DNA of 64,000 nucleotides from Setoptus koraiensis (GCA_048013815.1 CM106585.1:4464001-4528000), one strand, 5' to 3'. Positions 1 through 64,000 are shown, numbered from the stretch's first letter. Numbers and translations are program-made. Notes: a model not told the origin generated them from the sequence alone.

Positions 1-924
1 ATGCACCAGCGGTCGGCCTGCACCAGCGGCCAGCCGAACAACCGTCGGATTGGCTGGCGTGCGTTTGTCAGCGACCGGCCGGCGCAACGGCCGGTAACGA
101 GCATCATCATGAGCCACCAGCACTGGTGCTGACGCTGGTGCCGAGGCTGGTGCCGAGGCTGGTTTAGACGCCGGTATCGACACTGGTGGCGCTGCCCATC
201 CGCAGGGGCGTCAGGTGGGCGTTTTGCACGAGTTTCAATCGGCGTCGTGATTGCAATTTAATATTTATTGTGTTTTATCATCATGTTATGCGTGCGCCAT
301 GATGAAGCGATCATCGATTGTTATGGTCGCGGCGGCCGCTGGCCGAAAAGTGGCGCTTCTCGCGTTTGTTATTGTTTTTGTGGGCTTGCTCCATCGCGCC
401 GTACCTGGCCACTGCACCACAGACTCTGCACCACAGACTCTGCACCACAGACTCTGCACTGCACACTCTGTAGACCGGCATGGGCCGACACGGACCGCTG
501 CGGGCCGGCCTCTCGCAAACCAGAGTGGACCCGACCAGAATAAACCGGCGTGCACCGGTACGGGCGGGCCGGTATGGCATGCGAGCGCCATGAGCGAGCG
601 AGCAGGCCGGCGAAACGGGCCGGCGCTATAAGCGAGCGAAATAGGCGAGCGAACAGGCGAGCGCAACAAGTGGAGACTTCGCGCCGAGAAGCGCCGGACG
701 ATAATTATGATTACACGGCGCTGGGCGATATCAATGGCTTCGGCGGGCGCAACAAGTGCGCGAATTGGCGCAACCCGGTGTGTGGTCTATCAGAAGTGGC
801 CCGTTGAATTGATGCGTAACTAATTGCATTTGCATCGCGGTGCAGCGCGCCTCCCTCGACTGCAACCTGTCGTCTCACTTTCACACAAGCGCCGGCGCGG
901 TTGTTGCCGCCGTCGATGTTGCTG

Positions 925-985
925 TTGCCGTTGTTGTCGGTGTTGTCGGTGTTGTCGGTGTTGTCGGTGTTGTCGGTGTTGTTGC
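925..985. repeat. 9-nt/3-nt GTTGTCGGT tandem repeat within a (GTT)/(AAC)-rich tract
   Basis: ggtgttgtc repeated ~5 times; source of the VVG/CCR/TPT low-complexity ORFs. Confidence 0.85.
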
Positions 986-3455
986 TGTTGTTGCTGCTTT
1001 TGTAGTGCTGTTGCCGTTGTGCGGTGCGGCGCAAGCCGCAACAACGCGCCCAGCGAGCCGGCGACAACAACACAACGGCACCGCAACAGCAACAGCAGCA
1101 CAACAACACAACAACAACAGCAACAGCAGCAGCAGAAACAACAACACGCAAACAACAGGGCAACAGGTGCATGTTGTTGTTATGTTGTTATTTTGTGTTG
1201 CGTTGCGCGCCTAATTGAGACATCCAGTCGGTGCGCGATGGCCACCATCAATGATAATTACTTTCGCTCGCTTCTTTTCTCATGAGAACAACGGCGGCGC
1301 TTTTGCAAGCCGCTTCGCTGCGTTACAACTTCATTAGGCCTCTCGCTAAATCGCCATTCAATGGCTATTCGATGGCGATCCAATGGCAATCCAATGAGAG
1401 ATCCGATGAGAGATCCGACGAGCTCGCATGGCGGACGACGAGCACTATTGACGAGCGGCCGTTGCAGTTGATGGCCGATGGTGCTAATCAATTAGTTATA
1501 GGCGCCGCACAATCGAGCTTCATTATTCATTATGTTTGGCTCGATGAGCACAATGCGCCGGTCGCCGACGAGCGGCGATAAAACGTCGGATATGCTCATG
1601 TGTTTATATATTTATACGCTCATGTATTTATATACTTGTGTGCTCATGCATTTATCTGTTTATACGCTCATGCATTTATATGTTTGTTCGGGGCTTCGTG
1701 CCACTCCGAGCGGCCAGCCAATGGACACGTCCGACAGAATTGAGAGTGAGCGCCGACAGCGCCGAGCGGCTGCAAATGCGCAAATTTACGCAAGTGGAAT
1801 TGCGCCAATTCGGACGAGTCGAGACGCGAAATCAAACACGCCGGACACTGGATAGAGAGAGAGAGAGATACTGCGATTGCGATCGCAAGTGTTGGCATTG
1901 TTCGCGTTTGTTCGCGTTCGTTCGTGTTTGTTCGTGTTGCCTCGCCAAACATATGCCGCCGGGCCGGTCTCAAATGGCAAGCCACACTGCATGCCGCAAA
2001 CGGCGCTGGCCGCCGCTCGGGCCGCCACTCGGGCCGGCGCGGTCATTTCGGCCGGCAGCGAGTGCCATTTCGCGAGCCGAGCGAGCGTTCGCGGCGAGCC
2101 GAGCGAGCGTTCGGGAGCGCCTGCGAGCCGCCTCGAATGGATCTTGGGCTCATTGTGTGGCGGTAATATAATATGGCCAGAATAAATTATATTGGCCGCG
2201 AGACGCGAGCCGTCGACGCGCCGGTCGGAGGCATCGCACGGCCGGAGCACTTGTTACATTGCATGACAGCCATGTCCAGTTTGCGCCGCTTGCGCCGACA
2301 TTTCGAGCAAACTGCCGGCCAGCGCCGACTGTTGCCCTGCCTAAAACAAAAAGCGTCTCAACATCAATTTATCCACAACATAATAATCTAATCTATCCGC
2401 GGCGCGCAAACAACTGTGCAAGCATCCGCACGGCGGCCGGCCGAGCGGCCACTGGGCGGCCGAATATCCGCGCCGCCGCGGCCAGATATCAAAGGAGGAC
2501 CGCCGGGTCGAGCCGTGCGCCGACGGAACGGCCCGCGGAACGGCCGACACAACGTTCGAAAGAGCGTTCGAAAGAACGACCGACGGAACGGCCAGAATAA
2601 ACAGAGGATGCAGGCTGAGCAGCTCGAGATAATGACGACTACTGGCCGGATTAATTGCGCTGCCCGCGAACAGCGCCGGCAAGTGCATTACCGTGGAACA
2701 CACACCGACACCGGCGTTACCTAACGCCTAATGTTGCCTACACAACGATGTTGCGCAATAATGCTGCACAATAATGCTGCGTAAAACGTTGCGCAATAAT
2801 GTTGCGTAAAACGTTGCAGCTCGCCACCGCCTGTCGGTCATTACACGACAGGTGAGACAAGTGGCGGCAATGAACAGCGCAGACTGTAAACGTTTTGCGA
2901 GATTTGTGTCAACCGTGGCCGCGGTCGCGCAATCGGCCCGCGCTGTCGGATGTTGTACGGGCCGCAGCGGTCATCTGCGCATCGGGCAGCCCGTGTCGGC
3001 CGTATCTGGCCGTATCTGGCCTGTCCGGCCCATCTCAGATAGGTTATCTGCAGCATCTCAAGCGTGCGCACGACGCAACAAGATGCGAGATCCGACAACA
3101 GATTAGGCCGGCGCGGCGCGTCCAGCGTCACGAACGGCGACCCTGTTGCTGGCGGCCGCCGCCAGTGCCCATTAATTAATTAATCGCACCATTAGCACCG
3201 TGTAGTGTTATGTTCACAAATCACAATTGAATCATCATCGCGCCTCGCCCTTGAATCGCTGAAGAATCAGTGCGAAATCGGCGCAAAATCAGTGCGAAAT
3301 CACTGCAAAATCGGTGCGAAATGAGCGCAGAATCATAGCAAAATCAGAGAAGAATCAGAGCAGAATCAGCGCCAATTCGGCGCAAAATCATTATCGGCTT
3401 CATTATGACGGCCTCATTTGTTTATGGTCATACTCAATATGGTCGCAATACTCAC

Positions 3456-5315
3456 CAGGCGTCCGGCTTTGTTGTTGTGCATGTTCATGGCTTGCCTTAT
3501 GTCTTGATGATACTTGAGCGAGTTCGCCTCCATCAGCGACCTCATGAGTTGTTGTTGTTGTTGCTCGTCCAGCACCACATTGCCGCTGCCGCTCCAACTA
3601 ACTAAATTATTGCCGGCGCTGCAAGCGCTGCTCGGAATGATTGTTGAATCCCTGACGGTGCCCTGTTCGCCGACAATTGTGTTGACTCTATTTGACCCGA
3701 CAGCCGATAGCGGTCGGGTGGCGGGCTCACGCTCGGGCACTTCGTTTCTGTTTGTGGCCCCGGATAGCGCCGCAAACTCAAAGCTTCGACGTTTTCTCTT
3801 GATAACTTTATCAGACACAACAATAAAACTGGCGCTCGTCTTAACGGCATTCCTCGCTGGCGGCGCTGTTACCGCTGACACTGGCGCGGATAGTTCATTT
3901 AAAACTTGGCTTCGTTTATCAGCGGATACAGTATTCGTATTGTCGGACGGCTGCTGCTCTCGTTGAGCTCTCGTTATATAGTTTGACTCTGTGTTGGCCG
4001 CGTGCTGATACAAATTGGTACTGATGTGATTGGTGTTGCTGGTGGTGGCCGTTATTACGGGGGCCAAATGGGGCGCCGAGCCGCCGACAGCGGGCAGCGA
4101 TTCGTTTGAGTAGTAGTGGCTCTTCTGGGCGCTTGATTTTATCGATTGGTGCTGCTGTTTCGGCTGCTGGCCACCATGTAGCGCATACAGAATAGAGTCT
4201 TTGGTTGATTTTGTATGAAGAGTTGCTTTTGAATTGGTGGCTGAACTGAAATCATTCAAATGTTGTTGCTTGTGCGCCGCATGAGCATGATTCTGCTGAT
4301 GATGATGATGCGCCAATTGTTCGTGCTGGCTCGTCGTCTTGGTGGACATAAAACTCTTTTGGGCCAGATAAGTGTGCATCTTCTCGACGGCCTCGGCGAA
4401 ATGTTTTGCATGCAACATTCCGTAGCGAACGTTCTCGTGGCAGCCGCCCCAGACCCAGTTTCGTTCTTTGTCGAGGCTGCGACCGTCCATGGTTTTATCA
4501 CAGGCGCAATCGCTGATGTCGCCCATACTGCAGGCTTTGGCTATCGAGTGAACAATTCCGGCTGCCGTGATCGCGTGGATGAAGGCGCTTTCTTTGTTTC
4601 CGACTGAACAAACAGGAATCAATGTGACAATGTAACAAAATATTAATTTACAGTGGCCGAAGAGGCAATCATCTAGCTCGCAACTTGTCAGAAAAAAGAG
4701 CTCACAACTTGTCAGCAACGTTGCCAAAACTCGTGACGGACGAGTTTTGGCGAAAACTTGACACACTGTCGACCTACCTGAATGCGCCGAATGTCCCGTG
4801 ATGAGATGATGATCTCCATGAGGATGACTACAATTCCAGCGTTCTTTCTGGAATTGTTTCTGGCATTCTTTTATGCCGTTTAGGGCGCCATTGTTGATAG
4901 CTGCGATTGCGTTCGGTTGCGAATTCTTGCACATTCTTAGCTGGCTGGACACGTGCGCCGGCACCAAGGAGCAAATATTGAACTGTTGGTGGTGGTGGTG
5001 CTGCTGTTGCTGTTGGTTGTGGTGATGTTGCTGATGTGATGGCGATTTAACGGGAACTTCATTGTTTAAATTGTTGTGCAAATTATACTGGGCATGGTTG
5101 CCGTAGAGTTGATTAACATCGTTGAATTGGTTGTTGTTACTATTTTTATGCTGCTGATTGGCGAGCGATTGGCCGGCGCTAGAGGAATACAATTCTGAGG
5201 CGCTGACCAGATAACTCGAGGCGCGTTGCCCATGGTAATTGTGACTATTTGAATGGCTGATTAGTGATGACATACACAAAAGTGCCAATAACAATGTCAT
5301 TTGAATGTTCATCAT
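3456..5315 (-). CDS. Wnt: Wnt family ligand, 5' part only (most like WntA). Exons 5315-4778 and 4603-3456; the remaining exons (CKCHG/TCW half) were not found in the window
   Basis: Signal-peptide-like MMNIQMTLLLALLCMSSLISHS starting at ATG 5315. Wnt motifs ICSLVP..MCK..GIKECQKQFQKERWNCS, NKESAFIHAITAAGIVHSIAKACSMGDISDCACD, WVWGGCHENVRYGM and AMNMHNNKAGRL. Intron 4777-4604 (CAG|GTAGGT ... TTCAG) and donor CTG|GTGAGT at 3455. The WntA assignment rests on recalled motif similarity only (~0.5). Confidence 0.92.
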
Positions 5316-6316
5316 TTTACTGGACTGTGGACTGGACAAAATTGTCGCCATACTGCAAACATTCTGCTCATTCAAGCTCATGGATATCGTGTGTGACTTT
5401 GTTACGTAACACCTGAACAGTATCATGTGACAGTTTTTGGATGCAATGTGCTCTAAATGCTAATTAATTCATGTGTCCGACGATTCGAAACTAATTATCA
5501 AACTCGTTCGTTACCCCGAACTGATCTATCTGAGCTTGAAACGATTGCTGATCGCCCCAAACTGCTCGCGCGGACGTTGGTGATTTTTGATGATTTCTTG
5601 CGGATTCTTAAGTAAGACACACGTTTTAGGGATTATCTATCTGCTTATTGTTTGAACTTGAATTTTCTTGCCGGACAACGGAGGTCAAGTGCGGATAAAC
5701 ACTGGCCGGTGTGAATTGTTTGTGGACTCTGGATTATTTCTTTGGCCAACTAAAGCGCCGATGCGATGATTTTGTTGCATTCGAATTGGCACTTTTGCAG
5801 CATTTTTTCAAGTTCGAAGCGGCCAGCACGCATGCGCACCAATTTAAACCGGTAGGTTGAGCATGCGCGCTGTCGTTTGCAGAACTGGCAAACTGAAATA
5901 TAGAAAGCGTGCTTGAGGAAAAAACCATTAGAGGTCGCTTGTTGATTGCAGGGCCGTGGCCCATTGAAACAGCAGAACCGTAAAGGCTAATTGTAACCAT
6001 ATTTTCCTCAATATAAATATATTAATATCTACTGCAGCCAACACGGCACAAGGCCCCGATCGAAGCGCCCTCCATCAGAGCGGCACGTCACTGGCAGGAA
6101 CATAGTGACTTACTTCGGTTTTTATCATCAGACCATTGCGTCAATTTGTGCGGGCCCGCTGCAACATTTAAACCGCAACTGTACTGTTTACAAGCAACTC
6201 GTTATACATTGCAACAATCGGACCAAGCACGTTACATGGAAACGAGGACAATACATTTGCAAACCATACATTTGCAACACAAAAAAAAACAAACAAATAA
6301 ATAGATCTCAATAAAA

Positions 6317-6943
6317 ATGGACGAGGTTGTGGAGCACTCCGGCACCGAATCTGGCATCGATCTCATATTGGCCGTAGTCAAGGACGCGCAAGAGCTAAGG
6401 TCCTATGTCAATGACAAAGTGGAGAGTATATTATTCAGAGTGAACGATTTGTCGGCCAATTACGTTAAGCGACGCAATAAACGGAAAAGCAAAACGCCAG
6501 TCAGATATATTTGTGACGACGATCAAAGCGGAGACCTTGAACTAGACGGACATTGTGGAGATCTTGGACTGGACGATCAATGTGGGGATCTTGGACTGGA
6601 CAACCACTCCACCATTGAGTATGCCTCCGACATTGAGGCCGATTCTCCGGTCAATCATGAAGACAATGTCGATAACAGCGGATCGAGTCAAAGTTCCTCA
6701 AAGAGAACACAAAGCACGCCTAACAAGAGGCTAAAGAATGCTTCCGACGAGTCAAACAATGATATCAGGCCCTACGCATGCGAGTACTGTGATAGAACAT
6801 ATGGATGGCAAATGTCTCTTCAGCGTCACATCAAAGAAAGTCACGATGACAGTGCCAGGTTTGAGTGCAGGGCTTGTCCAAAGATTTTCACCAGAAGATA
6901 TCTGTTATCAAGGCATGAATCAACGCACACGCGTCAAGACTAA
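6317..6943 (+). CDS. C2H2 zinc-finger protein (208 aa, two C-terminal fingers, acidic middle)
   Basis: YACEYCDRTYGWQMSLQRHIKESH and FECRACPKIFTRRYLLSRHESTH fit C-x2-C-x12-H-x3-5-H. Single uninterrupted ORF with ATG and TAA. Confidence 0.85.
   Translation: MDEVVEHSGTESGIDLILAVVKDAQELRSYVNDKVESILFRVNDLSANYVKRRNKRKSKTPVRYICDDDQSGDLELDGHCGDLGLDDQCGDLGLDNHSTIEYASDIEADSPVNHEDNVDNSGSSQSSSKRTQSTPNKRLKNASDESNNDIRPYACEYCDRTYGWQMSLQRHIKESHDDSARFECRACPKIFTRRYLLSRHESTHTRQD
6518..6598 (+). repeat. In-frame 27-nt tandem triplication (DDQSGDLEL/DGHCGDLGL/DDQCGDLGL) in the zinc-finger gene
   Basis: Units gacgatcaaagcggagaccttgaacta, gacggacattgtggagatcttggactg, gacgatcaatgtggggatcttggactg. Confidence 0.85.
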
Positions 6944-7010
6944 CAACAAAGTATGTATTTATTAATTTATACACAGTTAAATCAGAAAAAATTTAATTGT
7001 CAGAAATAAA

Positions 7011-9125
7011 CTATATGTTAACGTCTACAGGTGGTTTCGGATAATAACCGCCACACCTCAAATTGGTTGTATTGATTGTGTCTGATACATTTTCCGACCT
7101 CTCCAACGGATCTGACTGAATCTCAGCTATGTGAAGTCGAACATTGCGCAGGGCTTCAGCGGATAGGACATTAGCCGAGACTGTTTCCAATTCTCCATTA
7201 TGGGTTCCATTACAAAATGATCTGCTCGATCTAGCTAGAACAGTTATTAACATAAACGAGTCAATAACCAATTGAGCAAGTCTTGATAATTCAACTTGTT
7301 TTGATGGGGCGTCGACACCATGGCGCAGGCATATAATCTCTGTAGAATATTTGACTCTCTTGATTATGAACTCAAGTCTTCTAGCGGCTTCCTCTAGCCT
7401 CGGGTGAATGTTGCCCTTGATATCGGCGTCTAATGTCAGCCAATCATTTGTCTCCACAGCCTCTTTAAAAGTGATCTTTGTGAGGTATCCTGGATACCAA
7501 GGGGCTAACCTAAGTTTACTCAGGTGTACATGATTAAGTCTGGCGTACCAGAACACTCCTAAAGTTCCTATATATATGCGATTGTGCAAGCACCCATCCA
7601 TGAACGAATCCAATATATTTATCTGTTCTTGGAGTCGTGAGGTTAAGAACATGTCTGAGCCGCAAATCTGCTGAAGATTTCGTAATATATCTGAGCCATA
7701 TTCTACAGCTAATGTCTTTGTGATTGCAGCCTCGATATGACTATCGAAACCATCGTTAAGTCCATCGTACATTCCTGCCACAAAATAGACCATGGATTCG
7801 ATTGCAAATATCTTGTTTGTCGCATCAGCCAAACGGTTTTGAATTATATCACATCCAAGTAGGCCTCTTTTATGATCTGTTAGGTATTTATAAGATCGAC
7901 GAAGTGTATCTTTTAGCATTCCAAGAATAACTGCGCTAGCGCCTAGTTGCCCGAGACCTTTAATGTTGACAGGCCAAGCTGATTTTCTCTGAGCAGGAAA
8001 AACCTCATAATCTTTTGAGATGACCAGGTCGAGATCAATGTCGTGATATTTCAGACCCGCAGAATCATGATAAACTGGACTGAAAGATTTAATAAGATCC
8101 TTAGAAACAATACATGCTGCAGTTAGGGGGTCGCTGGAAGGATTCGGTTCTTGTCCTGTAGCCTTGACTCCAACTTTGTTTGCTAGAGTGCCATCTCTGA
8201 AGAAGACTAAATAATTCTCAACATTGTCTTCGACAAGTAAGCGAAATTTTTTCCCCTGTATTGACCACAGACTATTAATATCATCATCCATTCCTAGAGT
8301 CGACCATTCTTGAGGTGGTAGAGATCCGAAGTGCAATGGACGCTCTGTATAGGCGAATCCTATTGGTGGAAGAATGCGATCGTGCTTGCGATTTTCGAAA
8401 TCTAAGCTCACCTGAGGCAATAGGGCATTTTTCAGATTGATATTGTTTGTTTTTTTCAACGGATAGTATGTGAGACAGTTCCTCGTGATCAATGATAGGA
8501 TCGATTTGGTGACATCGATGTGAGTGAATTCCATATCTTTGCTACCTTTTGTAAATAGGTCTGAATCAGATGTAGGTTTAGAGAGGTCAGTTTCGTAGCA
8601 ACATCGACTTGATGAGCCTATTGCATCAAAGATGGTCATCATCTCTGTAACAGACAGTTCATACATATTGTTGAAATTGAATTGTTGTAACTTGTCTGGA
8701 TCGTTCCAAATCTTTGGCCATAGCTGGTGGACCATTTTAGATTGGTCATATAACAATGCGGATTCCTTTCGATTATCAAGACATTCTGGATAAACGAGAA
8801 AGTCGGCATCTAATTTGCCAACGAACATATCTATGGCCAGTGAGCCCTTTTTGTCGATCTTTTTCATCTTGTCCGTTATGTTGAGAGAAAGCAATGGTTT
8901 CTCTGCGACAATGTCCGGCCTCTCAAATCCTGATATTCCCCTCTCCTCCTCCTTGATGTCATACTTGTGGTCGTCATTACTGATGTCCAGCAATTCCTTA
9001 TTTTCCTCGGTGCCTTGTTTCTGATTCAGATGGGCAATCCGTTTGACTGTTCTGTTGTGTTGACGAAGCAGAGTGTGCCGCACAGCAGAGCCACGACATA
9101 TAGTGTGTCCTAGGCGTGTAAACAT
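7011..9125 (-). CDS. ACAD9: Acyl-CoA dehydrogenase family member 9-like / complex I assembly factor (ACAD9/Egm-like), degenerate active site, intronless
   Basis: Basic N-terminal presequence (MFTRLGHTICRGSAVRHTLLRQHNR; ATG at 9125, whereas the listed ORF starts at a TTG). ACAD9/VLCAD-like segments SLAIDMFVGKLDADFLVYPE, IQNRLADATNKIFAIESMVYFVAGMYD, IEAAITK, and the C-terminal extension QVELSRLAQLVIDSFMLITVLARSSRS. Confidence 0.8.
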   Translation of the reverse strand: MFTRLGHTICRGSAVRHTLLRQHNRTVKRIAHLNQKQGTEENKELLDISNDDHKYDIKEEERGISGFERPDIVAEKPLLSLNITDKMKKIDKKGSLAIDMFVGKLDADFLVYPECLDNRKESALLYDQSKMVHQLWPKIWNDPDKLQQFNFNNMYELSVTEMMTIFDAIGSSSRCCYETDLSKPTSDSDLFTKGSKDMEFTHIDVTKSILSLITRNCLTYYPLKKTNNINLKNALLPQVSLDFENRKHDRILPPIGFAYTERPLHFGSLPPQEWSTLGMDDDINSLWSIQGKKFRLLVEDNVENYLVFFRDGTLANKVGVKATGQEPNPSSDPLTAACIVSKDLIKSFSPVYHDSAGLKYHDIDLDLVISKDYEVFPAQRKSAWPVNIKGLGQLGASAVILGMLKDTLRRSYKYLTDHKRGLLGCDIIQNRLADATNKIFAIESMVYFVAGMYDGLNDGFDSHIEAAITKTLAVEYGSDILRNLQQICGSDMFLTSRLQEQINILDSFMDGCLHNRIYIGTLGVFWYARLNHVHLSKLRLAPWYPGYLTKITFKEAVETNDWLTLDADIKGNIHPRLEEAARRLEFIIKRVKYSTEIICLRHGVDAPSKQVELSRLAQLVIDSFMLITVLARSSRSFCNGTHNGELETVSANVLSAEALRNVRLHIAEIQSDPLERSENVSDTINTTNLRCGGYYPKPPVDVNI

Positions 9126-9879
9126 GTTGAAATAGGATAAATTATGATACAATTGAGGAATCCATGGGTCAGAATGGTGCTCGAAGGAACAATGATCTCA
9201 TGAACATGTGACCCGACAAGTCCCGTTTGCACCATGTGTGTTGTGATTGTTATGCTTGCCTGCGCACGCCCACTCATTGGCTGTCCGCTCAATGCCACAC
9301 CCATCCCGTGAGCGGTCCGGGTATGAAACACGCAGTGATAATGGTGACAAACTGATTGTCGGCGCAGTCGAAACCCGTGTTCGACCGTGGCTTATGGCGC
9401 TAATCACAGGCGACATGTTGATGCACCCGACTGTACCCGACGCATCAGGTATGCCGCGACATGGCACGCCCCAAAGTTAAAACCATATTCACCCAAGACT
9501 GGTATACTCGATATCAATACCGATGTAATTGAAAAAAACTCTCGACACGGCGCTACTTATGGGGCCGGTGTACGAGGTGGTTGAGACCAAAATGAGGCCC
9601 CTCACTCTCGGATGCGGCATACCGATTGTGCGGTACCGCCCCAAGAAAGTCCGCGAGCGCACTACCCGCACGCGTAAAATTTCAACGTTGCCTCTGATGC
9701 AGCAAACGATAATGTTTATTGGTGATTATCCCTGTTCGCTTCGAACGTCTGCGTTGACCAACGCATTATTGCAAGAAATCATTTATCTTATCGACTGACT
9801 TGCGAATATACCGAGCAATCCAGTCGGCCAAACCAACCAACCAACCAAAGAACCAAACACAAAACTGCTCCACTGCAGC

Positions 9880-10158
9880 ATGTCGGATGGCGAGGATACT
9901 TATTGCGACTGTCGATCCACCTACAAAGGAGGATTTATGATATCTTGCGACCGTTGCGAGGAATGGTTCCACGGAACATGCGTCAATATATCGAAACGAA
10001 AATCCGACCAACTGGACAAATGGTATTGTACGCAATGCCAGAAGATAGATGCCTCACTGAGAATTACACCAAAACGAATTGCAACCAAAGATAAGAGAAC
10101 AGCCGGCAAGGTATCGGCGAAAGCCTTGAAAGAGAAACAGAAAAGGATCGCGAAATAG
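9880..10158 (+). CDS. Small PHD-finger protein (92 aa), CXXC1/Spp1-type PHD with basic tail
   Basis: YCDCRSTYKGGFMISCDRCEEWFHGTCVNISKRKSDQLDKWYCTQC is a complete C4-H-C3 PHD with the Tyr/Met/Trp cage residues. Stop at 10156-10158. Confidence 0.75.
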   Translation: MSDGEDTYCDCRSTYKGGFMISCDRCEEWFHGTCVNISKRKSDQLDKWYCTQCQKIDASLRITPKRIATKDKRTAGKVSAKALKEKQKRIAK

Positions 10159-10681
10159 CTATGCTCTTTTATTCTTTCTCCGAAGCATGCATGATGCCAG
10201 TCCAGCTCTCGAGAGGGCGCAACAGATAGCTTTTTAATTGAAACATATGTTTTACTTTTGTGATTTTCACTCGACCATTGTAAGCCAATAATCACAGCCA
10301 GGATTGACCGTTCCGAGATTGTTGCTCACACTGACCGGAAACACTTTTTCACCACTGCCTAATATCGCGTTTGATTGGGACACAAAATGAATGAATCGTC
10401 ACACAAATGATTGAGAAACTACGTGACACGATTACTAATGTACTCGATGTGCAATGAGATTGGCCATAGTTTTAAGAATTGCACGCGAACGGATGATGCC
10501 AAAGAGAGTAACATGAATTGAAATTGAATCAAATAAACAATAAATATGAGCAAGAGCACAATTCTCTTTCTGATATTCTCACTGCCCTCGCGGGTCTCTG
10601 GCGGGGTCCCGGTGAAAATCGGTATGTCTCTTCATTTTGTCGAAGGGGACGTTTTCTTTTATAATTTTTTCTAAAAACGTA

Positions 10682-11626
10682 GATTATTCTATCTAACACG
10701 TACCACGCCCAATTTGGGTATTTTGGGTATTTATGGGTAGGGTATGATGCCCTGAGACCGGAAAAGGTATTCCGGAAGTGCGGAAATTCTTCGTTCCCGA
10801 GATACCCGAAGTACCGCATTGTGGATATCTCAGGGTATTTGTGGGCATATTTGGGGTACGGGCAGCCGTACCCCCCCGCATTCACATCCGGTGTGGTACT
10901 GATGGTCAATCACCGAGGCTAGATTCTACCTAACAGCCCCAGGAGCAGAATAAAAGTAGTTTAACTTAATGGGCGTGACCAATAGATGCGGCGCGGAGCG
11001 CAACCGCGGCCGCCGGATCATCGACGGGATTCTGAGCACGCACTTCGGAGCTGCGCCCCTCAGGAGAAGCCACGATGTGCGGGAGGCCTTTGGTCTGCCG
11101 TCTGCCATGCAGCCTGGGCCCGGGCCGGAGGAAGGGTTCGGCCTCCAGTCGTCCACGCCTACGGCCTACGGCCTTCGGCGGGACGACTGACGGCCACCAA
11201 ACTAAAAAAGATTCTTCCCGAGGACTGGGGGTCGAGTGGGCGGGGCCCGCGGTCGCACCGGGTTCCATTCTAGCTCGCTTTCAAGTAGCAAGCTTGAACA
11301 AACGATTATGCCAAACAGACTACCCGATTCGCGTTGAATCGCGGACCGGAAGTGCTAGATATAGAAAACAGTGAATTTCTCGAGATCGGGTTCTCAAATA
11401 TGATCTTATCTGATGAAATCACGTAGATCGTGGTAGTAGCTGTGCGATCATACCAAAATGTATTGCAAAAAGCATCTGTGAGACCAAAAAAATGGATTTT
11501 TCGATATCTCCGGAAGTGAAAATTTCCGCACTTCCGGACTATCATATTTGTACTTGGGGGCCCCTTCGGGGCCCCTGTGTGAAGTTTCGTGGGAATCGGG
11601 CTTGGTACGTGTTAGATAGAACACCC
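10682..11626. mobile_element. 945-bp non-autonomous DNA transposon (MITE-like) with imperfect TIRs and 8-bp target-site duplication AAAACGTA
   Basis: Left end GATTA-TTCTATCTAACACGTACCACGCCCAATT; reverse complement of right end GGGTG-TTCTATCTAACACGTACCAAGCCCGATT. Second inverted block TCCGGAAGTGCGGAAATT at 10771 and 11521-11538. AAAACGTA directly repeated at 10674-10681 and 11627-11634, symmetric to the TIRs. No transposase ORF. Confidence 0.8.
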
Positions 11627-11652
11627 AAAACGTAATATATTGGTTGGCGACA

Positions 11653-12447
11653 TTAACTGCCAATTGATTTGAGGTGCGTGGATCGCCAGCCGGTGTAGGC
11701 AGTGTTTTTTTTGAATTGTTCCATTTTAATATATTTTTTTGTTTTGTCGCTCGTGGCAGCTGGATATAAATAGACTGATTCAACCAGCTCTGCCACTAAC
11801 AACCAAACAAAAAAATATAAAATGGACCAACTTGAAGCAACACGGCGGCTGCGCCGACGACAGTTTGAGTGCATCGTGAAAAGTTGGGTGCACGTCGCTG
11901 GCTTATTGTTGCTATCCACAAAATAGACATTGAACGAGTTGCTTTCGTTCGCCAAGCCATAGATGTGATCTGTTGCGTTGGGCTTGATGTCGATCTCTAG
12001 TTGTCTGAAATCTTTATAAATTACAGAGAAATTTGAGTCCACAATTGAGTTGGTTACATTGATCGCAAATATTGTTTGTCTCGTGATGGATAGATCATCT
12101 ATGGCTGTCTTGCTGAACGCAAACTCGTCATTGATTTGAGTACCAACTATTATGAAACCGGTCAGATCAATATTGGCAGTATGTTCTAGCCAATCGCTTG
12201 TCATTGTATAGCTAGCTCCATCGTACAAATTCAACAAAGTGACATTATGGTCATGAATTTGCCAGTCCGACTTGGGCCTGAAATTTTAATTTAATTTTGG
12301 ATTTGATTCGGGCCTCTGCCATGTGTTCAACCAGCGAGCAACGGGTGTCTTGATGGGCACATTAGTCACCTTGTTGCTTGAGAGAGCAACAGCCACCAGA
12401 ACCTCCTTTTTACCATCCATTAAGTTTTGATTGGTGTTCGAAGGCAT
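11653..12447 (-). pseudogene. Hypothetical protein ORF interrupted by a single in-frame TAA lying in a 36-nt insertion or micro-intron
   Basis: One reading frame runs from ATG 12447 (MPSNTNQNLMDGKKEVLVAVALS...) to 11653 with one stop at 12288-12286. Several N-x-S/T sequons and a late hydrophobic stretch (WSILYFFVWLLVAELV). Only a weak resemblance (DIKPNATDHIYGLANE) to GH31 N-terminal segments. Confidence 0.35.
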
Positions 12448-13892
12448 TTGGCAGAAGCGGTAGAAACGGAAGAAATGGCAGAAATGGCAGAAAGTGGTTT
12501 AAACCATTGAGTTTCTATCGGCACACTAACACAAAGTGAGCTGATGTGTTACATTCGGAAATGGGGAACCCAAATTAGATCTAACTGGGCAATTCTCATG
12601 ATAAACCCATCGGGGGCTTGGAGAAGAAAAGAAAGAAATAGGGAAACGGGGATAGGTATGGGCTCAATTTGTTGCATGTGCTCGCAAGCTGAACAGAGGA
12701 AACTGGCCGACGACAGGCCAATGCGAGTCGGGCGCCTTGTGTCAGAGTGGGGTCGTTAGCTCATACCGTTACGCCTTGACCTTGCAGGTGAAGCCAGGCC
12801 ATATTACAGCTAATAGTTGGTGTACTTTTCCCATTGCAACCATGAGCATGGCGTGAGACGAATTTCTGTTGTTAGAGATCGTGTCGGCGTTACGTAATGC
12901 CCGTCTAGTGGCTGCTTTTACTGTTGCGGTCCCGCATTATTGAGCGAAACATTTAAGGGCAGAATGGCATCATCGTGAGTTAGTTTAGTCTGCCACAGGG
13001 CATGCTGGAGACTTGACTCGGCTTGGCTTGGCTTGGCTCGTCTACTAGCATGTACATATGATGGACAAGAGTAGACGAGAATTGAAGTATGAAGTTGCAT
13101 AGTGTAAAACGAGCATGGATCAAGGTCGAAGTTGGTTTATGTTGTGAGATGATCACGCCAAGCGATAGGCCAACACGACTGCCAATAGGCAAACTGTGTC
13201 TCCGAAGATGAACCCATCTTATCGTATCGGCCCAGCAGCTACAAACAGATAAATAAAGGTAGTAGTACAAATAGTATATACGTCGCTTGTTATATAACAT
13301 ACCGACTGATATATTTGGGTGTGGCTGTTGCAAACAGTTTGGCTTGTTTACTCAGACTCAAAACTCATGACTTGTCTCTCGTTGGCTTGTTTCACGCGAA
13401 CGCTTCTTTTGAACATGGTGGTTGGCGCCAAAAAGAATGCCACTAGCATCACTGCTGCGAACTCACTGGTTTCAAAATCAAAAATATCCACCATGTACCC
13501 GCGATGCTTGAGCGTTGTATAACAAAATAATAGGTGACCATAAATAACATCGTGTGCCTCCATAATGGTCGCTAACAAGGCGAAACTGGCTGGAATTGAT
13601 TTTATTGGTTGCATGTTTCAAGACGAGACGATAATATAATACAAGAGAACAACATGAGAATAACACAACAAGGTGCGAGCCAATATTTTCGGTTGCTCTC
13701 TGTCGTTGTTGGCCGATGGCGGATATTTGTTGCGCGCCAACGCGAAGCTCCCATTGAGTGATGCCGGCCACAATGGACAGCCAAAATGGCCAAAATGACG
13801 GACGGGCCGATGGACAGACAAATAGACAACAAGCAAAAAACACTGGCAATTGTGAGCGAAAACAGAGCCAAGCCACCTAACAGACCCGTCTA

Positions 13893-13981
13893 CCTGTTGT
13901 TGGTCGCGATGTTGTCGGTCGCGGTGTTGTCGGTCGCGATGTTGTTGGTAGCGATGTTGTTGGTAGCGATGTTGTCGGTCG
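13893..13981. repeat. 15-nt tandem repeat (GTTGTCGGTCGCGAT / GTTGTTGGTAGCGAT, ~6 copies)
   Basis: Read directly; it produces the spurious VAMLL/QHRDR ORFs. Confidence 0.85.
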
Positions 13982-15039
13982 GCGGGCAGTGGCGATAGTG
14001 GTGCCAATTAGGTGTGACACCGCTCGATTCGACTAATTCGACTACTGTGTTTGCAGCGACGCCGCTAAATTATTGTGATTGGCGCATTAGCTGAATATAC
14101 AAAAAATGAATGATTTTCTCTGGCGATGCCCGCCTGCTTCATGGGGCGGATTATGTGCCATGCACCGTGCACCATGCACCATGTATTGCGTAATATGTAT
14201 TATGTATTATGTAGTATGTTGTATGCTGTATGTAGTATGTGGTGTGTATTAATGTGGTGTGTTATGTAGTATGTATTATGTAATATGTAGGTGGACACAG
14301 CGGATTAGCGGCCGACGTAACAGCCCAGCCGACAAGCAGCCCGATTAGTCGGGCCAACAAATTAGTCGGGGGCCGGCCGACAATGGCGGCTGGCAACGGC
14401 CCAAGCAACGAGCTCAATGTAACAATGATTGCGCCGAGCTTAATTAGGCAACAGCGGCTTACATGATGAAAAGGTCGTTGCGGCCATGATGTCAAGCTTT
14501 TGTCATGTTGTTGTTGCACAGTTTACACAAAAAGTTGTATCAACCGAGTTTACATGTTGGCCTGTCGCTGTCGACGACAAGTGCGCCGCAGCGATAATAT
14601 AAATCCATCAACATCTAAATTAGAAACAAAATGGCCAGCTCAAATTGCCAATAATTGAACAGTCGCTTCTACTGGCTCGCAACTTTATCCATTGTTAACT
14701 GTTGGCTACCGTGAGCTAAGCCTGTTCAATCGGCTTTTCTCGATGCACACAATACACAATACGTATAAAAAGTGCGCCGTTCGCCGTTCGCCGTTCGTTC
14801 GCCGTTCGCCGTTCGCAGAAGATGAGTGAACTTGCGCCAACTGATTTAATTATCCGGCCGCATCCCATGGCAAGTGCAGCCTGCGCAAGTGTAATTGAGG
14901 CTCTACTGACAGCCACAGGAACAATGCAGTGGCGCCTGACGAGCGAGCCTTGCCCTCGCTCGTCTCAGTGGCCGAAATTCAGCGTGAGCCGAAAATAGCT
15001 CGCACTGACACAAGCGAGGGCGAGCTATTTTCGCGATAG

Positions 15040-15186
15040 AGCGTTCGAGAAGCGGCGAGCGTTCGCGAATTAGAGAGAGCGAGCGTTCGCGAATTAGAGA
15101 GAGCGAGCATTCGAGAAGCAGAGCGAGCGTTCGAAAAGCAGAGCGAGCGGTCGCGAAACAGAGAGCGTTCGAAAAACAGAGAGAGC
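15040..15186. repeat. Degenerate 20-22-nt tandem array built on GAGCGAGCGTTCG(A/C)GAA
   Basis: gagcgttcgcgaattagagagagc twice, followed by gagcgagcattcgagaagca, gagcgagcgttcgaaaagca and similar units. Confidence 0.8.
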
Positions 15187-18100
15187 GAAACGGAGAAACT
15201 CCCACCTGTTGTTTTAATGGACATAAGTTATGGCCGCGGCTCGATGTGATACTGATGGGGCATCATTATAATTTTGGCTGCTTGCGCAACAGCACGCCGA
15301 TTTGTAGCGACGAGCAGCAGCGACGTTGCCGCGAATCGATGGCTCGACGCTGTCTAAATATACGCCGCATGAGATACAATGTTGCTGTTGGGTTCACTCT
15401 CGCTCGACTCACAAGCGAGTCAGTCGGCTGTCGCTGGCCGCCGTTGCCATTGTGGCCGGTCCCGCAAAAGCACGCTGCCACTGTGACTGCACAATCGCCG
15501 ACAGGTAGGCAACAGGTAGGCGGATTTCGGCCACAGCGTTGGCCGTTTTCGGATTGGCGGATTGGGTCGCTGGAGCGAGTAAACACGGCCCATGCATATC
15601 ATGCACCAGTACAGTAATATGCAGTATGTATACAGTATTATCGCATAGAGTATTATCGCATTCAGTAAGCGTACATGTAAGCGCAGCGAGTGTTATGTAA
15701 TGGATAATTGTTGCGCAGCCTTGGTTTGTGTGGCTCGCGGTCAGTCGGTTGTTGCGGGTCGCTCTGGGCAGCTCTGGGCAGCTTTGGGCAGTGGCCAGCG
15801 CGAACCATTAGCCGACTCGCAATTGTCAGCAGCAGCAGCGTTGCGTAACCTGATAGAGCCGGCCCAGAGCGCATAATGGTGCACGAGAGAGCCTGCTCAT
15901 GCTACGAGTGAGTCTCGTAGTGAGAGTGTCGTAGTGAGAGTGTCGTAGCGCGAGTCTCATGGTATGAGAGGCCCAAAATAAACAGGATGCGGCGGATTGA
16001 CGCCACATGTAGCTGGTGGCCGGCAACGGCCGACGAGAGTCACACGAGCGAGCGAGAGTTTTGTCGTCGTCGTGTTTGTTTTCTGGCCGTTTACACACCG
16101 TGGCCGTGTATACGACTCGCATGTACTTACACTTATGCGCCAGTGTACACTTGTATGTGCTTCTATGCGGATATAAACGCGCGTATAAACAAAGTCAGCA
16201 GATTATCTGCTGATACACGTACAAACATCACGTTCGGGCCGGCCGTTGTTTGCGCGTCCGTTTGTTTGCGCGGCCGCTCGTTCGGGCGGCCGGTTGTTCG
16301 GGCGGCCGGTTGCGCGAGAAACGCAAGTCGCGTAATGTAGTTATATCATAGTTATATCACAGTGCTGCATGTGGCCAGATTAATTGGTCAGCGGCAGCAA
16401 CAGGCGGCCAGCAGCGGCCAATAGCAATAACAGGCGGCCGCGGCAGGAAACGAGCGCCATTAGCGGCGCAATGGCTCCAACAAAATGGTGTGATTTGACA
16501 TGGGCACATACACACATACGCATCGCATGTATCACATGAGAGGAGCCAACAAACACGGCCGGCTATTATGTAACTTGTCGCCATCGGCACGGCCGAGCGA
16601 GCGGCAGCCGCCGCGTCGCAGTTGCCGCAACTGGATGGGCCAAGTTGATTAGCACATGTTGTGTCATGTTTATTGCTCATCAATGATACTATTACCACTA
16701 ATTCCAGTTGCTGCCGTCATGTAATTAGAGTGCCAGCCCCTTTCACACAGCTTTTTACAGACTCTCTCGCTCTCTCTCTCGCCACTCCATTGGCCTCTGT
16801 CTAGGCGCGCATAGGCGGCGCATCGGTTGGGCATCGGTCGGGCGACTGGCACAGCGTGTGTGTCGGATGTCATAATTGCCAATAAACAACACACTGCTCG
16901 CTGATTTATCATTCACAGGCTGTGAATCACAGCAAACATTCGCTGGCCGGCGATCGGCCGCGGATCGGCTGCGGATCGGCCGAGTCCAGCAACGGCTATC
17001 CGATCGGCAAGTCGCCCGCAGCAAGTGTCAAGTCCCGCAACCGCACAGGCCAACCCGAGCGGCGCCGCTCGCTGCCGGTCGGCCGCATCGGACGGCCATC
17101 GCTGGACTCGGTAGAGCCGGCCGCCTTCGCGCTTCGATACTCCCGGCTGCTCCACTGGCGCTCGAACTGGAGCGTGTTCGACCGTGTGCGCCGGCGGCGG
17201 CTTCGCAAACGCACGTCGACAGCCAGCGAGCGAGCGAACCGAAGAACGAGCCAAAGAACGAGCCGAAGAACCAACGAAAGAACGGACGAAAGAACGACGA
17301 AAGCACCGACTGCAAGCCATACACGCTATCAATCAGGCCGACGCACAGTGATCCAGTTTGTGGCAGCTAACAAGTGTGAGCTTGCTGCGAACACGACCGA
17401 AGCGAGGCGCCCGTTTCCATGGCGACGCCGCGCCGCCAACATGCAGTGGAGGCAAGCCGGCGCGGCACATGCCCGCTCTAGGATGTTGTTACGCAACGAT
17501 ACGCTACGATAGCTGGCTGGCTGGCTGGAGAAAAGCAGCCAGATATGCGAGTAGCAGCCAAACATGCGAATGGCAGCCAAACATACGAATGGCGGCCAGA
17601 TATACGAGCGGCAGCGACGGCGAGATACGAACGGCGGCGACGGCGAGACGCAAGCGAGCGACTTCGCTGGCAAGCGCATTCGTATCATACGAATCGCACA
17701 CACACTGAATGAAAATATAAGCCTCATGTGAGCTCATTCGGGCCGTTGCCACGGCTGGGCCCACGTAAAAACATGGCCGCACAAAATCGATCATGACCCT
17801 AATCACCAGCCTGCATTTGGCCGACTGTTGCTGGCCGATATCGCGATATTTCTGTATCGCGACGCGCCGGCGCTCCGACGTTGCGATGCGCCGATCATCA
17901 GCGGCTGACGTTCGCACAATCTCGCATTCTGACAACTTGTGACTCACAAGTTGTGAGTTGTGTGCGAGCCGTCGGAGCTATCGCCACCATCGCCGATATC
18001 CGACCGCCGGGCTGCCGGGCCTTGCGACCGAAAACGTCCGAGCGAGCCGCGTGAGGAGGCGAATCGACGGCCTTACGTTCTCGAGCGTCGGCTTAGTGCG

Positions 18101-20147
18101 CCAGTTGAATCGACTGGCGCAAACACACGCCTGTGGCTAGACAGGCGAGATGGATTTGAATTAATATCCCCTGTCGGCGCTGCGAGTTGCCGGGCGGACG
18201 ATCCTGTGCCGATGGCCAGTCAACGGCACAACGATCAAAATAATATAACAATATTTAAATGCAAATGCGCCGGCCAAACAAGAGCAAAAGTCAGTGGCGC
18301 TGAGCACGCAATCAATTGTGCGGCGCAGCCGAGCGTAACAACTCAAACAAGCTGGGTGAAAGTTTGCGCGCCGGCTAGCTCGCCAGCGACCAACAGCAAC
18401 AATCCAGAGCGGACAGCCTCGGTACGATTCGGCTCACCTGTGCTCCATTGAGCCGCGTCTGTTGCCCGTCTGACAAGGGCACGGGATTGATTCAAACTGG
18501 AGCTAGCTCCAGTTTGACTGCCGACACCTGCCCATTGCGCGGCGAGCGTCGCGGCAACGTGAGACACGAACAACAAACGGCAACAAACGGCAACAAACGG
18601 CAACAAATTGCACAAATCGCACAAACGGCATCGGCTAATTGAATTAACATTTGCGGCGCGACTCGTTGTTGTGCCGACCGACCAAGAGCCGGCCAAAAGC
18701 CGACCAAAAGCTGCGAACGACCCACAATAACAGGCCCAACGATAATAATAAATCATAATCACCGCTAACGAGCCCGCTGGTCGCCACTATCGGCGGATCA
18801 TGCGATTCTCGTCAGACGTATCAGATGCACATCTGATACATGGGACGGTCGGGCGCGTCATGCGCGCCGTCGGATGTGTCAGACGCAACGTCGGACGTCG
18901 CTTCGGATGGATATGGGAGCAGCATCATAATGCAAGCAACGGAGGTGAGTAAACCCATCATCTGAGAACACCTGTCGCGCGATGATCACATCAATGTCAC
19001 CTTGGGCAGTTTATGTTTCCAATGTTCATGTTTGTGACCGCACTGCTGTTGCCCTGAGTATATTTACATGCCCGGCAACATGTAAATATGCGCACGGCCG
19101 TCGGACGGAGCGGATGAACTGCGTCCGACAGAGAGCGGCTTTGTGATTTACCGCGCTCGTTGTTGCCGGTGTCACCGTTGCAGTTGTCGCTGTTGCCATC
19201 TCGTTGCAGTTGTCGCTGTTGCCCTGATAGTTGTAGTTGTGGCCGGTGCACAGCCACAGGCACGCTACCTGTCGAAGCCGAATCTGCGAGGCCGAAGGCC
19301 ATCAAATCGACAGCGGCCGGCCAAACGATCGACGGCCGGCCGCTGCCACAAGATACGGTCACGTTAACCGGCGACCGGCCAGCGGCGACGGTTGTTGCGC
19401 AATCGGCCAGATTGGCGACAAGCAACGAGACCGACGCTCGCACTCACAGCTCCAAATCAATTTGCCAAACAGTGTCTGCCAAATTGTCTGCCAAAGTGTC
19501 TGTCCAACACCCACACCGACCGACACCAGAGGCGCTGGTGGCGCCGATATCGTTTGCGATACATCATCCGGTCACTTGACTGCAATAACATGTAACATGT
19601 GAGCCCAAATCAAGCGATTACGCAAGCAGCGCCTTGCCGTGTTGTTAGCGCGGTATTGTTACGAGTGTTGCTAATGGAATAGTGATGCCGCCGCAACACT
19701 GTACTAGTAACAGTGTGCTTATTGATTTACCTGTGTATTTATGGCCGTGTTAGACAGGCGCACAATGATACATTGGCACGCTGGCTGCGCCAATCGGTGC
19801 GGCCGATCGATTCCGAGGGCCATTTCACAAGTGCATTTCAGAAGGCCGCACGCTCGAAGAAGCCGCCGATCGATGCCGGTTACGGCACACTCCGCATGGC
19901 ATACAGCAACTCGTTGGCCTGTCGTTGCGCAAGCGACGACACAAACAATCGCCAGAAAACATTTGAATGGCTTGCGTAATTTCACAGTGTGTAAACTAGT
20001 TGAGACTGTTCAGATGCCAGTTGCTGACGGGCGCGATTTAAACTTGAACTGGCTGCTGTTGCCCAAAGCAAACACCCGGTCTGCCGGTGTACTTCGGTAT
20101 GTTCCGACTGGCGGACATGCCGGCCTGTCGGAAGCGCACGCCGGCTG

Positions 20148-20197
20148 ATGCGAGCCGCGGACAGCCGAGCCGCGGACAGCCGAGCCGCGGACAGCCG
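20148..20197. repeat. 15-nt tandem repeat CGAGCCGCGGACAGC x3
   Basis: Read directly. Confidence 0.85.
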
Positions 20198-20685
20198 AGA
20201 AGCGCCGCGAACTGCTCGCTGAGAACTGCTCGGCAAGAAGCACCGCGAACTGCTCGGCGAGAAGCAGCGAGAAGCACGCCGAGAGGGAGAAGAAAGAACA
20301 GATATAAAGTCGCGCATTGTGGCTGTTGATTCTGCTGAGTGGTCGGTCGTGAATGGCCGACCGGCGGCAGCGGCAAGTGGCGGCTTATCTCATCCGCTGC
20401 GAGCCATCTATCCGCGGCATCCATGGCAGCCGTGAACCGGCCGTCGGCTCGCCAGCGGAGATGCGCAACGCGATAAGCCGACCAACGTAACGAATATATT
20501 ATGGAAATGCACACATTATATAATGATAATATAATAATGTAATGGCCATACATTGCGCAACCATGGCGCGAATATTGCGCGAATGTTTCGTGGATATTGC
20601 GTGGATATTGGGTGGATATTGCGCAAATGTTGGGTGCGAGAAAATATCGGCAACTCGTCACTTGCCCGATGGCCGCTTGTGGCTG

Positions 20686-20711
20686 GCGTTCGAACTTCGA
20701 AGTTCGAACGC
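20686..20711. repeat. Perfect 26-bp palindrome GCGTTCGAACTTCGAAGTTCGAACGC
   Basis: The sequence equals its own reverse complement and contains three TTCGAA units. Confidence 0.95.
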
Positions 20712-22302
20712 ATCGACAGCTCGCCGAATGCCGGCGTTCGAACGCCAGACGCAAGCCGGCGCGATTGTGCGTTCTCGACACGGATGGCAGCCTCACCGAG
20801 CGACCACTCGAGCCGCGCCGTGAGCCGGTCAGGCAACACTGACCAGGCCGCTGCCCGTGAGCTGCCAGCACTGACCAGTGACACATCGCAAGGCCCGAGT
20901 GCGGCCTGCGGGCCGACGGGCATGCAACATGCAAATGAGATTAGACAACTGCAAAATTGCACTTGTCCGATTGACAAGTGCAATTTCGCGTTGCGTTTGC
21001 CAATTGTGTACCAATTGTACGAATTGTACGAATTGTACGAATTGTGCCACTTGTGTCAGTTGTGCCACTTGTGCCACTCGGACACCACTGAGAGCGTCGT
21101 GTGCTGGCACAACAAAAGATTACGACGCACAGAAATTATCGGCCCATTATCATTTATAAAACCAGTGCACGGTGCACCGGCAGTGCACCTGGTCACGCTG
21201 CTCGTGAGGCTGCACCGACTGCTGGCCCAGCAGCCTGCAGCGGCTGTCAGCCGCTGCATGCTGCATCATTTTCGCTGCAGCGGCCGCCGCTGCCTGGCAA
21301 CAAGCATGCTCCACAACTTTCGCCTCACGCTGTATCTCTGGGCGTGTGCCTTTCCCCTCCTGGTGCGCATGCACCATGCCGTAAGTGGTGCAGCATCTGT
21401 GAGTGCGCTAAGTGTGCTGCTTGCGTCGCTTGCGTTGTTTGTGTTGCCCACACAAAATGGTACACACTGTAAGACGCTTGCTGCATTGCAGCAGTGCTTG
21501 CAGCGCTGGTGCACAGCAGCACTGGCGGCGGACACGGCGCGCAGCGCCAGCAGCAGTCGATGGCAACCGTCTGAGCCGACTGCACATATTGCGTTACGCA
21601 CTTCACTAAATATCCCTTGTCGTCGATAATTAATAATTAATCGTCGCTAATATTCGTATCACACCAATCCCAGTTCAGTGAATTTGTTTCGTTATTTGTT
21701 AGAAATAGTATAAAGCGATCGGATAACATTTACATTGTTAGCAACATTCAGTATTTATTGTCATGCCAGCTGAATTGCAGCCCGTGTAAGCGCACTCTCA
21801 CAAGAGCGACTAGGCATTGCGACAAATCTCGGCCAAAACAAGCATATGCTCGCTCGACATTGGCGGCCGCAATATAATTGTCGACAATCGCAATTGCAAC
21901 AACAACTCGCTTGCAAATGCCAAATGAAAAACAATGCTCATCGAGTCGCAAAAAACAGCAACATCACCAGAGCAACAAGCGCCAGTCGTGACATTGGATT
22001 TGTGATATCTCATCGGCAGCATTATTACAGACACACACGTACATTATTATTACTATGACTATTACTCATCAGTTTGCACAATCGCCAGCAACAAGTCACT
22101 GTGCCTAACCCTATCGACACGGCAAGCAATCACGGCAAACAATCACTGCAAGCATCTCTCGTTACTCGCATCGCCAGATCGACACCAATTCAGACAAAGC
22201 AACCGCTAATTGGCCACCACCTATTTGCCTATTCGTCACTACGTTTACTAATCACCACTAATTGCCTATTACTAATTAACCATCACAACTCAGCCATCAG
22301 CC

Positions 22303-24602
22303 ATGGGCTGCTGCTTCTCCTGCCTCTCGGAAGAGGACATACAATATGACAAGTCGCGAAAGTGCACCGACAAATTCTGGCTGTTCCTATTCATACTCAG
22401 CTGGATTGTGCTCATTGGCGCCGCCGGATACTCGTTCATGAAGGGCGACCCTACAAGAATCATATACGGCTACGACAGCTTTGGCAACATATGCGGCCAA
22501 AAGAACAGGTACATCAAGGGCGTGCCTTGGTCCGGCATGGACATGAGGGGCAAACCGTATTTGTTTCACATGAACCCCGAAAACATCTCGTACACTCTCA
22601 AGATTTGTGTCACACAGTGTTTCACTGGCTTTAAAAATGCTCCAGATAAAAATTTGACCAACGACTACGATCTTAAGCTATTCTATCAGGAATCAAACTC
22701 CAAACTGTACCGTTACGACTACGATGTTACAGAGAGAAATCTTGAGAAATACTATCAGAATATTTCACCCCAGGTTATCTTGGGCAATCGCGCCACTGAC
22801 GAGGAGAAGGGCTTTGGACCGGCGCCCAAGTTCGATGTCACCAAACAACGCCCAGTGCTCAATAGGTGCGTTGCAACAAACAAAGTCAAACTTGGCACCA
22901 ATTCTGGTTACATCAACGCCCTATACAACTATTTCAAAAACATGGACGCCTTGCAAAAAATATTCAGCGATATATATATTAGCAGACACAACATAGGAAA
23001 ACTCGTTGCTCTTGGCGTTGTCGTCTCACTGGTAGTTGTGTTCAGTATACATTATTTGGCCTCTATAGTGTCCACCATCATAATGGTTGTTGCCACGCTA
23101 ATAATGATTGCACTCACAGGATTCTCTTGGTATGTCTACATCGACCTCAAGAACAAAACCAACAATAGTGTGGAATTTATAAAACATCTAGATGATCACA
23201 TTGCCAATTCAGACACATTTTTGGCACTGTCCTTATTGCTCACCTTTATCACTATCATAGTGATGGTTGCAACATATTTCATGCAGTCCAGAGTGAATCT
23301 TATGGTTGCCCTCTTCCACGAAACAGCGTCCTGTTTTAGAGCTATGCCAGGATTGGTCATACAACCTCTCTGGACAACGGCAGTTCTCATATTATTCTTT
23401 CTATTCTGGTCCACTATTCTATTGGCAATATCCACTGCTGATGATGAAATAGTTTATAATTCGACAACTACCAGATTCCAACTAAGTCTGCCTGCGAGAG
23501 AAGCTCTATGGGACAACCAAAATGGGCAAAGGACATTTAGAGAATGGAGTAGTACAGCGAATAAATATGCCATCGAATCAGTGAAACATAAAAAGCCTCC
23601 CGCCATTAGGTATATTTGGGTATTCCTAATAGTCATGCTTTTTTGGTCCTCAGAGTTTATACTTGGCTGCCAACAGGTAAGTCCAAATGATGTACTATAT
23701 CTACTAGTGGTGAGAAATTTCTCTTTCAGTCTATACTAATCACAATTTCTCTTTTCTTGCTCCCCATACAGATGACTGTCGCCGGTTCAGTAGCCAGCTG
23801 GTATTTTTGTCGAGATAAATCAACGCTGAGATGCCCCATAACAAGCTCTATTCACAAAATACTAACTTACCATCTTGGATCAGTCGCCAAAGGCAGTTTA
23901 CTATTGACTCTCTTTAAAATACCCAGATTAATACTGATGTACCTTGAAGCTCAATTTCAAAAGATCAAAGGAAAATATAGATGTCTAGAGTGCACATTAG
24001 CGTGTTGCCACTGTTTCTGGTACTTGTTGGAGAGATTTATCAGATATATTAATCACAATGCCTACACTATTATAGCCATTGAAGGAACACCATACTGCAC
24101 TTCGGCTCAAGTAGCCTTCTCGACTCTGGCAGCTAATACCGCCAGAGTGGTAGTGATCAATAGCATTGGAGATTTCATACTTTTCCTCGGCAAATTGATA
24201 GTTACTGCCTCAGTCGCCTTAGTTGGAATGTACTTTGTACGTTTTGAAACAAACGTCTACTACATGGCCGTGCCTGTTATTTTTGCCTCAATAGTAGTAT
24301 ATTTCATTGCCCACTCAATGTTATCAGTCTATGAAATGGTCATAGACACACTCTTCTTGTGTTACGTAGAGGACGTGACTAAAAATGCCAATTCGCCAGA
24401 AGGATACTACGCGCCACCTTCCCTATTGGCTTTTGCTGGCGAGGAAAATATTAATTCAGGAGCCATTCGCATAGCTAGGGATGTCAATCCCGAAATGGGT
24501 TCTGGCAGATATCAGTCACCACCCATGCAAGGTGGAAAAAAGAATGGCAGTCCTCCAGTAGGGTTCATATATCCCCAACATGTTTTGGAATCTTCTCATT
24601 AA
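22303..24602 (+). CDS. CTL1: Choline transporter-like protein 1 (SLC44 family), 734 aa; exons 22303-23676 and 23772-24602
   Basis: MGCC N-terminus, RKCTDKFWLFLF, GDPTRIIYGYDSFGNICG, SEFILGCQQ|MTVAGSVASWYF, YHLGSVAKGS, INHNAYTIIAIEG, EMVIDTLFLCY. 95-nt intron CAG|GTAAGT...ATACAG restores the frame. Confidence 0.95.
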
Positions 24603-27600
24603 AGGGGATCTCAATTTGACACACTTCAGAACTAACAAAAAACTTTTTGTGATGCCATTACGAGCTGCCTTTACGGACTAAATGCATTATTGTCAGCTAC
24701 TACTGATACTCATCCTAATATTGACATCACAGTATGTTAGTATTGATATTGTATAGATACTTAAACGATTTTCCATACTTGTAAATAAAACATTTTTATT
24801 ATTGATTGTGAGTTACAATCAATAAATTTTCCGTCACGAATATTATACTCTACTGAGAAGTCATAAAATGAGCTTTTCGACCTAGAATAATCTAGAGTCT
24901 ACCTCGCGGGTGTTCTCTTGCAATTTGGCAACCAGTCAAGATGCTCCTTACGGTAATATCTAAGGTGGACCCCCTTCAGGACCAGAATAACTGTCGATCC
25001 CAGATCAAAGAGCACCTCTTGTTATCGGATTTTCGAATAAAAAATCCTATCTTGTAGAGATTCATCACATATGTGCATATTTTCATCCCCATAGTGAACC
25101 ACTCAGTTCATAAGCGGCCTCGATAAATAGACTATTTCTATCAAGTGAATTCCAAAAGCTCCTTTCTCAAAACTGACCCGCTAGAGAGTATGGCAAACGA
25201 AATATGATACAGAATGAGGAATCTGTACAAGTGTTTTGTGTTTTTGAATAATTTTTAATTGTGTGTTATTTGTTGATTATAAGTGATTGCATATTATAAT
25301 ATTAATTGGTATAAGCTTGTATATAAGTGAAATGTCACTAGAAACGAATTGCTTCAAATTGCTTCTGTTGATCTGTTCACTAATGCAAGGCTAGTTTCAT
25401 CATTATCCATTATCAATAACCAGTTGAATTGGACAGAGAAGTTGTATCAAGACTAACGGAAATCTCAGTGTCAAACTCATTAAACACCGTATCATGCAAA
25501 GCGTTCGATATTATTCAATGGTCATTGAAGACAAATAATCTATCAATTATTTGCAGTTTTTGTTCGCTGTCATTGTAGGAACATCTAATAGCTGATGAAA
25601 TGGCCGTCGGTTCACTGGTCCGAGTCATAAATACCAACATTATATTTAATCATTGTTTGGCACTGTATATATATTTATGTATACATATATGTATATAAAT
25701 GTTTTTCTAAATATATGTGTGTGTGTGTTTTACTAGTGATCAATTTGCCAAACAAACAAATAGTTTGTAAGAAGACCAATAAAATGTCTAGATGACTAGT
25801 AATAAAAGTGAAACAAATTGTCATTACAACATTTGTTGTTTGTTGTCGCGATAAGCGCGTTTAGTTCAATCCTTGTTCAGGCCAGTTTGTTTAAATTGTA
25901 CAGTACGATGTTGTGATATGATTTGCATTTTGTTCATGTGAATTCATCAATTTTAAAATGATGTCGGCTTTGATCGTCTAAATACATTGTCGTTTGCGCT
26001 AATAATTCAGTATTCATTAATTTCGGTATAATTGTGTCGATAGAGCGACCGCTGGAATCGATGACTAACTTGTTGTTTGGTTCGAAACGATCACGAATCC
26101 GGTGTGTCTATTGTTGTTGTTGTTGTTGTTGTTGGTGAGTCGTAAACAATCAATTAATGGGTTCGTTCACATCGATCGATTGACTTCAGCCATTCCGGGC
26201 ACTGATCGAGTGTGATGAGTCAATGATCGACCAGATATGACCAACTATTATTATGTCTGCGGTGATGGCCGACAATGGTCATGTTATAACCATTAAATGA
26301 AGTAAGGTGGCCGCCTGAAACTAATGGACTAATAGACACTTCTGTTGTTGTAATTTGATGTGACGGCTGTAAATTCACTCATCATCATCATCTTCTCATA
26401 TTAACATCTCACTGTAGTTGCATTGCTGTGGTTAAAATGTTGTTTATTTCGTAGTCGTGGTGGCTGTTTGAATGTGGTTGAATGCTGTGTAAACAGACCA
26501 TGGTGTTGTTGTATAGCGACGACAATAGATAAACATTTGCCCCTAGTGAAATGTGATCCGTGTGTTCTATGTGCTCTATGTTTGCAGCGAGTTTAATCGG
26601 CATACAGAAACAGAATGGAATAAAAAGTTGATTAGTTAGATTAGTGATAACACTTTTGATAGTTGGTGTTGAATGTCGCTCAAGATGATCGTTCGACAAC
26701 AATCATGGATAAACAACTGTTGTTGTTGCGACAATAACAACAACTACTGCAATCTAATTCAAAAAAGTGACGAACATGCGAGAGAGTGTTGGATGTGAGC
26801 TTATGCAAGTGGCAATATCAGACTTATTATGATTATAAAAGGCCAGACAATGATGATAGATAACAACACAAAACAGAGAGAGAGAGATGGTGAGTGTAAC
26901 AGTTGGTGTCGGTGTCTGAATTAGGCTATATATACCAAGCGAACACAAACACTGTAAGCAGTGTAAACAAAAGCAACAGTGTTGTTGCTTTTGCAGTCAT
27001 CGTTGCCAGATAAAGCAAGCGTTCATTCGTGACGGCTTGGCCTAACAATGAAAATGTGACAGATAATTGAGCTTATAACTAAGCCGATTGATGTAGTTGT
27101 AAGTATATGTGAGGCACTATGTGCCTCAACAATGTCAGCAACAAGTGCGACTAATAAGCGTTGATACGGTGTCACACAACTGAGAGTGACAACGTAATGT
27201 TTGTAATCTATTTGTGGTAACTGTGGGACCCCTGAGAAGGTCACATGTGCCAGAGAGTTGAGAGGCATAACGAGAATGTGATTGTCATTGTCTAATCAGT
27301 CATCAGCTTACCTGTGTCATAAGTGGTGCAATAGTTTATCAGCAGAGACGATTAGTAAAATTGACGATCAGTTGTAATGAGTTGTGTGTGTGTGTTGCTG
27401 CTGTTTATATCCATTGTTTGAGTGTTTGCATTCTATAGGAACTTGACTGGACATTGATAGTGGCTGTGAAACTTGTTTAATAAACGATGTATGTCTGCGT
27501 ATTGTGTATTATATAATATATTATTCAGTATGGTTGCTGTGTTTGGTTACAGGTGATTGATAAGTATCATGATTGGTTGTTGCTGTTGCTATACTGCTAC

Positions 27601-29649
27601 GTGTGATATACCGCTATATGCTGTGTGTTGTGGGAGATTATGTATTCATTGTTTGTGATGTAATAAGTATTGCTGCAATAAAGGTAAAATATGCTTATGA
27701 ATTATGCTTATGTACATGAGCGTTGTTATGTTTATGCCCAAATGCGAGGGTAAGGAACGCGCAACAGACTCGACAAACTCTGATTGCACCAATTAACAGT
27801 TGAGGCCAGAATTGATCCGCTGGTCACCGGTATCAGCTGGCTCACATTTTGTAGTTGCTGCTCGCTGTATGTCGGCCGTTCGTGTTGTTGCCTGAAAGGT
27901 GAATGTGAACTATGTGTGTGTGTGTGTGTGTCTGCCATGCGATGTGACACGTGTAGTTTTTGGTGTGAATAATGTGAATCAATCTGCATAATGCTGCTAC
28001 ATAATAATAATTATAACGATTACGTAATTATGATTGATTGAATTGGTGTACGTGCAACGTACGGGCATGTGTTGTTGCTGTGTGTGTGTGTGTGGGCCAT
28101 ATATTGTATAGGTTAAATGATGATTGCACTTTACTAGCAAGTGTTAGTGTGCGGCCGTTTCTCTGTTTGTGACGCCACTCACAAGGTCAGTGATTAGGTG
28201 GACTTTGCACGGGTTCATTGGCCCGCGGCCGTTCCAGCCAGCCACTCACCTGTGGTCAGCTGTTGTCAGTAACGGAGATGCTCGATGACGTAGTGCGCTC
28301 GTCGGCATTGTTGTGTGGTTCGCGCCAACGTTGCTCGCACGAATGTTGCATGAATGTCGCAGCGCTTGCAGTCGCAATCAAGCTCGCCAGTTAATTGGGA
28401 GCCAATTGATTGAGAGCCAATTGATTCTCGGGGGCCTGTCGTGTTGATGCGACAATGTCGCGATAATTCAATAATAATATGCCAATAATAATACGTGTTG
28501 CTGCGAGGTGGCCGGCCGGCCGACCGGCCGGCCGGCGCTCAAATGTGGAACTGGCGCAATCCTATATGACGATGTCTATATATTATATAGACACACAACT
28601 AACTTTAGCTGGGTGTGTGTGTGTGTCGTGGCAAATGGCAAATGGCGGACGCGAAATGGCAGCTAGCTTGTTAGTGGCAATAAACAAGTGGCGGGCAAGC
28701 AAACAACAACTTGTTGGCGCATACTGTTGTCGCAACTTGTTTATTTGATCGCTTGCTCGCCGTTGCCATTGACGTTGTGAGTCGCCGTGAGCCAATGATA
28801 AATTGCCAATGCCGTCGGCCATTTGCAATGAAAAACAAAAATCATAATCTAATCTATAATACAGGTTGCATGCGCGCGCATGAGAGTAGTCGAGCTAGTA
28901 GCGACAGATAACGAGATGGCGAGATAGCAGCACGCCGATATTTGCCGCACTATGCATGCGTCGTGGTATTTGTCTATGTGTGTATCTAACAACAAGTATT
29001 GTAAGTATCTGTGTATTTGTGCACCGATACAACAATCGCAATCGAATCGGATTGCGACAAGTGTCAGCCCTAATCCGCCTCTAATCACTGCAGTCACAGT
29101 GTGATCATGCGAGTCTCGTCATGAGAGTCTCATCGGCGCAGTCTAATGAGCAAACGATGCGATGAGCTTCTAGATTCGCTTATCTGGCCTGTAGCTCTCG
29201 GAATGAATGATTGTAAATTGTTGTTGCTGCCATCGATGTAAATAGATCTGTTTATAATTATGCATGTGACACTATGGGCATGACTATGTTTGTGCTGACA
29301 ATGTTTGTGAGTGACGAAACAAGTCAATCAGATTAGACCTGCTGCACCACTGTTGCCTTTTCCACTCTTCTAACCTCTTACAAGCGCTCATATTTTTTTT
29401 TTCTGTTTGCGACATTCCAACCGAACGGCCAAATGACAACACAATCACGCTGTCTAAATAGACACACGCACATATTTATACACTGCAATCCCGTGTCATA
29501 TGATACATCGGCCATTTAAGCGCTTGAAAAGCGCACAACACTTTTCGCCACAAAACTCGCCATTGTCACAATTGTCACCCGATTGCGCTCTCGCTAATTC
29601 CAAACTTTGCCAACCTTTGCCCTCCCAACTGTCCATCAGCTAACGAGTC

Positions 29650-30257
29650 AGGCCACAACCGGGGGCCGAAAACGTTCGTTCGAAATTAGAAACGACCATT
29701 TCTCTGCTATTCACCACTTTTTCGAGACTCATTTTCACCGTTGGCTCGGAATCTTGAAAATACCGGAATCTCGAACACCGAAATCTCGAACACCGAAATC
29801 TCAAATACCAAGGTCTCGAATGCACAAAATCTCGACAGTCCGACACCTCGAAATGCCTGAAATCTATAATGCATAGAATCCGCGATTTTTTCAATCATTG
29901 GTCATTGTCATTTTCATCGAAATTGTACGCGAGAGAACTATCATCTCGGTGAAAATATAAAATCGAATGGGCACTTCTCTAGCGCGTAAACACCAACAAG
30001 CAACTGGTTGCATCATGCTAACTTGACAAGTGGCGTCCATCAAGTATTTCGCCAAAGTCTCAATTTCATTTAGCCTTCAGCATCTTTCCGAATTCCAATT
30101 TCTGATTTTCGGACCCCTGAAATTTTGGACTTTCTGAATTTCGGACTTTCGGACATCGGAATTTCAAGTTCGAAATTGCAACTCAAATCGAAATTTTGGC
30201 TTTTCGGGATTCTAGTATTCGAGAATGTGGGCTGGCCCCAGTGTTTGTGGCACACTG
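29650..30257. mobile_element. Decayed foldback/MULE-like non-autonomous element with inverted arrays of CCGAAAT/TTTCGGA-type subterminal repeats
   Basis: Left arm has 15-nt units CCGAAATCTCGAACA x~5 (29763-29840). Right arm has TTTCGGA/TTCGAG-type units in the opposite orientation (30085-30225). Short inverted ends GCCACAA..GGGGCC / GGCCCC..TTGTGGC. No TSD found. Confidence 0.45.
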
Positions 30258-33200
30258 TTTCTGCCATTCGAAATCTACGCACTCGGAAAAAACGTGCGTC
30301 ACTCATTGCATGTTACTCGTACAAAGAGCGCACATTTATTGCAATTTTCTATCGTCGTTTTCTTGTTGCACGAAATGCATATTTTATTATCTTGTGCCTA
30401 TCATCAGAAGTATAATGATATTTCGAAAAGAGGACACAAGAAGAGCCCAGCCATATAACCGTCAGCCAGCTCTTAGGATCTTCGAGCCAAGTGAGCGCAA
30501 GTACATCTAGACTTGAACTAACGACAATCTCTCTTGAGTCCATCACTCATAAGTTATGCTCCTGCAGTGTAAAATTAGTGTCATTTCTTTCTTAGAAACA
30601 ACTATCTAAAGCGCATTGTTTTGTGCAATAAACTGCAAACGAAAATTGCGATAAATGTGCGCCTACATTACATCTATATCGTACGATGCGCCACCTGTCA
30701 TAATTAATATCGGCATAATGATTCGCAATTCCTTCATGGCGACAATGGATAAAATGGCGCTTGCTGGTCTCGACTCATCCTGTTCAGCCGTTCTCGACCC
30801 GATAAGAAACGAGTCGACAGGAATTATTCGGATATAGCGTCAAGTTCGGTGCTTTTGTGAGGCCAAACACTGACGTTTGCATGCTGTAACTATTTGCCGC
30901 CAGAAAAATTGAGCATGGTCATCACATTCGCCTGTATAGGCCTGTCTCGAAAAGATACCGTGCCCGAAAATTCTGTTGCTAGCGTCGATGCGTCAGCGTT
31001 GATTTCAACGATTTTTCTCTTGTCTTCGAAGGGTATCCAACGCATGGGTCGGCTGTTGACACTTGGACTTGCAGGCGAAGCTCGTCTCAGAAGAAAAAAT
31101 CATTTTCATGCTTACAAAGCTTGTTAGAAAGTCAGAATGAGCAAAATGAAGCTCGTTCGTGCAAAGCAAGTTGAGAATGACAGGAAACAGACAATCGGCA
31201 GCCCATACGATGATAAATTGTGGTACAAACAGGTACACTGGCATATGAATGGTAGTCGGGCGACTCTTGCAACAGTGCTCGTTCGAACTGAGTGCAACCG
31301 CCTACTTCTGTTTATAGTTTTGATTGGTTCGAACTTCGAATCAACAGCAACAACAATAATCAATTAGGCAAACTGCAGCCGATGACTGCGAATTGTCTGA
31401 ATCAAACTGGCGACTGGTTGTTTGGCTGCATCGCATTGACATTATTATCGAACATTACCATCGGGACGCTGATAATGTTTGTGTCCATTGGGCAATTATT
31501 CAGGCAATAATTGTATTATATCATCATGCGATGTGGCCAGCAGTTGGTCTGAGGCAACCACTGGGCTTTTCTGGCCGGCTCGTCCAACAGCTAGAAATAA
31601 TCATTATCATTCGATCAATCGATAATCATTGAGCAAGCAAGCAAGCCAGCCAGCAGACGTGAAAATAGTCAGCGTCTCTGGCAGGCTCGTTTATTAGCTT
31701 CGTCATCGAGTGTCGTTCATTTGCAAAATTATGCCTCCTCTTGTTCACAGCGACGTTGAGTGGCTGCGGTTGGCATGGACCACAAACAACTGGCGACTGG
31801 CAACGCACTCAGGTGCTCACCTGAGCCCAATGATTAGATGAGTGTCAGTAATGACGATATTTCTAGTCGACATGCTGCTGCTGCCGCCGAGGAAATAATC
31901 AAAAAATATATTTTTATTTCTATTTCTATTTGTGCGCTCTCTAAGGATTTTCTTGTTCCATGAGTCGACGTCGCATTGGAATAAAGTTGAAATAATGACG
32001 GCACCACTGGCAAGAAACTGGAAATATTGCCGCTAGTTGCAAGCCACTGCGAGACACACCAACCACACACACACTGAGTCGCGTCGGTCGCAAGGCGAGC
32101 ATGATTGAAAAGTTTAGACGTTCAATTTTTAATGTCGCTCGACGATGCAACACAAGATAGCAGATTTGCCATTTATCTATTTTTGATATTGCAAGATAAG
32201 CGAACCAAACAAGTGGCCGGCCGGCTGGTCGGCCGTATTTTATGTGTATCATAGATTACACAAAATGAGAAAAGATTGTATAACAGCAACACATCGACAT
32301 GGTGCGTTTACCTGGTCTCATGTCGCTGGCTCGTTGGCTCGTCGGGCCGTCGGGCTGGCTGGCATCGGGCGAGCATTAAGCAGTGACATGAAGCCAGCCG
32401 TTGGCGACACCAACAAAATTTATGTGTTCGGCCAACAGGTGATATTGGCGACACTTGTCACATGCGTCGGAACCGATTGCACGCGCTTATTTACGCTCGA
32501 ATTCTTCGCTTCTTTTCTCGACGTCAACTGGCGGCCGAGCAGTAAATAGCAGCCACTTAGCCGTATTTGAGCGCATGTGTACATGTATGCGAGCCGGCGA
32601 GAGACAGGGCCAACGAAGTGGCATCAAACAGCGATACGGCAGAGCGATATGTGTCAGTGAGAGCCGCCTGTAGCCATAAAAAAAATAGGCGAACGTAATG
32701 AAGATTTATTGGCGAAATCAATTAATTGTTGCCAGTGCAACAGTTGGCTTTGTCAGTGTTCGCCGGCGTGTTGCACAGCGACGCTGACAATATCAAGAGA
32801 ATACGAGAGAAAATAATATGAGAGCAAAATGAGCAAAGAGAGATAGATCAAAACGGTGACGTATGAATAGACCGAATTGAGTTGTAGCCTACAACTTGTA
32901 GGGCGAAAGTCGCGCGGGCAAATAGAAGCGGCGCATTAATTATTAATTGTGGGCAATAAATAAGGGATCAATGTTGTTGCACAACGAAACACAACAATAT
33001 ACGACACAATTACACACGATATGCTGTTGCATAGAGCACACACGATTATGTCACACTATTACGTCCGACTGGCACGGCTCCACAGGCAATTGCAGCCGCA
33101 GCCGCTGCGACCGTCGGAATCCGACCGCTGGAATCCGGCAATTGGAATTCTTCGGCTGTCGGGCTCGCCGCTGTTCGCCGATTCGTTGCGCCGGTCGCTG

Positions 33201-34673
33201 CGCCAACAACCCGCGCGCCGGTATGCGTACGTTATCTGAGCCAGGTATCGATAGAGAGAAATGCCACAATGAATGATTTGGTCGCATAGCAGAGATGCTG
33301 GCCGCCAGATAACGGCCGAGCCAAACGCCAATGTCGTATGCTAATGCGCCAATTCCGTTTCCAGTGGCCACTGGCTTGTGATAGCCGAGCAGATCAATAG
33401 ACGAGATTGGTCGCGGTCACAAATGAGGGCCGCGCCAGATTAGATGAGATTGCGCCACTGCCGATAAGACTCTGGCCACAAGCTGGCCGGCCAAGTGGCC
33501 AGAATGGCCCAAGTGGCCGAAATGGCCCGCCAGTGCAAACATTTGCGTCTCGTGTGTGCGGCCGTAATTCATTCTAATTAATTCAGCTATCATCGGGCTC
33601 GTCTAATGAGCCAACATCAATCAGCGCCAACCAATTGCATCCAGTGCCAGCCCGTCACTAATTACCACATAACCACTAGCCAGCATGGCCTTGTGACGCA
33701 AGTCTCATCCAATTAAATCTAACTGAATTGGCTCATGTGCGCGTTTCCACACAGCCAATGGAGCCAATGGAGCCAATTGAGCCAATTGCAGCGAGTCTGC
33801 TGATTGCTTGAGCCCGCCTCAAACAATCGTAAACAACAAGGGGATAAACGGGCGCATAAACGAGTGAAAGTCTCGCCAACTGCCGACTGGCGAATGATGT
33901 AACTAGTGGCTAATTAGCGACAATGGGTGCTCGCCATGACGTGCTGCGCCTGTTGCTAACAGGATATAGATAAAGGGATATAGATAACAGGATGTAGATG
34001 ATGGGAGGATAAAGACGAAAGACGAAGAATAAAGACACAGACAGGATAGTCATCTGACGATTGTTTACGATTTAACAATGGCTGGCTCGAACAATATCGT
34101 AAGATGTTTATTGGCCGATATTGATCTGTATATTTACATCGTGTGTAGCATATTTATATCGTGTGCAATATTTGTGTGTCAATGGTAGCTTGTGGCAGCC
34201 CAACAGAGAGATTATGCCGAGATTTGGCGTTGTTGCCTAGATAACTATGATAGATTATATTAATTATACAGTGGCTGAACAAACAATCTGAAGCGATTAT
34301 TGACGATTTTCTTGGCGATTATTGACGATTTTATTGGCGACCATCGTCGCGGTATCTAAGCGATCTGTAAATCTGTTTATGTACGCAGACGAGTATAATA
34401 TAAAATCGCGCTTTTGTCGCTGATGCATTTTTGAGGCTGCCAACTCTAACCAACCAATATTCTATATATTGCGAGAGAATTTGATTCACTCCGACACACA
34501 ACAATTAAGTGAGTCAGACAATCAATCACGCGTCTCCAGGGCAATCACACAGCCACAATTACTGAGCAATTATAAAATAATCTATAATCTGAATATAATA
34601 ATAATAACAATATATTCAAAGCTCCCCTAAAACTTAAAAACTCGCGCCTATCAAAAACTTTTCTTCGCTGAAA

Positions 34674-35932
34674 ATGCCCGTCGCCACAGCAACAAGTGTC
34701 AAAGATTTCATAGTCGGATTCGATCATCTCACTTTCTGGGTAAACAATCGCAACTAAACTAGTGACTCACTAACCAACAATCAATGCAATGTAATAATAC
34801 TAATGACATACAAAATATTCGTCACCAATGTTCTAATTAGGTCAGCAATGCAAAACAGGCGGCAGTGTTTTATTGCAAACTGTTCGGCTTTACACCGTTC
34901 GCCTATAAAGGCCTGGAGACGGGCTCCAGGCAGGTTGTGTCGCATGTGATAAGGCAACACGACATAGTGTTTCAGTTTCAGTCGGCCTTAGAGCCGGGAA
35001 ACAGAGAATTTGGCGACTATCTCATGAAGCATGGCGATTCTGTCAGGGACGTTGCTTTCTCTGTGATTAAAATTGAACAAATAGTAGAGCATGTTAGGAA
35101 GCAAGGTGGAACAATAGTGGAAGAGGTTCACGAGATAGTGGATGCCAGAGGCAAGGTTAAAATGGCCATTATCAGTCCACATGATGATTTTACTCACACC
35201 CTCGTGGAAAGACAGGTACCATTTGGTAAGGCAAAACAAAACAATTTCTTACCAGGCTACGGTGATTCGCCCATACAAAATATTTTTGATTATCTCGATA
35301 GAGAGACGGGGCCCAGATTGCATTTTGTTGATCATTGCGTCAACAATCAACCCGATCATATGATGGAGTCAATTGTGAGCTGGTATGAGAAAAATCTTAG
35401 ATTTCACAGATTTTGGTCAGTGGACGACAGTCAAATTCACACTAAATATTCATCGCTTAGATCAATTGTGGTGACAAATCAGAGTGAAACAATTAAGATG
35501 CCCATAAATGAGCCGGCGCAGGGCATGAGAAAGTCACAAATTCAAGAATTTGTTGAATATCACGGCGGCGGAGGTATACAACATATTGCCTTGAATACGG
35601 ACGATATTGTTGGCGCTGTTAGGTGGCTTAAAAATCACGGCGTTCAATTCATGGATACACCCAATGTCTATTATGACCAATTGGAGCACAAACTAAAAAC
35701 TGCCTCCATACACGTTAAAGAAGATCTGAAAGTTCTAAGAGAGTTGAAAATACTAATCGACTATGATGAACAGGGTTATTTATTGCAATTGTTTACCAAA
35801 CCTCTGGAGGATCGGCCGACATTGTTCATTGAGATTATACAACGACGCAATCACAGCGGCTTTGGTGTTGGCAATTTCAAGAGTCTGTTTGAGTCAATTG
35901 AGGCTGAACAAAGAGCCAGAGGAAATTTGTGA
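34674..35932 (+). CDS. HPD: 4-hydroxyphenylpyruvate dioxygenase, 385 aa; exons 34674-34739 and 34841-35932
   Basis: [22 protein letters not shown]|[12 protein letters not shown] across a 101-nt intron (GTAAAC...TAATTAG). Iron ligands in [16 protein letters not shown] and LFIEIIQR; C-terminal [15 protein letters not shown]. Confidence 0.96.
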
Positions 35933-36400
35933 TTTGTTTTACTAAAAACTACTCGTCGACAGAGCGTAATTATACAAGCGACGAGCGAGTCTATAATAAA
36001 CGAGTTATCATCACCATCAGCATTAATAAGCTGTTGACACCTAATATCGATATTTTTTGTTTTTCATGGGTAACAATTTCTTAATTTCATCCTTCGCAAC
36101 AAAAAACTTTTTATCTGGCAATGTCGATTTCGAAATTCGACACTTGAATTTGGCGCTGAACGAGTTGTTGCATTTCGACGACCAGTGTCGGAGTGAACTC
36201 TATAAATTAGTGCGTAACTGATGCGCTATATTGCATGTGTTTCGAGTGACGTATTTTAGCAAAATGTAGCAGTGATTCAGCGCAAATTGCAGCCCCATCT
36301 GGCTGGACAATGACATGTAACTGGGTCTTCCAAAACAAGGTGCAAGCCGGCCAACAGTCACTAGTATCCACGTGGACTAACAGGTTTATCCTGATTAAAT

Positions 36401-38806
36401 ATGCTACTGAGTCTTACCTGCAAACTATTAGTTGAACATTCAGTACATCACCGAGCTTTAGTGAAGAAACCCGTCATCGTTAGCTTGAAGCGAGCCAGGT
36501 CATTCCATTGCCTACTATCCAGGATAAGTGCCGTAAATGAGAATTTGACCAACAATAATTACAGCTCAGACCCAGCGAACCGTGCCAGTAGCAACATAAC
36601 AAAGAGAGATAATAGACTAGAGGCAGTGAAGGCTGTGAATGCGATAAAACGAAGAAATTTCTTCAGAAATTATTTATTACACCAAGCCAAAATGGATCCC
36701 AAGCTGGAGGAAATATTGAGACCCCTGCGAGAGGCCGTGAAAGAGCAGGGCGACATTGTTAGATCACTGAAGGAGCAGAAGGCGCCAGAGCTGGACGTAA
36801 AGAAGGCAGTGACCGAATTGAAGGCACGCAAAAAGATATTAGAGGACAAAGAGCTGAGCTTAATACCGGCCGATTCCCTAATTGACCGTAGTCGGCTTGA
36901 GGATGTGCTAAAGCGAAGATTTTTCATTGAGCAGAGCTTCAGTATATATGGCGGCGTCTCGGGTCTCTACGATTACGGTCCGCCCGGCAAGGCGCTTAAA
37001 AAGAACATTCTCAACGAGTGGGACACCCATTTTGTCCTCGAGGAGGATCTGCTCGAAATAGAGGCCACCGAATTAACTCTGGAGCCTGTGCTGAAAGCCT
37101 CGGGCCACGTGGAACGATTTGCCGATCTCATGGTGAAGGATCTCAAAACGGGCGACTGTTACAGATTGGACCATCTGATTAAGGCGCATCTGGAAAAATT
37201 GCAATCGGCTAAGGATTGCAGTAACGAACAAAAACAAGAATTCGAGAAGATATTGGCACAATTGGACGGCTTCAGCAAATCCCAAATGAATGACGTACTA
37301 AGAAAATATCAAATGAAGGCGCCCGGCACAGGCAACGAGCTAGGCGAACCAATCGAATTCAATCTTATGTTCTCCACCACCATTGGACCAACTGGATTAG
37401 TCAAATCATTTTTGAGACCGGAGACTGCACAAGGAATATTTGTTAATTTCAAACGATTACTTGAGGCCAACCAAGGCAGACTACCGTTTGGTGCAGCTCA
37501 AATTGGTAAATCATTCAGAAACGAGATATCGCCGAGAAGTGGCATAATAAGATTACGCGAATTCACTATGGCCGAAATCGAGTATTTTGTTGATCCTTTA
37601 GATAAGAAGCACGTCAAGTTCCAATCGGTGAAGGATGAAAAGTTGAATCTTTATTCAGCATGCAATCAAATGGACGGTGAATCTTACAAGAATGTCACGC
37701 TGGGCGAGGCAGTGGCCCAAGGAACTATAGCAAACGAAGTATTAGCCTATTTTATATCTAGAATTAATTCGTTCATGATGAAAATAGGTATAAGCGGTGA
37801 CAAAATTCGTTTTAGACAACATTTAAGCAATGAAATGGCCCATTATGCCACTGACTGTTGGGACTGTGAGTGTCTGACATCTTATGGATGGGTTGAATGT
37901 GTCGGTTGTGCCGATAGATCTTGCTTCGATCTAACCCAACACACCAAGGCCACTGGAGTCAAACTGACAGCTAAACGTCCCTTGAAAGAAGCCAAACAGA
38001 TCGAGTTAGTTCAATGTGTACCTCAAAAAGCTGTCCTGGGCAAGGTATATAAGCAAGAGTTTAAAGTGATATCCGATACTTTGTCAGGAGCAGACGAACA
38101 ACAGATTGCCAGTTGGGAACAAGAACTGTCAGCTGGATTCTTTAAATTAAGCATTAACGACAAGGAGTATGAAATTACAAAAGATATGTTCACCATCAAG
38201 CGCGAAAAGAAAACGGTTCAAGTCGAGGAGGTTATACCAAGCGTTATTGAGCCCTCGTTTGGTATTGATCGTATCATGTATGCCGTCTTAGAACACAATT
38301 ATCGCATTAGAGATAACGATCAAATGCGATCGTATTTCAGTATACCAGCTATCGTCGCCCCAATTAAGTGTTCAGTTTTGCCACTAAGCAATAACGAAGA
38401 ATTCTTCCCCTTCACAGAGCAGATACTTAAAGATTTGAAACGAGAGAAAGTCAGGCCAAGATATGATGCTAGTAGCGAGTCTATTGGAAAGCGTTATGCT
38501 CGAACCGACGAAATCGGCATTGCATTTGGTATAACTGTAGATTTTGATACGCTGAAAGAGAATACTGTCACCCTCAGAGATCGTGATACAACGGAACAAA
38601 TAAGAGTGCCCGTAAGTAGAGATATGTTGTTATTCCAGTTCAAATTAATATTAATATGTCGATATTCACTAACTTTTTTTTCATCCTTTATCTTCTCTAT
38701 TTCTGACCAGGTCGATAAAATAGCTCCACTTGTGAGAGAATTAACCACAGGTGTCAAGACATGGGAGAATGCAAAACATTCATGGCCATTATTTGTGTCT
38801 TCGTAA
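36401..38806 (+). CDS. GARS: Glycyl-tRNA synthetase (eukaryotic alpha2 type, WHEP domain), probably dual mitochondrial/cytosolic; one 99-nt intron 38612-38710
   Basis: WHEP domain LREAVKEQGDIVRSLK..KKAVTELKARK; GLYDYGP, LRPETAQGIF, GKSFRNEISPR..REFTMAEIE, VIEPSFGIDR; anticodon domain YARTDEIGIAFGITVDF. Second Met (MDPKLEE) at 36692. Intron CCC|GTAAGT...GACCAG. Confidence 0.97.
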   Translation: MLLSLTCKLLVEHSVHHRALVKKPVIVSLKRARSFHCLLSRISAVNENLTNNNYSSDPANRASSNITKRDNRLEAVKAVNAIKRRNFFRNYLLHQAKMDPKLEEILRPLREAVKEQGDIVRSLKEQKAPELDVKKAVTELKARKKILEDKELSLIPADSLIDRSRLEDVLKRRFFIEQSFSIYGGVSGLYDYGPPGKALKKNILNEWDTHFVLEEDLLEIEATELTLEPVLKASGHVERFADLMVKDLKTGDCYRLDHLIKAHLEKLQSAKDCSNEQKQEFEKILAQLDGFSKSQMNDVLRKYQMKAPGTGNELGEPIEFNLMFSTTIGPTGLVKSFLRPETAQGIFVNFKRLLEANQGRLPFGAAQIGKSFRNEISPRSGIIRLREFTMAEIEYFVDPLDKKHVKFQSVKDEKLNLYSACNQMDGESYKNVTLGEAVAQGTIANEVLAYFISRINSFMMKIGISGDKIRFRQHLSNEMAHYATDCWDCECLTSYGWVECVGCADRSCFDLTQHTKATGVKLTAKRPLKEAKQIELVQCVPQKAVLGKVYKQEFKVISDTLSGADEQQIASWEQELSAGFFKLSINDKEYEITKDMFTIKREKKTVQVEEVIPSVIEPSFGIDRIMYAVLEHNYRIRDNDQMRSYFSIPAIVAPIKCSVLPLSNNEEFFPFTEQILKDLKREKVRPRYDASSESIGKRYARTDEIGIAFGITVDFDTLKENTVTLRDRDTTEQIRVPVSRDMLLFQFKLILICRYSLTFFSSFIFSISDQVDKIAPLVRELTTGVKTWENAKHSWPLFVSS

Positions 38807-41354
38807 AAATAAACATGCAATGAATATTTTCCATTTCTTTCGTCCGAGATTTGAAAAGATTTTATCTATGGGTATCCAAATGGTATTGAATAAACCAAAC
38901 CACATTACTTTCATCTTAGCAATCCTGGTACTATAGAAGTTTGTTATTTTGAGCAATCAAATGAAAGTTGTGGCCACATCTCGTCATTCATTCGACACAC
39001 AATTGACCGAGATCGGCCACATTCAGTCCCAGGTAAGACCTTACGAATGTAATTTAAAGGCACAATTGATGAAATTGACCACATACAATTCTAGTCTGAG
39101 TTTATTGAGCATAGCACAATTGATTAATGTCAACCACACAATATAGATATCGACTATAGATCGATGGAAAGATCAGAAGGTATTGATTGGACGATTGATT
39201 TCATCTGTCCATTGTCACGAAACTCTTTTGCTGACCACTTTCATATAGTAGCCACAATCAAGTTACTATTTCTATCGACAAACAATTTTTACAAAACTTT
39301 TCTTATATGCACAACATTTTTCGAATGGTCTATTTCAGCATGCTATCTGAGAATGGCACTGTCATGGCATGTCTTCGCAAGCACGTAGCAGACTCAGAAA
39401 TATTTCAGACTCGACTTGTGATTAAGTTCTTATCAATGCTGAAATTATTGTATTTTGAGATTTTTGTTCGAGAAGGAAAATGGTAGCTCTTCACAGTAGA
39501 TAGTAACCATTTATCAATCAGTTATTGTAAAGTTTTTACAATTAATCAATAAATGAACAAGGATTCGTAGTTCGTTGCACTAGCCGAAGTCAAACCAGCT
39601 AACGCAGTACCGTTGGTGCAAACAAATTAAATATCAGTTTCACTATAGCTCACTTGTATAATGAGACTCTCTACTATCATATCTAATGATTGCAGATCTA
39701 CTGCTCATTGCAAACAATCTTGATACGAAGAATCAACATGCTGAGCATCAACATAAAGTGAGTGTATAAGGTTGGATAACTCTAAATGTTCGTCAGTGAA
39801 CATCTGTACAATATAACGGCTAAAATTGGAAAAGAACGAAACTTCTTTGGAACTCGATAAAGAAATATTTGACAGAGTTGATCTTAGCATACTCGGATCA
39901 AGTGAATAATAGTTTCATTTTATTGCCACAATGAAAATCACCGCAGACGGTCATATTTTATGGGGTGACACTGATTTTCATCTCACTTGGCAGTAGATGC
40001 AACTTGGATAGAATAGCTCGATCGGTGCTGGTCAAGCCGCTACACCAGAATAAATAGTCACTGAATAGGCCCCACCAATAAATGCTCTTCAAATAAATAT
40101 TTCGTCTATTATTTGAACTTATATTTGCAAAGCAACCACAATTTTGAATGTATGTATATCATAGATTTAAATAATGGCGGTGATAGTGACAATGGCGAGT
40201 TAGCTGAATTGGCCGTGGTGGCTACAAGAAGTTTTGCATCACTTATTATTATCACTGCTTACGCAATGACAAGCTCGACAAGCTCAACAAGTGTGTTTGC
40301 ATTGTTGACTTTTGTCACGCTGCTGTGATCTTAATTGTCGTCGAAATGACCCAAACAACTGAGACAACGCTGGCTCTGTTGTTGATTTTGTTGGTTGTGT
40401 TGGCCCTGATGACCCTATTGACCGCAACTACTGTAGTAGCTGCAGTTGCTGCTGCCACTGCATCATTTATATGGAATATATAACCTGTATATATGGTATA
40501 TCTGCAAAGAGATAAATTGAGATGGACGAAGACATTATTGGAAGTAAAAACACAATATGTATAAGCCGATATGATATGTCGATCAGTGGGCAACGGTGAC
40601 TCAACGTCGACACATCACTGTCTAAGCCTCTGGTATCACCTGTCGCTTGTTGGCTGGCAAGCGACGACTGTACTTTCTCTCTGTTGGTTCGTTGAGCTGA
40701 CTTGTCGTTTGATTAGATTGGGATGCTTTTTGCGTTAGCATAAATAAACTCTGTTCAAGTTGATTGAATGCAACGCTGTTTCCTATAATAACTAGAGCAA
40801 CTAGTGACTTCAAGCTGCCGTCAGCAATTCTATATATTGATATTTCTTTCGTCTGACAATTGCTCTTCTTCTTTTTGCTTCCACAGCAATCACTGCAACA
40901 AGCCTCCCAGATAAGATATCAGCCACTGGCTATCGGCGGCTGGTGTGTTTGCAAACTCTGGAGAGATAATAGCGGCCAATGAATGACCGGAGAGGTTCAT
41001 GTACTCGCTTCTTTCTTGCTTCTCGCTGCTGCTGATGATATGAGATTTTCTGTTTGTATTATGTCAAGTTTGTGAGCAGTTGCAAGTGACTCAGCTGCAC
41101 ATGTTACATTGTGTTGCTTGGGGTGGCTCAAACATATTGTATTGTTGGTATGTGTACCGAAATTATGAATGTCCACACAACAGGCCCAGGCAATTTAGAG
41201 AAATATAAAATCAATTGAAAGTTGAACTAGACAAATAAGCAAAACTTTTCCTCTCGTTGCCGCTGTTGCTGGCGAGAGCGGCGTTACTTTTTCTGCCATC
41301 TCGAATCGGTGCGATGTGTTTTATGAGCTCAGACCGTTGCGGCGACGCGATTGC

Positions 41355-41410
41355 CTCGAACGCTGCGAACGCTGCGAACGCTTCGAACGCTCCGAACGCT
41401 TCGAACGCTG
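41355..41410. repeat. 9-nt tandem repeat (T/G)CGAACGCT x6
   Basis: ctcgaacgctgcgaacgctgcgaacgcttcgaacgctccgaacgcttcgaacgctg read directly. Confidence 0.85.
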
Positions 41411-43463
41411 CCCATGCATCATGCGCTGGCATGTTTCAGATGTCATTGGACAGAGAGTGAGTGGCGTCATTAGCCACCAGACAAGCAAGCGAAACAGCAG
41501 AGAGTTGCAATACGACATGACACCAACAAGAAATGTTTGTTTTGTATTTGTGTTTTTTGCGCGACACAACACAGTCAGTAGAGAGACATGTCCAGTGATC
41601 GAAGAAAGTAGTCGCAGTTTGTAGTAGCAGATTGTTACATCATTATCCATCATTATCATCATCTGTCATTGGCGGCATCGTTGTCGTCGGCATTTCATTC
41701 AGTCAAGTTGCTGTCAGTGGACACATTCCATTAAGCATCATAATTAAAACATAATTAAACGAATAATGGACGTCATTAAATTAGAATTGTGCAAGTGTTA
41801 GTGTGACATTTTTAGCCAGCTCACGAGTGCAAAAACAGGAAAACAAAGCAGGCAACGCAATAACAAGACGACGCGACAAACGGCCCATTGATCATTACGC
41901 AATTGTACAAGAATTGTGGCATGTTGAATGAGGCGACCCTATGACAGTGGCAACAACAGTGTTATAGTTTTAGTAACAGTGAATTATCTGTTATCAGTGT
42001 GACGGTGGCCGGCTTGTTGGCCAGCGATACGGTGTGACGACAGCACTAGCAACAACAGCAACTGTCAGATTGTTCAGTTTCGGTTGCCATCTATGTTGTG
42101 CGGCGATACAAACAAGCCGATTCGAAAGCCGATACTCACTAGATAAGAGAGAGAGCAAATTTACAATAGCGAGCGCCGTTTGAGAACAAAACACTCCATG
42201 TGAATGTGTGAACGGGGTAGATAATTAGCCGGCTCGCCAGCAGTAACTCGATAGCGGCTCGGCCGTTCCGATTAACGCTTCCACAAGAAGCAAACACATG
42301 AAAATATCCAGCTCATTTGATACTGGATACTGCCCACGAAGATACGACACACTCAAGCCAGCCACACACAGCTGACCACACGATCGCCAGTATCTCACAC
42401 CAGTGCACTGTGACAGCCCACTAATGGTCACTATCACCTTGTCACCTACAAACAGGCAACAATAACAACAATAACAACACAAGTGCACAAGAGAGAAACC
42501 TCGTTGGAACTCCGATAACTCGCTTATTCGATTGGCCGATTATTCGTTTATGCGCCAGTGTCCAGCAGCAATAGCAGCAGCAGAGAAGAAGCGGCTCAAC
42601 AAGCTCAACAGCAACAAGTGTCCCTCGAAATCATAACTTCCCACACACACTAAACCGCATAAACCGCATATGTCACTTGTGTCACTTGCATCGCTTGTAT
42701 CACTTGAGTCGCTTGTGTCGCTTGTATCGCGGATTGGCAGATTAGCCCATTAGCAGCGTGAAAGGCTCATCGTCAACGACCAAAACCAAAAGAATCGGCG
42801 AGATTGTTCTTTTCCGTGGCGAACACTCTCTTGTGTCGAGTGCTGACAAAACATGGAAAACCAGAACTAGAACTAGAGTCAAGTGACAAGTTGCAGCAAC
42901 AACTGACCACTCACAACTCATCGCCCGACACAATTTTGCGCCACCTGTAAGAGCGTATCAATCGTCGTCAGTTGACTGTCGACAAGACTGACACAATTGC
43001 CAAGACACTTGTGAAAGCTTCTGCTGGCTGTCATTGCCTAGATAGCGAATAGCAAGCAGCGAGCAGCAAATTGAATAGCAAAGACACAGACAAAAGACAA
43101 ACAAACACCACACATTGCATAATATTGCATCGCAAGTGACATGATAAGCTGCGGCTAGTATCACCAATCATCACTGTTGGCCACTGTGGTGGCGCAAAGC
43201 GGCGACCATGATGATAATTATGCTAATAGCGATCATACAAATAATGACAACAACGTCACCAGCAACAGTCAACGGTTGAACCAGCAACGCATATATCACC
43301 ATATCCAAGCCACTTTGCAGCAGATAAACAGCTACACACAGCACTAGCATAGATAGACAGCCAGCAACAGAGAGAGAGATAAATAAATAAGAGAGCCATG
43401 AAAGAAGAAAGGCAACGCGCCAGACGCGGCTTAATTGGCAAATGGGGCCAATTAAACCAAACA

Positions 43464-46400
43464 ATGCCGCGTCATGCCACCCAATCTAGCTCGCACCGAT
43501 TGGGCCCGTTCACCAAGACAACAACCGTTTTAATAGCAAAACAGTTATTAATTGTTAAACTGTTAATAATATCTCAAGTTATAAGATGTGATACTAGTCA
43601 ACAACAACAACAACAGCACTCGCTTTTGAATCAAGCACCATCACAACTATTGCAACAACAGCAACACCATACGCACGCAAACAAGCTCAGAACGACGGCT
43701 CGTCAATTGATTAAGACCACCAGCAATTATCTGCACAACAACGCCAATTTCGCCAACAATCTCGACAATAATGTAAGTATCAATCAATTGTATCCAAAGA
43801 TACACTAAATTCACTGAATCAAAACAAAACAAATCAATTCAATTTACGCTTCCATCCTGTCGTGCTCAACAACGTGCCAGAACACCGCCGCAAGCACACT
43901 TGCAATCACAAACTCAATCAATAGGCTTCACAGAGATACCAATGTTCCTAATGCCTCATATAAACAGCATCCTCTGGGGCCAAAATCATCCCATAAATCG
44001 AGCAGGCAAGATCAGGCCAACTCAACTGGTCGCAACTGGCTGCAACAACAACCAAAAACACACAATCTCAGTATCAATAACAGTAGATCACAGTCGCATC
44101 ACATAAGCGACCTGCTGAATAAAAATAATAATGTTAGGCGACAAAATTTCACTTCCAGCTACCACGTTAATCCTATTAATAATAACAATAATAATAGTAT
44201 TAGTAGACATCAATCGCAAACGACGACCATTTCGGGCAAACGAAACAAAAGCAAGAATAGCAGCAGCAGCAGTAGTAATTTGAACGATGTTCTACAGGCG
44301 GCCGCAAGCAATTACATTGTGGCCACTTTAGATGGTAAATCTGTCAATTTAAATCCGCCATATGAAACAATGTCAAAGGAACACCAACAACAACACTATC
44401 ATCATTATTATCCGAACAACAATGCCAATAATCGTCAACATAATCGTAACAGCAACAACAGCAATTATAACAATCAATTCTCCGATACTACAGACGTAGA
44501 TATAATTGGTGTTAATACTAACCAAGACGCAACAACAATGCATCAAAACAATATTGACTATACCAATAACAACAATTACGGGCCCAACACACATGCCAAT
44601 TTAACTGGGGCCAATAATTTAGATTACATCACTAATGAATCATCACAGCCAGGTTCAAGTGATCAACAGGTTAGCTCTTCAGATAATAGATTAGACTATG
44701 AGATAATAGGTGACGCCGATGAGCCGCATCAAGTGTCCCCTGACACGCTCAATCAGCAACACAATGCAACTTATGGCGGCAACAACAACAGCAACAATAT
44801 GAGACAGTTTAAATCTATTTATCATGATGCAGTTGACACGACAGTGAGTGACAGCAGCCCATTCGAGCAACATAACAACAATAATAGATATTTCAACAAC
44901 AACAACCACTCTCAGTCAATGCCGAACAACCGTCCAGTGTATCCTGTTTTAGTTAGACAACAGAGACAATATCCCATGAACGGTCAACAACAAGCTCACT
45001 CTAATTATTTTCAGATGAACAATTCAAATAACAATTTCAGACAGCAGCAGCAGCAATATGATCGCGATCATGACAATCAACAACAGAATAGCTATCTAAG
45101 TGAGGCCACAGTGTACAACAACAATGATCACACGGACAAACTAATTGACAATTTTTTAAATCGGGAACATAATCCAAGTCACATGCAAGCAACTGGCAGC
45201 ACTGGCAGCAATGCTTCCCAGTTACATCAGACCGTCCAGCCAGAGCCAGATCAGTCAGGCTACCAGGAGCAAACGGTTCGCTTGATAGAGGAAGAGGACA
45301 ACGCCGGCGGAGTGGACAATCAAAATGTATATCAGTCGGCAGTGGGTCAAAACAACAGCGAGCAGCAACTACTGCAAAATGACGACAACAACAACAAGTC
45401 ACTGGACAGAGTCGAGAAGGACAGCGAGGCGTCGGACAACGACGATCAGTCGTCCGAGCAACAAATGGCCAGGCCAACAGTGGGCGATTTACCGCCGGCT
45501 CCCCAATTGCCTATTCAATACGATTCGGAGATTCACATGCCGCCAGAGGGTTATTATGATGATTATTTTAAGCCAAAAACTGGCATCAACAATGTCACCT
45601 ATGACAATCAACAGGCAAACAATTTAATGAGATTAGACACGGCCGATAATAACAAACTGTTGGGCGCCAACAACAACAACAGTGCCACAAATACAATAAC
45701 AGCTGACTCGCAAACAACCAACATAACTGGAGGCAACGGATGGTTGACATTTTTCAACAATAACGACACCGGCTCAAGCTTGCCAATTGACAACATCACA
45801 ACCGATCGTGTTGTTGCAAACAAGTTGCTTGGCCGCGACGATTCCGCAACAGGTAACAACAATGTTGTTTTATCGGCGCACCAGCAGCAACAGCAGAAAT
45901 CGTCGTCATCTATTGATGATGCCAGTTCTAGTGATCAATTTAGGAATCATCGTTACAGCAATTTACGAGCCATGGACAGTAGCAATCAACAGCAACAGCA
46001 ACAACATCAGCAACGACAACAACAAATCAACAGCAACAACATTAAGCACATGAATGGTCAATTGGACGGTCACAATGGGGCCTCAATTGTTGACCATCAG
46101 CCACCGGCCAACAGCGGGGACAAAGATAGAGCCTCAATAATGTATAACGGCTATCAGGCCGTTCAACCAAAGATGGAGTATTATCAGAATCACGCAAAAA
46201 TGGTGGCAATGTCAGCCGTTGATCAGCATTACCAAAATCAATTGAATAATCAGCCTATAATGGAGCAGCAGCAGCAGCAACAACAAAACGACAACCAATC
46301 ACCATATGGCACCACCAATTGGCTCGAGTCTGCAAAAAAGAATCATAATAGGCGCAACAACAACAAACAGGCTCAGCGCCCATTGGCCAGCTCGGATTAT

Positions 46401-49400
46401 TCATCATTGCCGGCTCATTTGAGTGGCAACAACAACAACAACAACAGCCAGAGGGGCCGAGCAACAACAAACATCGAGCTCATAAATGACGAAGGACCGC
46501 TGATATTCGGTCTGAAGGGCGCCAACAACAACAACAACTCACCTGACAAATACAATTACAACACCGACAATGATAGTGATAATAAATCGGCGGATAGCAG
46601 CGCCAACGACGACAGCGACACCTCGGACAATGCTGGAAACAACAGTGACAATATTGAAATACAAACGAGCTCGACTAAACACATTCAAGACGCCAATGAT
46701 TGGAACAAAACCCATGGCCAAACAGCAATGGGCAATAATGAATCAAATAACGGCAACTATGAATACAATAATGCAAGGCGTCAGTCAAACGGCAACAAAT
46801 CCGTAATAGACTATGATGGAACTGGCTATAGGCGACCCACGAATAAATTGTCGCCAGCGGGCAACAATCGTCACAATTCAACCACTACGAGACGACCATT
46901 GAATGGCGAGCAATCACTGAAAAATCTTGTCTTGTCTCATCCGACTGTCGAACCGCAACCCAGTTCGCCTGTGGACACAATCAGAAAATTGAGAGAAATG
47001 AAGCCACAACCTGACAGAAATGAGCTCATGAACGAATTATTGACCGCTCTGGACAGAGTCAAGGTGGCCATTTACAAATTGCAGCCACTGACAGCAAAAG
47101 TGAACGCCATCTACAGGAAATCGGTGTCCTCTAACACACGCGACGTAGTTATGGACAATCATAAGGGCACCTACGCCAAGAGATATCCGCCCGGCCACTA
47201 CGACGACACCTATGACCGGTTGCATCCTAGCGAAAAACTGGCCACCGGCGACTCGGTGCCAAACGCCGTCTACGTGCCCGCTCCCAAGGACGTTGTAAAT
47301 GCTTATTACAGCGACAATAAAAATAAGCTATCAGCCAATTCGACAGCCGGCACGACAGCAGACGGCAATTCCAACAGCGTGCTGAGGACCGGCAATTTGG
47401 AGATTCATGCCAGCGAATCGAGTGATCACATTCCCACAATAGTGGCCACGGGAGTTGGTAGGCGCCTAGAAAACGGACAGGTGATGGGCGAGCTAGAGGT
47501 GACAGGCGAGCCTAGCGCGGCAAAAACTAACAACAGTCGGTCCACCGATGACAGCAACAATTCGGCGGCGCCCGATTTTGTGCCGGAGGCGCAACTGAAC
47601 GACAACGAGCCTCTGTTCGGTTACAGGATAACTATATTTCAATCGCCCGATGACTATCAAGTGCCAAAAGTCAGCGATACCACCGATTCTCGGCAGACAG
47701 ACGCCGGCGACGAGTGGCCCGACGAGTACGGACTGCAGCGTAGCGGCTACCAAACAACAGCGACCGACAACTCAGCGCCGTCAGATGGCGACGAGTCGGG
47801 ATATCTGGAGCGCAGATCGGACGCAACAGCGGTCGACGCCGGGCCAGAAGACGACGATTACATGACCACCAGCGAATCCACCATTATGGAACACGAGATA
47901 CAGGCGGACGCTAGCGAAGTGAAGAAAAAATATCATGGAGGCGGCAAAAGCGAAGAGCACGAATCCGGCGAGTCGTCCGGTGGCAAAAAGGAGGCCAAGA
48001 AAGAGGGCAAAATGAAAAAAAGCGAAGAGAAGGGCAAGAAGCATCATGCAGAAACGAAGAAAAAGAAAGAGTACAAAAAGATAAAACAACAGAAGGGCAT
48101 CATGAAGAAAGAGAAAAAGACAATGCATCGCGACAAGCATGTGGCGGCCCACGACAAGGGGGTGGCCAAGGAGAAGGCCCTGAAAGAGCGGACACAAATT
48201 GAATTTTTCGAACGAGAACAAATAGTGGATGACGAGCACGAAAAGGGTCAAAAGTCCCTGGTGAAGGCGGGCTGGCAAACTGGCGCCGAATCAAAGAAAG
48301 CCATGAAATTTAGTGCCAACAAGCCGGAAACTTATGTGCACGAAGACGGCAAGGAAGGAAAGGACGGATCTATGATGAAGAAGCATTCGCATTATGAAAA
48401 GGACCACGAAAACAAGATGAACAAGGCCAATTTGCACTCGAGCAACAAGTACGAAAAGAAAAACATGGAGAAAAAGGGCAAAAAGTTCAAAGGTTGGCGA
48501 GAAAAGGGCTACAAGATCATTACGGAAACGGAATTCATCGACAGGGGTCAGTATAATAAGTTTAGCTCATGTTTGATTTCGCTCGAGATTTTGCTTGTGG
48601 ATGATATTTTGTCTATGTGAATGTAATTTGTGATTAACTCTCTCTCTCTCTCTCACCCGTTGATTCTTTTCCGCTCTACTAAAACTTTTGTCGTCGCCAG
48701 GTTCATTGCACGATTCGGCCTACAAAAAGAGAGACAAGGGCGCAGCTGAGCATATGATACACAAGAAACAGGAGGCGAGCTCCGAGGGACACCACGGAAC
48801 ATTGATGGAAATGTCGAAGAAAAAGTCGGGCAAACATTCTAAAAAGTCTGACTCTAAGGAGCACGGTTCCAAGAAACACAAGGAATCGATGAAGAAAAAG
48901 AAGAAACACAAGAAGAAAAAGAAGAAGAAAGAATTCGAGAAGGACTTCGAAAATGATCACGACCACGAGGAATCGATAATGGCCGCAACTGTCACACCAA
49001 GAGGAAATAGTGACATGAACGCTTACTCGAATGAGACCGCTTACGAGACCACTCTCAGGCCGATTTATTCTAACAACAATCAGTCTACAACTCTGAACAG
49101 ACTATTATCGGGTGGCCACGATGAAAAGGTGTTTAATTTTACAAGTGATAATACGGGCAACAATTTGCAGCGACGCAACAATACTAGCGGCAGTTATAAT
49201 CGCGGGGGCGTAGATAATAAATATGTAGCCAGCAATGTGAGTGTCAGTTTTAGCGGTCATGTCAGGCCCAATCAACAGCCTGTGTTGAGTGAACAAAACA
49301 AATCCATTTTGTCTAGTCTGCAGGCCATTTTAGCCAAGCAAAACTCCGACATTGATATTGTTGACAATTCAACTGGCAAGCATGTTAATAAGACAAAACT

Positions 49401-50694
49401 GGGCATATATAAACTAGAGGATAGTCATGTTGTTAAATTGGCTAATGTCGCTAATCAACATGCAAACATCTCTAGCAACAACGGAGCACACAATGGAGCA
49501 GCTACTCAATCAGCATCATTTCATAACGGCCATGAGCTCGGAACCGGCACAATTAGCACCACCACTACCAGGCATCCAACTAGTATTGATCACTACAATC
49601 AACAAAAAACTCATTCTCATTTGCATGACGCTAGCTCAACCACCTCAACAAGTACCACATCAACAACGGCGATGCCCCTTCTCAACACAGAGATAATTCC
49701 GATGAGAGATTCTCATTTGAATTCGCAGCAAAGAATAAACGCGAGGGCCATCACTCATAATAATGGCAACAACAACAATCAGGATAACAACAAGCAGCAA
49801 CAGGTTGTTGTTCAGACAAAACATGACCATGCTGCTATTAGAAATCAGCCGCAACAAACGCAACAGTCAAACGTTGTTAGAATGAACGACAAGGGTGGCC
49901 CACCTCAGACGGATAATCCTGTTATGTTGAGCCAAAATCAGCATAATCAGCAGCAGCAGCAGATTGCAAACAGCCAGCAGCAGCAATTGGGTAGAGGTTT
50001 GCAGTCAATAGTGCATAGGCCACCACCGCCGACACTGAAACCGACGGAACCCTCTCACTCTGATAATTTTATCAACAATATGAAAGTGGCCGACACAAAT
50101 AACAAAGGCTTGCCAGCGAACCTTCCGATCGGCCAGTTGTCTTCCATGTTCGAGCAACACAATACAATTCCACATTTTCACCACCAATCGATATTGCCTG
50201 CGTTGCCTCACCACCAATTCAACGATCAAACTCAACAGACACATTTTTTGACGCATCCGAACGAAATAGTTGCCCCAATCAATAGATTAAACAACAACAA
50301 TAACAACAATTATCTGTCAAGATCGCCGCCAACTCAAATCAACAACCAACAACAGTATGCGCAACAGCAGTTACAACAACAGCACAATGTCGACAACGAT
50401 ATTAATCGTCCTGAGATAGTTAATCAACAAAATCCACATCAGCTTGGCTCTGCCATTAGAAACAATCCGAGCGAATCGCAATTGTTTGCTCAATTGAACG
50501 ACCAATTGGTGCATCATCAGGCATCGTCTATCCAGCATAACATTGAGACTCCATTTGGCAAATCCATGCCAGTGCGACCTTTCTCTCAGATTGCTCCTGT
50601 TATTCACGAATCACATTTACCATTGATTGATTATGATCAAGATCATTCTCCTGTTTTCCCTTCCTCTGGTTATTACATTTCTGATGCCATGTAA
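43464..50694 (+). CDS. Very large (~2,322 aa) N/Q-rich low-complexity protein with a K/E/H/G-rich central domain, putatively secreted; exons 43464-43772, 43881-48546, 48701-50694
   Basis: Three open frames join in phase through introns AAT|GTAAGT..GTGCCAG (108 nt) and G|GTCAGT..CGCCAG (154 nt). I read 43881-44280 and found no stops in frame with the 44280 ORF. Weak N-terminal hydrophobic segment VLIAKQLLIVKLLIISQVIRC. The start codon is uncertain (43398 or 43464). Confidence 0.75.
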
Positions 50695-51339
50695 ATAATT
50701 ATAGTAACAAAAACAATAGTAATAATAGTTTAATATATGAAAATTCCAACTCTCTCTATGCTCGTTATGTCATGTAACGACGACAACAAACGACTCATTC
50801 TCTTATGCATCAGTAACACTTCCTCATTACTTTTGAACGTGCTTACTATATCCGTTTGCGCCATAATGCAATTAATCAAAATCTGCCCTATGGCATCTTC
50901 TCTACGGGAACCGATCCGAAACATCGACCAGGCGCTGCCGTCGGTGATTCTGTCTTGGAGTTGAGCGCCATCATTTGTTCACTTGTCCTCTGATGGTCGG
51001 ATATTTTGCTCAGGATGTTTCCTCACAAGAAACCCTCAATAAGTCTATTTCATTGAGTCGAGATCAGACAACGTCTGTTCCAATTCAGCGACGAGGAGAA
51101 CAATGTGCCACAAGATGATAAAGAATTGATACACCAAGTGCTGATACCCACGAGGGATGTTAATATGTATCTAATTAATAGCCCGAATATGAGGCTATAC
51201 GGATTATTACGCGAGCAAAAATGTTTCGCGGGCTAGGCAATCAATTAATGCTTAACTACAAGCATCTCCCTGTTGCCTACCATAGACGTGCCCCGTCCTT
51301 ATGGTATCAGGGGCGCCGATCGCCAGACCATCCGGTCAC

Positions 51340-52480
51340 ACAGGTTTGTGTGACCGGATGGTGGCGGATGGATGTGGGCTCTTCCAAGCATAACATAGGT
51401 ACGTGCCAAAAGTTTGATTCTGAGCTAGAGATGGGTGGTTTCGTTCTAACTATTCAATGAGAACTACTACGGAGACATCGACCCAAAGACAGCGAAGAAG
51501 CTAGCCAAAGAGAGCAGTCAAGGACAGTCACCAGTACATCTGACTAGCACTTCAACTAGCTCCAGATCATCATCGCAAGCTCAACGTTGATCTGCCTTAA
51601 CTGCATTTTTGTTGAACCAATTTGTTACTTCACGATGATTCCATAAATCCTGAGAATGACTTTGCTTTGTTCTTTAAAATGAAAAAAAAAAAACATTAAT
51701 CAAGCATTTCATTCAAGATAAATTAGTATTGAGTATTCAATGGGAAGACAAAGAAGCAAAACAGGCATTCTTGTTCGGTCATTTTTCTAAATAACTCAAA
51801 GAAAACTCAACAGAATAGAACCCAATTTCGAACAAAATTTTATCAGTACATCAAGAAGTGAGTGCGGAAAATTCAAAGTCCTAGCGATTATAGAAGCCGA
51901 GATACTTACTGAGGAATCTGTACTTTCCACCAGTGTATAAGTAGACTTAGAAACATTCTGCGTAATTAAATATATACAATAATGAAAAAATATTGTCTAT
52001 TAATATTCGATTTAGTAGAACTGTTATACTTTTGAAGGTCTTTCAGATGGTGGTGCCCTACTCTGTTGTATTTCAAGCTAGTGTTGAATGAGCTCGAGAT
52101 CTCTCTTAGCCTGACAAGGGAGGAAGTTGTCCCAATTACAGTAATCAAGTGCCATAGTTAGTAGCCATTCAGGCTTTATCACAAGAACAGTTACATAGGA
52201 AACATCAAGGACTATCTTTCTGGAGTGGTGCTACCCAACGATTGGAGCGCGAGAGATCCAATTTCAACTTTGATACTGACTCAGAAGTTTTAATCAGGCC
52301 CAATAGAATAGATAATCTAATTCTCATTGGCCATTCGAATTTTCCACATTCATTCTGGACAGTGAAACAGGTGTCCCTGTTGGAAACATTTTCGAGATAT
52401 GTTAGGACGGAACAAAACCGTAGCACTTTAGCAACAACATCACACGATCGTGTAATGGCGACGGAGATGAGATTGTTATA
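51340..52480 (+). mobile_element. Heavily decayed non-LTR retrotransposon relic (possible ORF1 knuckle plus APE endonuclease fragments)
   Basis: In order, across stops and frameshifts: GSSKHNIGTC (knuckle-like, 51377-51406), KVLAIIEAEIL (cf. DVIAITETWL), GGAL/LLYFK (cf. GGGVALYIK), DNLILIGHSNFPHSFW (cf. LIILGDFNxPHxxW), LLETF..DRVMAT. Spacing is somewhat longer than typical. Confidence 0.4.
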
Positions 52481-52633
52481 AGGGCTTTCGGCCAGAGGAG
52501 CCGGCTACAAGATTGGCTTTGGCGAATGCAGCTGCATAATATAACCGTCGAAAGTTTGCACATCTAGGCCATCCGATGTCCTGGATCAATACTGAATTGG
52601 CTAGTATAAAACTAGATATAGTTTATATATTTT

Positions 52634-53018
52634 TCAATTGAACGACCAATTAGTACATCATCAGACATCGTCTATCCAGCATGACATAGAGACTCCATTT
52701 GGCAAGCCCATGCCAGTGCGACCCTTCTCTCAGATTGCTCCTGCTATTCACAAATCACATTTACTATTGATTGATTATGATCCTCCTGTTTTCTCTCCCT
52801 CTGGTTATCACATTTCTGATGCCATGTAAATAGTTATAGTAATAAAATAATTATAGTGAATGATTGTTTAATATATGAGAATTCTAACTCTGTCCCTATG
52901 CTTGTTCTGTCATAACGACTACAACAAACGACTCATTCACTTTTGTATCAGGAGTAACACTTCCTCGTTACTTTTGAACGTGCTTACCATATTCGTTTGC
53001 GCCATAATGCAACTAATT
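52634..53018 (+). pseudogene. Diverged duplicate of 50490-50877 (last ~68 codons, stop and 3'UTR of the large N/Q-rich gene)
   Basis: LNDQLVHHQTSSIQHDIETPFGKPMPVRPFSQIAPAIHKSHLLLIDYDPPVFSPSGYHISDAM versus the parent LNDQLVHHQASSIQHNIETPFGKSMPVRPFSQIAPVIHESHLPLIDYDQDHSPVFPSSGYYISDAM. Similarity continues ~180 nt into the UTR. Confidence 0.88.
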
Positions 53019-53902
53019 CCAGCTTGGCTCGCCGCAGTCCCAACGCAAGGCCTGCAATACAAAACCTTACCTGTTGGAATATGACAAGTGGATAGTTATT
53101 TGTATAATGTACTTCTCGATATGTCTATTGAAGCGGTTACGTAATATTTCAAAAGACTTGTACTTTTATAGGCAGTTAGTTTTGATTTCAGGTACTTGCT
53201 TGGTGCTTGGTGTACGGCCAGTGTACCGATGTGGTGCGCACAGGCATTGTAAGTGGCACAGATACGAGCACAGATGCAGCCGAACAGCTGACGGGATTTT
53301 TCGGAGCCACAAATCAGACGGCCTTGATGAGATTGTGTTTCTTGGCAGCACACATAGGGCGCGTTGTCAAAATTAAAATGTAAAACTAGATGAACTTGAC
53401 TGTCATAAGATACAAAACAAGCAACCTATACAGTGCAGTGCGGATGTTAAGTAATGAATCACTTGCACCGAGTACAAGGTGCAATCAGACTATTGTTTAA
53501 ATTTCCACACTGTCCACGCTGCACAGAGTTGTTGTTGTGCGTGTTGAAAGTGTGCGCACACCAACAACTCTGCTGGCAGAGATTCTGGGTATTGTACAGT
53601 TCAATAATTTACACTTTGCACAACAATCACACTGGGCTCAACAACGAAATTGCACCAAATCAAACTGCACAAACGTGACTTTTTGGTCGTCGTATGTGTG
53701 CAAAAAGTCGCACAGCAATGTGCCACAAGGTCCGTAGTGTAGCCAGTAGTTCACAGTAGTGTTGTAATAACACATGATACTCTGCTAGTATAGCAGCAGT
53801 AAATAAAAGAGGATAGGATTCAACAATGATATTTTTCACTCGAGTATACACAAGTACTTCTACAACAAAATAAAATATCATTTGGACAACAACTATTAGA
53901 TA

Positions 53903-55097
53903 ATGAATTATTATATTGGAAAGATAAAAGATTTTTATAATGAAATTAATTCTGCAACTCTGACTGGTGCCATAGATGTTATAGTAGTTAAACAACCAGA
54001 TGGCACCTGTACATGTTCGCCCTTTCATGTTAGGTTTGGCAAATTAGGGGTCCTCAGGAGCAAAGAGAAAATTGTCGATATTGAAATAGATGGACAACCA
54101 GTTGATGACATACACATGAAATTGGGCGACAATGGCGAGGCTATATTTGTCAGACTTAATTCAGAACAATTGACAAGTTTAAATCTCAAGCCTGGCTCAA
54201 ATGAAGTTGTCTTCAGTGTTACAACACAATATCAGGGCACAACTAAATGCATGTGCATCATATATCTATGGAATTATGACGATAAGATAATTGTATCAGA
54301 TATTGATGGTACTATAACTAAGTCAGACGTCCTAGGTCATTTATTACCATATGTAGGAAAAGATTGGGCTCAATCAGGTGTGGCGCCATTGTTTACTAAA
54401 ATATTTGATAACGGATATAAATTTCTATATTTATCAGCACGCGCAATAGGCCAGTCCCAGACAACACGTGATTATCTTAAAAGTGTCAAACAGGACGACA
54501 TTAGGCTGCCAGATGGTCCATTATTATTATCGCCAACATCTTTGTTATCAGCATTCCACCGAGAAGTGATTGAAAAGAAACCAGAGATCTTTAAGATAAG
54601 CTGCTTGAAAGATATCAAAAAACTCTTTCCGTCGAATCCATTTTTTGCCGGCTTTGGTAACAAAATCAATGATGTTTGGGCCTATAGAGCTGTCGATATT
54701 CCAATTATGAGAACCTTCACTATAAATCATCACGGAGTTTTGAGGCTAGAACTACCACACACGTTTCAATCATCGTAAGTATCACACAGCAATGTTACAC
54801 ACCTGTTATCAATCCATACATCACAAACATCACACAGTGGCTAACAAAGATTGTCATCTATACAATTTTTTGATTTATATCCATTTCAGGTACACCTACC
54901 TAAGTGACGTTGTGGATCAAATGTTTCCACCTCTTAATTCAAATTACTCAAAATCATTCACCAATGATAGTGAGTTTAGTCAATTTACATATTGGCGCGA
55001 ACCCCTGCCTGAGCTTGAAGTAGACGAGCTTATCCTAAAAGCTTGCCAAAACAAAGGCAAACAGAAAAAGCATAATAGTCCATCGAAGTCGAAATGA
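53903..55097 (+). CDS. Lpin: Lipin / phosphatidate phosphatase, minimal 359-aa form; exons 53903-54774 and 54890-55097
   Basis: N-LIP ([50 protein letters not shown]) immediately followed by C-LIP ([21 protein letters not shown] catalytic motif at residue 133, [15 protein letters not shown]) and the conserved YWREPL motif. 115-nt phase-2 intron TC|GTAAGT..TTTCAG. Confidence 0.95.
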
Positions 55098-55272
55098 GGT
55101 GAATTTACCAACTACTAGATAAATGTGTGAATTTTGTTATAGAGTTAGTGACAGAGGAGATTTTTATGTTTCTTTAAAGATATAATTTAAAATACAAAAA
55201 AAAAACTAAAATATTGTGATCACCTCGTCTCAGCACTATATTGATCTAATTTACAAAGGACAATCTCCTTGA

Positions 55273-56838
55273 CTAGTCCCATATTTTTATTAGATTATCC
55301 CATCCAGCACTTATCAACTTTTGTCTTTCGTGTGGATGCCACATGACACAGATACAAACATTGTCGTGGGCTTTAAAACTTGTGATTATCTTGGTAGAAC
55401 TCCAATCCCAGAAAAATATTCTACCGTCTGCGTCGCCGCTTATCACCATTTTCATGTCACATGAAAAATCTGGTACACAAGCGTACCCAGCCACCATATG
55501 ACCCTTGAATACCTTTTTTGTATCCAACTTGAAACGATTCTGACATGTGAAGGTCTGTATTCTATTGTCCATTGATTGACACAGGAGCCTCTTACAGTTT
55601 AAGGCAGGCGTTACGGCTGGCATGGAGTGCAGCGTCGGGTCGGCTATGTATTTAACATCTACAGGTATGTCCCATTCCCAGACTCTTAAGGATTTGTCAT
55701 CCGAGGTGGTGATGAATTTCTTATTTTCATCGACAAAAGTGATTGTGTTAACCGAGCCTAAATGTCTGTCATACTCCTGCACAATCTCTGCGGTTCTTGT
55801 ATCCCAACAGAGTATCTTCTTATCCGACATTCCTGCCAGCACTAGATGAGATTTATCGGGTTCAGGATTGAATTTAACACAATAGGCAATCTTTTTGTTG
55901 GTGAATTTATTGATACATTGTCCTGTTTCTGTATCCCACAATTTCAAATATTTGTCATATCCTGCACTGATAAACTTTGCCCCACTTTGATCGAAACATA
56001 TGTCCCTGACAGCCTGCTGATGACCAAGATATGTCATGATGCATCTCCTCTCTTTGTATAACTCCCATATTTTGATTTTGTGATCCATTGAGGAAGATAA
56101 TAGTAAATGGGCTGACTTGGGGAAAAATCTGATCGCTGAAATAGGCTTGCTATGACCATTGTAAGTGTGGGCAAGACGTCTCGGAACTCTACAACCATCT
56201 GGTGATGTTTCGCTATTCAAATTAATTCCATCTAGATCCCTAGGTGCATGCAAGAAAGATCTGCCTTGGTAGTCATAAGGATCTTTAATATGCACCACAG
56301 CTTTCTCTTGAAATTCAGTATCGTCAGCTCCCTTGGAGGCCTGATATTTTTTCTGTTTCTTAGCTGCATACTCTGCTAATATGGCGGCGTCTTCTTCTTT
56401 TGGCCTACTAACCCGTTCTTCGTTCTCATAGCCTCCCCATGGTCCAAGATAACCCTCTATGTCTGACGGGTCGTCATTTTTTACTTTTTTCCTCTTCGAA
56501 ATACTAGCTCCTTCAGAGTTATGGGACCTCCGCTGTAGCTCGAACTGGTATTCGTCAACATGGGCTAATTCGACATAGCCTGTCAGGGTGTTCTTTTTGC
56601 TTGTTGTTTTGAGATCGACATTAGGTCCGGTGGTCACTAAATCTGTGTTGGACTTGGATGTGATTAGTTTGAGATCTGCCTCACCGATTGTTGGAACCGG
56701 ACAAATGAGACTACACTTTTTGAGTGTTTCTTCGAACCTCTTTTTTGCGCCAGGACTCATGTCACCTTGGTCATTTGATTCTTCATCGTTGCTCGACGAG
56801 TCATAGTCGACCAATCCGGGCAAACTGCTAGAAGCCAT
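55273..56838 (-). CDS. CDC40: Pre-mRNA-processing factor 17 (CDC40/Prp17), WD40 protein, intronless, 521 aa
   Basis: EGYLGPWGGY, DYQGRSFLHAP, HLLLSSSMDHKIKIWE, EYDRHLGSVNTITF, SDDKSLRVWEW, FKGHMVAGYAC, AGWDNLIKIWD. Likely ATG at 56838 (MASSLPGLVDY). Confidence 0.96.
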   Translation of the reverse strand: MASSSLPGLVDYDSSSNDEESNDQGDMSPGAKKRFEETLKKCSLICPVPTIGEADLKLITSKSNTDLVTTGPNVDLKTTSKKNTLTGYVELAHVDEYQFELQRRSHNSEGASISKRKKVKNDDPSDIEGYLGPWGGYENEERVSRPKEEDAAILAEYAAKKQKKYQASKGADDTEFQEKAVVHIKDPYDYQGRSFLHAPRDLDGINLNSETSPDGCRVPRRLAHTYNGHSKPISAIRFFPKSAHLLLSSSMDHKIKIWELYKERRCIMTYLGHQQAVRDICFDQSGAKFISAGYDKYLKLWDTETGQCINKFTNKKIAYCVKFNPEPDKSHLVLAGMSDKKILCWDTRTAEIVQEYDRHLGSVNTITFVDENKKFITTSDDKSLRVWEWDIPVDVKYIADPTLHSMPAVTPALNCKRLLCQSMDNRIQTFTCQNRFKLDTKKVFKGHMVAGYACVPDFSCDMKMVISGDADGRIFFWDWSSTKIITSFKAHDNVCICVMWHPHERQKLISAGWDNLIKIWD

Positions 56839-57031
56839 GAGATATGTAATAAAATAAATGGGGTTGTATCCGGGGATCGTGATGATTCGCAAGTATTAAT
56901 GAAAAAATAAAAACATTTGATTTTATGAATATATTTTGAATGAATCACATTATGAATTTCACAGCAGTACACAGGCATTTTCAGAGATAAATTTTCCCTA
57001 CACAAAAAGAGAGGGTGCTGCGATCGCGTTT

Positions 57032-57531
57032 NNNNNNNNNNNNNNNNNNNNNNNNNNNNNNNNNNNNNNNNNNNNNNNNNNNNNNNNNNNNNNNNNNNNN
57101 NNNNNNNNNNNNNNNNNNNNNNNNNNNNNNNNNNNNNNNNNNNNNNNNNNNNNNNNNNNNNNNNNNNNNNNNNNNNNNNNNNNNNNNNNNNNNNNNNNNN
57201 NNNNNNNNNNNNNNNNNNNNNNNNNNNNNNNNNNNNNNNNNNNNNNNNNNNNNNNNNNNNNNNNNNNNNNNNNNNNNNNNNNNNNNNNNNNNNNNNNNNN
57301 NNNNNNNNNNNNNNNNNNNNNNNNNNNNNNNNNNNNNNNNNNNNNNNNNNNNNNNNNNNNNNNNNNNNNNNNNNNNNNNNNNNNNNNNNNNNNNNNNNNN
57401 NNNNNNNNNNNNNNNNNNNNNNNNNNNNNNNNNNNNNNNNNNNNNNNNNNNNNNNNNNNNNNNNNNNNNNNNNNNNNNNNNNNNNNNNNNNNNNNNNNNN
57501 NNNNNNNNNNNNNNNNNNNNNNNNNNNNNNN
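57032..57531. other. Assembly gap, exactly 500 N
   Basis: Run of n. The round length suggests an arbitrary scaffolding spacer, so true adjacency of the two sides is unproven. Confidence 0.98.
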
Positions 57532-58282
57532 GATTCCTTCCTTATATTTGATATGTCTGTGCATTTAACTTGGGGTGGAAGTGACTACTACAACTGCAAA
57601 GTTATGTAACAATTAAGCCAATGACTAATAGAGGTTGACAACAGACAACAAGAGACACTACCATCTGACTGATTTTTGATTGATAAATGATGGTGATCTA
57701 CTAAGTTTATCTCTTGCTCTCTTTATCTCTCCTTCTTGTTCTCTTTCTCTGTCTCATCCTTTCTCCTGTTTTAGTCCACTGACTGACATAGTAAGTGGCA
57801 ATGTGAAGAAGAGTTTATTCCTAAGCCATTTCTTGCTGACGCCGATCCAATGTTATGTAATGTGATGTAATGTGAAAGTTTACCTATGTCAAATATCAGT
57901 GTGCTTGTGTGTGTGTGTGTGTGTGTATGTGTGTGTGTGTTAGTATGTGAGTGTGGGAGTCTCAACTAACGGCACCCGTATCCTGATGAAACAGCAACAA
58001 CTATCTATAATTACAAATTCTTGATATTTATCTGATAAAACCCAACAACAACATCAACAAATAAGTGAGCAACAACTAAAAAATAGCCGCCGCCGCTACC
58101 GATTGTATGTCCAAGTTTGTGTGTGTGTGTGTGTGTGTGTTGCGTGTACGGAACTCCAATTCTATCATGCAATTCTTATTTTATATCTAGATAGATTTGT
58201 ATGGTTTTTGTTGATAACATTATTAATTCACAATACTGTCTGAGCCCAAGACTCTACAACTCTCAATATGATATGATGATCA

Positions 58283-61200
58283 TCAGGCTGGCCAAACGTC
58301 CGCCAATCGTGTCCTCTTATGTAATGGTTGACCAACTAAATGATTACTATTGTGGTCATGATTATGTTGATTAGTGGCAACTTGTTGATAGGCAGCCATA
58401 TCACCAGAGGCAACTATCAAGTTGCCGCCGCCCAACGAACTACCTGGCGAGGTGGGTGTAGATGATGAGGATAATGGCATTAACAAATGACCATTGGCCG
58501 GAGACACATGACCAGAGTGGCTAGAATTTGAAGAGGGTGGCCTCTGTAGATGTGTTTGGATATGTGATGATTGTTCTAGTTTAATATTGATATTGTTATT
58601 ATTATTATTGGTGTTATTGTTGTTGGTGGTGTTTCTATTGTTGTTATTTGACGAATTGTGAGTGGAATTTTGTTGTTGTTGTTGCGCAAGCATCGCCACT
58701 TGCTGCTGATGATGATGATTCAGAGATGAATTAGTAGCAATCGGAGGTGTCACCGTGGCGGCCAACGTTGTCTGCTGAGGCGAAGGAGTTGAATGATTAC
58801 TATGCGAACTGGGGTGAGTCATGGGTGAAATGGGCCCTCCTGTCAGAGATCTGCGAGAGTTGGTTGAGTGAATTGTTGCAAATTGTGCGAATTGTGCAAA
58901 TTGTGGAACAGAACAAGAGAGATAAATCAGTCAGATTATCAATAGATCAGTGACGAGTTGTCAGTGGATCAGTTGCGAGCTGTCGGTGGAACAGTTATCA
59001 GCGGATCAATTATGAGTAGATCATCATTTATCAATGGATCTTGCGGCATTTGGGGCGCGCGTGTTCCGCCGCGTCACATCATCGCGCTGGCTAGCCACCT
59101 GGCCGTCAGGTGGCGCCAAAACAGGCGAGACGGCAGTAATTGTGTAAGTGTGTGTGTGTGTGTGCGTGTGTGAGAGAGAGAGAGAGACCGTTGCATTCTA
59201 TCATCGGTTTATCTCTCTCAATCTCTTTCTTTAGACTTTTCGCTCTTTCTCTGTCTACATCATGATGGCTTAGTTTCGCTTGTTTGTTATTTGTATTCTA
59301 TCGCTAGCGCTTTTTCTTTTCTCTCTCTCTCTCTGTTCTGGCTTCTCGGCTTCTCTCTCTCTCTTTCTCTCGGCTTCTTTCCAGCGCTCGGCTTCTTTCC
59401 AGCGCTCGGCTTCTCTCGAGCGCTCGGCTCTCTCGAGCGCTCGGCTAGTCGCTGGCACGGCTCGCTTCTTTGGCTTGCCTCGTCGTGGTCGCAGTCGTCT
59501 TAGCATGTTGACTCCATCATGTTATTTAAGCTGTTTTCCAAAATTAGGTCAGGCCATACATCTACCTGTTGCTCGTTTCTATTGCTGCCATTGCCGCCGT
59601 TAACCAGTTTTAGTTGTTGCTGTTGTTGGCGTTGCTGTTGTTGGCGTTGCTGCTGTTGTTGTTGCTGTTGTTGTGCCGTTGTAGCTGTTGCTGGTCAGGA
59701 GCAGCGGCAGTAAATTACATAGATAGAATTGTTGCACTGAGAGAGAGTAGAAGCGAATTCTCTAAAGACAAAATCAAAATCAACTTCTTCTTCTTCTTTT
59801 GCTATTCCACTTATAATGTAGTTGTTGTTGTTGCTTAATACGGGGATAGTAATTTCTCTCTCGCTCCCTCATTCTTTCCACCTCTCCAACGCTTCTCTCG
59901 GCTCTCGCACACTCTGATAGAAGACACACACACACACTCTTTTGGAATACGAAGACACACACACACACACTCTGTTGAACAGAGTCTGTTGGAATACCAA
60001 GACACACACACTATATATATATAATAGAAGAATGTTGCACTTGTTGTTGTTGGCTGTTGTTAGCCCAACAACGAAAGCTGGCTAAAAAAAGTGTGTCAGG
60101 TGTATGCACTTGCTAATCTAGCCAGTTTTGGACACACAACAGCGACACAACCGAAGCATACACAGCATCTTGCCACCACTCTTACCTGGCCAGAGATTAA
60201 ATAACTGGCGCTGGCTCTGGCGCCGGCAATAGGCCATGGTCCGCAAGCCGGCGAGCTTCGCCGTCGAGCTAGCTCGCCGGCCGGCCTGCCGACTGAATGG
60301 CTGGCTCGACGGCAAAGTGTGTTGGACATACAACACAAACAAACTTGAATTGACTTGGAGAGCAACAACAGCGAACGAGGACGAAGAAAGTCTGATTATC
60401 TCTCGCTCGCTCGCTCGCTCTGTGTGTCTCTCTCATTATCATGGCAAGATCGCTGCGCTGTGTGCCGTGCCGTGTGGAATCTAATGCAAGTCGCGGCCAG
60501 ATAATCGTGAGAGAGCAAAAAGAAGCAACAGGTTGCCGCTTTCGCCCGGCCGCTCGGCCGGCTCGGTGCTCGGTTGCTCGGCTGTGCGCCGGCCGCTCGG
60601 GCTCGCGAGCTCAACTTGGAAATTGTATCTTTGTCCTCGATTTAGCTCCGCTGCAAAGCCGGCCAAATCGGCCCCATCCATGGCCAACAGTGCGCGGCTG
60701 TCGCTGCTGCTTGCAACAACGGCAACAACAGCGGCAACAACGGCAACAACGGCATCAGCGGCAACAACGGCAACTGCCGGCGCCGCCGCCGCCGCCGCGA
60801 AGAAAGCAAAGTCAAGAGGAGACAAAAATGAAAGAGAAACTACCACTGCTATTACTAACCTTCCATGAATGGATTGATGATGAGATAGTACCAAGCTATT
60901 GTGCTGCCAATTGTTGTTGTTGTTGTTGTTGCTGGCGCCGTTATTAACGGCAAGGGCCGTGCTCAGGTCGGCCGTATTAAAAGCCACAGCTTCCGCCTGA
61001 AACGGCTCGCCTGTTTATAACCGGCCGAGTCGTTTTTATTTTCATTATCCGCCGTTGTCCGTCGCCGTCGTCGTCGTCGTCGTTGTTGTTGTTTGCCAAT
61101 TGGCAATTGCAAGTTATTCCAGGTTGTTGGTTGTTCCATTCCACGGCATTATCCGCCGTTATAGTTTATTATTGTGTCAGTTTTGGGTAGATGCCGTCGC

Positions 61201-62299
61201 AAGCGGCAAGACAGGCGCCAATGGTGGCAATGGCGGCAAAAAGTGGCAGCGATTCGTTTCGTTTCGTTTTTAGCGGAATGGTTCCAACGGTTCGTTGTTG
61301 GTTGCCGGTTGCGGTGGTTGGCGGCGTCGTCGTCGTCGTTGTTTCGGTTGTCGTTGTTTCAGTTGTTGCGCAAATTGGTTCAATTACGTCGCCATTCCAT
61401 CAATGCGACACACACACACACACACCGTTGCAAGATTGTCGTAGCACCGTTATAAGTCGCACAAAATCGACGGTGCAGTGCGGTGCAGCAGCGGTGCGGT
61501 GCAGCAGGTAGTGTGGTGCAGCAGGTAGTGTGGTGCAGGGGTGTGGGTATAGTGAGAGACAAAACAAGAGATTGCTGTAGAGGGGCATTTTTATAACATT
61601 AAGACAGAGAGAGAGAGAGAGAGTAGCCGCTGGCTCATTCGGCCGGCCAACAGCTCATTTAGCCGGAGTTATTACAACCGCGGTTTCAGTGCCACTGGCT
61701 CATTCATGCAACATGAATCATGTTGCGTAACCGTTTGTTTGTGTGTGTGTGTGTTGCGCAATCTTACCTGAGCTGTTGTTTGTGTTGTAGAGGGCAGTGG
61801 CGTAGCCATTGCCAAAGCCATTGCCATTGGCCATTGATAATGCGCTCATGTTGGGCATTGCGCCGACACCAATGGCGCCACCGACGACGCCGTTATTATT
61901 GGCCTGATTGTTTAATAACTGCTGCTGCTGTTGTTGTTGTTGCTGCTGCTGTTGTTGTTGTTGTCGTTGACTAGCCACCTGCTGCTGTTGGCCGGTACCC
62001 GCGCCCGTCTGAAACGTCGACGGGGGCGTCACCGATGTGGGAGTGGACTTATTTGAGGACATGCTGCTAGATGAGGCAGCAGAGGAGACGGACGATGGTG
62101 GTGGCGATCGCAATAAATGTGACGCTTTGTTGTTGTTATTGGTGGGTTGTAGTTGTTGCTGCTGCTGCTGTGCCTCGAGCGCCGTCAGCGGCACGGGCGA
62201 CACGGATCCGGGACCCTTGCCCAGGTTGTTGTTGGCGTCCATGCCCAGGGGTACCGACAGCGCCAATGTGGTCGACTGGTCAACATTGGACTGTAGAGC
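58283..62299 (-). CDS. Mef2: Myocyte enhancer factor 2, 3' exons only (approx. 62299-61768, 61010-60860, 58850-58283); MADS/MEF2 domain lies beyond the window
   Basis: Motifs matching recalled MEF2 C-terminal landmarks: TTLALSVPLG (cf. xLPVSVPV), NGNGFGNGY (cf. GNGYGN), FNTADL (cf. LNSADL), NIKLE (cf. NIKSE) and terminal PLHKRTRLADVWPA (cf. KRMRLSEGWAT / KRPRISGGWGT). Splice phases are consistent (1 then 2); the 61010 acceptor has a poor pyrimidine tract. Confidence 0.75.
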
Positions 62300-63635
62300 C
62301 TGATGGTGGGGCAACGTTGCGGGGCATTAATAACGTGGGGGCACGAATAACGGGGTACAAAAAAGTTACAATAGGTTAGTTGGTGGTGGTGGGAGACAAG
62401 TTGCTTTGAATGCGCTGGCGACGGAAGCGGCAGCTTCCAGGGCGCAGGATAGATGGCGACGCTGGGCCCGAAGGGCACGGCCGGCACGTGTTGCGGGCCG
62501 TGCGACCGCTCGTCTCGTGCGGCATCCGCGTCTCGTGCGGCATCCGCGTCTTGTGTGCAACTCGTCCAGTTGTGCGCTCGCGCGACACAACTGAACGGCG
62601 TTCGAACGCTTCGAATGCTTCGAACGCTTCGAACGCTCCGAAGCAACAGGCTGCTTGTGGGAGAATGGGCCGCTCGTCGATTGTTCGCCGTTCGCCGGCC
62701 GTTCGCCGGGCCTCCGAAGGAACGAATTCTCAAGAAGAAGAATCGACAGTTGCGAATGGACGGCGCCGAATTGGGTCACACAACGGTGATGCTGTCACAG
62801 TGATGCAATTCCTTTGGCGTTTGTTGTTGGCGTTGCTGTTATATCATCACTGTTAGCGCAACAGTGATTGTGTTGCCGCATTGTGGGCCCACACAATGGG
62901 CGCACTACAAAAAGATGAATGGACGGCGGCTCGCAGCTGGCGCCCGGTCGCAGCCGGACGCCCGTCGCACCGGCGACCAACTTGTCCCGTTGTGCGCTCC
63001 TTCAGCCTCTGTCTCTGCTCGGCCCGCTTCCTTCGGCTCCTCTGCTTCCTTCGCTTCTCTGGCCTCTCGTGCTCGGCTCGCTTCTCTGGCCTCTTGTGCT
63101 CGGCTCGCCTCTCTCTCTCGCCTCTCGCTTCCCCCCAATCGGGAGCTTCCCCCAATCTGGAGCTTCCCCCGAACCTGAAACCGCTCGGCGCGCCGCTCGG
63201 GCCAGTGGTGGGCGCAGCGGCTGTGACACAACACCGGCACCTTGTGCGGCCGACTCAAGGTGCTGCCGCTGCTGCTAATCTGAGACCGCCACCAGCGCCG
63301 ACACTCGCGCGAATATGCCCGGCGCACCGGACGTGAATTGGCGGCGCGTTAAAATTGGGTCAACTTTCGTCGGCGCGGCCCACGGCCACGGCCAAGGAAT
63401 CGCCGTTGCGCGCACATGTAACCAATGTAACATGTACATTTCGTGTGCGTTACCGTATTACCTGGCGGCTTATTATCATGCATCGTAATATATTATTATA
63501 TATTATTGGCTGCCTTGTGATTGGCTGACTGGCTGCGGCGCAACAATTGCGACACTGCCGCAAAACACTGCAAAACACTCCGAGACGCCGCTGGATACCG
63601 CTGGATACTGCTGAATACTGCAGGATACTGCCAGC

Positions 63636-63684
63636 CAATGCCAGCCAATGCCAGCCAATGCCAGCCAATGCCAGCCAATGCCAA
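63636..63684. repeat. 10-nt tandem repeat GCCAATGCCA x~5
   Basis: Read directly; it produces the spurious WLALAGIGWH ORFs. Confidence 0.9.
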
Positions 63685-64000
63685 CGCCGCCCGACACCGC
63701 CAGAAACTGCCAGAAACTGCGAACGCCGCGCCGATACTCATGAGGCGAACGAGACAAACGGTTTCGATTGCCGGTCGGCGGCTCGCGAACGCCAATGTCA
63801 TTCGGATTTAAATTGCGCAAACAACTATTTAATTTTGTGACATGGCCGCAGCCAGTCAGCTGGCTCTGGCGTGCCGTCGGGCAGCGATACCTATCATTGG
63901 TGTTGGCGCGATCTGCAGCGCTCTGGAAATGGCTCGCTTTTTGGCAAATTATGCCAAAAAGAAAACTGTCAGACTGGCACATTCGCACCTCGTTGCAGCC

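What the first reader, a model, noticed from the sequence alone, without database searches (positions are those of the whole stretch)
53903..55097. Naturally minimal animal lipin: N-LIP fused directly to C-LIP, whole regulatory middle region missing
Seen: the ORF reads ...[13 protein letters not shown]|[12 protein letters not shown]... with no spacer (junction at 54151/54152), giving a 359-aa protein with an intact DIDGT motif and WREPL motif. Established: vertebrate and insect lipins separate these domains by roughly 500 mostly disordered residues. That region carries the mTOR/insulin phosphosites, the polybasic NLS/PA-binding motif and M-LIP, and is controlled through CTDNEP1-NEP1R1 (Nem1-Spo7). 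A natural near-direct fusion is best known from ciliate Pah2. Inference: this is a phospho-switch-free lipin, and the basic C-terminal tail ([14 protein letters not shown]) may replace the lost polybasic motif. The gene keeps a 3' intron at an apparently ancestral position (SS|Y), so it is not a simple processed retrocopy.
Basis: partly seen in the sequence, partly recalled or inferred. Interest (0 to 1): 0.85.

Follow-up and report, generated by a model that had tools for sequence, protein, structure and literature searches.

The report
Linker-less lipin enzyme in a mite
This mite gene encodes a lipin (the enzyme that turns phosphatidic acid into diacylglycerol for fat and membrane synthesis) that has lost the whole regulatory middle region found in other animal lipins. 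The short form is conserved and under strong selection in at least 15 related mites, so it is a natural stripped-down version of a normally heavily regulated enzyme.

Summary
A two-exon gene (53903-54774 and 54890-55097, + strand) encodes a 359-aa lipin. The N-LIP domain runs straight into C-LIP at 54151/54152 (V83|R84), with no linker, polybasic motif or M-Lip domain. All catalytic residues are intact, and the animal-type C-terminal WREPLP motif is kept.

It is not an assembly artefact or a decaying copy:
- Fifteen orthologues of 337-358 aa have the same fusion.
- Against a congener, dN/dS is 0.065. Exons are 96-98% identical, the intron only 61%.
- The AlphaFold model (pLDDT 86) superposes on Tetrahymena Pah2 (TM 0.8).
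- The 3' intron sits at the same site and phase as in two other acariform mites, so the gene is not a retrocopy.

New context:
- Other acariform mites already have short, M-Lip-less linkers (about 70-240 aa).
- One clade member (417 aa) keeps a 72-aa linker remnant.
- The basic C-terminal tail is lineage-specific, so "the tail replaces the polybasic motif" is not supported.

Three points stay untested: whether this is the genome's only lipin, whether it lacks phospho-control, and whether it is transcribed. A clade-trained profile search found no long lipin resembling the clade.

Minimal lipins were previously reported only from ciliates and plants. The scan had not noted this lipin before.

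The parts
53903..54774 (+). Exon 1: codons 1-290 plus the first two bases of codon 291. It holds N-LIP and most of C-LIP/HAD.
   Evidence: ORF listing and sequence; splice reconstruction; 96.5% nucleotide identity to congener L002 against 61-63% in the intron and 5' flank.
53906..53944 (+). N-terminal amphipathic helix (residues 2-14). It is 4 residues shorter than in most orthologues.
   Evidence: AF2 helix H2-14 at low pLDDT, as is usual for this element; length and hydrophobic-moment comparison.
53903..54151 (+). N-LIP region (residues 1-83). It includes G78, the glycine mutated in mouse fld2J.
   Evidence: Pfam Lipin_N 5-86, E 3e-36; G78 invariant in a 121-sequence alignment.
54149..54154 (+). 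Direct N-LIP|C-LIP junction, V83|R84 (54151/54152).
   Evidence: Sequence. Anchor-to-anchor segment is 16 residues here, against 88-89 in P0002 and Oppiella, 260 in P0122, and 448-786 in the other arthropods tabulated. Modelled as strand 79-82, a tight loop, then helix 87-92, at pLDDT about 89.
54152..54774 (+). C-LIP / LNS2 HAD-like catalytic region (exon-1 part, residues 84-290).
   Evidence: Pfam LNS2 83-290, E 1.2e-93; Tt Pah2 match.
54299..54313 (+). Catalytic DxDxT motif (D133-I-D135-G-T137).
   Evidence: Motif search; invariant columns D133, D135, G136, T137.
54775..54889 (+). Phase-2 intron of 115 nt (GTAAGT...TTTCAG) at FQSS|Y.
   Evidence: An intron at the identical site and phase occurs in Oppiella nova L004 and mite locus L007. 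It is absent from the other clade members, which have contiguous ORFs.
54890..55097 (+). Exon 2: last base of codon 291, residues 292-359 and the TGA stop.
   Evidence: 98.1% identical to the congener, in frame.
54993..55010 (+). WREPLP motif (W326-P331), the conserved C-terminal Trp motif of lipin/Pah.
   Evidence: The F.YWR.P motif is also found in 21 of the 25 other lipins compared there. The Trp column is more than 90% conserved.
55050..55094 (+). Lineage-specific basic tail (last 15 residues, net +6) with one S-P-S-K site (S354).
   Evidence: Charge table. The lysine-rich end of the tail is identical in the congener but is not conserved across the clade.

Best explanation
The gene is the orthologue, and probably the only copy, of the animal lipin phosphatidate phosphatase in an intron-poor, compact-genome acariform mite, most likely an eriophyoid-type plant mite. 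In this lineage the intrinsically disordered linker between N-LIP and C-LIP has been deleted completely. That linker normally carries the serine-rich phosphosites, the WxWGxLP motif, the M-Lip dimerisation and membrane-binding domain, and the polybasic NLS/PA-binding motif.

[quoted passage not shown] The animal-type C-terminal WRxPLP motif is also kept.

Inferred mechanism. The protein is a Mg2+-dependent PA phosphatase that binds the ER membrane through its N-terminal helix and core surface. It is probably constitutively membrane-competent, as Tetrahymena Pah2 is in cells. It has no linker-based mTOR/CDK/CTDNEP1 phospho-switch, no nuclear import signal and no M-Lip-mediated dimerisation. Control of flux would then rest on expression level, substrate supply or short lineage-specific tails.

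Shown: the architecture, residue conservation, purifying selection, predicted fold, ancestral intron and distribution in the clade. Inferred: catalytic activity, constitutive localisation, loss of phospho-regulation and sole-copy status.
For: Architecture and catalytic residues:
- D133, D135 and T137 are present.
- D142 matches Tt D155 and K231 matches Tt K244.
- N253, D257 and G78 are present.

Predicted fold:
- The AF2 model of the window's own 291-aa exon-1 product has pLDDT 85.7 and pTM 0.85.
- Its best PDB match is Tt Pah2 7lhk_B: TM 0.82/0.80, rmsd 2.5 A, E 9e-31.
- The full-length orthologue P0004 gives TMt 0.81-0.87 to Tt Pah2.

Selection:
- dN/dS is 0.065 against the congener.
- Exons are 96.5-98.1% identical, against 61% for the intron and 63.5% for the 5' flank.
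- Across the clade, synonymous sites are saturated while dN is only 0.13-0.21.
- Only one clade-specific substitution falls at a position at least 85% conserved elsewhere.

Clade and orthology:
- The clade of 15 short forms plus P0002 is monophyletic (100/99) and sits among chelicerate lipins.
- The intron is shared with Oppiella and L007.
- M-Lip (Pfam Lipin_mid) is present in scorpion and tick lipins. It is absent from P0002, Oppiella, P0122, P0004 and P0014.

No sign of a second lipin:
- A profile trained on the clade scores clade members at 646-739 bits (600 for the truncated P0001). Every protein outside the profile's own training set scores 614 bits or less.
- No long lipin with a clade-like core therefore exists among 5.8 billion proteins, although more than 15 clade genomes are in the collection.
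- No other lipin piece lies in the 64-kb window.

Literature:
- Tt Pah2 and a mouse lipin-2 N-Lip/C-Lip fusion are active PAPs.
- Tt Pah2 is constitutively at the ER in HEK293 cells (PMC7066176).
- Insects and nematodes have one lipin gene (PMC5703613).
Against: - There is no direct expression evidence. Three polyA/oligo-dT RNA runs bearing the label of a related 'organism C' gave no reads on the gene or on the neighbouring housekeeping WD40 gene. The label is probably a host. Only one 266-nt contig, from a run guessed to be RNA, bridges the junction.
- The rest of the genome could not be searched, so a second, canonical lipin is not excluded.
- The residue equivalent to Tt Pah2 R269, part of the Asp-Arg signature (PMC12657724), is Lys254. 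This Lys is shared by all chelicerate lipins examined and by 49 of 121 aligned lipins, so it is not tied to the short form.
- The N-terminal helix is 4 residues shorter than in relatives.
- The tail has one S-P-x-K site, so some phospho-control cannot be excluded.
- Assignment to eriophyoid mites is circumstantial.
Confidence: 0.78

Rival explanations
1. It is a specialised second lipin, as Pah2 is in Tetrahymena or the minimal lipins are in Solanaceae. A canonical, regulated full-length lipin would be encoded elsewhere in the genome and would do the main job.
For: Every previously described minimal lipin coexists with a long paralogue: TtPah1 of 872 aa alongside TtPah2 of 335 aa, and the plant cases. 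The rest of this genome could not be searched.
Against: - The clade-trained profile search found no long lipin with a clade-like core.
- No lipin of 160-509 aa other than the short form and P0002 appeared near the clade.
- The core evolves as slowly as single-copy arthropod lipins, at 70-76% identity to scorpion and insect C-LIP.
- Arthropods usually have one lipin gene.
- The ancestral intron and the position among chelicerate lipins in the tree fit orthology.
- These genomes are strongly streamlined.
Confidence: 0.17
2. It is a non-functional or recently truncated copy (pseudogene, retrocopy or assembly collapse) that merely looks intact.
For: There is no solid RNA evidence. The middle region is entirely missing.
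Against: - dN/dS is 0.065, and exon/intron conservation contrasts sharply.
- The same architecture occurs in 15 independently assembled orthologues spanning saturated synonymous divergence.
- The intron is retained with conserved splice sites.
- All invariant lipin residues are present.
- The fold is predicted confidently.
Confidence: 0.02
3. The protein has been repurposed as a catalytically weak PA-binding or scaffolding protein rather than a bulk PAP. This would resemble the related LNS2 domain of Nir2/PITPNM.
For: Lys replaces the signature Arg (Tt R269). The Nir2 LNS2 domain is the next-best structural match, at TM about 0.6.
Against: The full DxDxT nucleophile/acid pair, D142, K231, N253 and D257 are all kept. 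The Lys variant is shared with canonical chelicerate, hemipteran, mollusc and hemichordate lipins. Sequence identity to Nir2 is only 17-19%.
Confidence: 0.03

Closest known systems
Tetrahymena thermophila Pah2 (PDB 6TZY/6TZZ/7LHK/9D13-16) and the 'minimal lipin/Pah PAPs' of ciliates and Solanaceae (Khayyo et al. 2020, PMC7066176)
   Same: N-LIP is fused directly to C-LIP in a protein of about 335-360 aa. [quoted passage not shown] There is no M-Lip and no NLS. The predicted fold superposes at TM about 0.8 and rmsd 2.5 A.
   Different: - Origin is independent. The mite protein nests among chelicerate lipins, is 70-76% identical to arthropod C-LIP against 34-37% to Tt Pah2, and keeps a mite-specific intron and the animal/yeast WRxPLP motif.
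- The junction is 12 residues shorter than in Tt Pah2, and the model shows no betaE' strand.
- Lys replaces Tt R269.
- Tt Pah2 coexists with the 872-aa Pah1. Here no long partner was detected.
Canonical metazoan lipins (mammalian lipin 1-3, Drosophila Lipin, and scorpion, tick and insect LPIN of 850-1100 aa)
   Same: [quoted passage not shown] The fld2J glycine, an LGHLL sequence at the LxxIL site, and the C-terminal F.YWR.PLP motif are kept.
   Different: The 450-790-residue linker is missing. With it go the serine-rich phosphosites, the WxWGxLP motif, M-Lip (Pfam PF16876) and the polybasic KKRR/KYRK stretch just before C-LIP.
Short-linker lipins of other acariform mites (Oppiella nova 441 aa, Panonychus citri 540 aa, Leptotrombidium deliense 590 aa, Halotydeus destructor 629 aa, and the 417-aa P0002)
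   Same: No M-Lip. The intron is at the same FQSS|Y site (Oppiella, L007). They show the highest overall similarity to the window protein.
   Different: They retain linkers of about 70-240 residues. Oppiella and P0122 keep a polybasic run before C-LIP (KIKYKKK in Oppiella; KKKRKRRHYRK in P0122). P0002 keeps the WxWGxIP motif. The window's clade has 0-3 residues at that place.

Membership tests
Lipin/Pah Mg2+-dependent phosphatidate phosphatase | N-LIP domain (Pfam PF04571) at the N-terminus, with the conserved glycine (mouse G84, fld2J) | tested here: met
   Lipin_N covers 5-86, E 3e-36. G78 is invariant in the 121-sequence alignment.
Lipin/Pah Mg2+-dependent phosphatidate phosphatase | C-LIP/LNS2 HAD-like domain with the catalytic DxDxT motif and the canonical HAD motif III Lys and motif IV Asn/Asp | tested here: met
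   LNS2 covers 83-290, E 1.2e-93. DIDGT is at 133-137; K231, N253 and D257 are invariant columns.
Lipin/Pah Mg2+-dependent phosphatidate phosphatase | Asp-Arg signature for PA recognition (Tt Pah2 D155 and R269; PMC12657724) | tested here: inconclusive
   The Asp is present (D142). The Arg position is Lys254. The paper notes Lys in some uncharacterised PAPs. Here Lys occurs in 49 of 121 lipins, including all chelicerates sampled.
Lipin/Pah Mg2+-dependent phosphatidate phosphatase | Two-domain fold: a split Ig-like domain plus a HAD-like domain | tested here: met
   AF2 gives pLDDT 85.7 and pTM 0.85. Foldseek finds Tt Pah2 at TM 0.75-0.85, E about 1e-30.
Lipin/Pah Mg2+-dependent phosphatidate phosphatase | Mg2+-dependent PA phosphatase activity | not testable with these tools
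   Needs a recombinant enzyme assay or yeast pah1-deletion complementation.
Minimal lipin/Pah (Tt Pah2 type) | N-LIP and C-LIP joined directly, with no extended linker, NLS or M-Lip | tested here: met
   The Pfam domains abut or overlap at residues 83-86. There is no Lipin_mid hit. The junction table gives 16 residues between anchors.
Minimal lipin/Pah (Tt Pah2 type) | Common descent with the ciliate and plant minimal lipins | tested here: not met
   The protein nests among chelicerate lipins. It shares an intron with other mites. It is 34-37% identical to Tt Pah2 against 70-76% to arthropod lipins. The architecture is convergent.
Canonical metazoan lipin | Long disordered linker with phosphosites and a polybasic NLS/PA-binding motif | tested here: not met
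   The linker is absent.
Canonical metazoan lipin | M-Lip domain (Pfam PF16876) | tested here: not met
   There is no hit in the window protein, P0004, P0014, P0002, Oppiella or P0122. Positive controls, scorpion at E 2e-30 and tick at E 3e-9, do hit.
Canonical metazoan lipin | C-terminal Trp motif (WRxPLP, the WRDPLVDID-like motif) | tested here: met
   FTYWREPLP is at 323-331. The Trp column is more than 90% conserved.
Processed retrocopy | No introns at parental positions | tested here: not met
   A phase-2 intron lies at the same codon as in Oppiella nova and L007.

The most novel reading that the evidence does not exclude
This minimal protein is the sole lipin of a whole clade of plant-feeding mites. 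If so, these animals run triglyceride and phospholipid synthesis without any of the lipin control layers thought to be universal in Metazoa: mTOR/CDK phosphorylation of the linker, CTDNEP1-NEP1R1 dephosphorylation, nuclear import and co-regulator function, and M-Lip dimerisation. The 417-aa relative with a linker remnant, and the mite lipins with linkers of about 70-240 aa, would then be living intermediates of that loss. The prediction is co-loss or repurposing of CTDNEP1/NEP1R1 in these genomes.
Probability: 0.55. Interest if true: 0.75.

Novelty: new variant of a known kind. Interest (0 to 1): 0.58.

Why it matters
Lipin regulation is a central theme in lipid metabolism. It covers phosphorylation of the linker by mTORC1 and CDKs, dephosphorylation by CTDNEP1-NEP1R1, nuclear shuttling and M-Lip dimerisation. 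All of these elements lie in the region this animal has deleted.

The only natural linker-less lipins described so far are accessory paralogues in ciliates and some plants (PMC7066176). An independently evolved animal version that is conserved and probably single-copy offers two things:
- a natural test of which lipin functions the core alone can carry in a metazoan;
- a graded series of natural intermediates for dissecting linker function: 0-3, about 70, about 240 and more than 450 linker residues.

It is also a compact, well-behaved animal lipin core for structural work, more than 70% identical to insect and other chelicerate C-LIP. No animal lipin core has been solved; the only hits to solved structures were Tt Pah2 entries. 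Finally, it illustrates how extreme genome streamlining reaches into protein architecture.

Tried and rejected
- RNA evidence. The raw-read runs gave no reads even on the neighbouring WD40 gene. The label is probably a host plant, so the test was uninformative.
- Sample identity. A full-text search for the SRA accessions of the related contigs found nothing.
- Searches for earlier scan notes on a lipin or on CTDNEP1/NEP1R1/TOR in this genome found nothing relevant.
- Single versus repeated loss of the linker. The best tree nests the linker-bearing P0002 among the short forms. The AU test does not reject monophyly of the short forms (p = 0.11), so this is unresolved. Intron and linker states together require homoplasy in at least one of the two characters.
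- The 50%-representative search merged the short clade into long-lipin clusters, so it could not show the clade separately.
- Candidate long paralogues were rejected. P0133 groups with the tick, P0135 with hemipterans, P0136 is unresolved at the base of the arthropods, and P0305 is a transcript-like contig from an unrelated 2015 run.
- The basic-tail-as-polybasic-substitute idea was rejected as a family feature.
- The Pfam 'WRNPLPNID' hit on exon 2 was read as the short lipin WRxPLP motif, not as a separate domain.

Full report
**1. What is in the sequence**

On the + strand an ORF starts at 53903 with MNYYIGK..., the canonical lipin N-terminus. It runs to a stop at 54776-54778. A GTAAGT donor lies after 54774 and a TTTCAG acceptor before 54890. 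Splicing them removes 115 nt in phase 2 and joins ...HTFQS(S) to [14 protein letters not shown].... The result is a 1080-nt CDS of 359 codons plus TGA at 55095-55097.

Pfam places Lipin_N on residues 5-86 (E 3e-36) and LNS2 on 83-290 (E 1.2e-93). The two conserved lipin regions therefore abut with nothing between them.

Against PDB sequences the only hits are Tetrahymena Pah2 entries (E 2e-62). At the junction the mite protein is 12 residues shorter than that already minimal enzyme. No other lipin fragment, linker or M-Lip lies anywhere in the 64-kb window.

The window is animal DNA. It also carries Wnt, ACAD9-like, choline-transporter-like, glycyl-tRNA-synthetase-like and PRP17-type WD40 genes, mostly as long uninterrupted ORFs.

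**2. It is real and under selection**

A word-indexed search of 5.8 billion proteins returned three groups of relatives:
- a 98%-identical copy (P0001);
- fourteen further proteins of 337-358 aa at 73-80% identity over the full query, all with the same direct fusion;
- one 417-aa relative (P0002).

All come only from unannotated Logan assemblies.

Their contigs are compact and intron-poor. Examples are a 1187-aa RPB2 and 600-1000-aa genes as single ORFs with intergenic gaps of 0.1-0.5 kb.

The congener contig L002 is syntenic, with the WD40 gene downstream on the minus strand. Its identity to the window is as follows:

| Segment | Identity |
|---|---|
| Exon 1 | 96.5% |
| Exon 2 | 98.1% |
| Intron | 61% |
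| 5' flank | 63.5% |

Splice sites are conserved. dN/dS is 0.065, with 27 synonymous and 7 non-synonymous differences. Between more distant members, synonymous sites are saturated (pS 0.75-0.94) while dN is only 0.13-0.21.

Only one clade-specific substitution hits a position that is at least 85% conserved in other lipins, and the window itself keeps the ancestral residue there. An assembly collapse, a pseudogene or a retrocopy is therefore excluded.

**3. Fold and catalytic residues**

The window's own exon-1 product (291 aa) was modelled with a 121-sequence alignment. The model has mean pLDDT 85.7 and pTM 0.85. Foldseek's best PDB matches are all Tt Pah2 structures. The top one is 7lhk_B: TM 0.82/0.80, rmsd 2.5 A, E 9e-31. 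The next fold, the Nir2 LNS2 domain, is far behind.

A full-length orthologue (P0004) gave a weaker model (pLDDT 69) with the same top matches, TMt 0.81-0.87.

In the model the junction is strand 79-82 (EAIF), a four-residue loop, then helix 87-92, at pLDDT about 89. In Tt Pah2 the N-Lip/C-Lip transition is the two-residue turn of a betaE-betaE' hairpin (PMC7066176). The mite protein appears to have dispensed with betaE' as well.

Residues present:
- D133, D135 and T137 (DxDxT);
- D142 (Tt D155);
- K231 (Tt K244);
- N253 and D257;
- the fld2J glycine G78;
- the C-terminal WREPLP motif.

The Arg of the Asp-Arg signature (Tt R269; PMC12657724) is Lys254. That Lys is found in all chelicerate lipins sampled and in 49 of 121 aligned lipins, so it is unrelated to the truncation.

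The N-terminal amphipathic helix is predicted (residues 2-14). It is four residues shorter than in most relatives.

**4. Evolutionary setting**

In trees of the conserved core, the 15 short forms plus P0002 form one clade (100/99). It lies in the chelicerate part of the tree with Oppiella, the 609-aa mite lipin P0122, scorpion, horseshoe crab and tick. The best-scoring long lipins are scorpion, horseshoe crab and insects, at 72-76% identity.

The anchor-to-anchor segment across the junction, from the N-LIP G(E/D)xGE motif to the (S/T)EQ(L/I) motif at the start of C-LIP, includes about 16 core residues. Its length forms a series:

| Lipin | Segment between anchors (aa) |
|---|---|
| Scorpion, horseshoe crab, tick, insects | 448-786 |
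| Mite lipin P0122 (609 aa) | 260 |
| Oppiella nova | 89 |
| P0002 | 88 |
| The clade | 15-19 |

Pfam's M-Lip model hits scorpion, tick and a 902-aa metagenomic lipin. It does not hit P0122, Oppiella, P0002 or the short forms. By precomputed Pfam, Halotydeus destructor (629 aa), Leptotrombidium (590 aa) and Panonychus citri (540 aa) also lack M-Lip, whereas Dinothrombium (989 aa) keeps it.

Oppiella and P0122 keep a polybasic run immediately before C-LIP. P0002 keeps the widely conserved WxWGx(L/I/M)P linker motif, so its linker is an ancestral remnant and not an insertion.

The FQSS|Y intron, with the same TCATC|GTAAGT donor and phase 2, is present in Oppiella nova (L004) and in locus L007. 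It is therefore ancestral at least to these acariform mites. P0002 and all other short forms have lost it.

The best tree nests P0002 among the short forms, but monophyly of the short forms is not rejected (AU p = 0.11). Combined with the intron states, either the linker or the intron must have been lost more than once. Parallel intron loss is the cheaper assumption in such genomes.

The organism is probably an eriophyoid-type plant mite:
- the genome notes fall on two pieces;
- the stretch is held by phyllosphere metagenomes and by runs carrying several different organism labels;
- the relatives have extremely compact genomes;
- earlier scan notes reached the same label.

This assignment is inference, not proof.

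**5. Is it the only lipin?**

This is the key open point, and it cannot be settled from one window. Indirect evidence favours a single gene.
- The first search covered 160-509 aa. It found no other lipin type near the clade except P0002, which occurs once, behaving as one lineage's orthologue and not as a clade-wide paralogue.
- A profile built from the clade scored clade members at 646-739 bits (600 for the truncated P0001). Every protein outside the profile's own training set scored 614 bits or less, in generic chelicerate and arthropod order. No long lipin with a clade-like core was found.
- None of 412 fetched lipins longer than 420 aa exceeds 77% identity to the window's C-LIP.
- Insects and nematodes have one lipin gene (PMC5703613).
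- The core evolves no faster than single-copy arthropod lipins.

I put sole-copy status at roughly 0.7-0.75.

**6. Mechanism**

Shown: the protein is a complete lipin catalytic core without a linker. The rest rests on published work and is inferred.
- Tt Pah2 and an engineered mouse lipin-2 N-Lip/C-Lip fusion are active PAPs.
- Tt Pah2 sits constitutively on the ER in HEK293 cells, whereas lipin 1 needs fatty-acid stimulation.
- The linker is where phosphorylation controls localisation and activity.
- M-Lip mediates dimerisation and membrane binding (PMC8342540).

The mite enzyme should therefore be an active PAP that binds membranes through its N-terminal helix and core. It would not use linker phospho-control, nuclear import or M-Lip dimerisation.

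The family does not support this:
- net charge of the last 15 residues is +6 in the window and its congener;
- it is +3 to +4 in four orthologues;
- it is -1 or -2 in ten clade members, including P0002, and six of these end ...LLLLKKNER or ...LLLLKKN;
- it is +1 in P0003.

The tail may still matter locally. It contains the only S-P-x-K site outside the core (S354).

**7. Comparison with what is known, and novelty**

[quoted passage not shown] Full-text searches found no report of such a lipin in mites, arthropods or other animals.

The mite protein works like that class but is not descended from it. It is a convergently minimised animal lipin. It keeps the animal-type C-terminal motif and an ancestral mite intron, is more truncated at the junction than Tt Pah2, and probably has no long partner.

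I rate it a new variant of a known kind. It is a solid and useful finding for lipin biology and for genome-streamlining studies, but not a new kind of system.

**8. Limits**

- Transcription is not shown. One 266-nt contig from a run guessed to be RNA bridges the junction. Several other runs guessed to be RNA hold 5-20% of the gene's words.
- Enzymatic activity, localisation, sole-copy status and the fate of CTDNEP1/NEP1R1 are untested.
- Taxon names of the relatives are unknown.

Noticed in passing
L001 (P0002, ERR10900071), residues ~90-160: A 417-aa member of the short-lipin clade keeps a 72-residue acidic linker containing LYWQWGRIP, which matches the widely conserved WxWGx(L/I/M)P lipin linker motif. 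It has lost the 3' intron. It looks like a living intermediate of the linker deletion.
   Followed up: partly
P0017/L004 (Oppiella nova), P0122/L007, P0304 (Halotydeus destructor), P0454 (Panonychus citri), P0311 (Leptotrombidium), P0312 (Dinothrombium): Several acariform mites have lipins of only 441-629 aa with no M-Lip domain, while Dinothrombium (989 aa) keeps M-Lip. M-Lip loss and linker shortening are therefore widespread, but not universal, in Acariformes.
   Followed up: partly
window 53903-53944; P0003: The N-terminal amphipathic helix is 4 residues shorter (GKI-KDFY versus GKLITNFKEFY) in the window and its congener, and also in P0003, which sits in a different subclade. This looks like a parallel one-turn deletion.
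   Followed up: no
P0031, P0043 (ENA/JGI metagenome proteins, 330 and 343 aa): Further directly fused lipins of unknown eukaryotic origin, 56-60% identical to the window protein over 93% of its length. That is much closer than Tt Pah2. The Atlas look-up points to clusters of about 314-351-aa lipins labelled mostly Streptophyta and diatoms.
   Followed up: partly
window 42000-50700: Two adjacent long + strand ORFs (44280-48620, 1446 aa; 48688-50694, 668 aa) have no Pfam hit at E <= 1e-5. They lie in a stretch with unusually strong AT skew (+0.25 to +0.36).
   Followed up: no
window 1-4000, 16000-22000, 60000-64000: Blocks of 54-59% GC alternate with 30-45% GC elsewhere in the window. The lipin lies in a 38-40% GC stretch.
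   Followed up: no
window ~53527-53575, about 330 nt upstream of the lipin start: A short, near-perfect inverted repeat (cagagttgttg...caacaactctg flanking gtgcg.../...cgcac) sits in the otherwise ORF-free 3-kb upstream region. It may be a small hairpin or a MITE end.
   Followed up: no
runs X27, X30, X31 (label 'organism C'): Deep polyA/oligo-dT RNA runs carrying the same species label as DNA runs that hold 24-64% of the gene's words contain no reads of this 5.9-kb stretch, not even of the WD40 splicing-factor gene. The label is probably that of a host on which the mite occurs.
   Followed up: partly
window 3414-5426 (-): A 670-aa single-ORF Wnt-family gene. The Wnt domain matches in two stretches, the best covering only positions 57-143 of the 305-position profile. 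It may be an unusually long or divergent Wnt.
   Followed up: no
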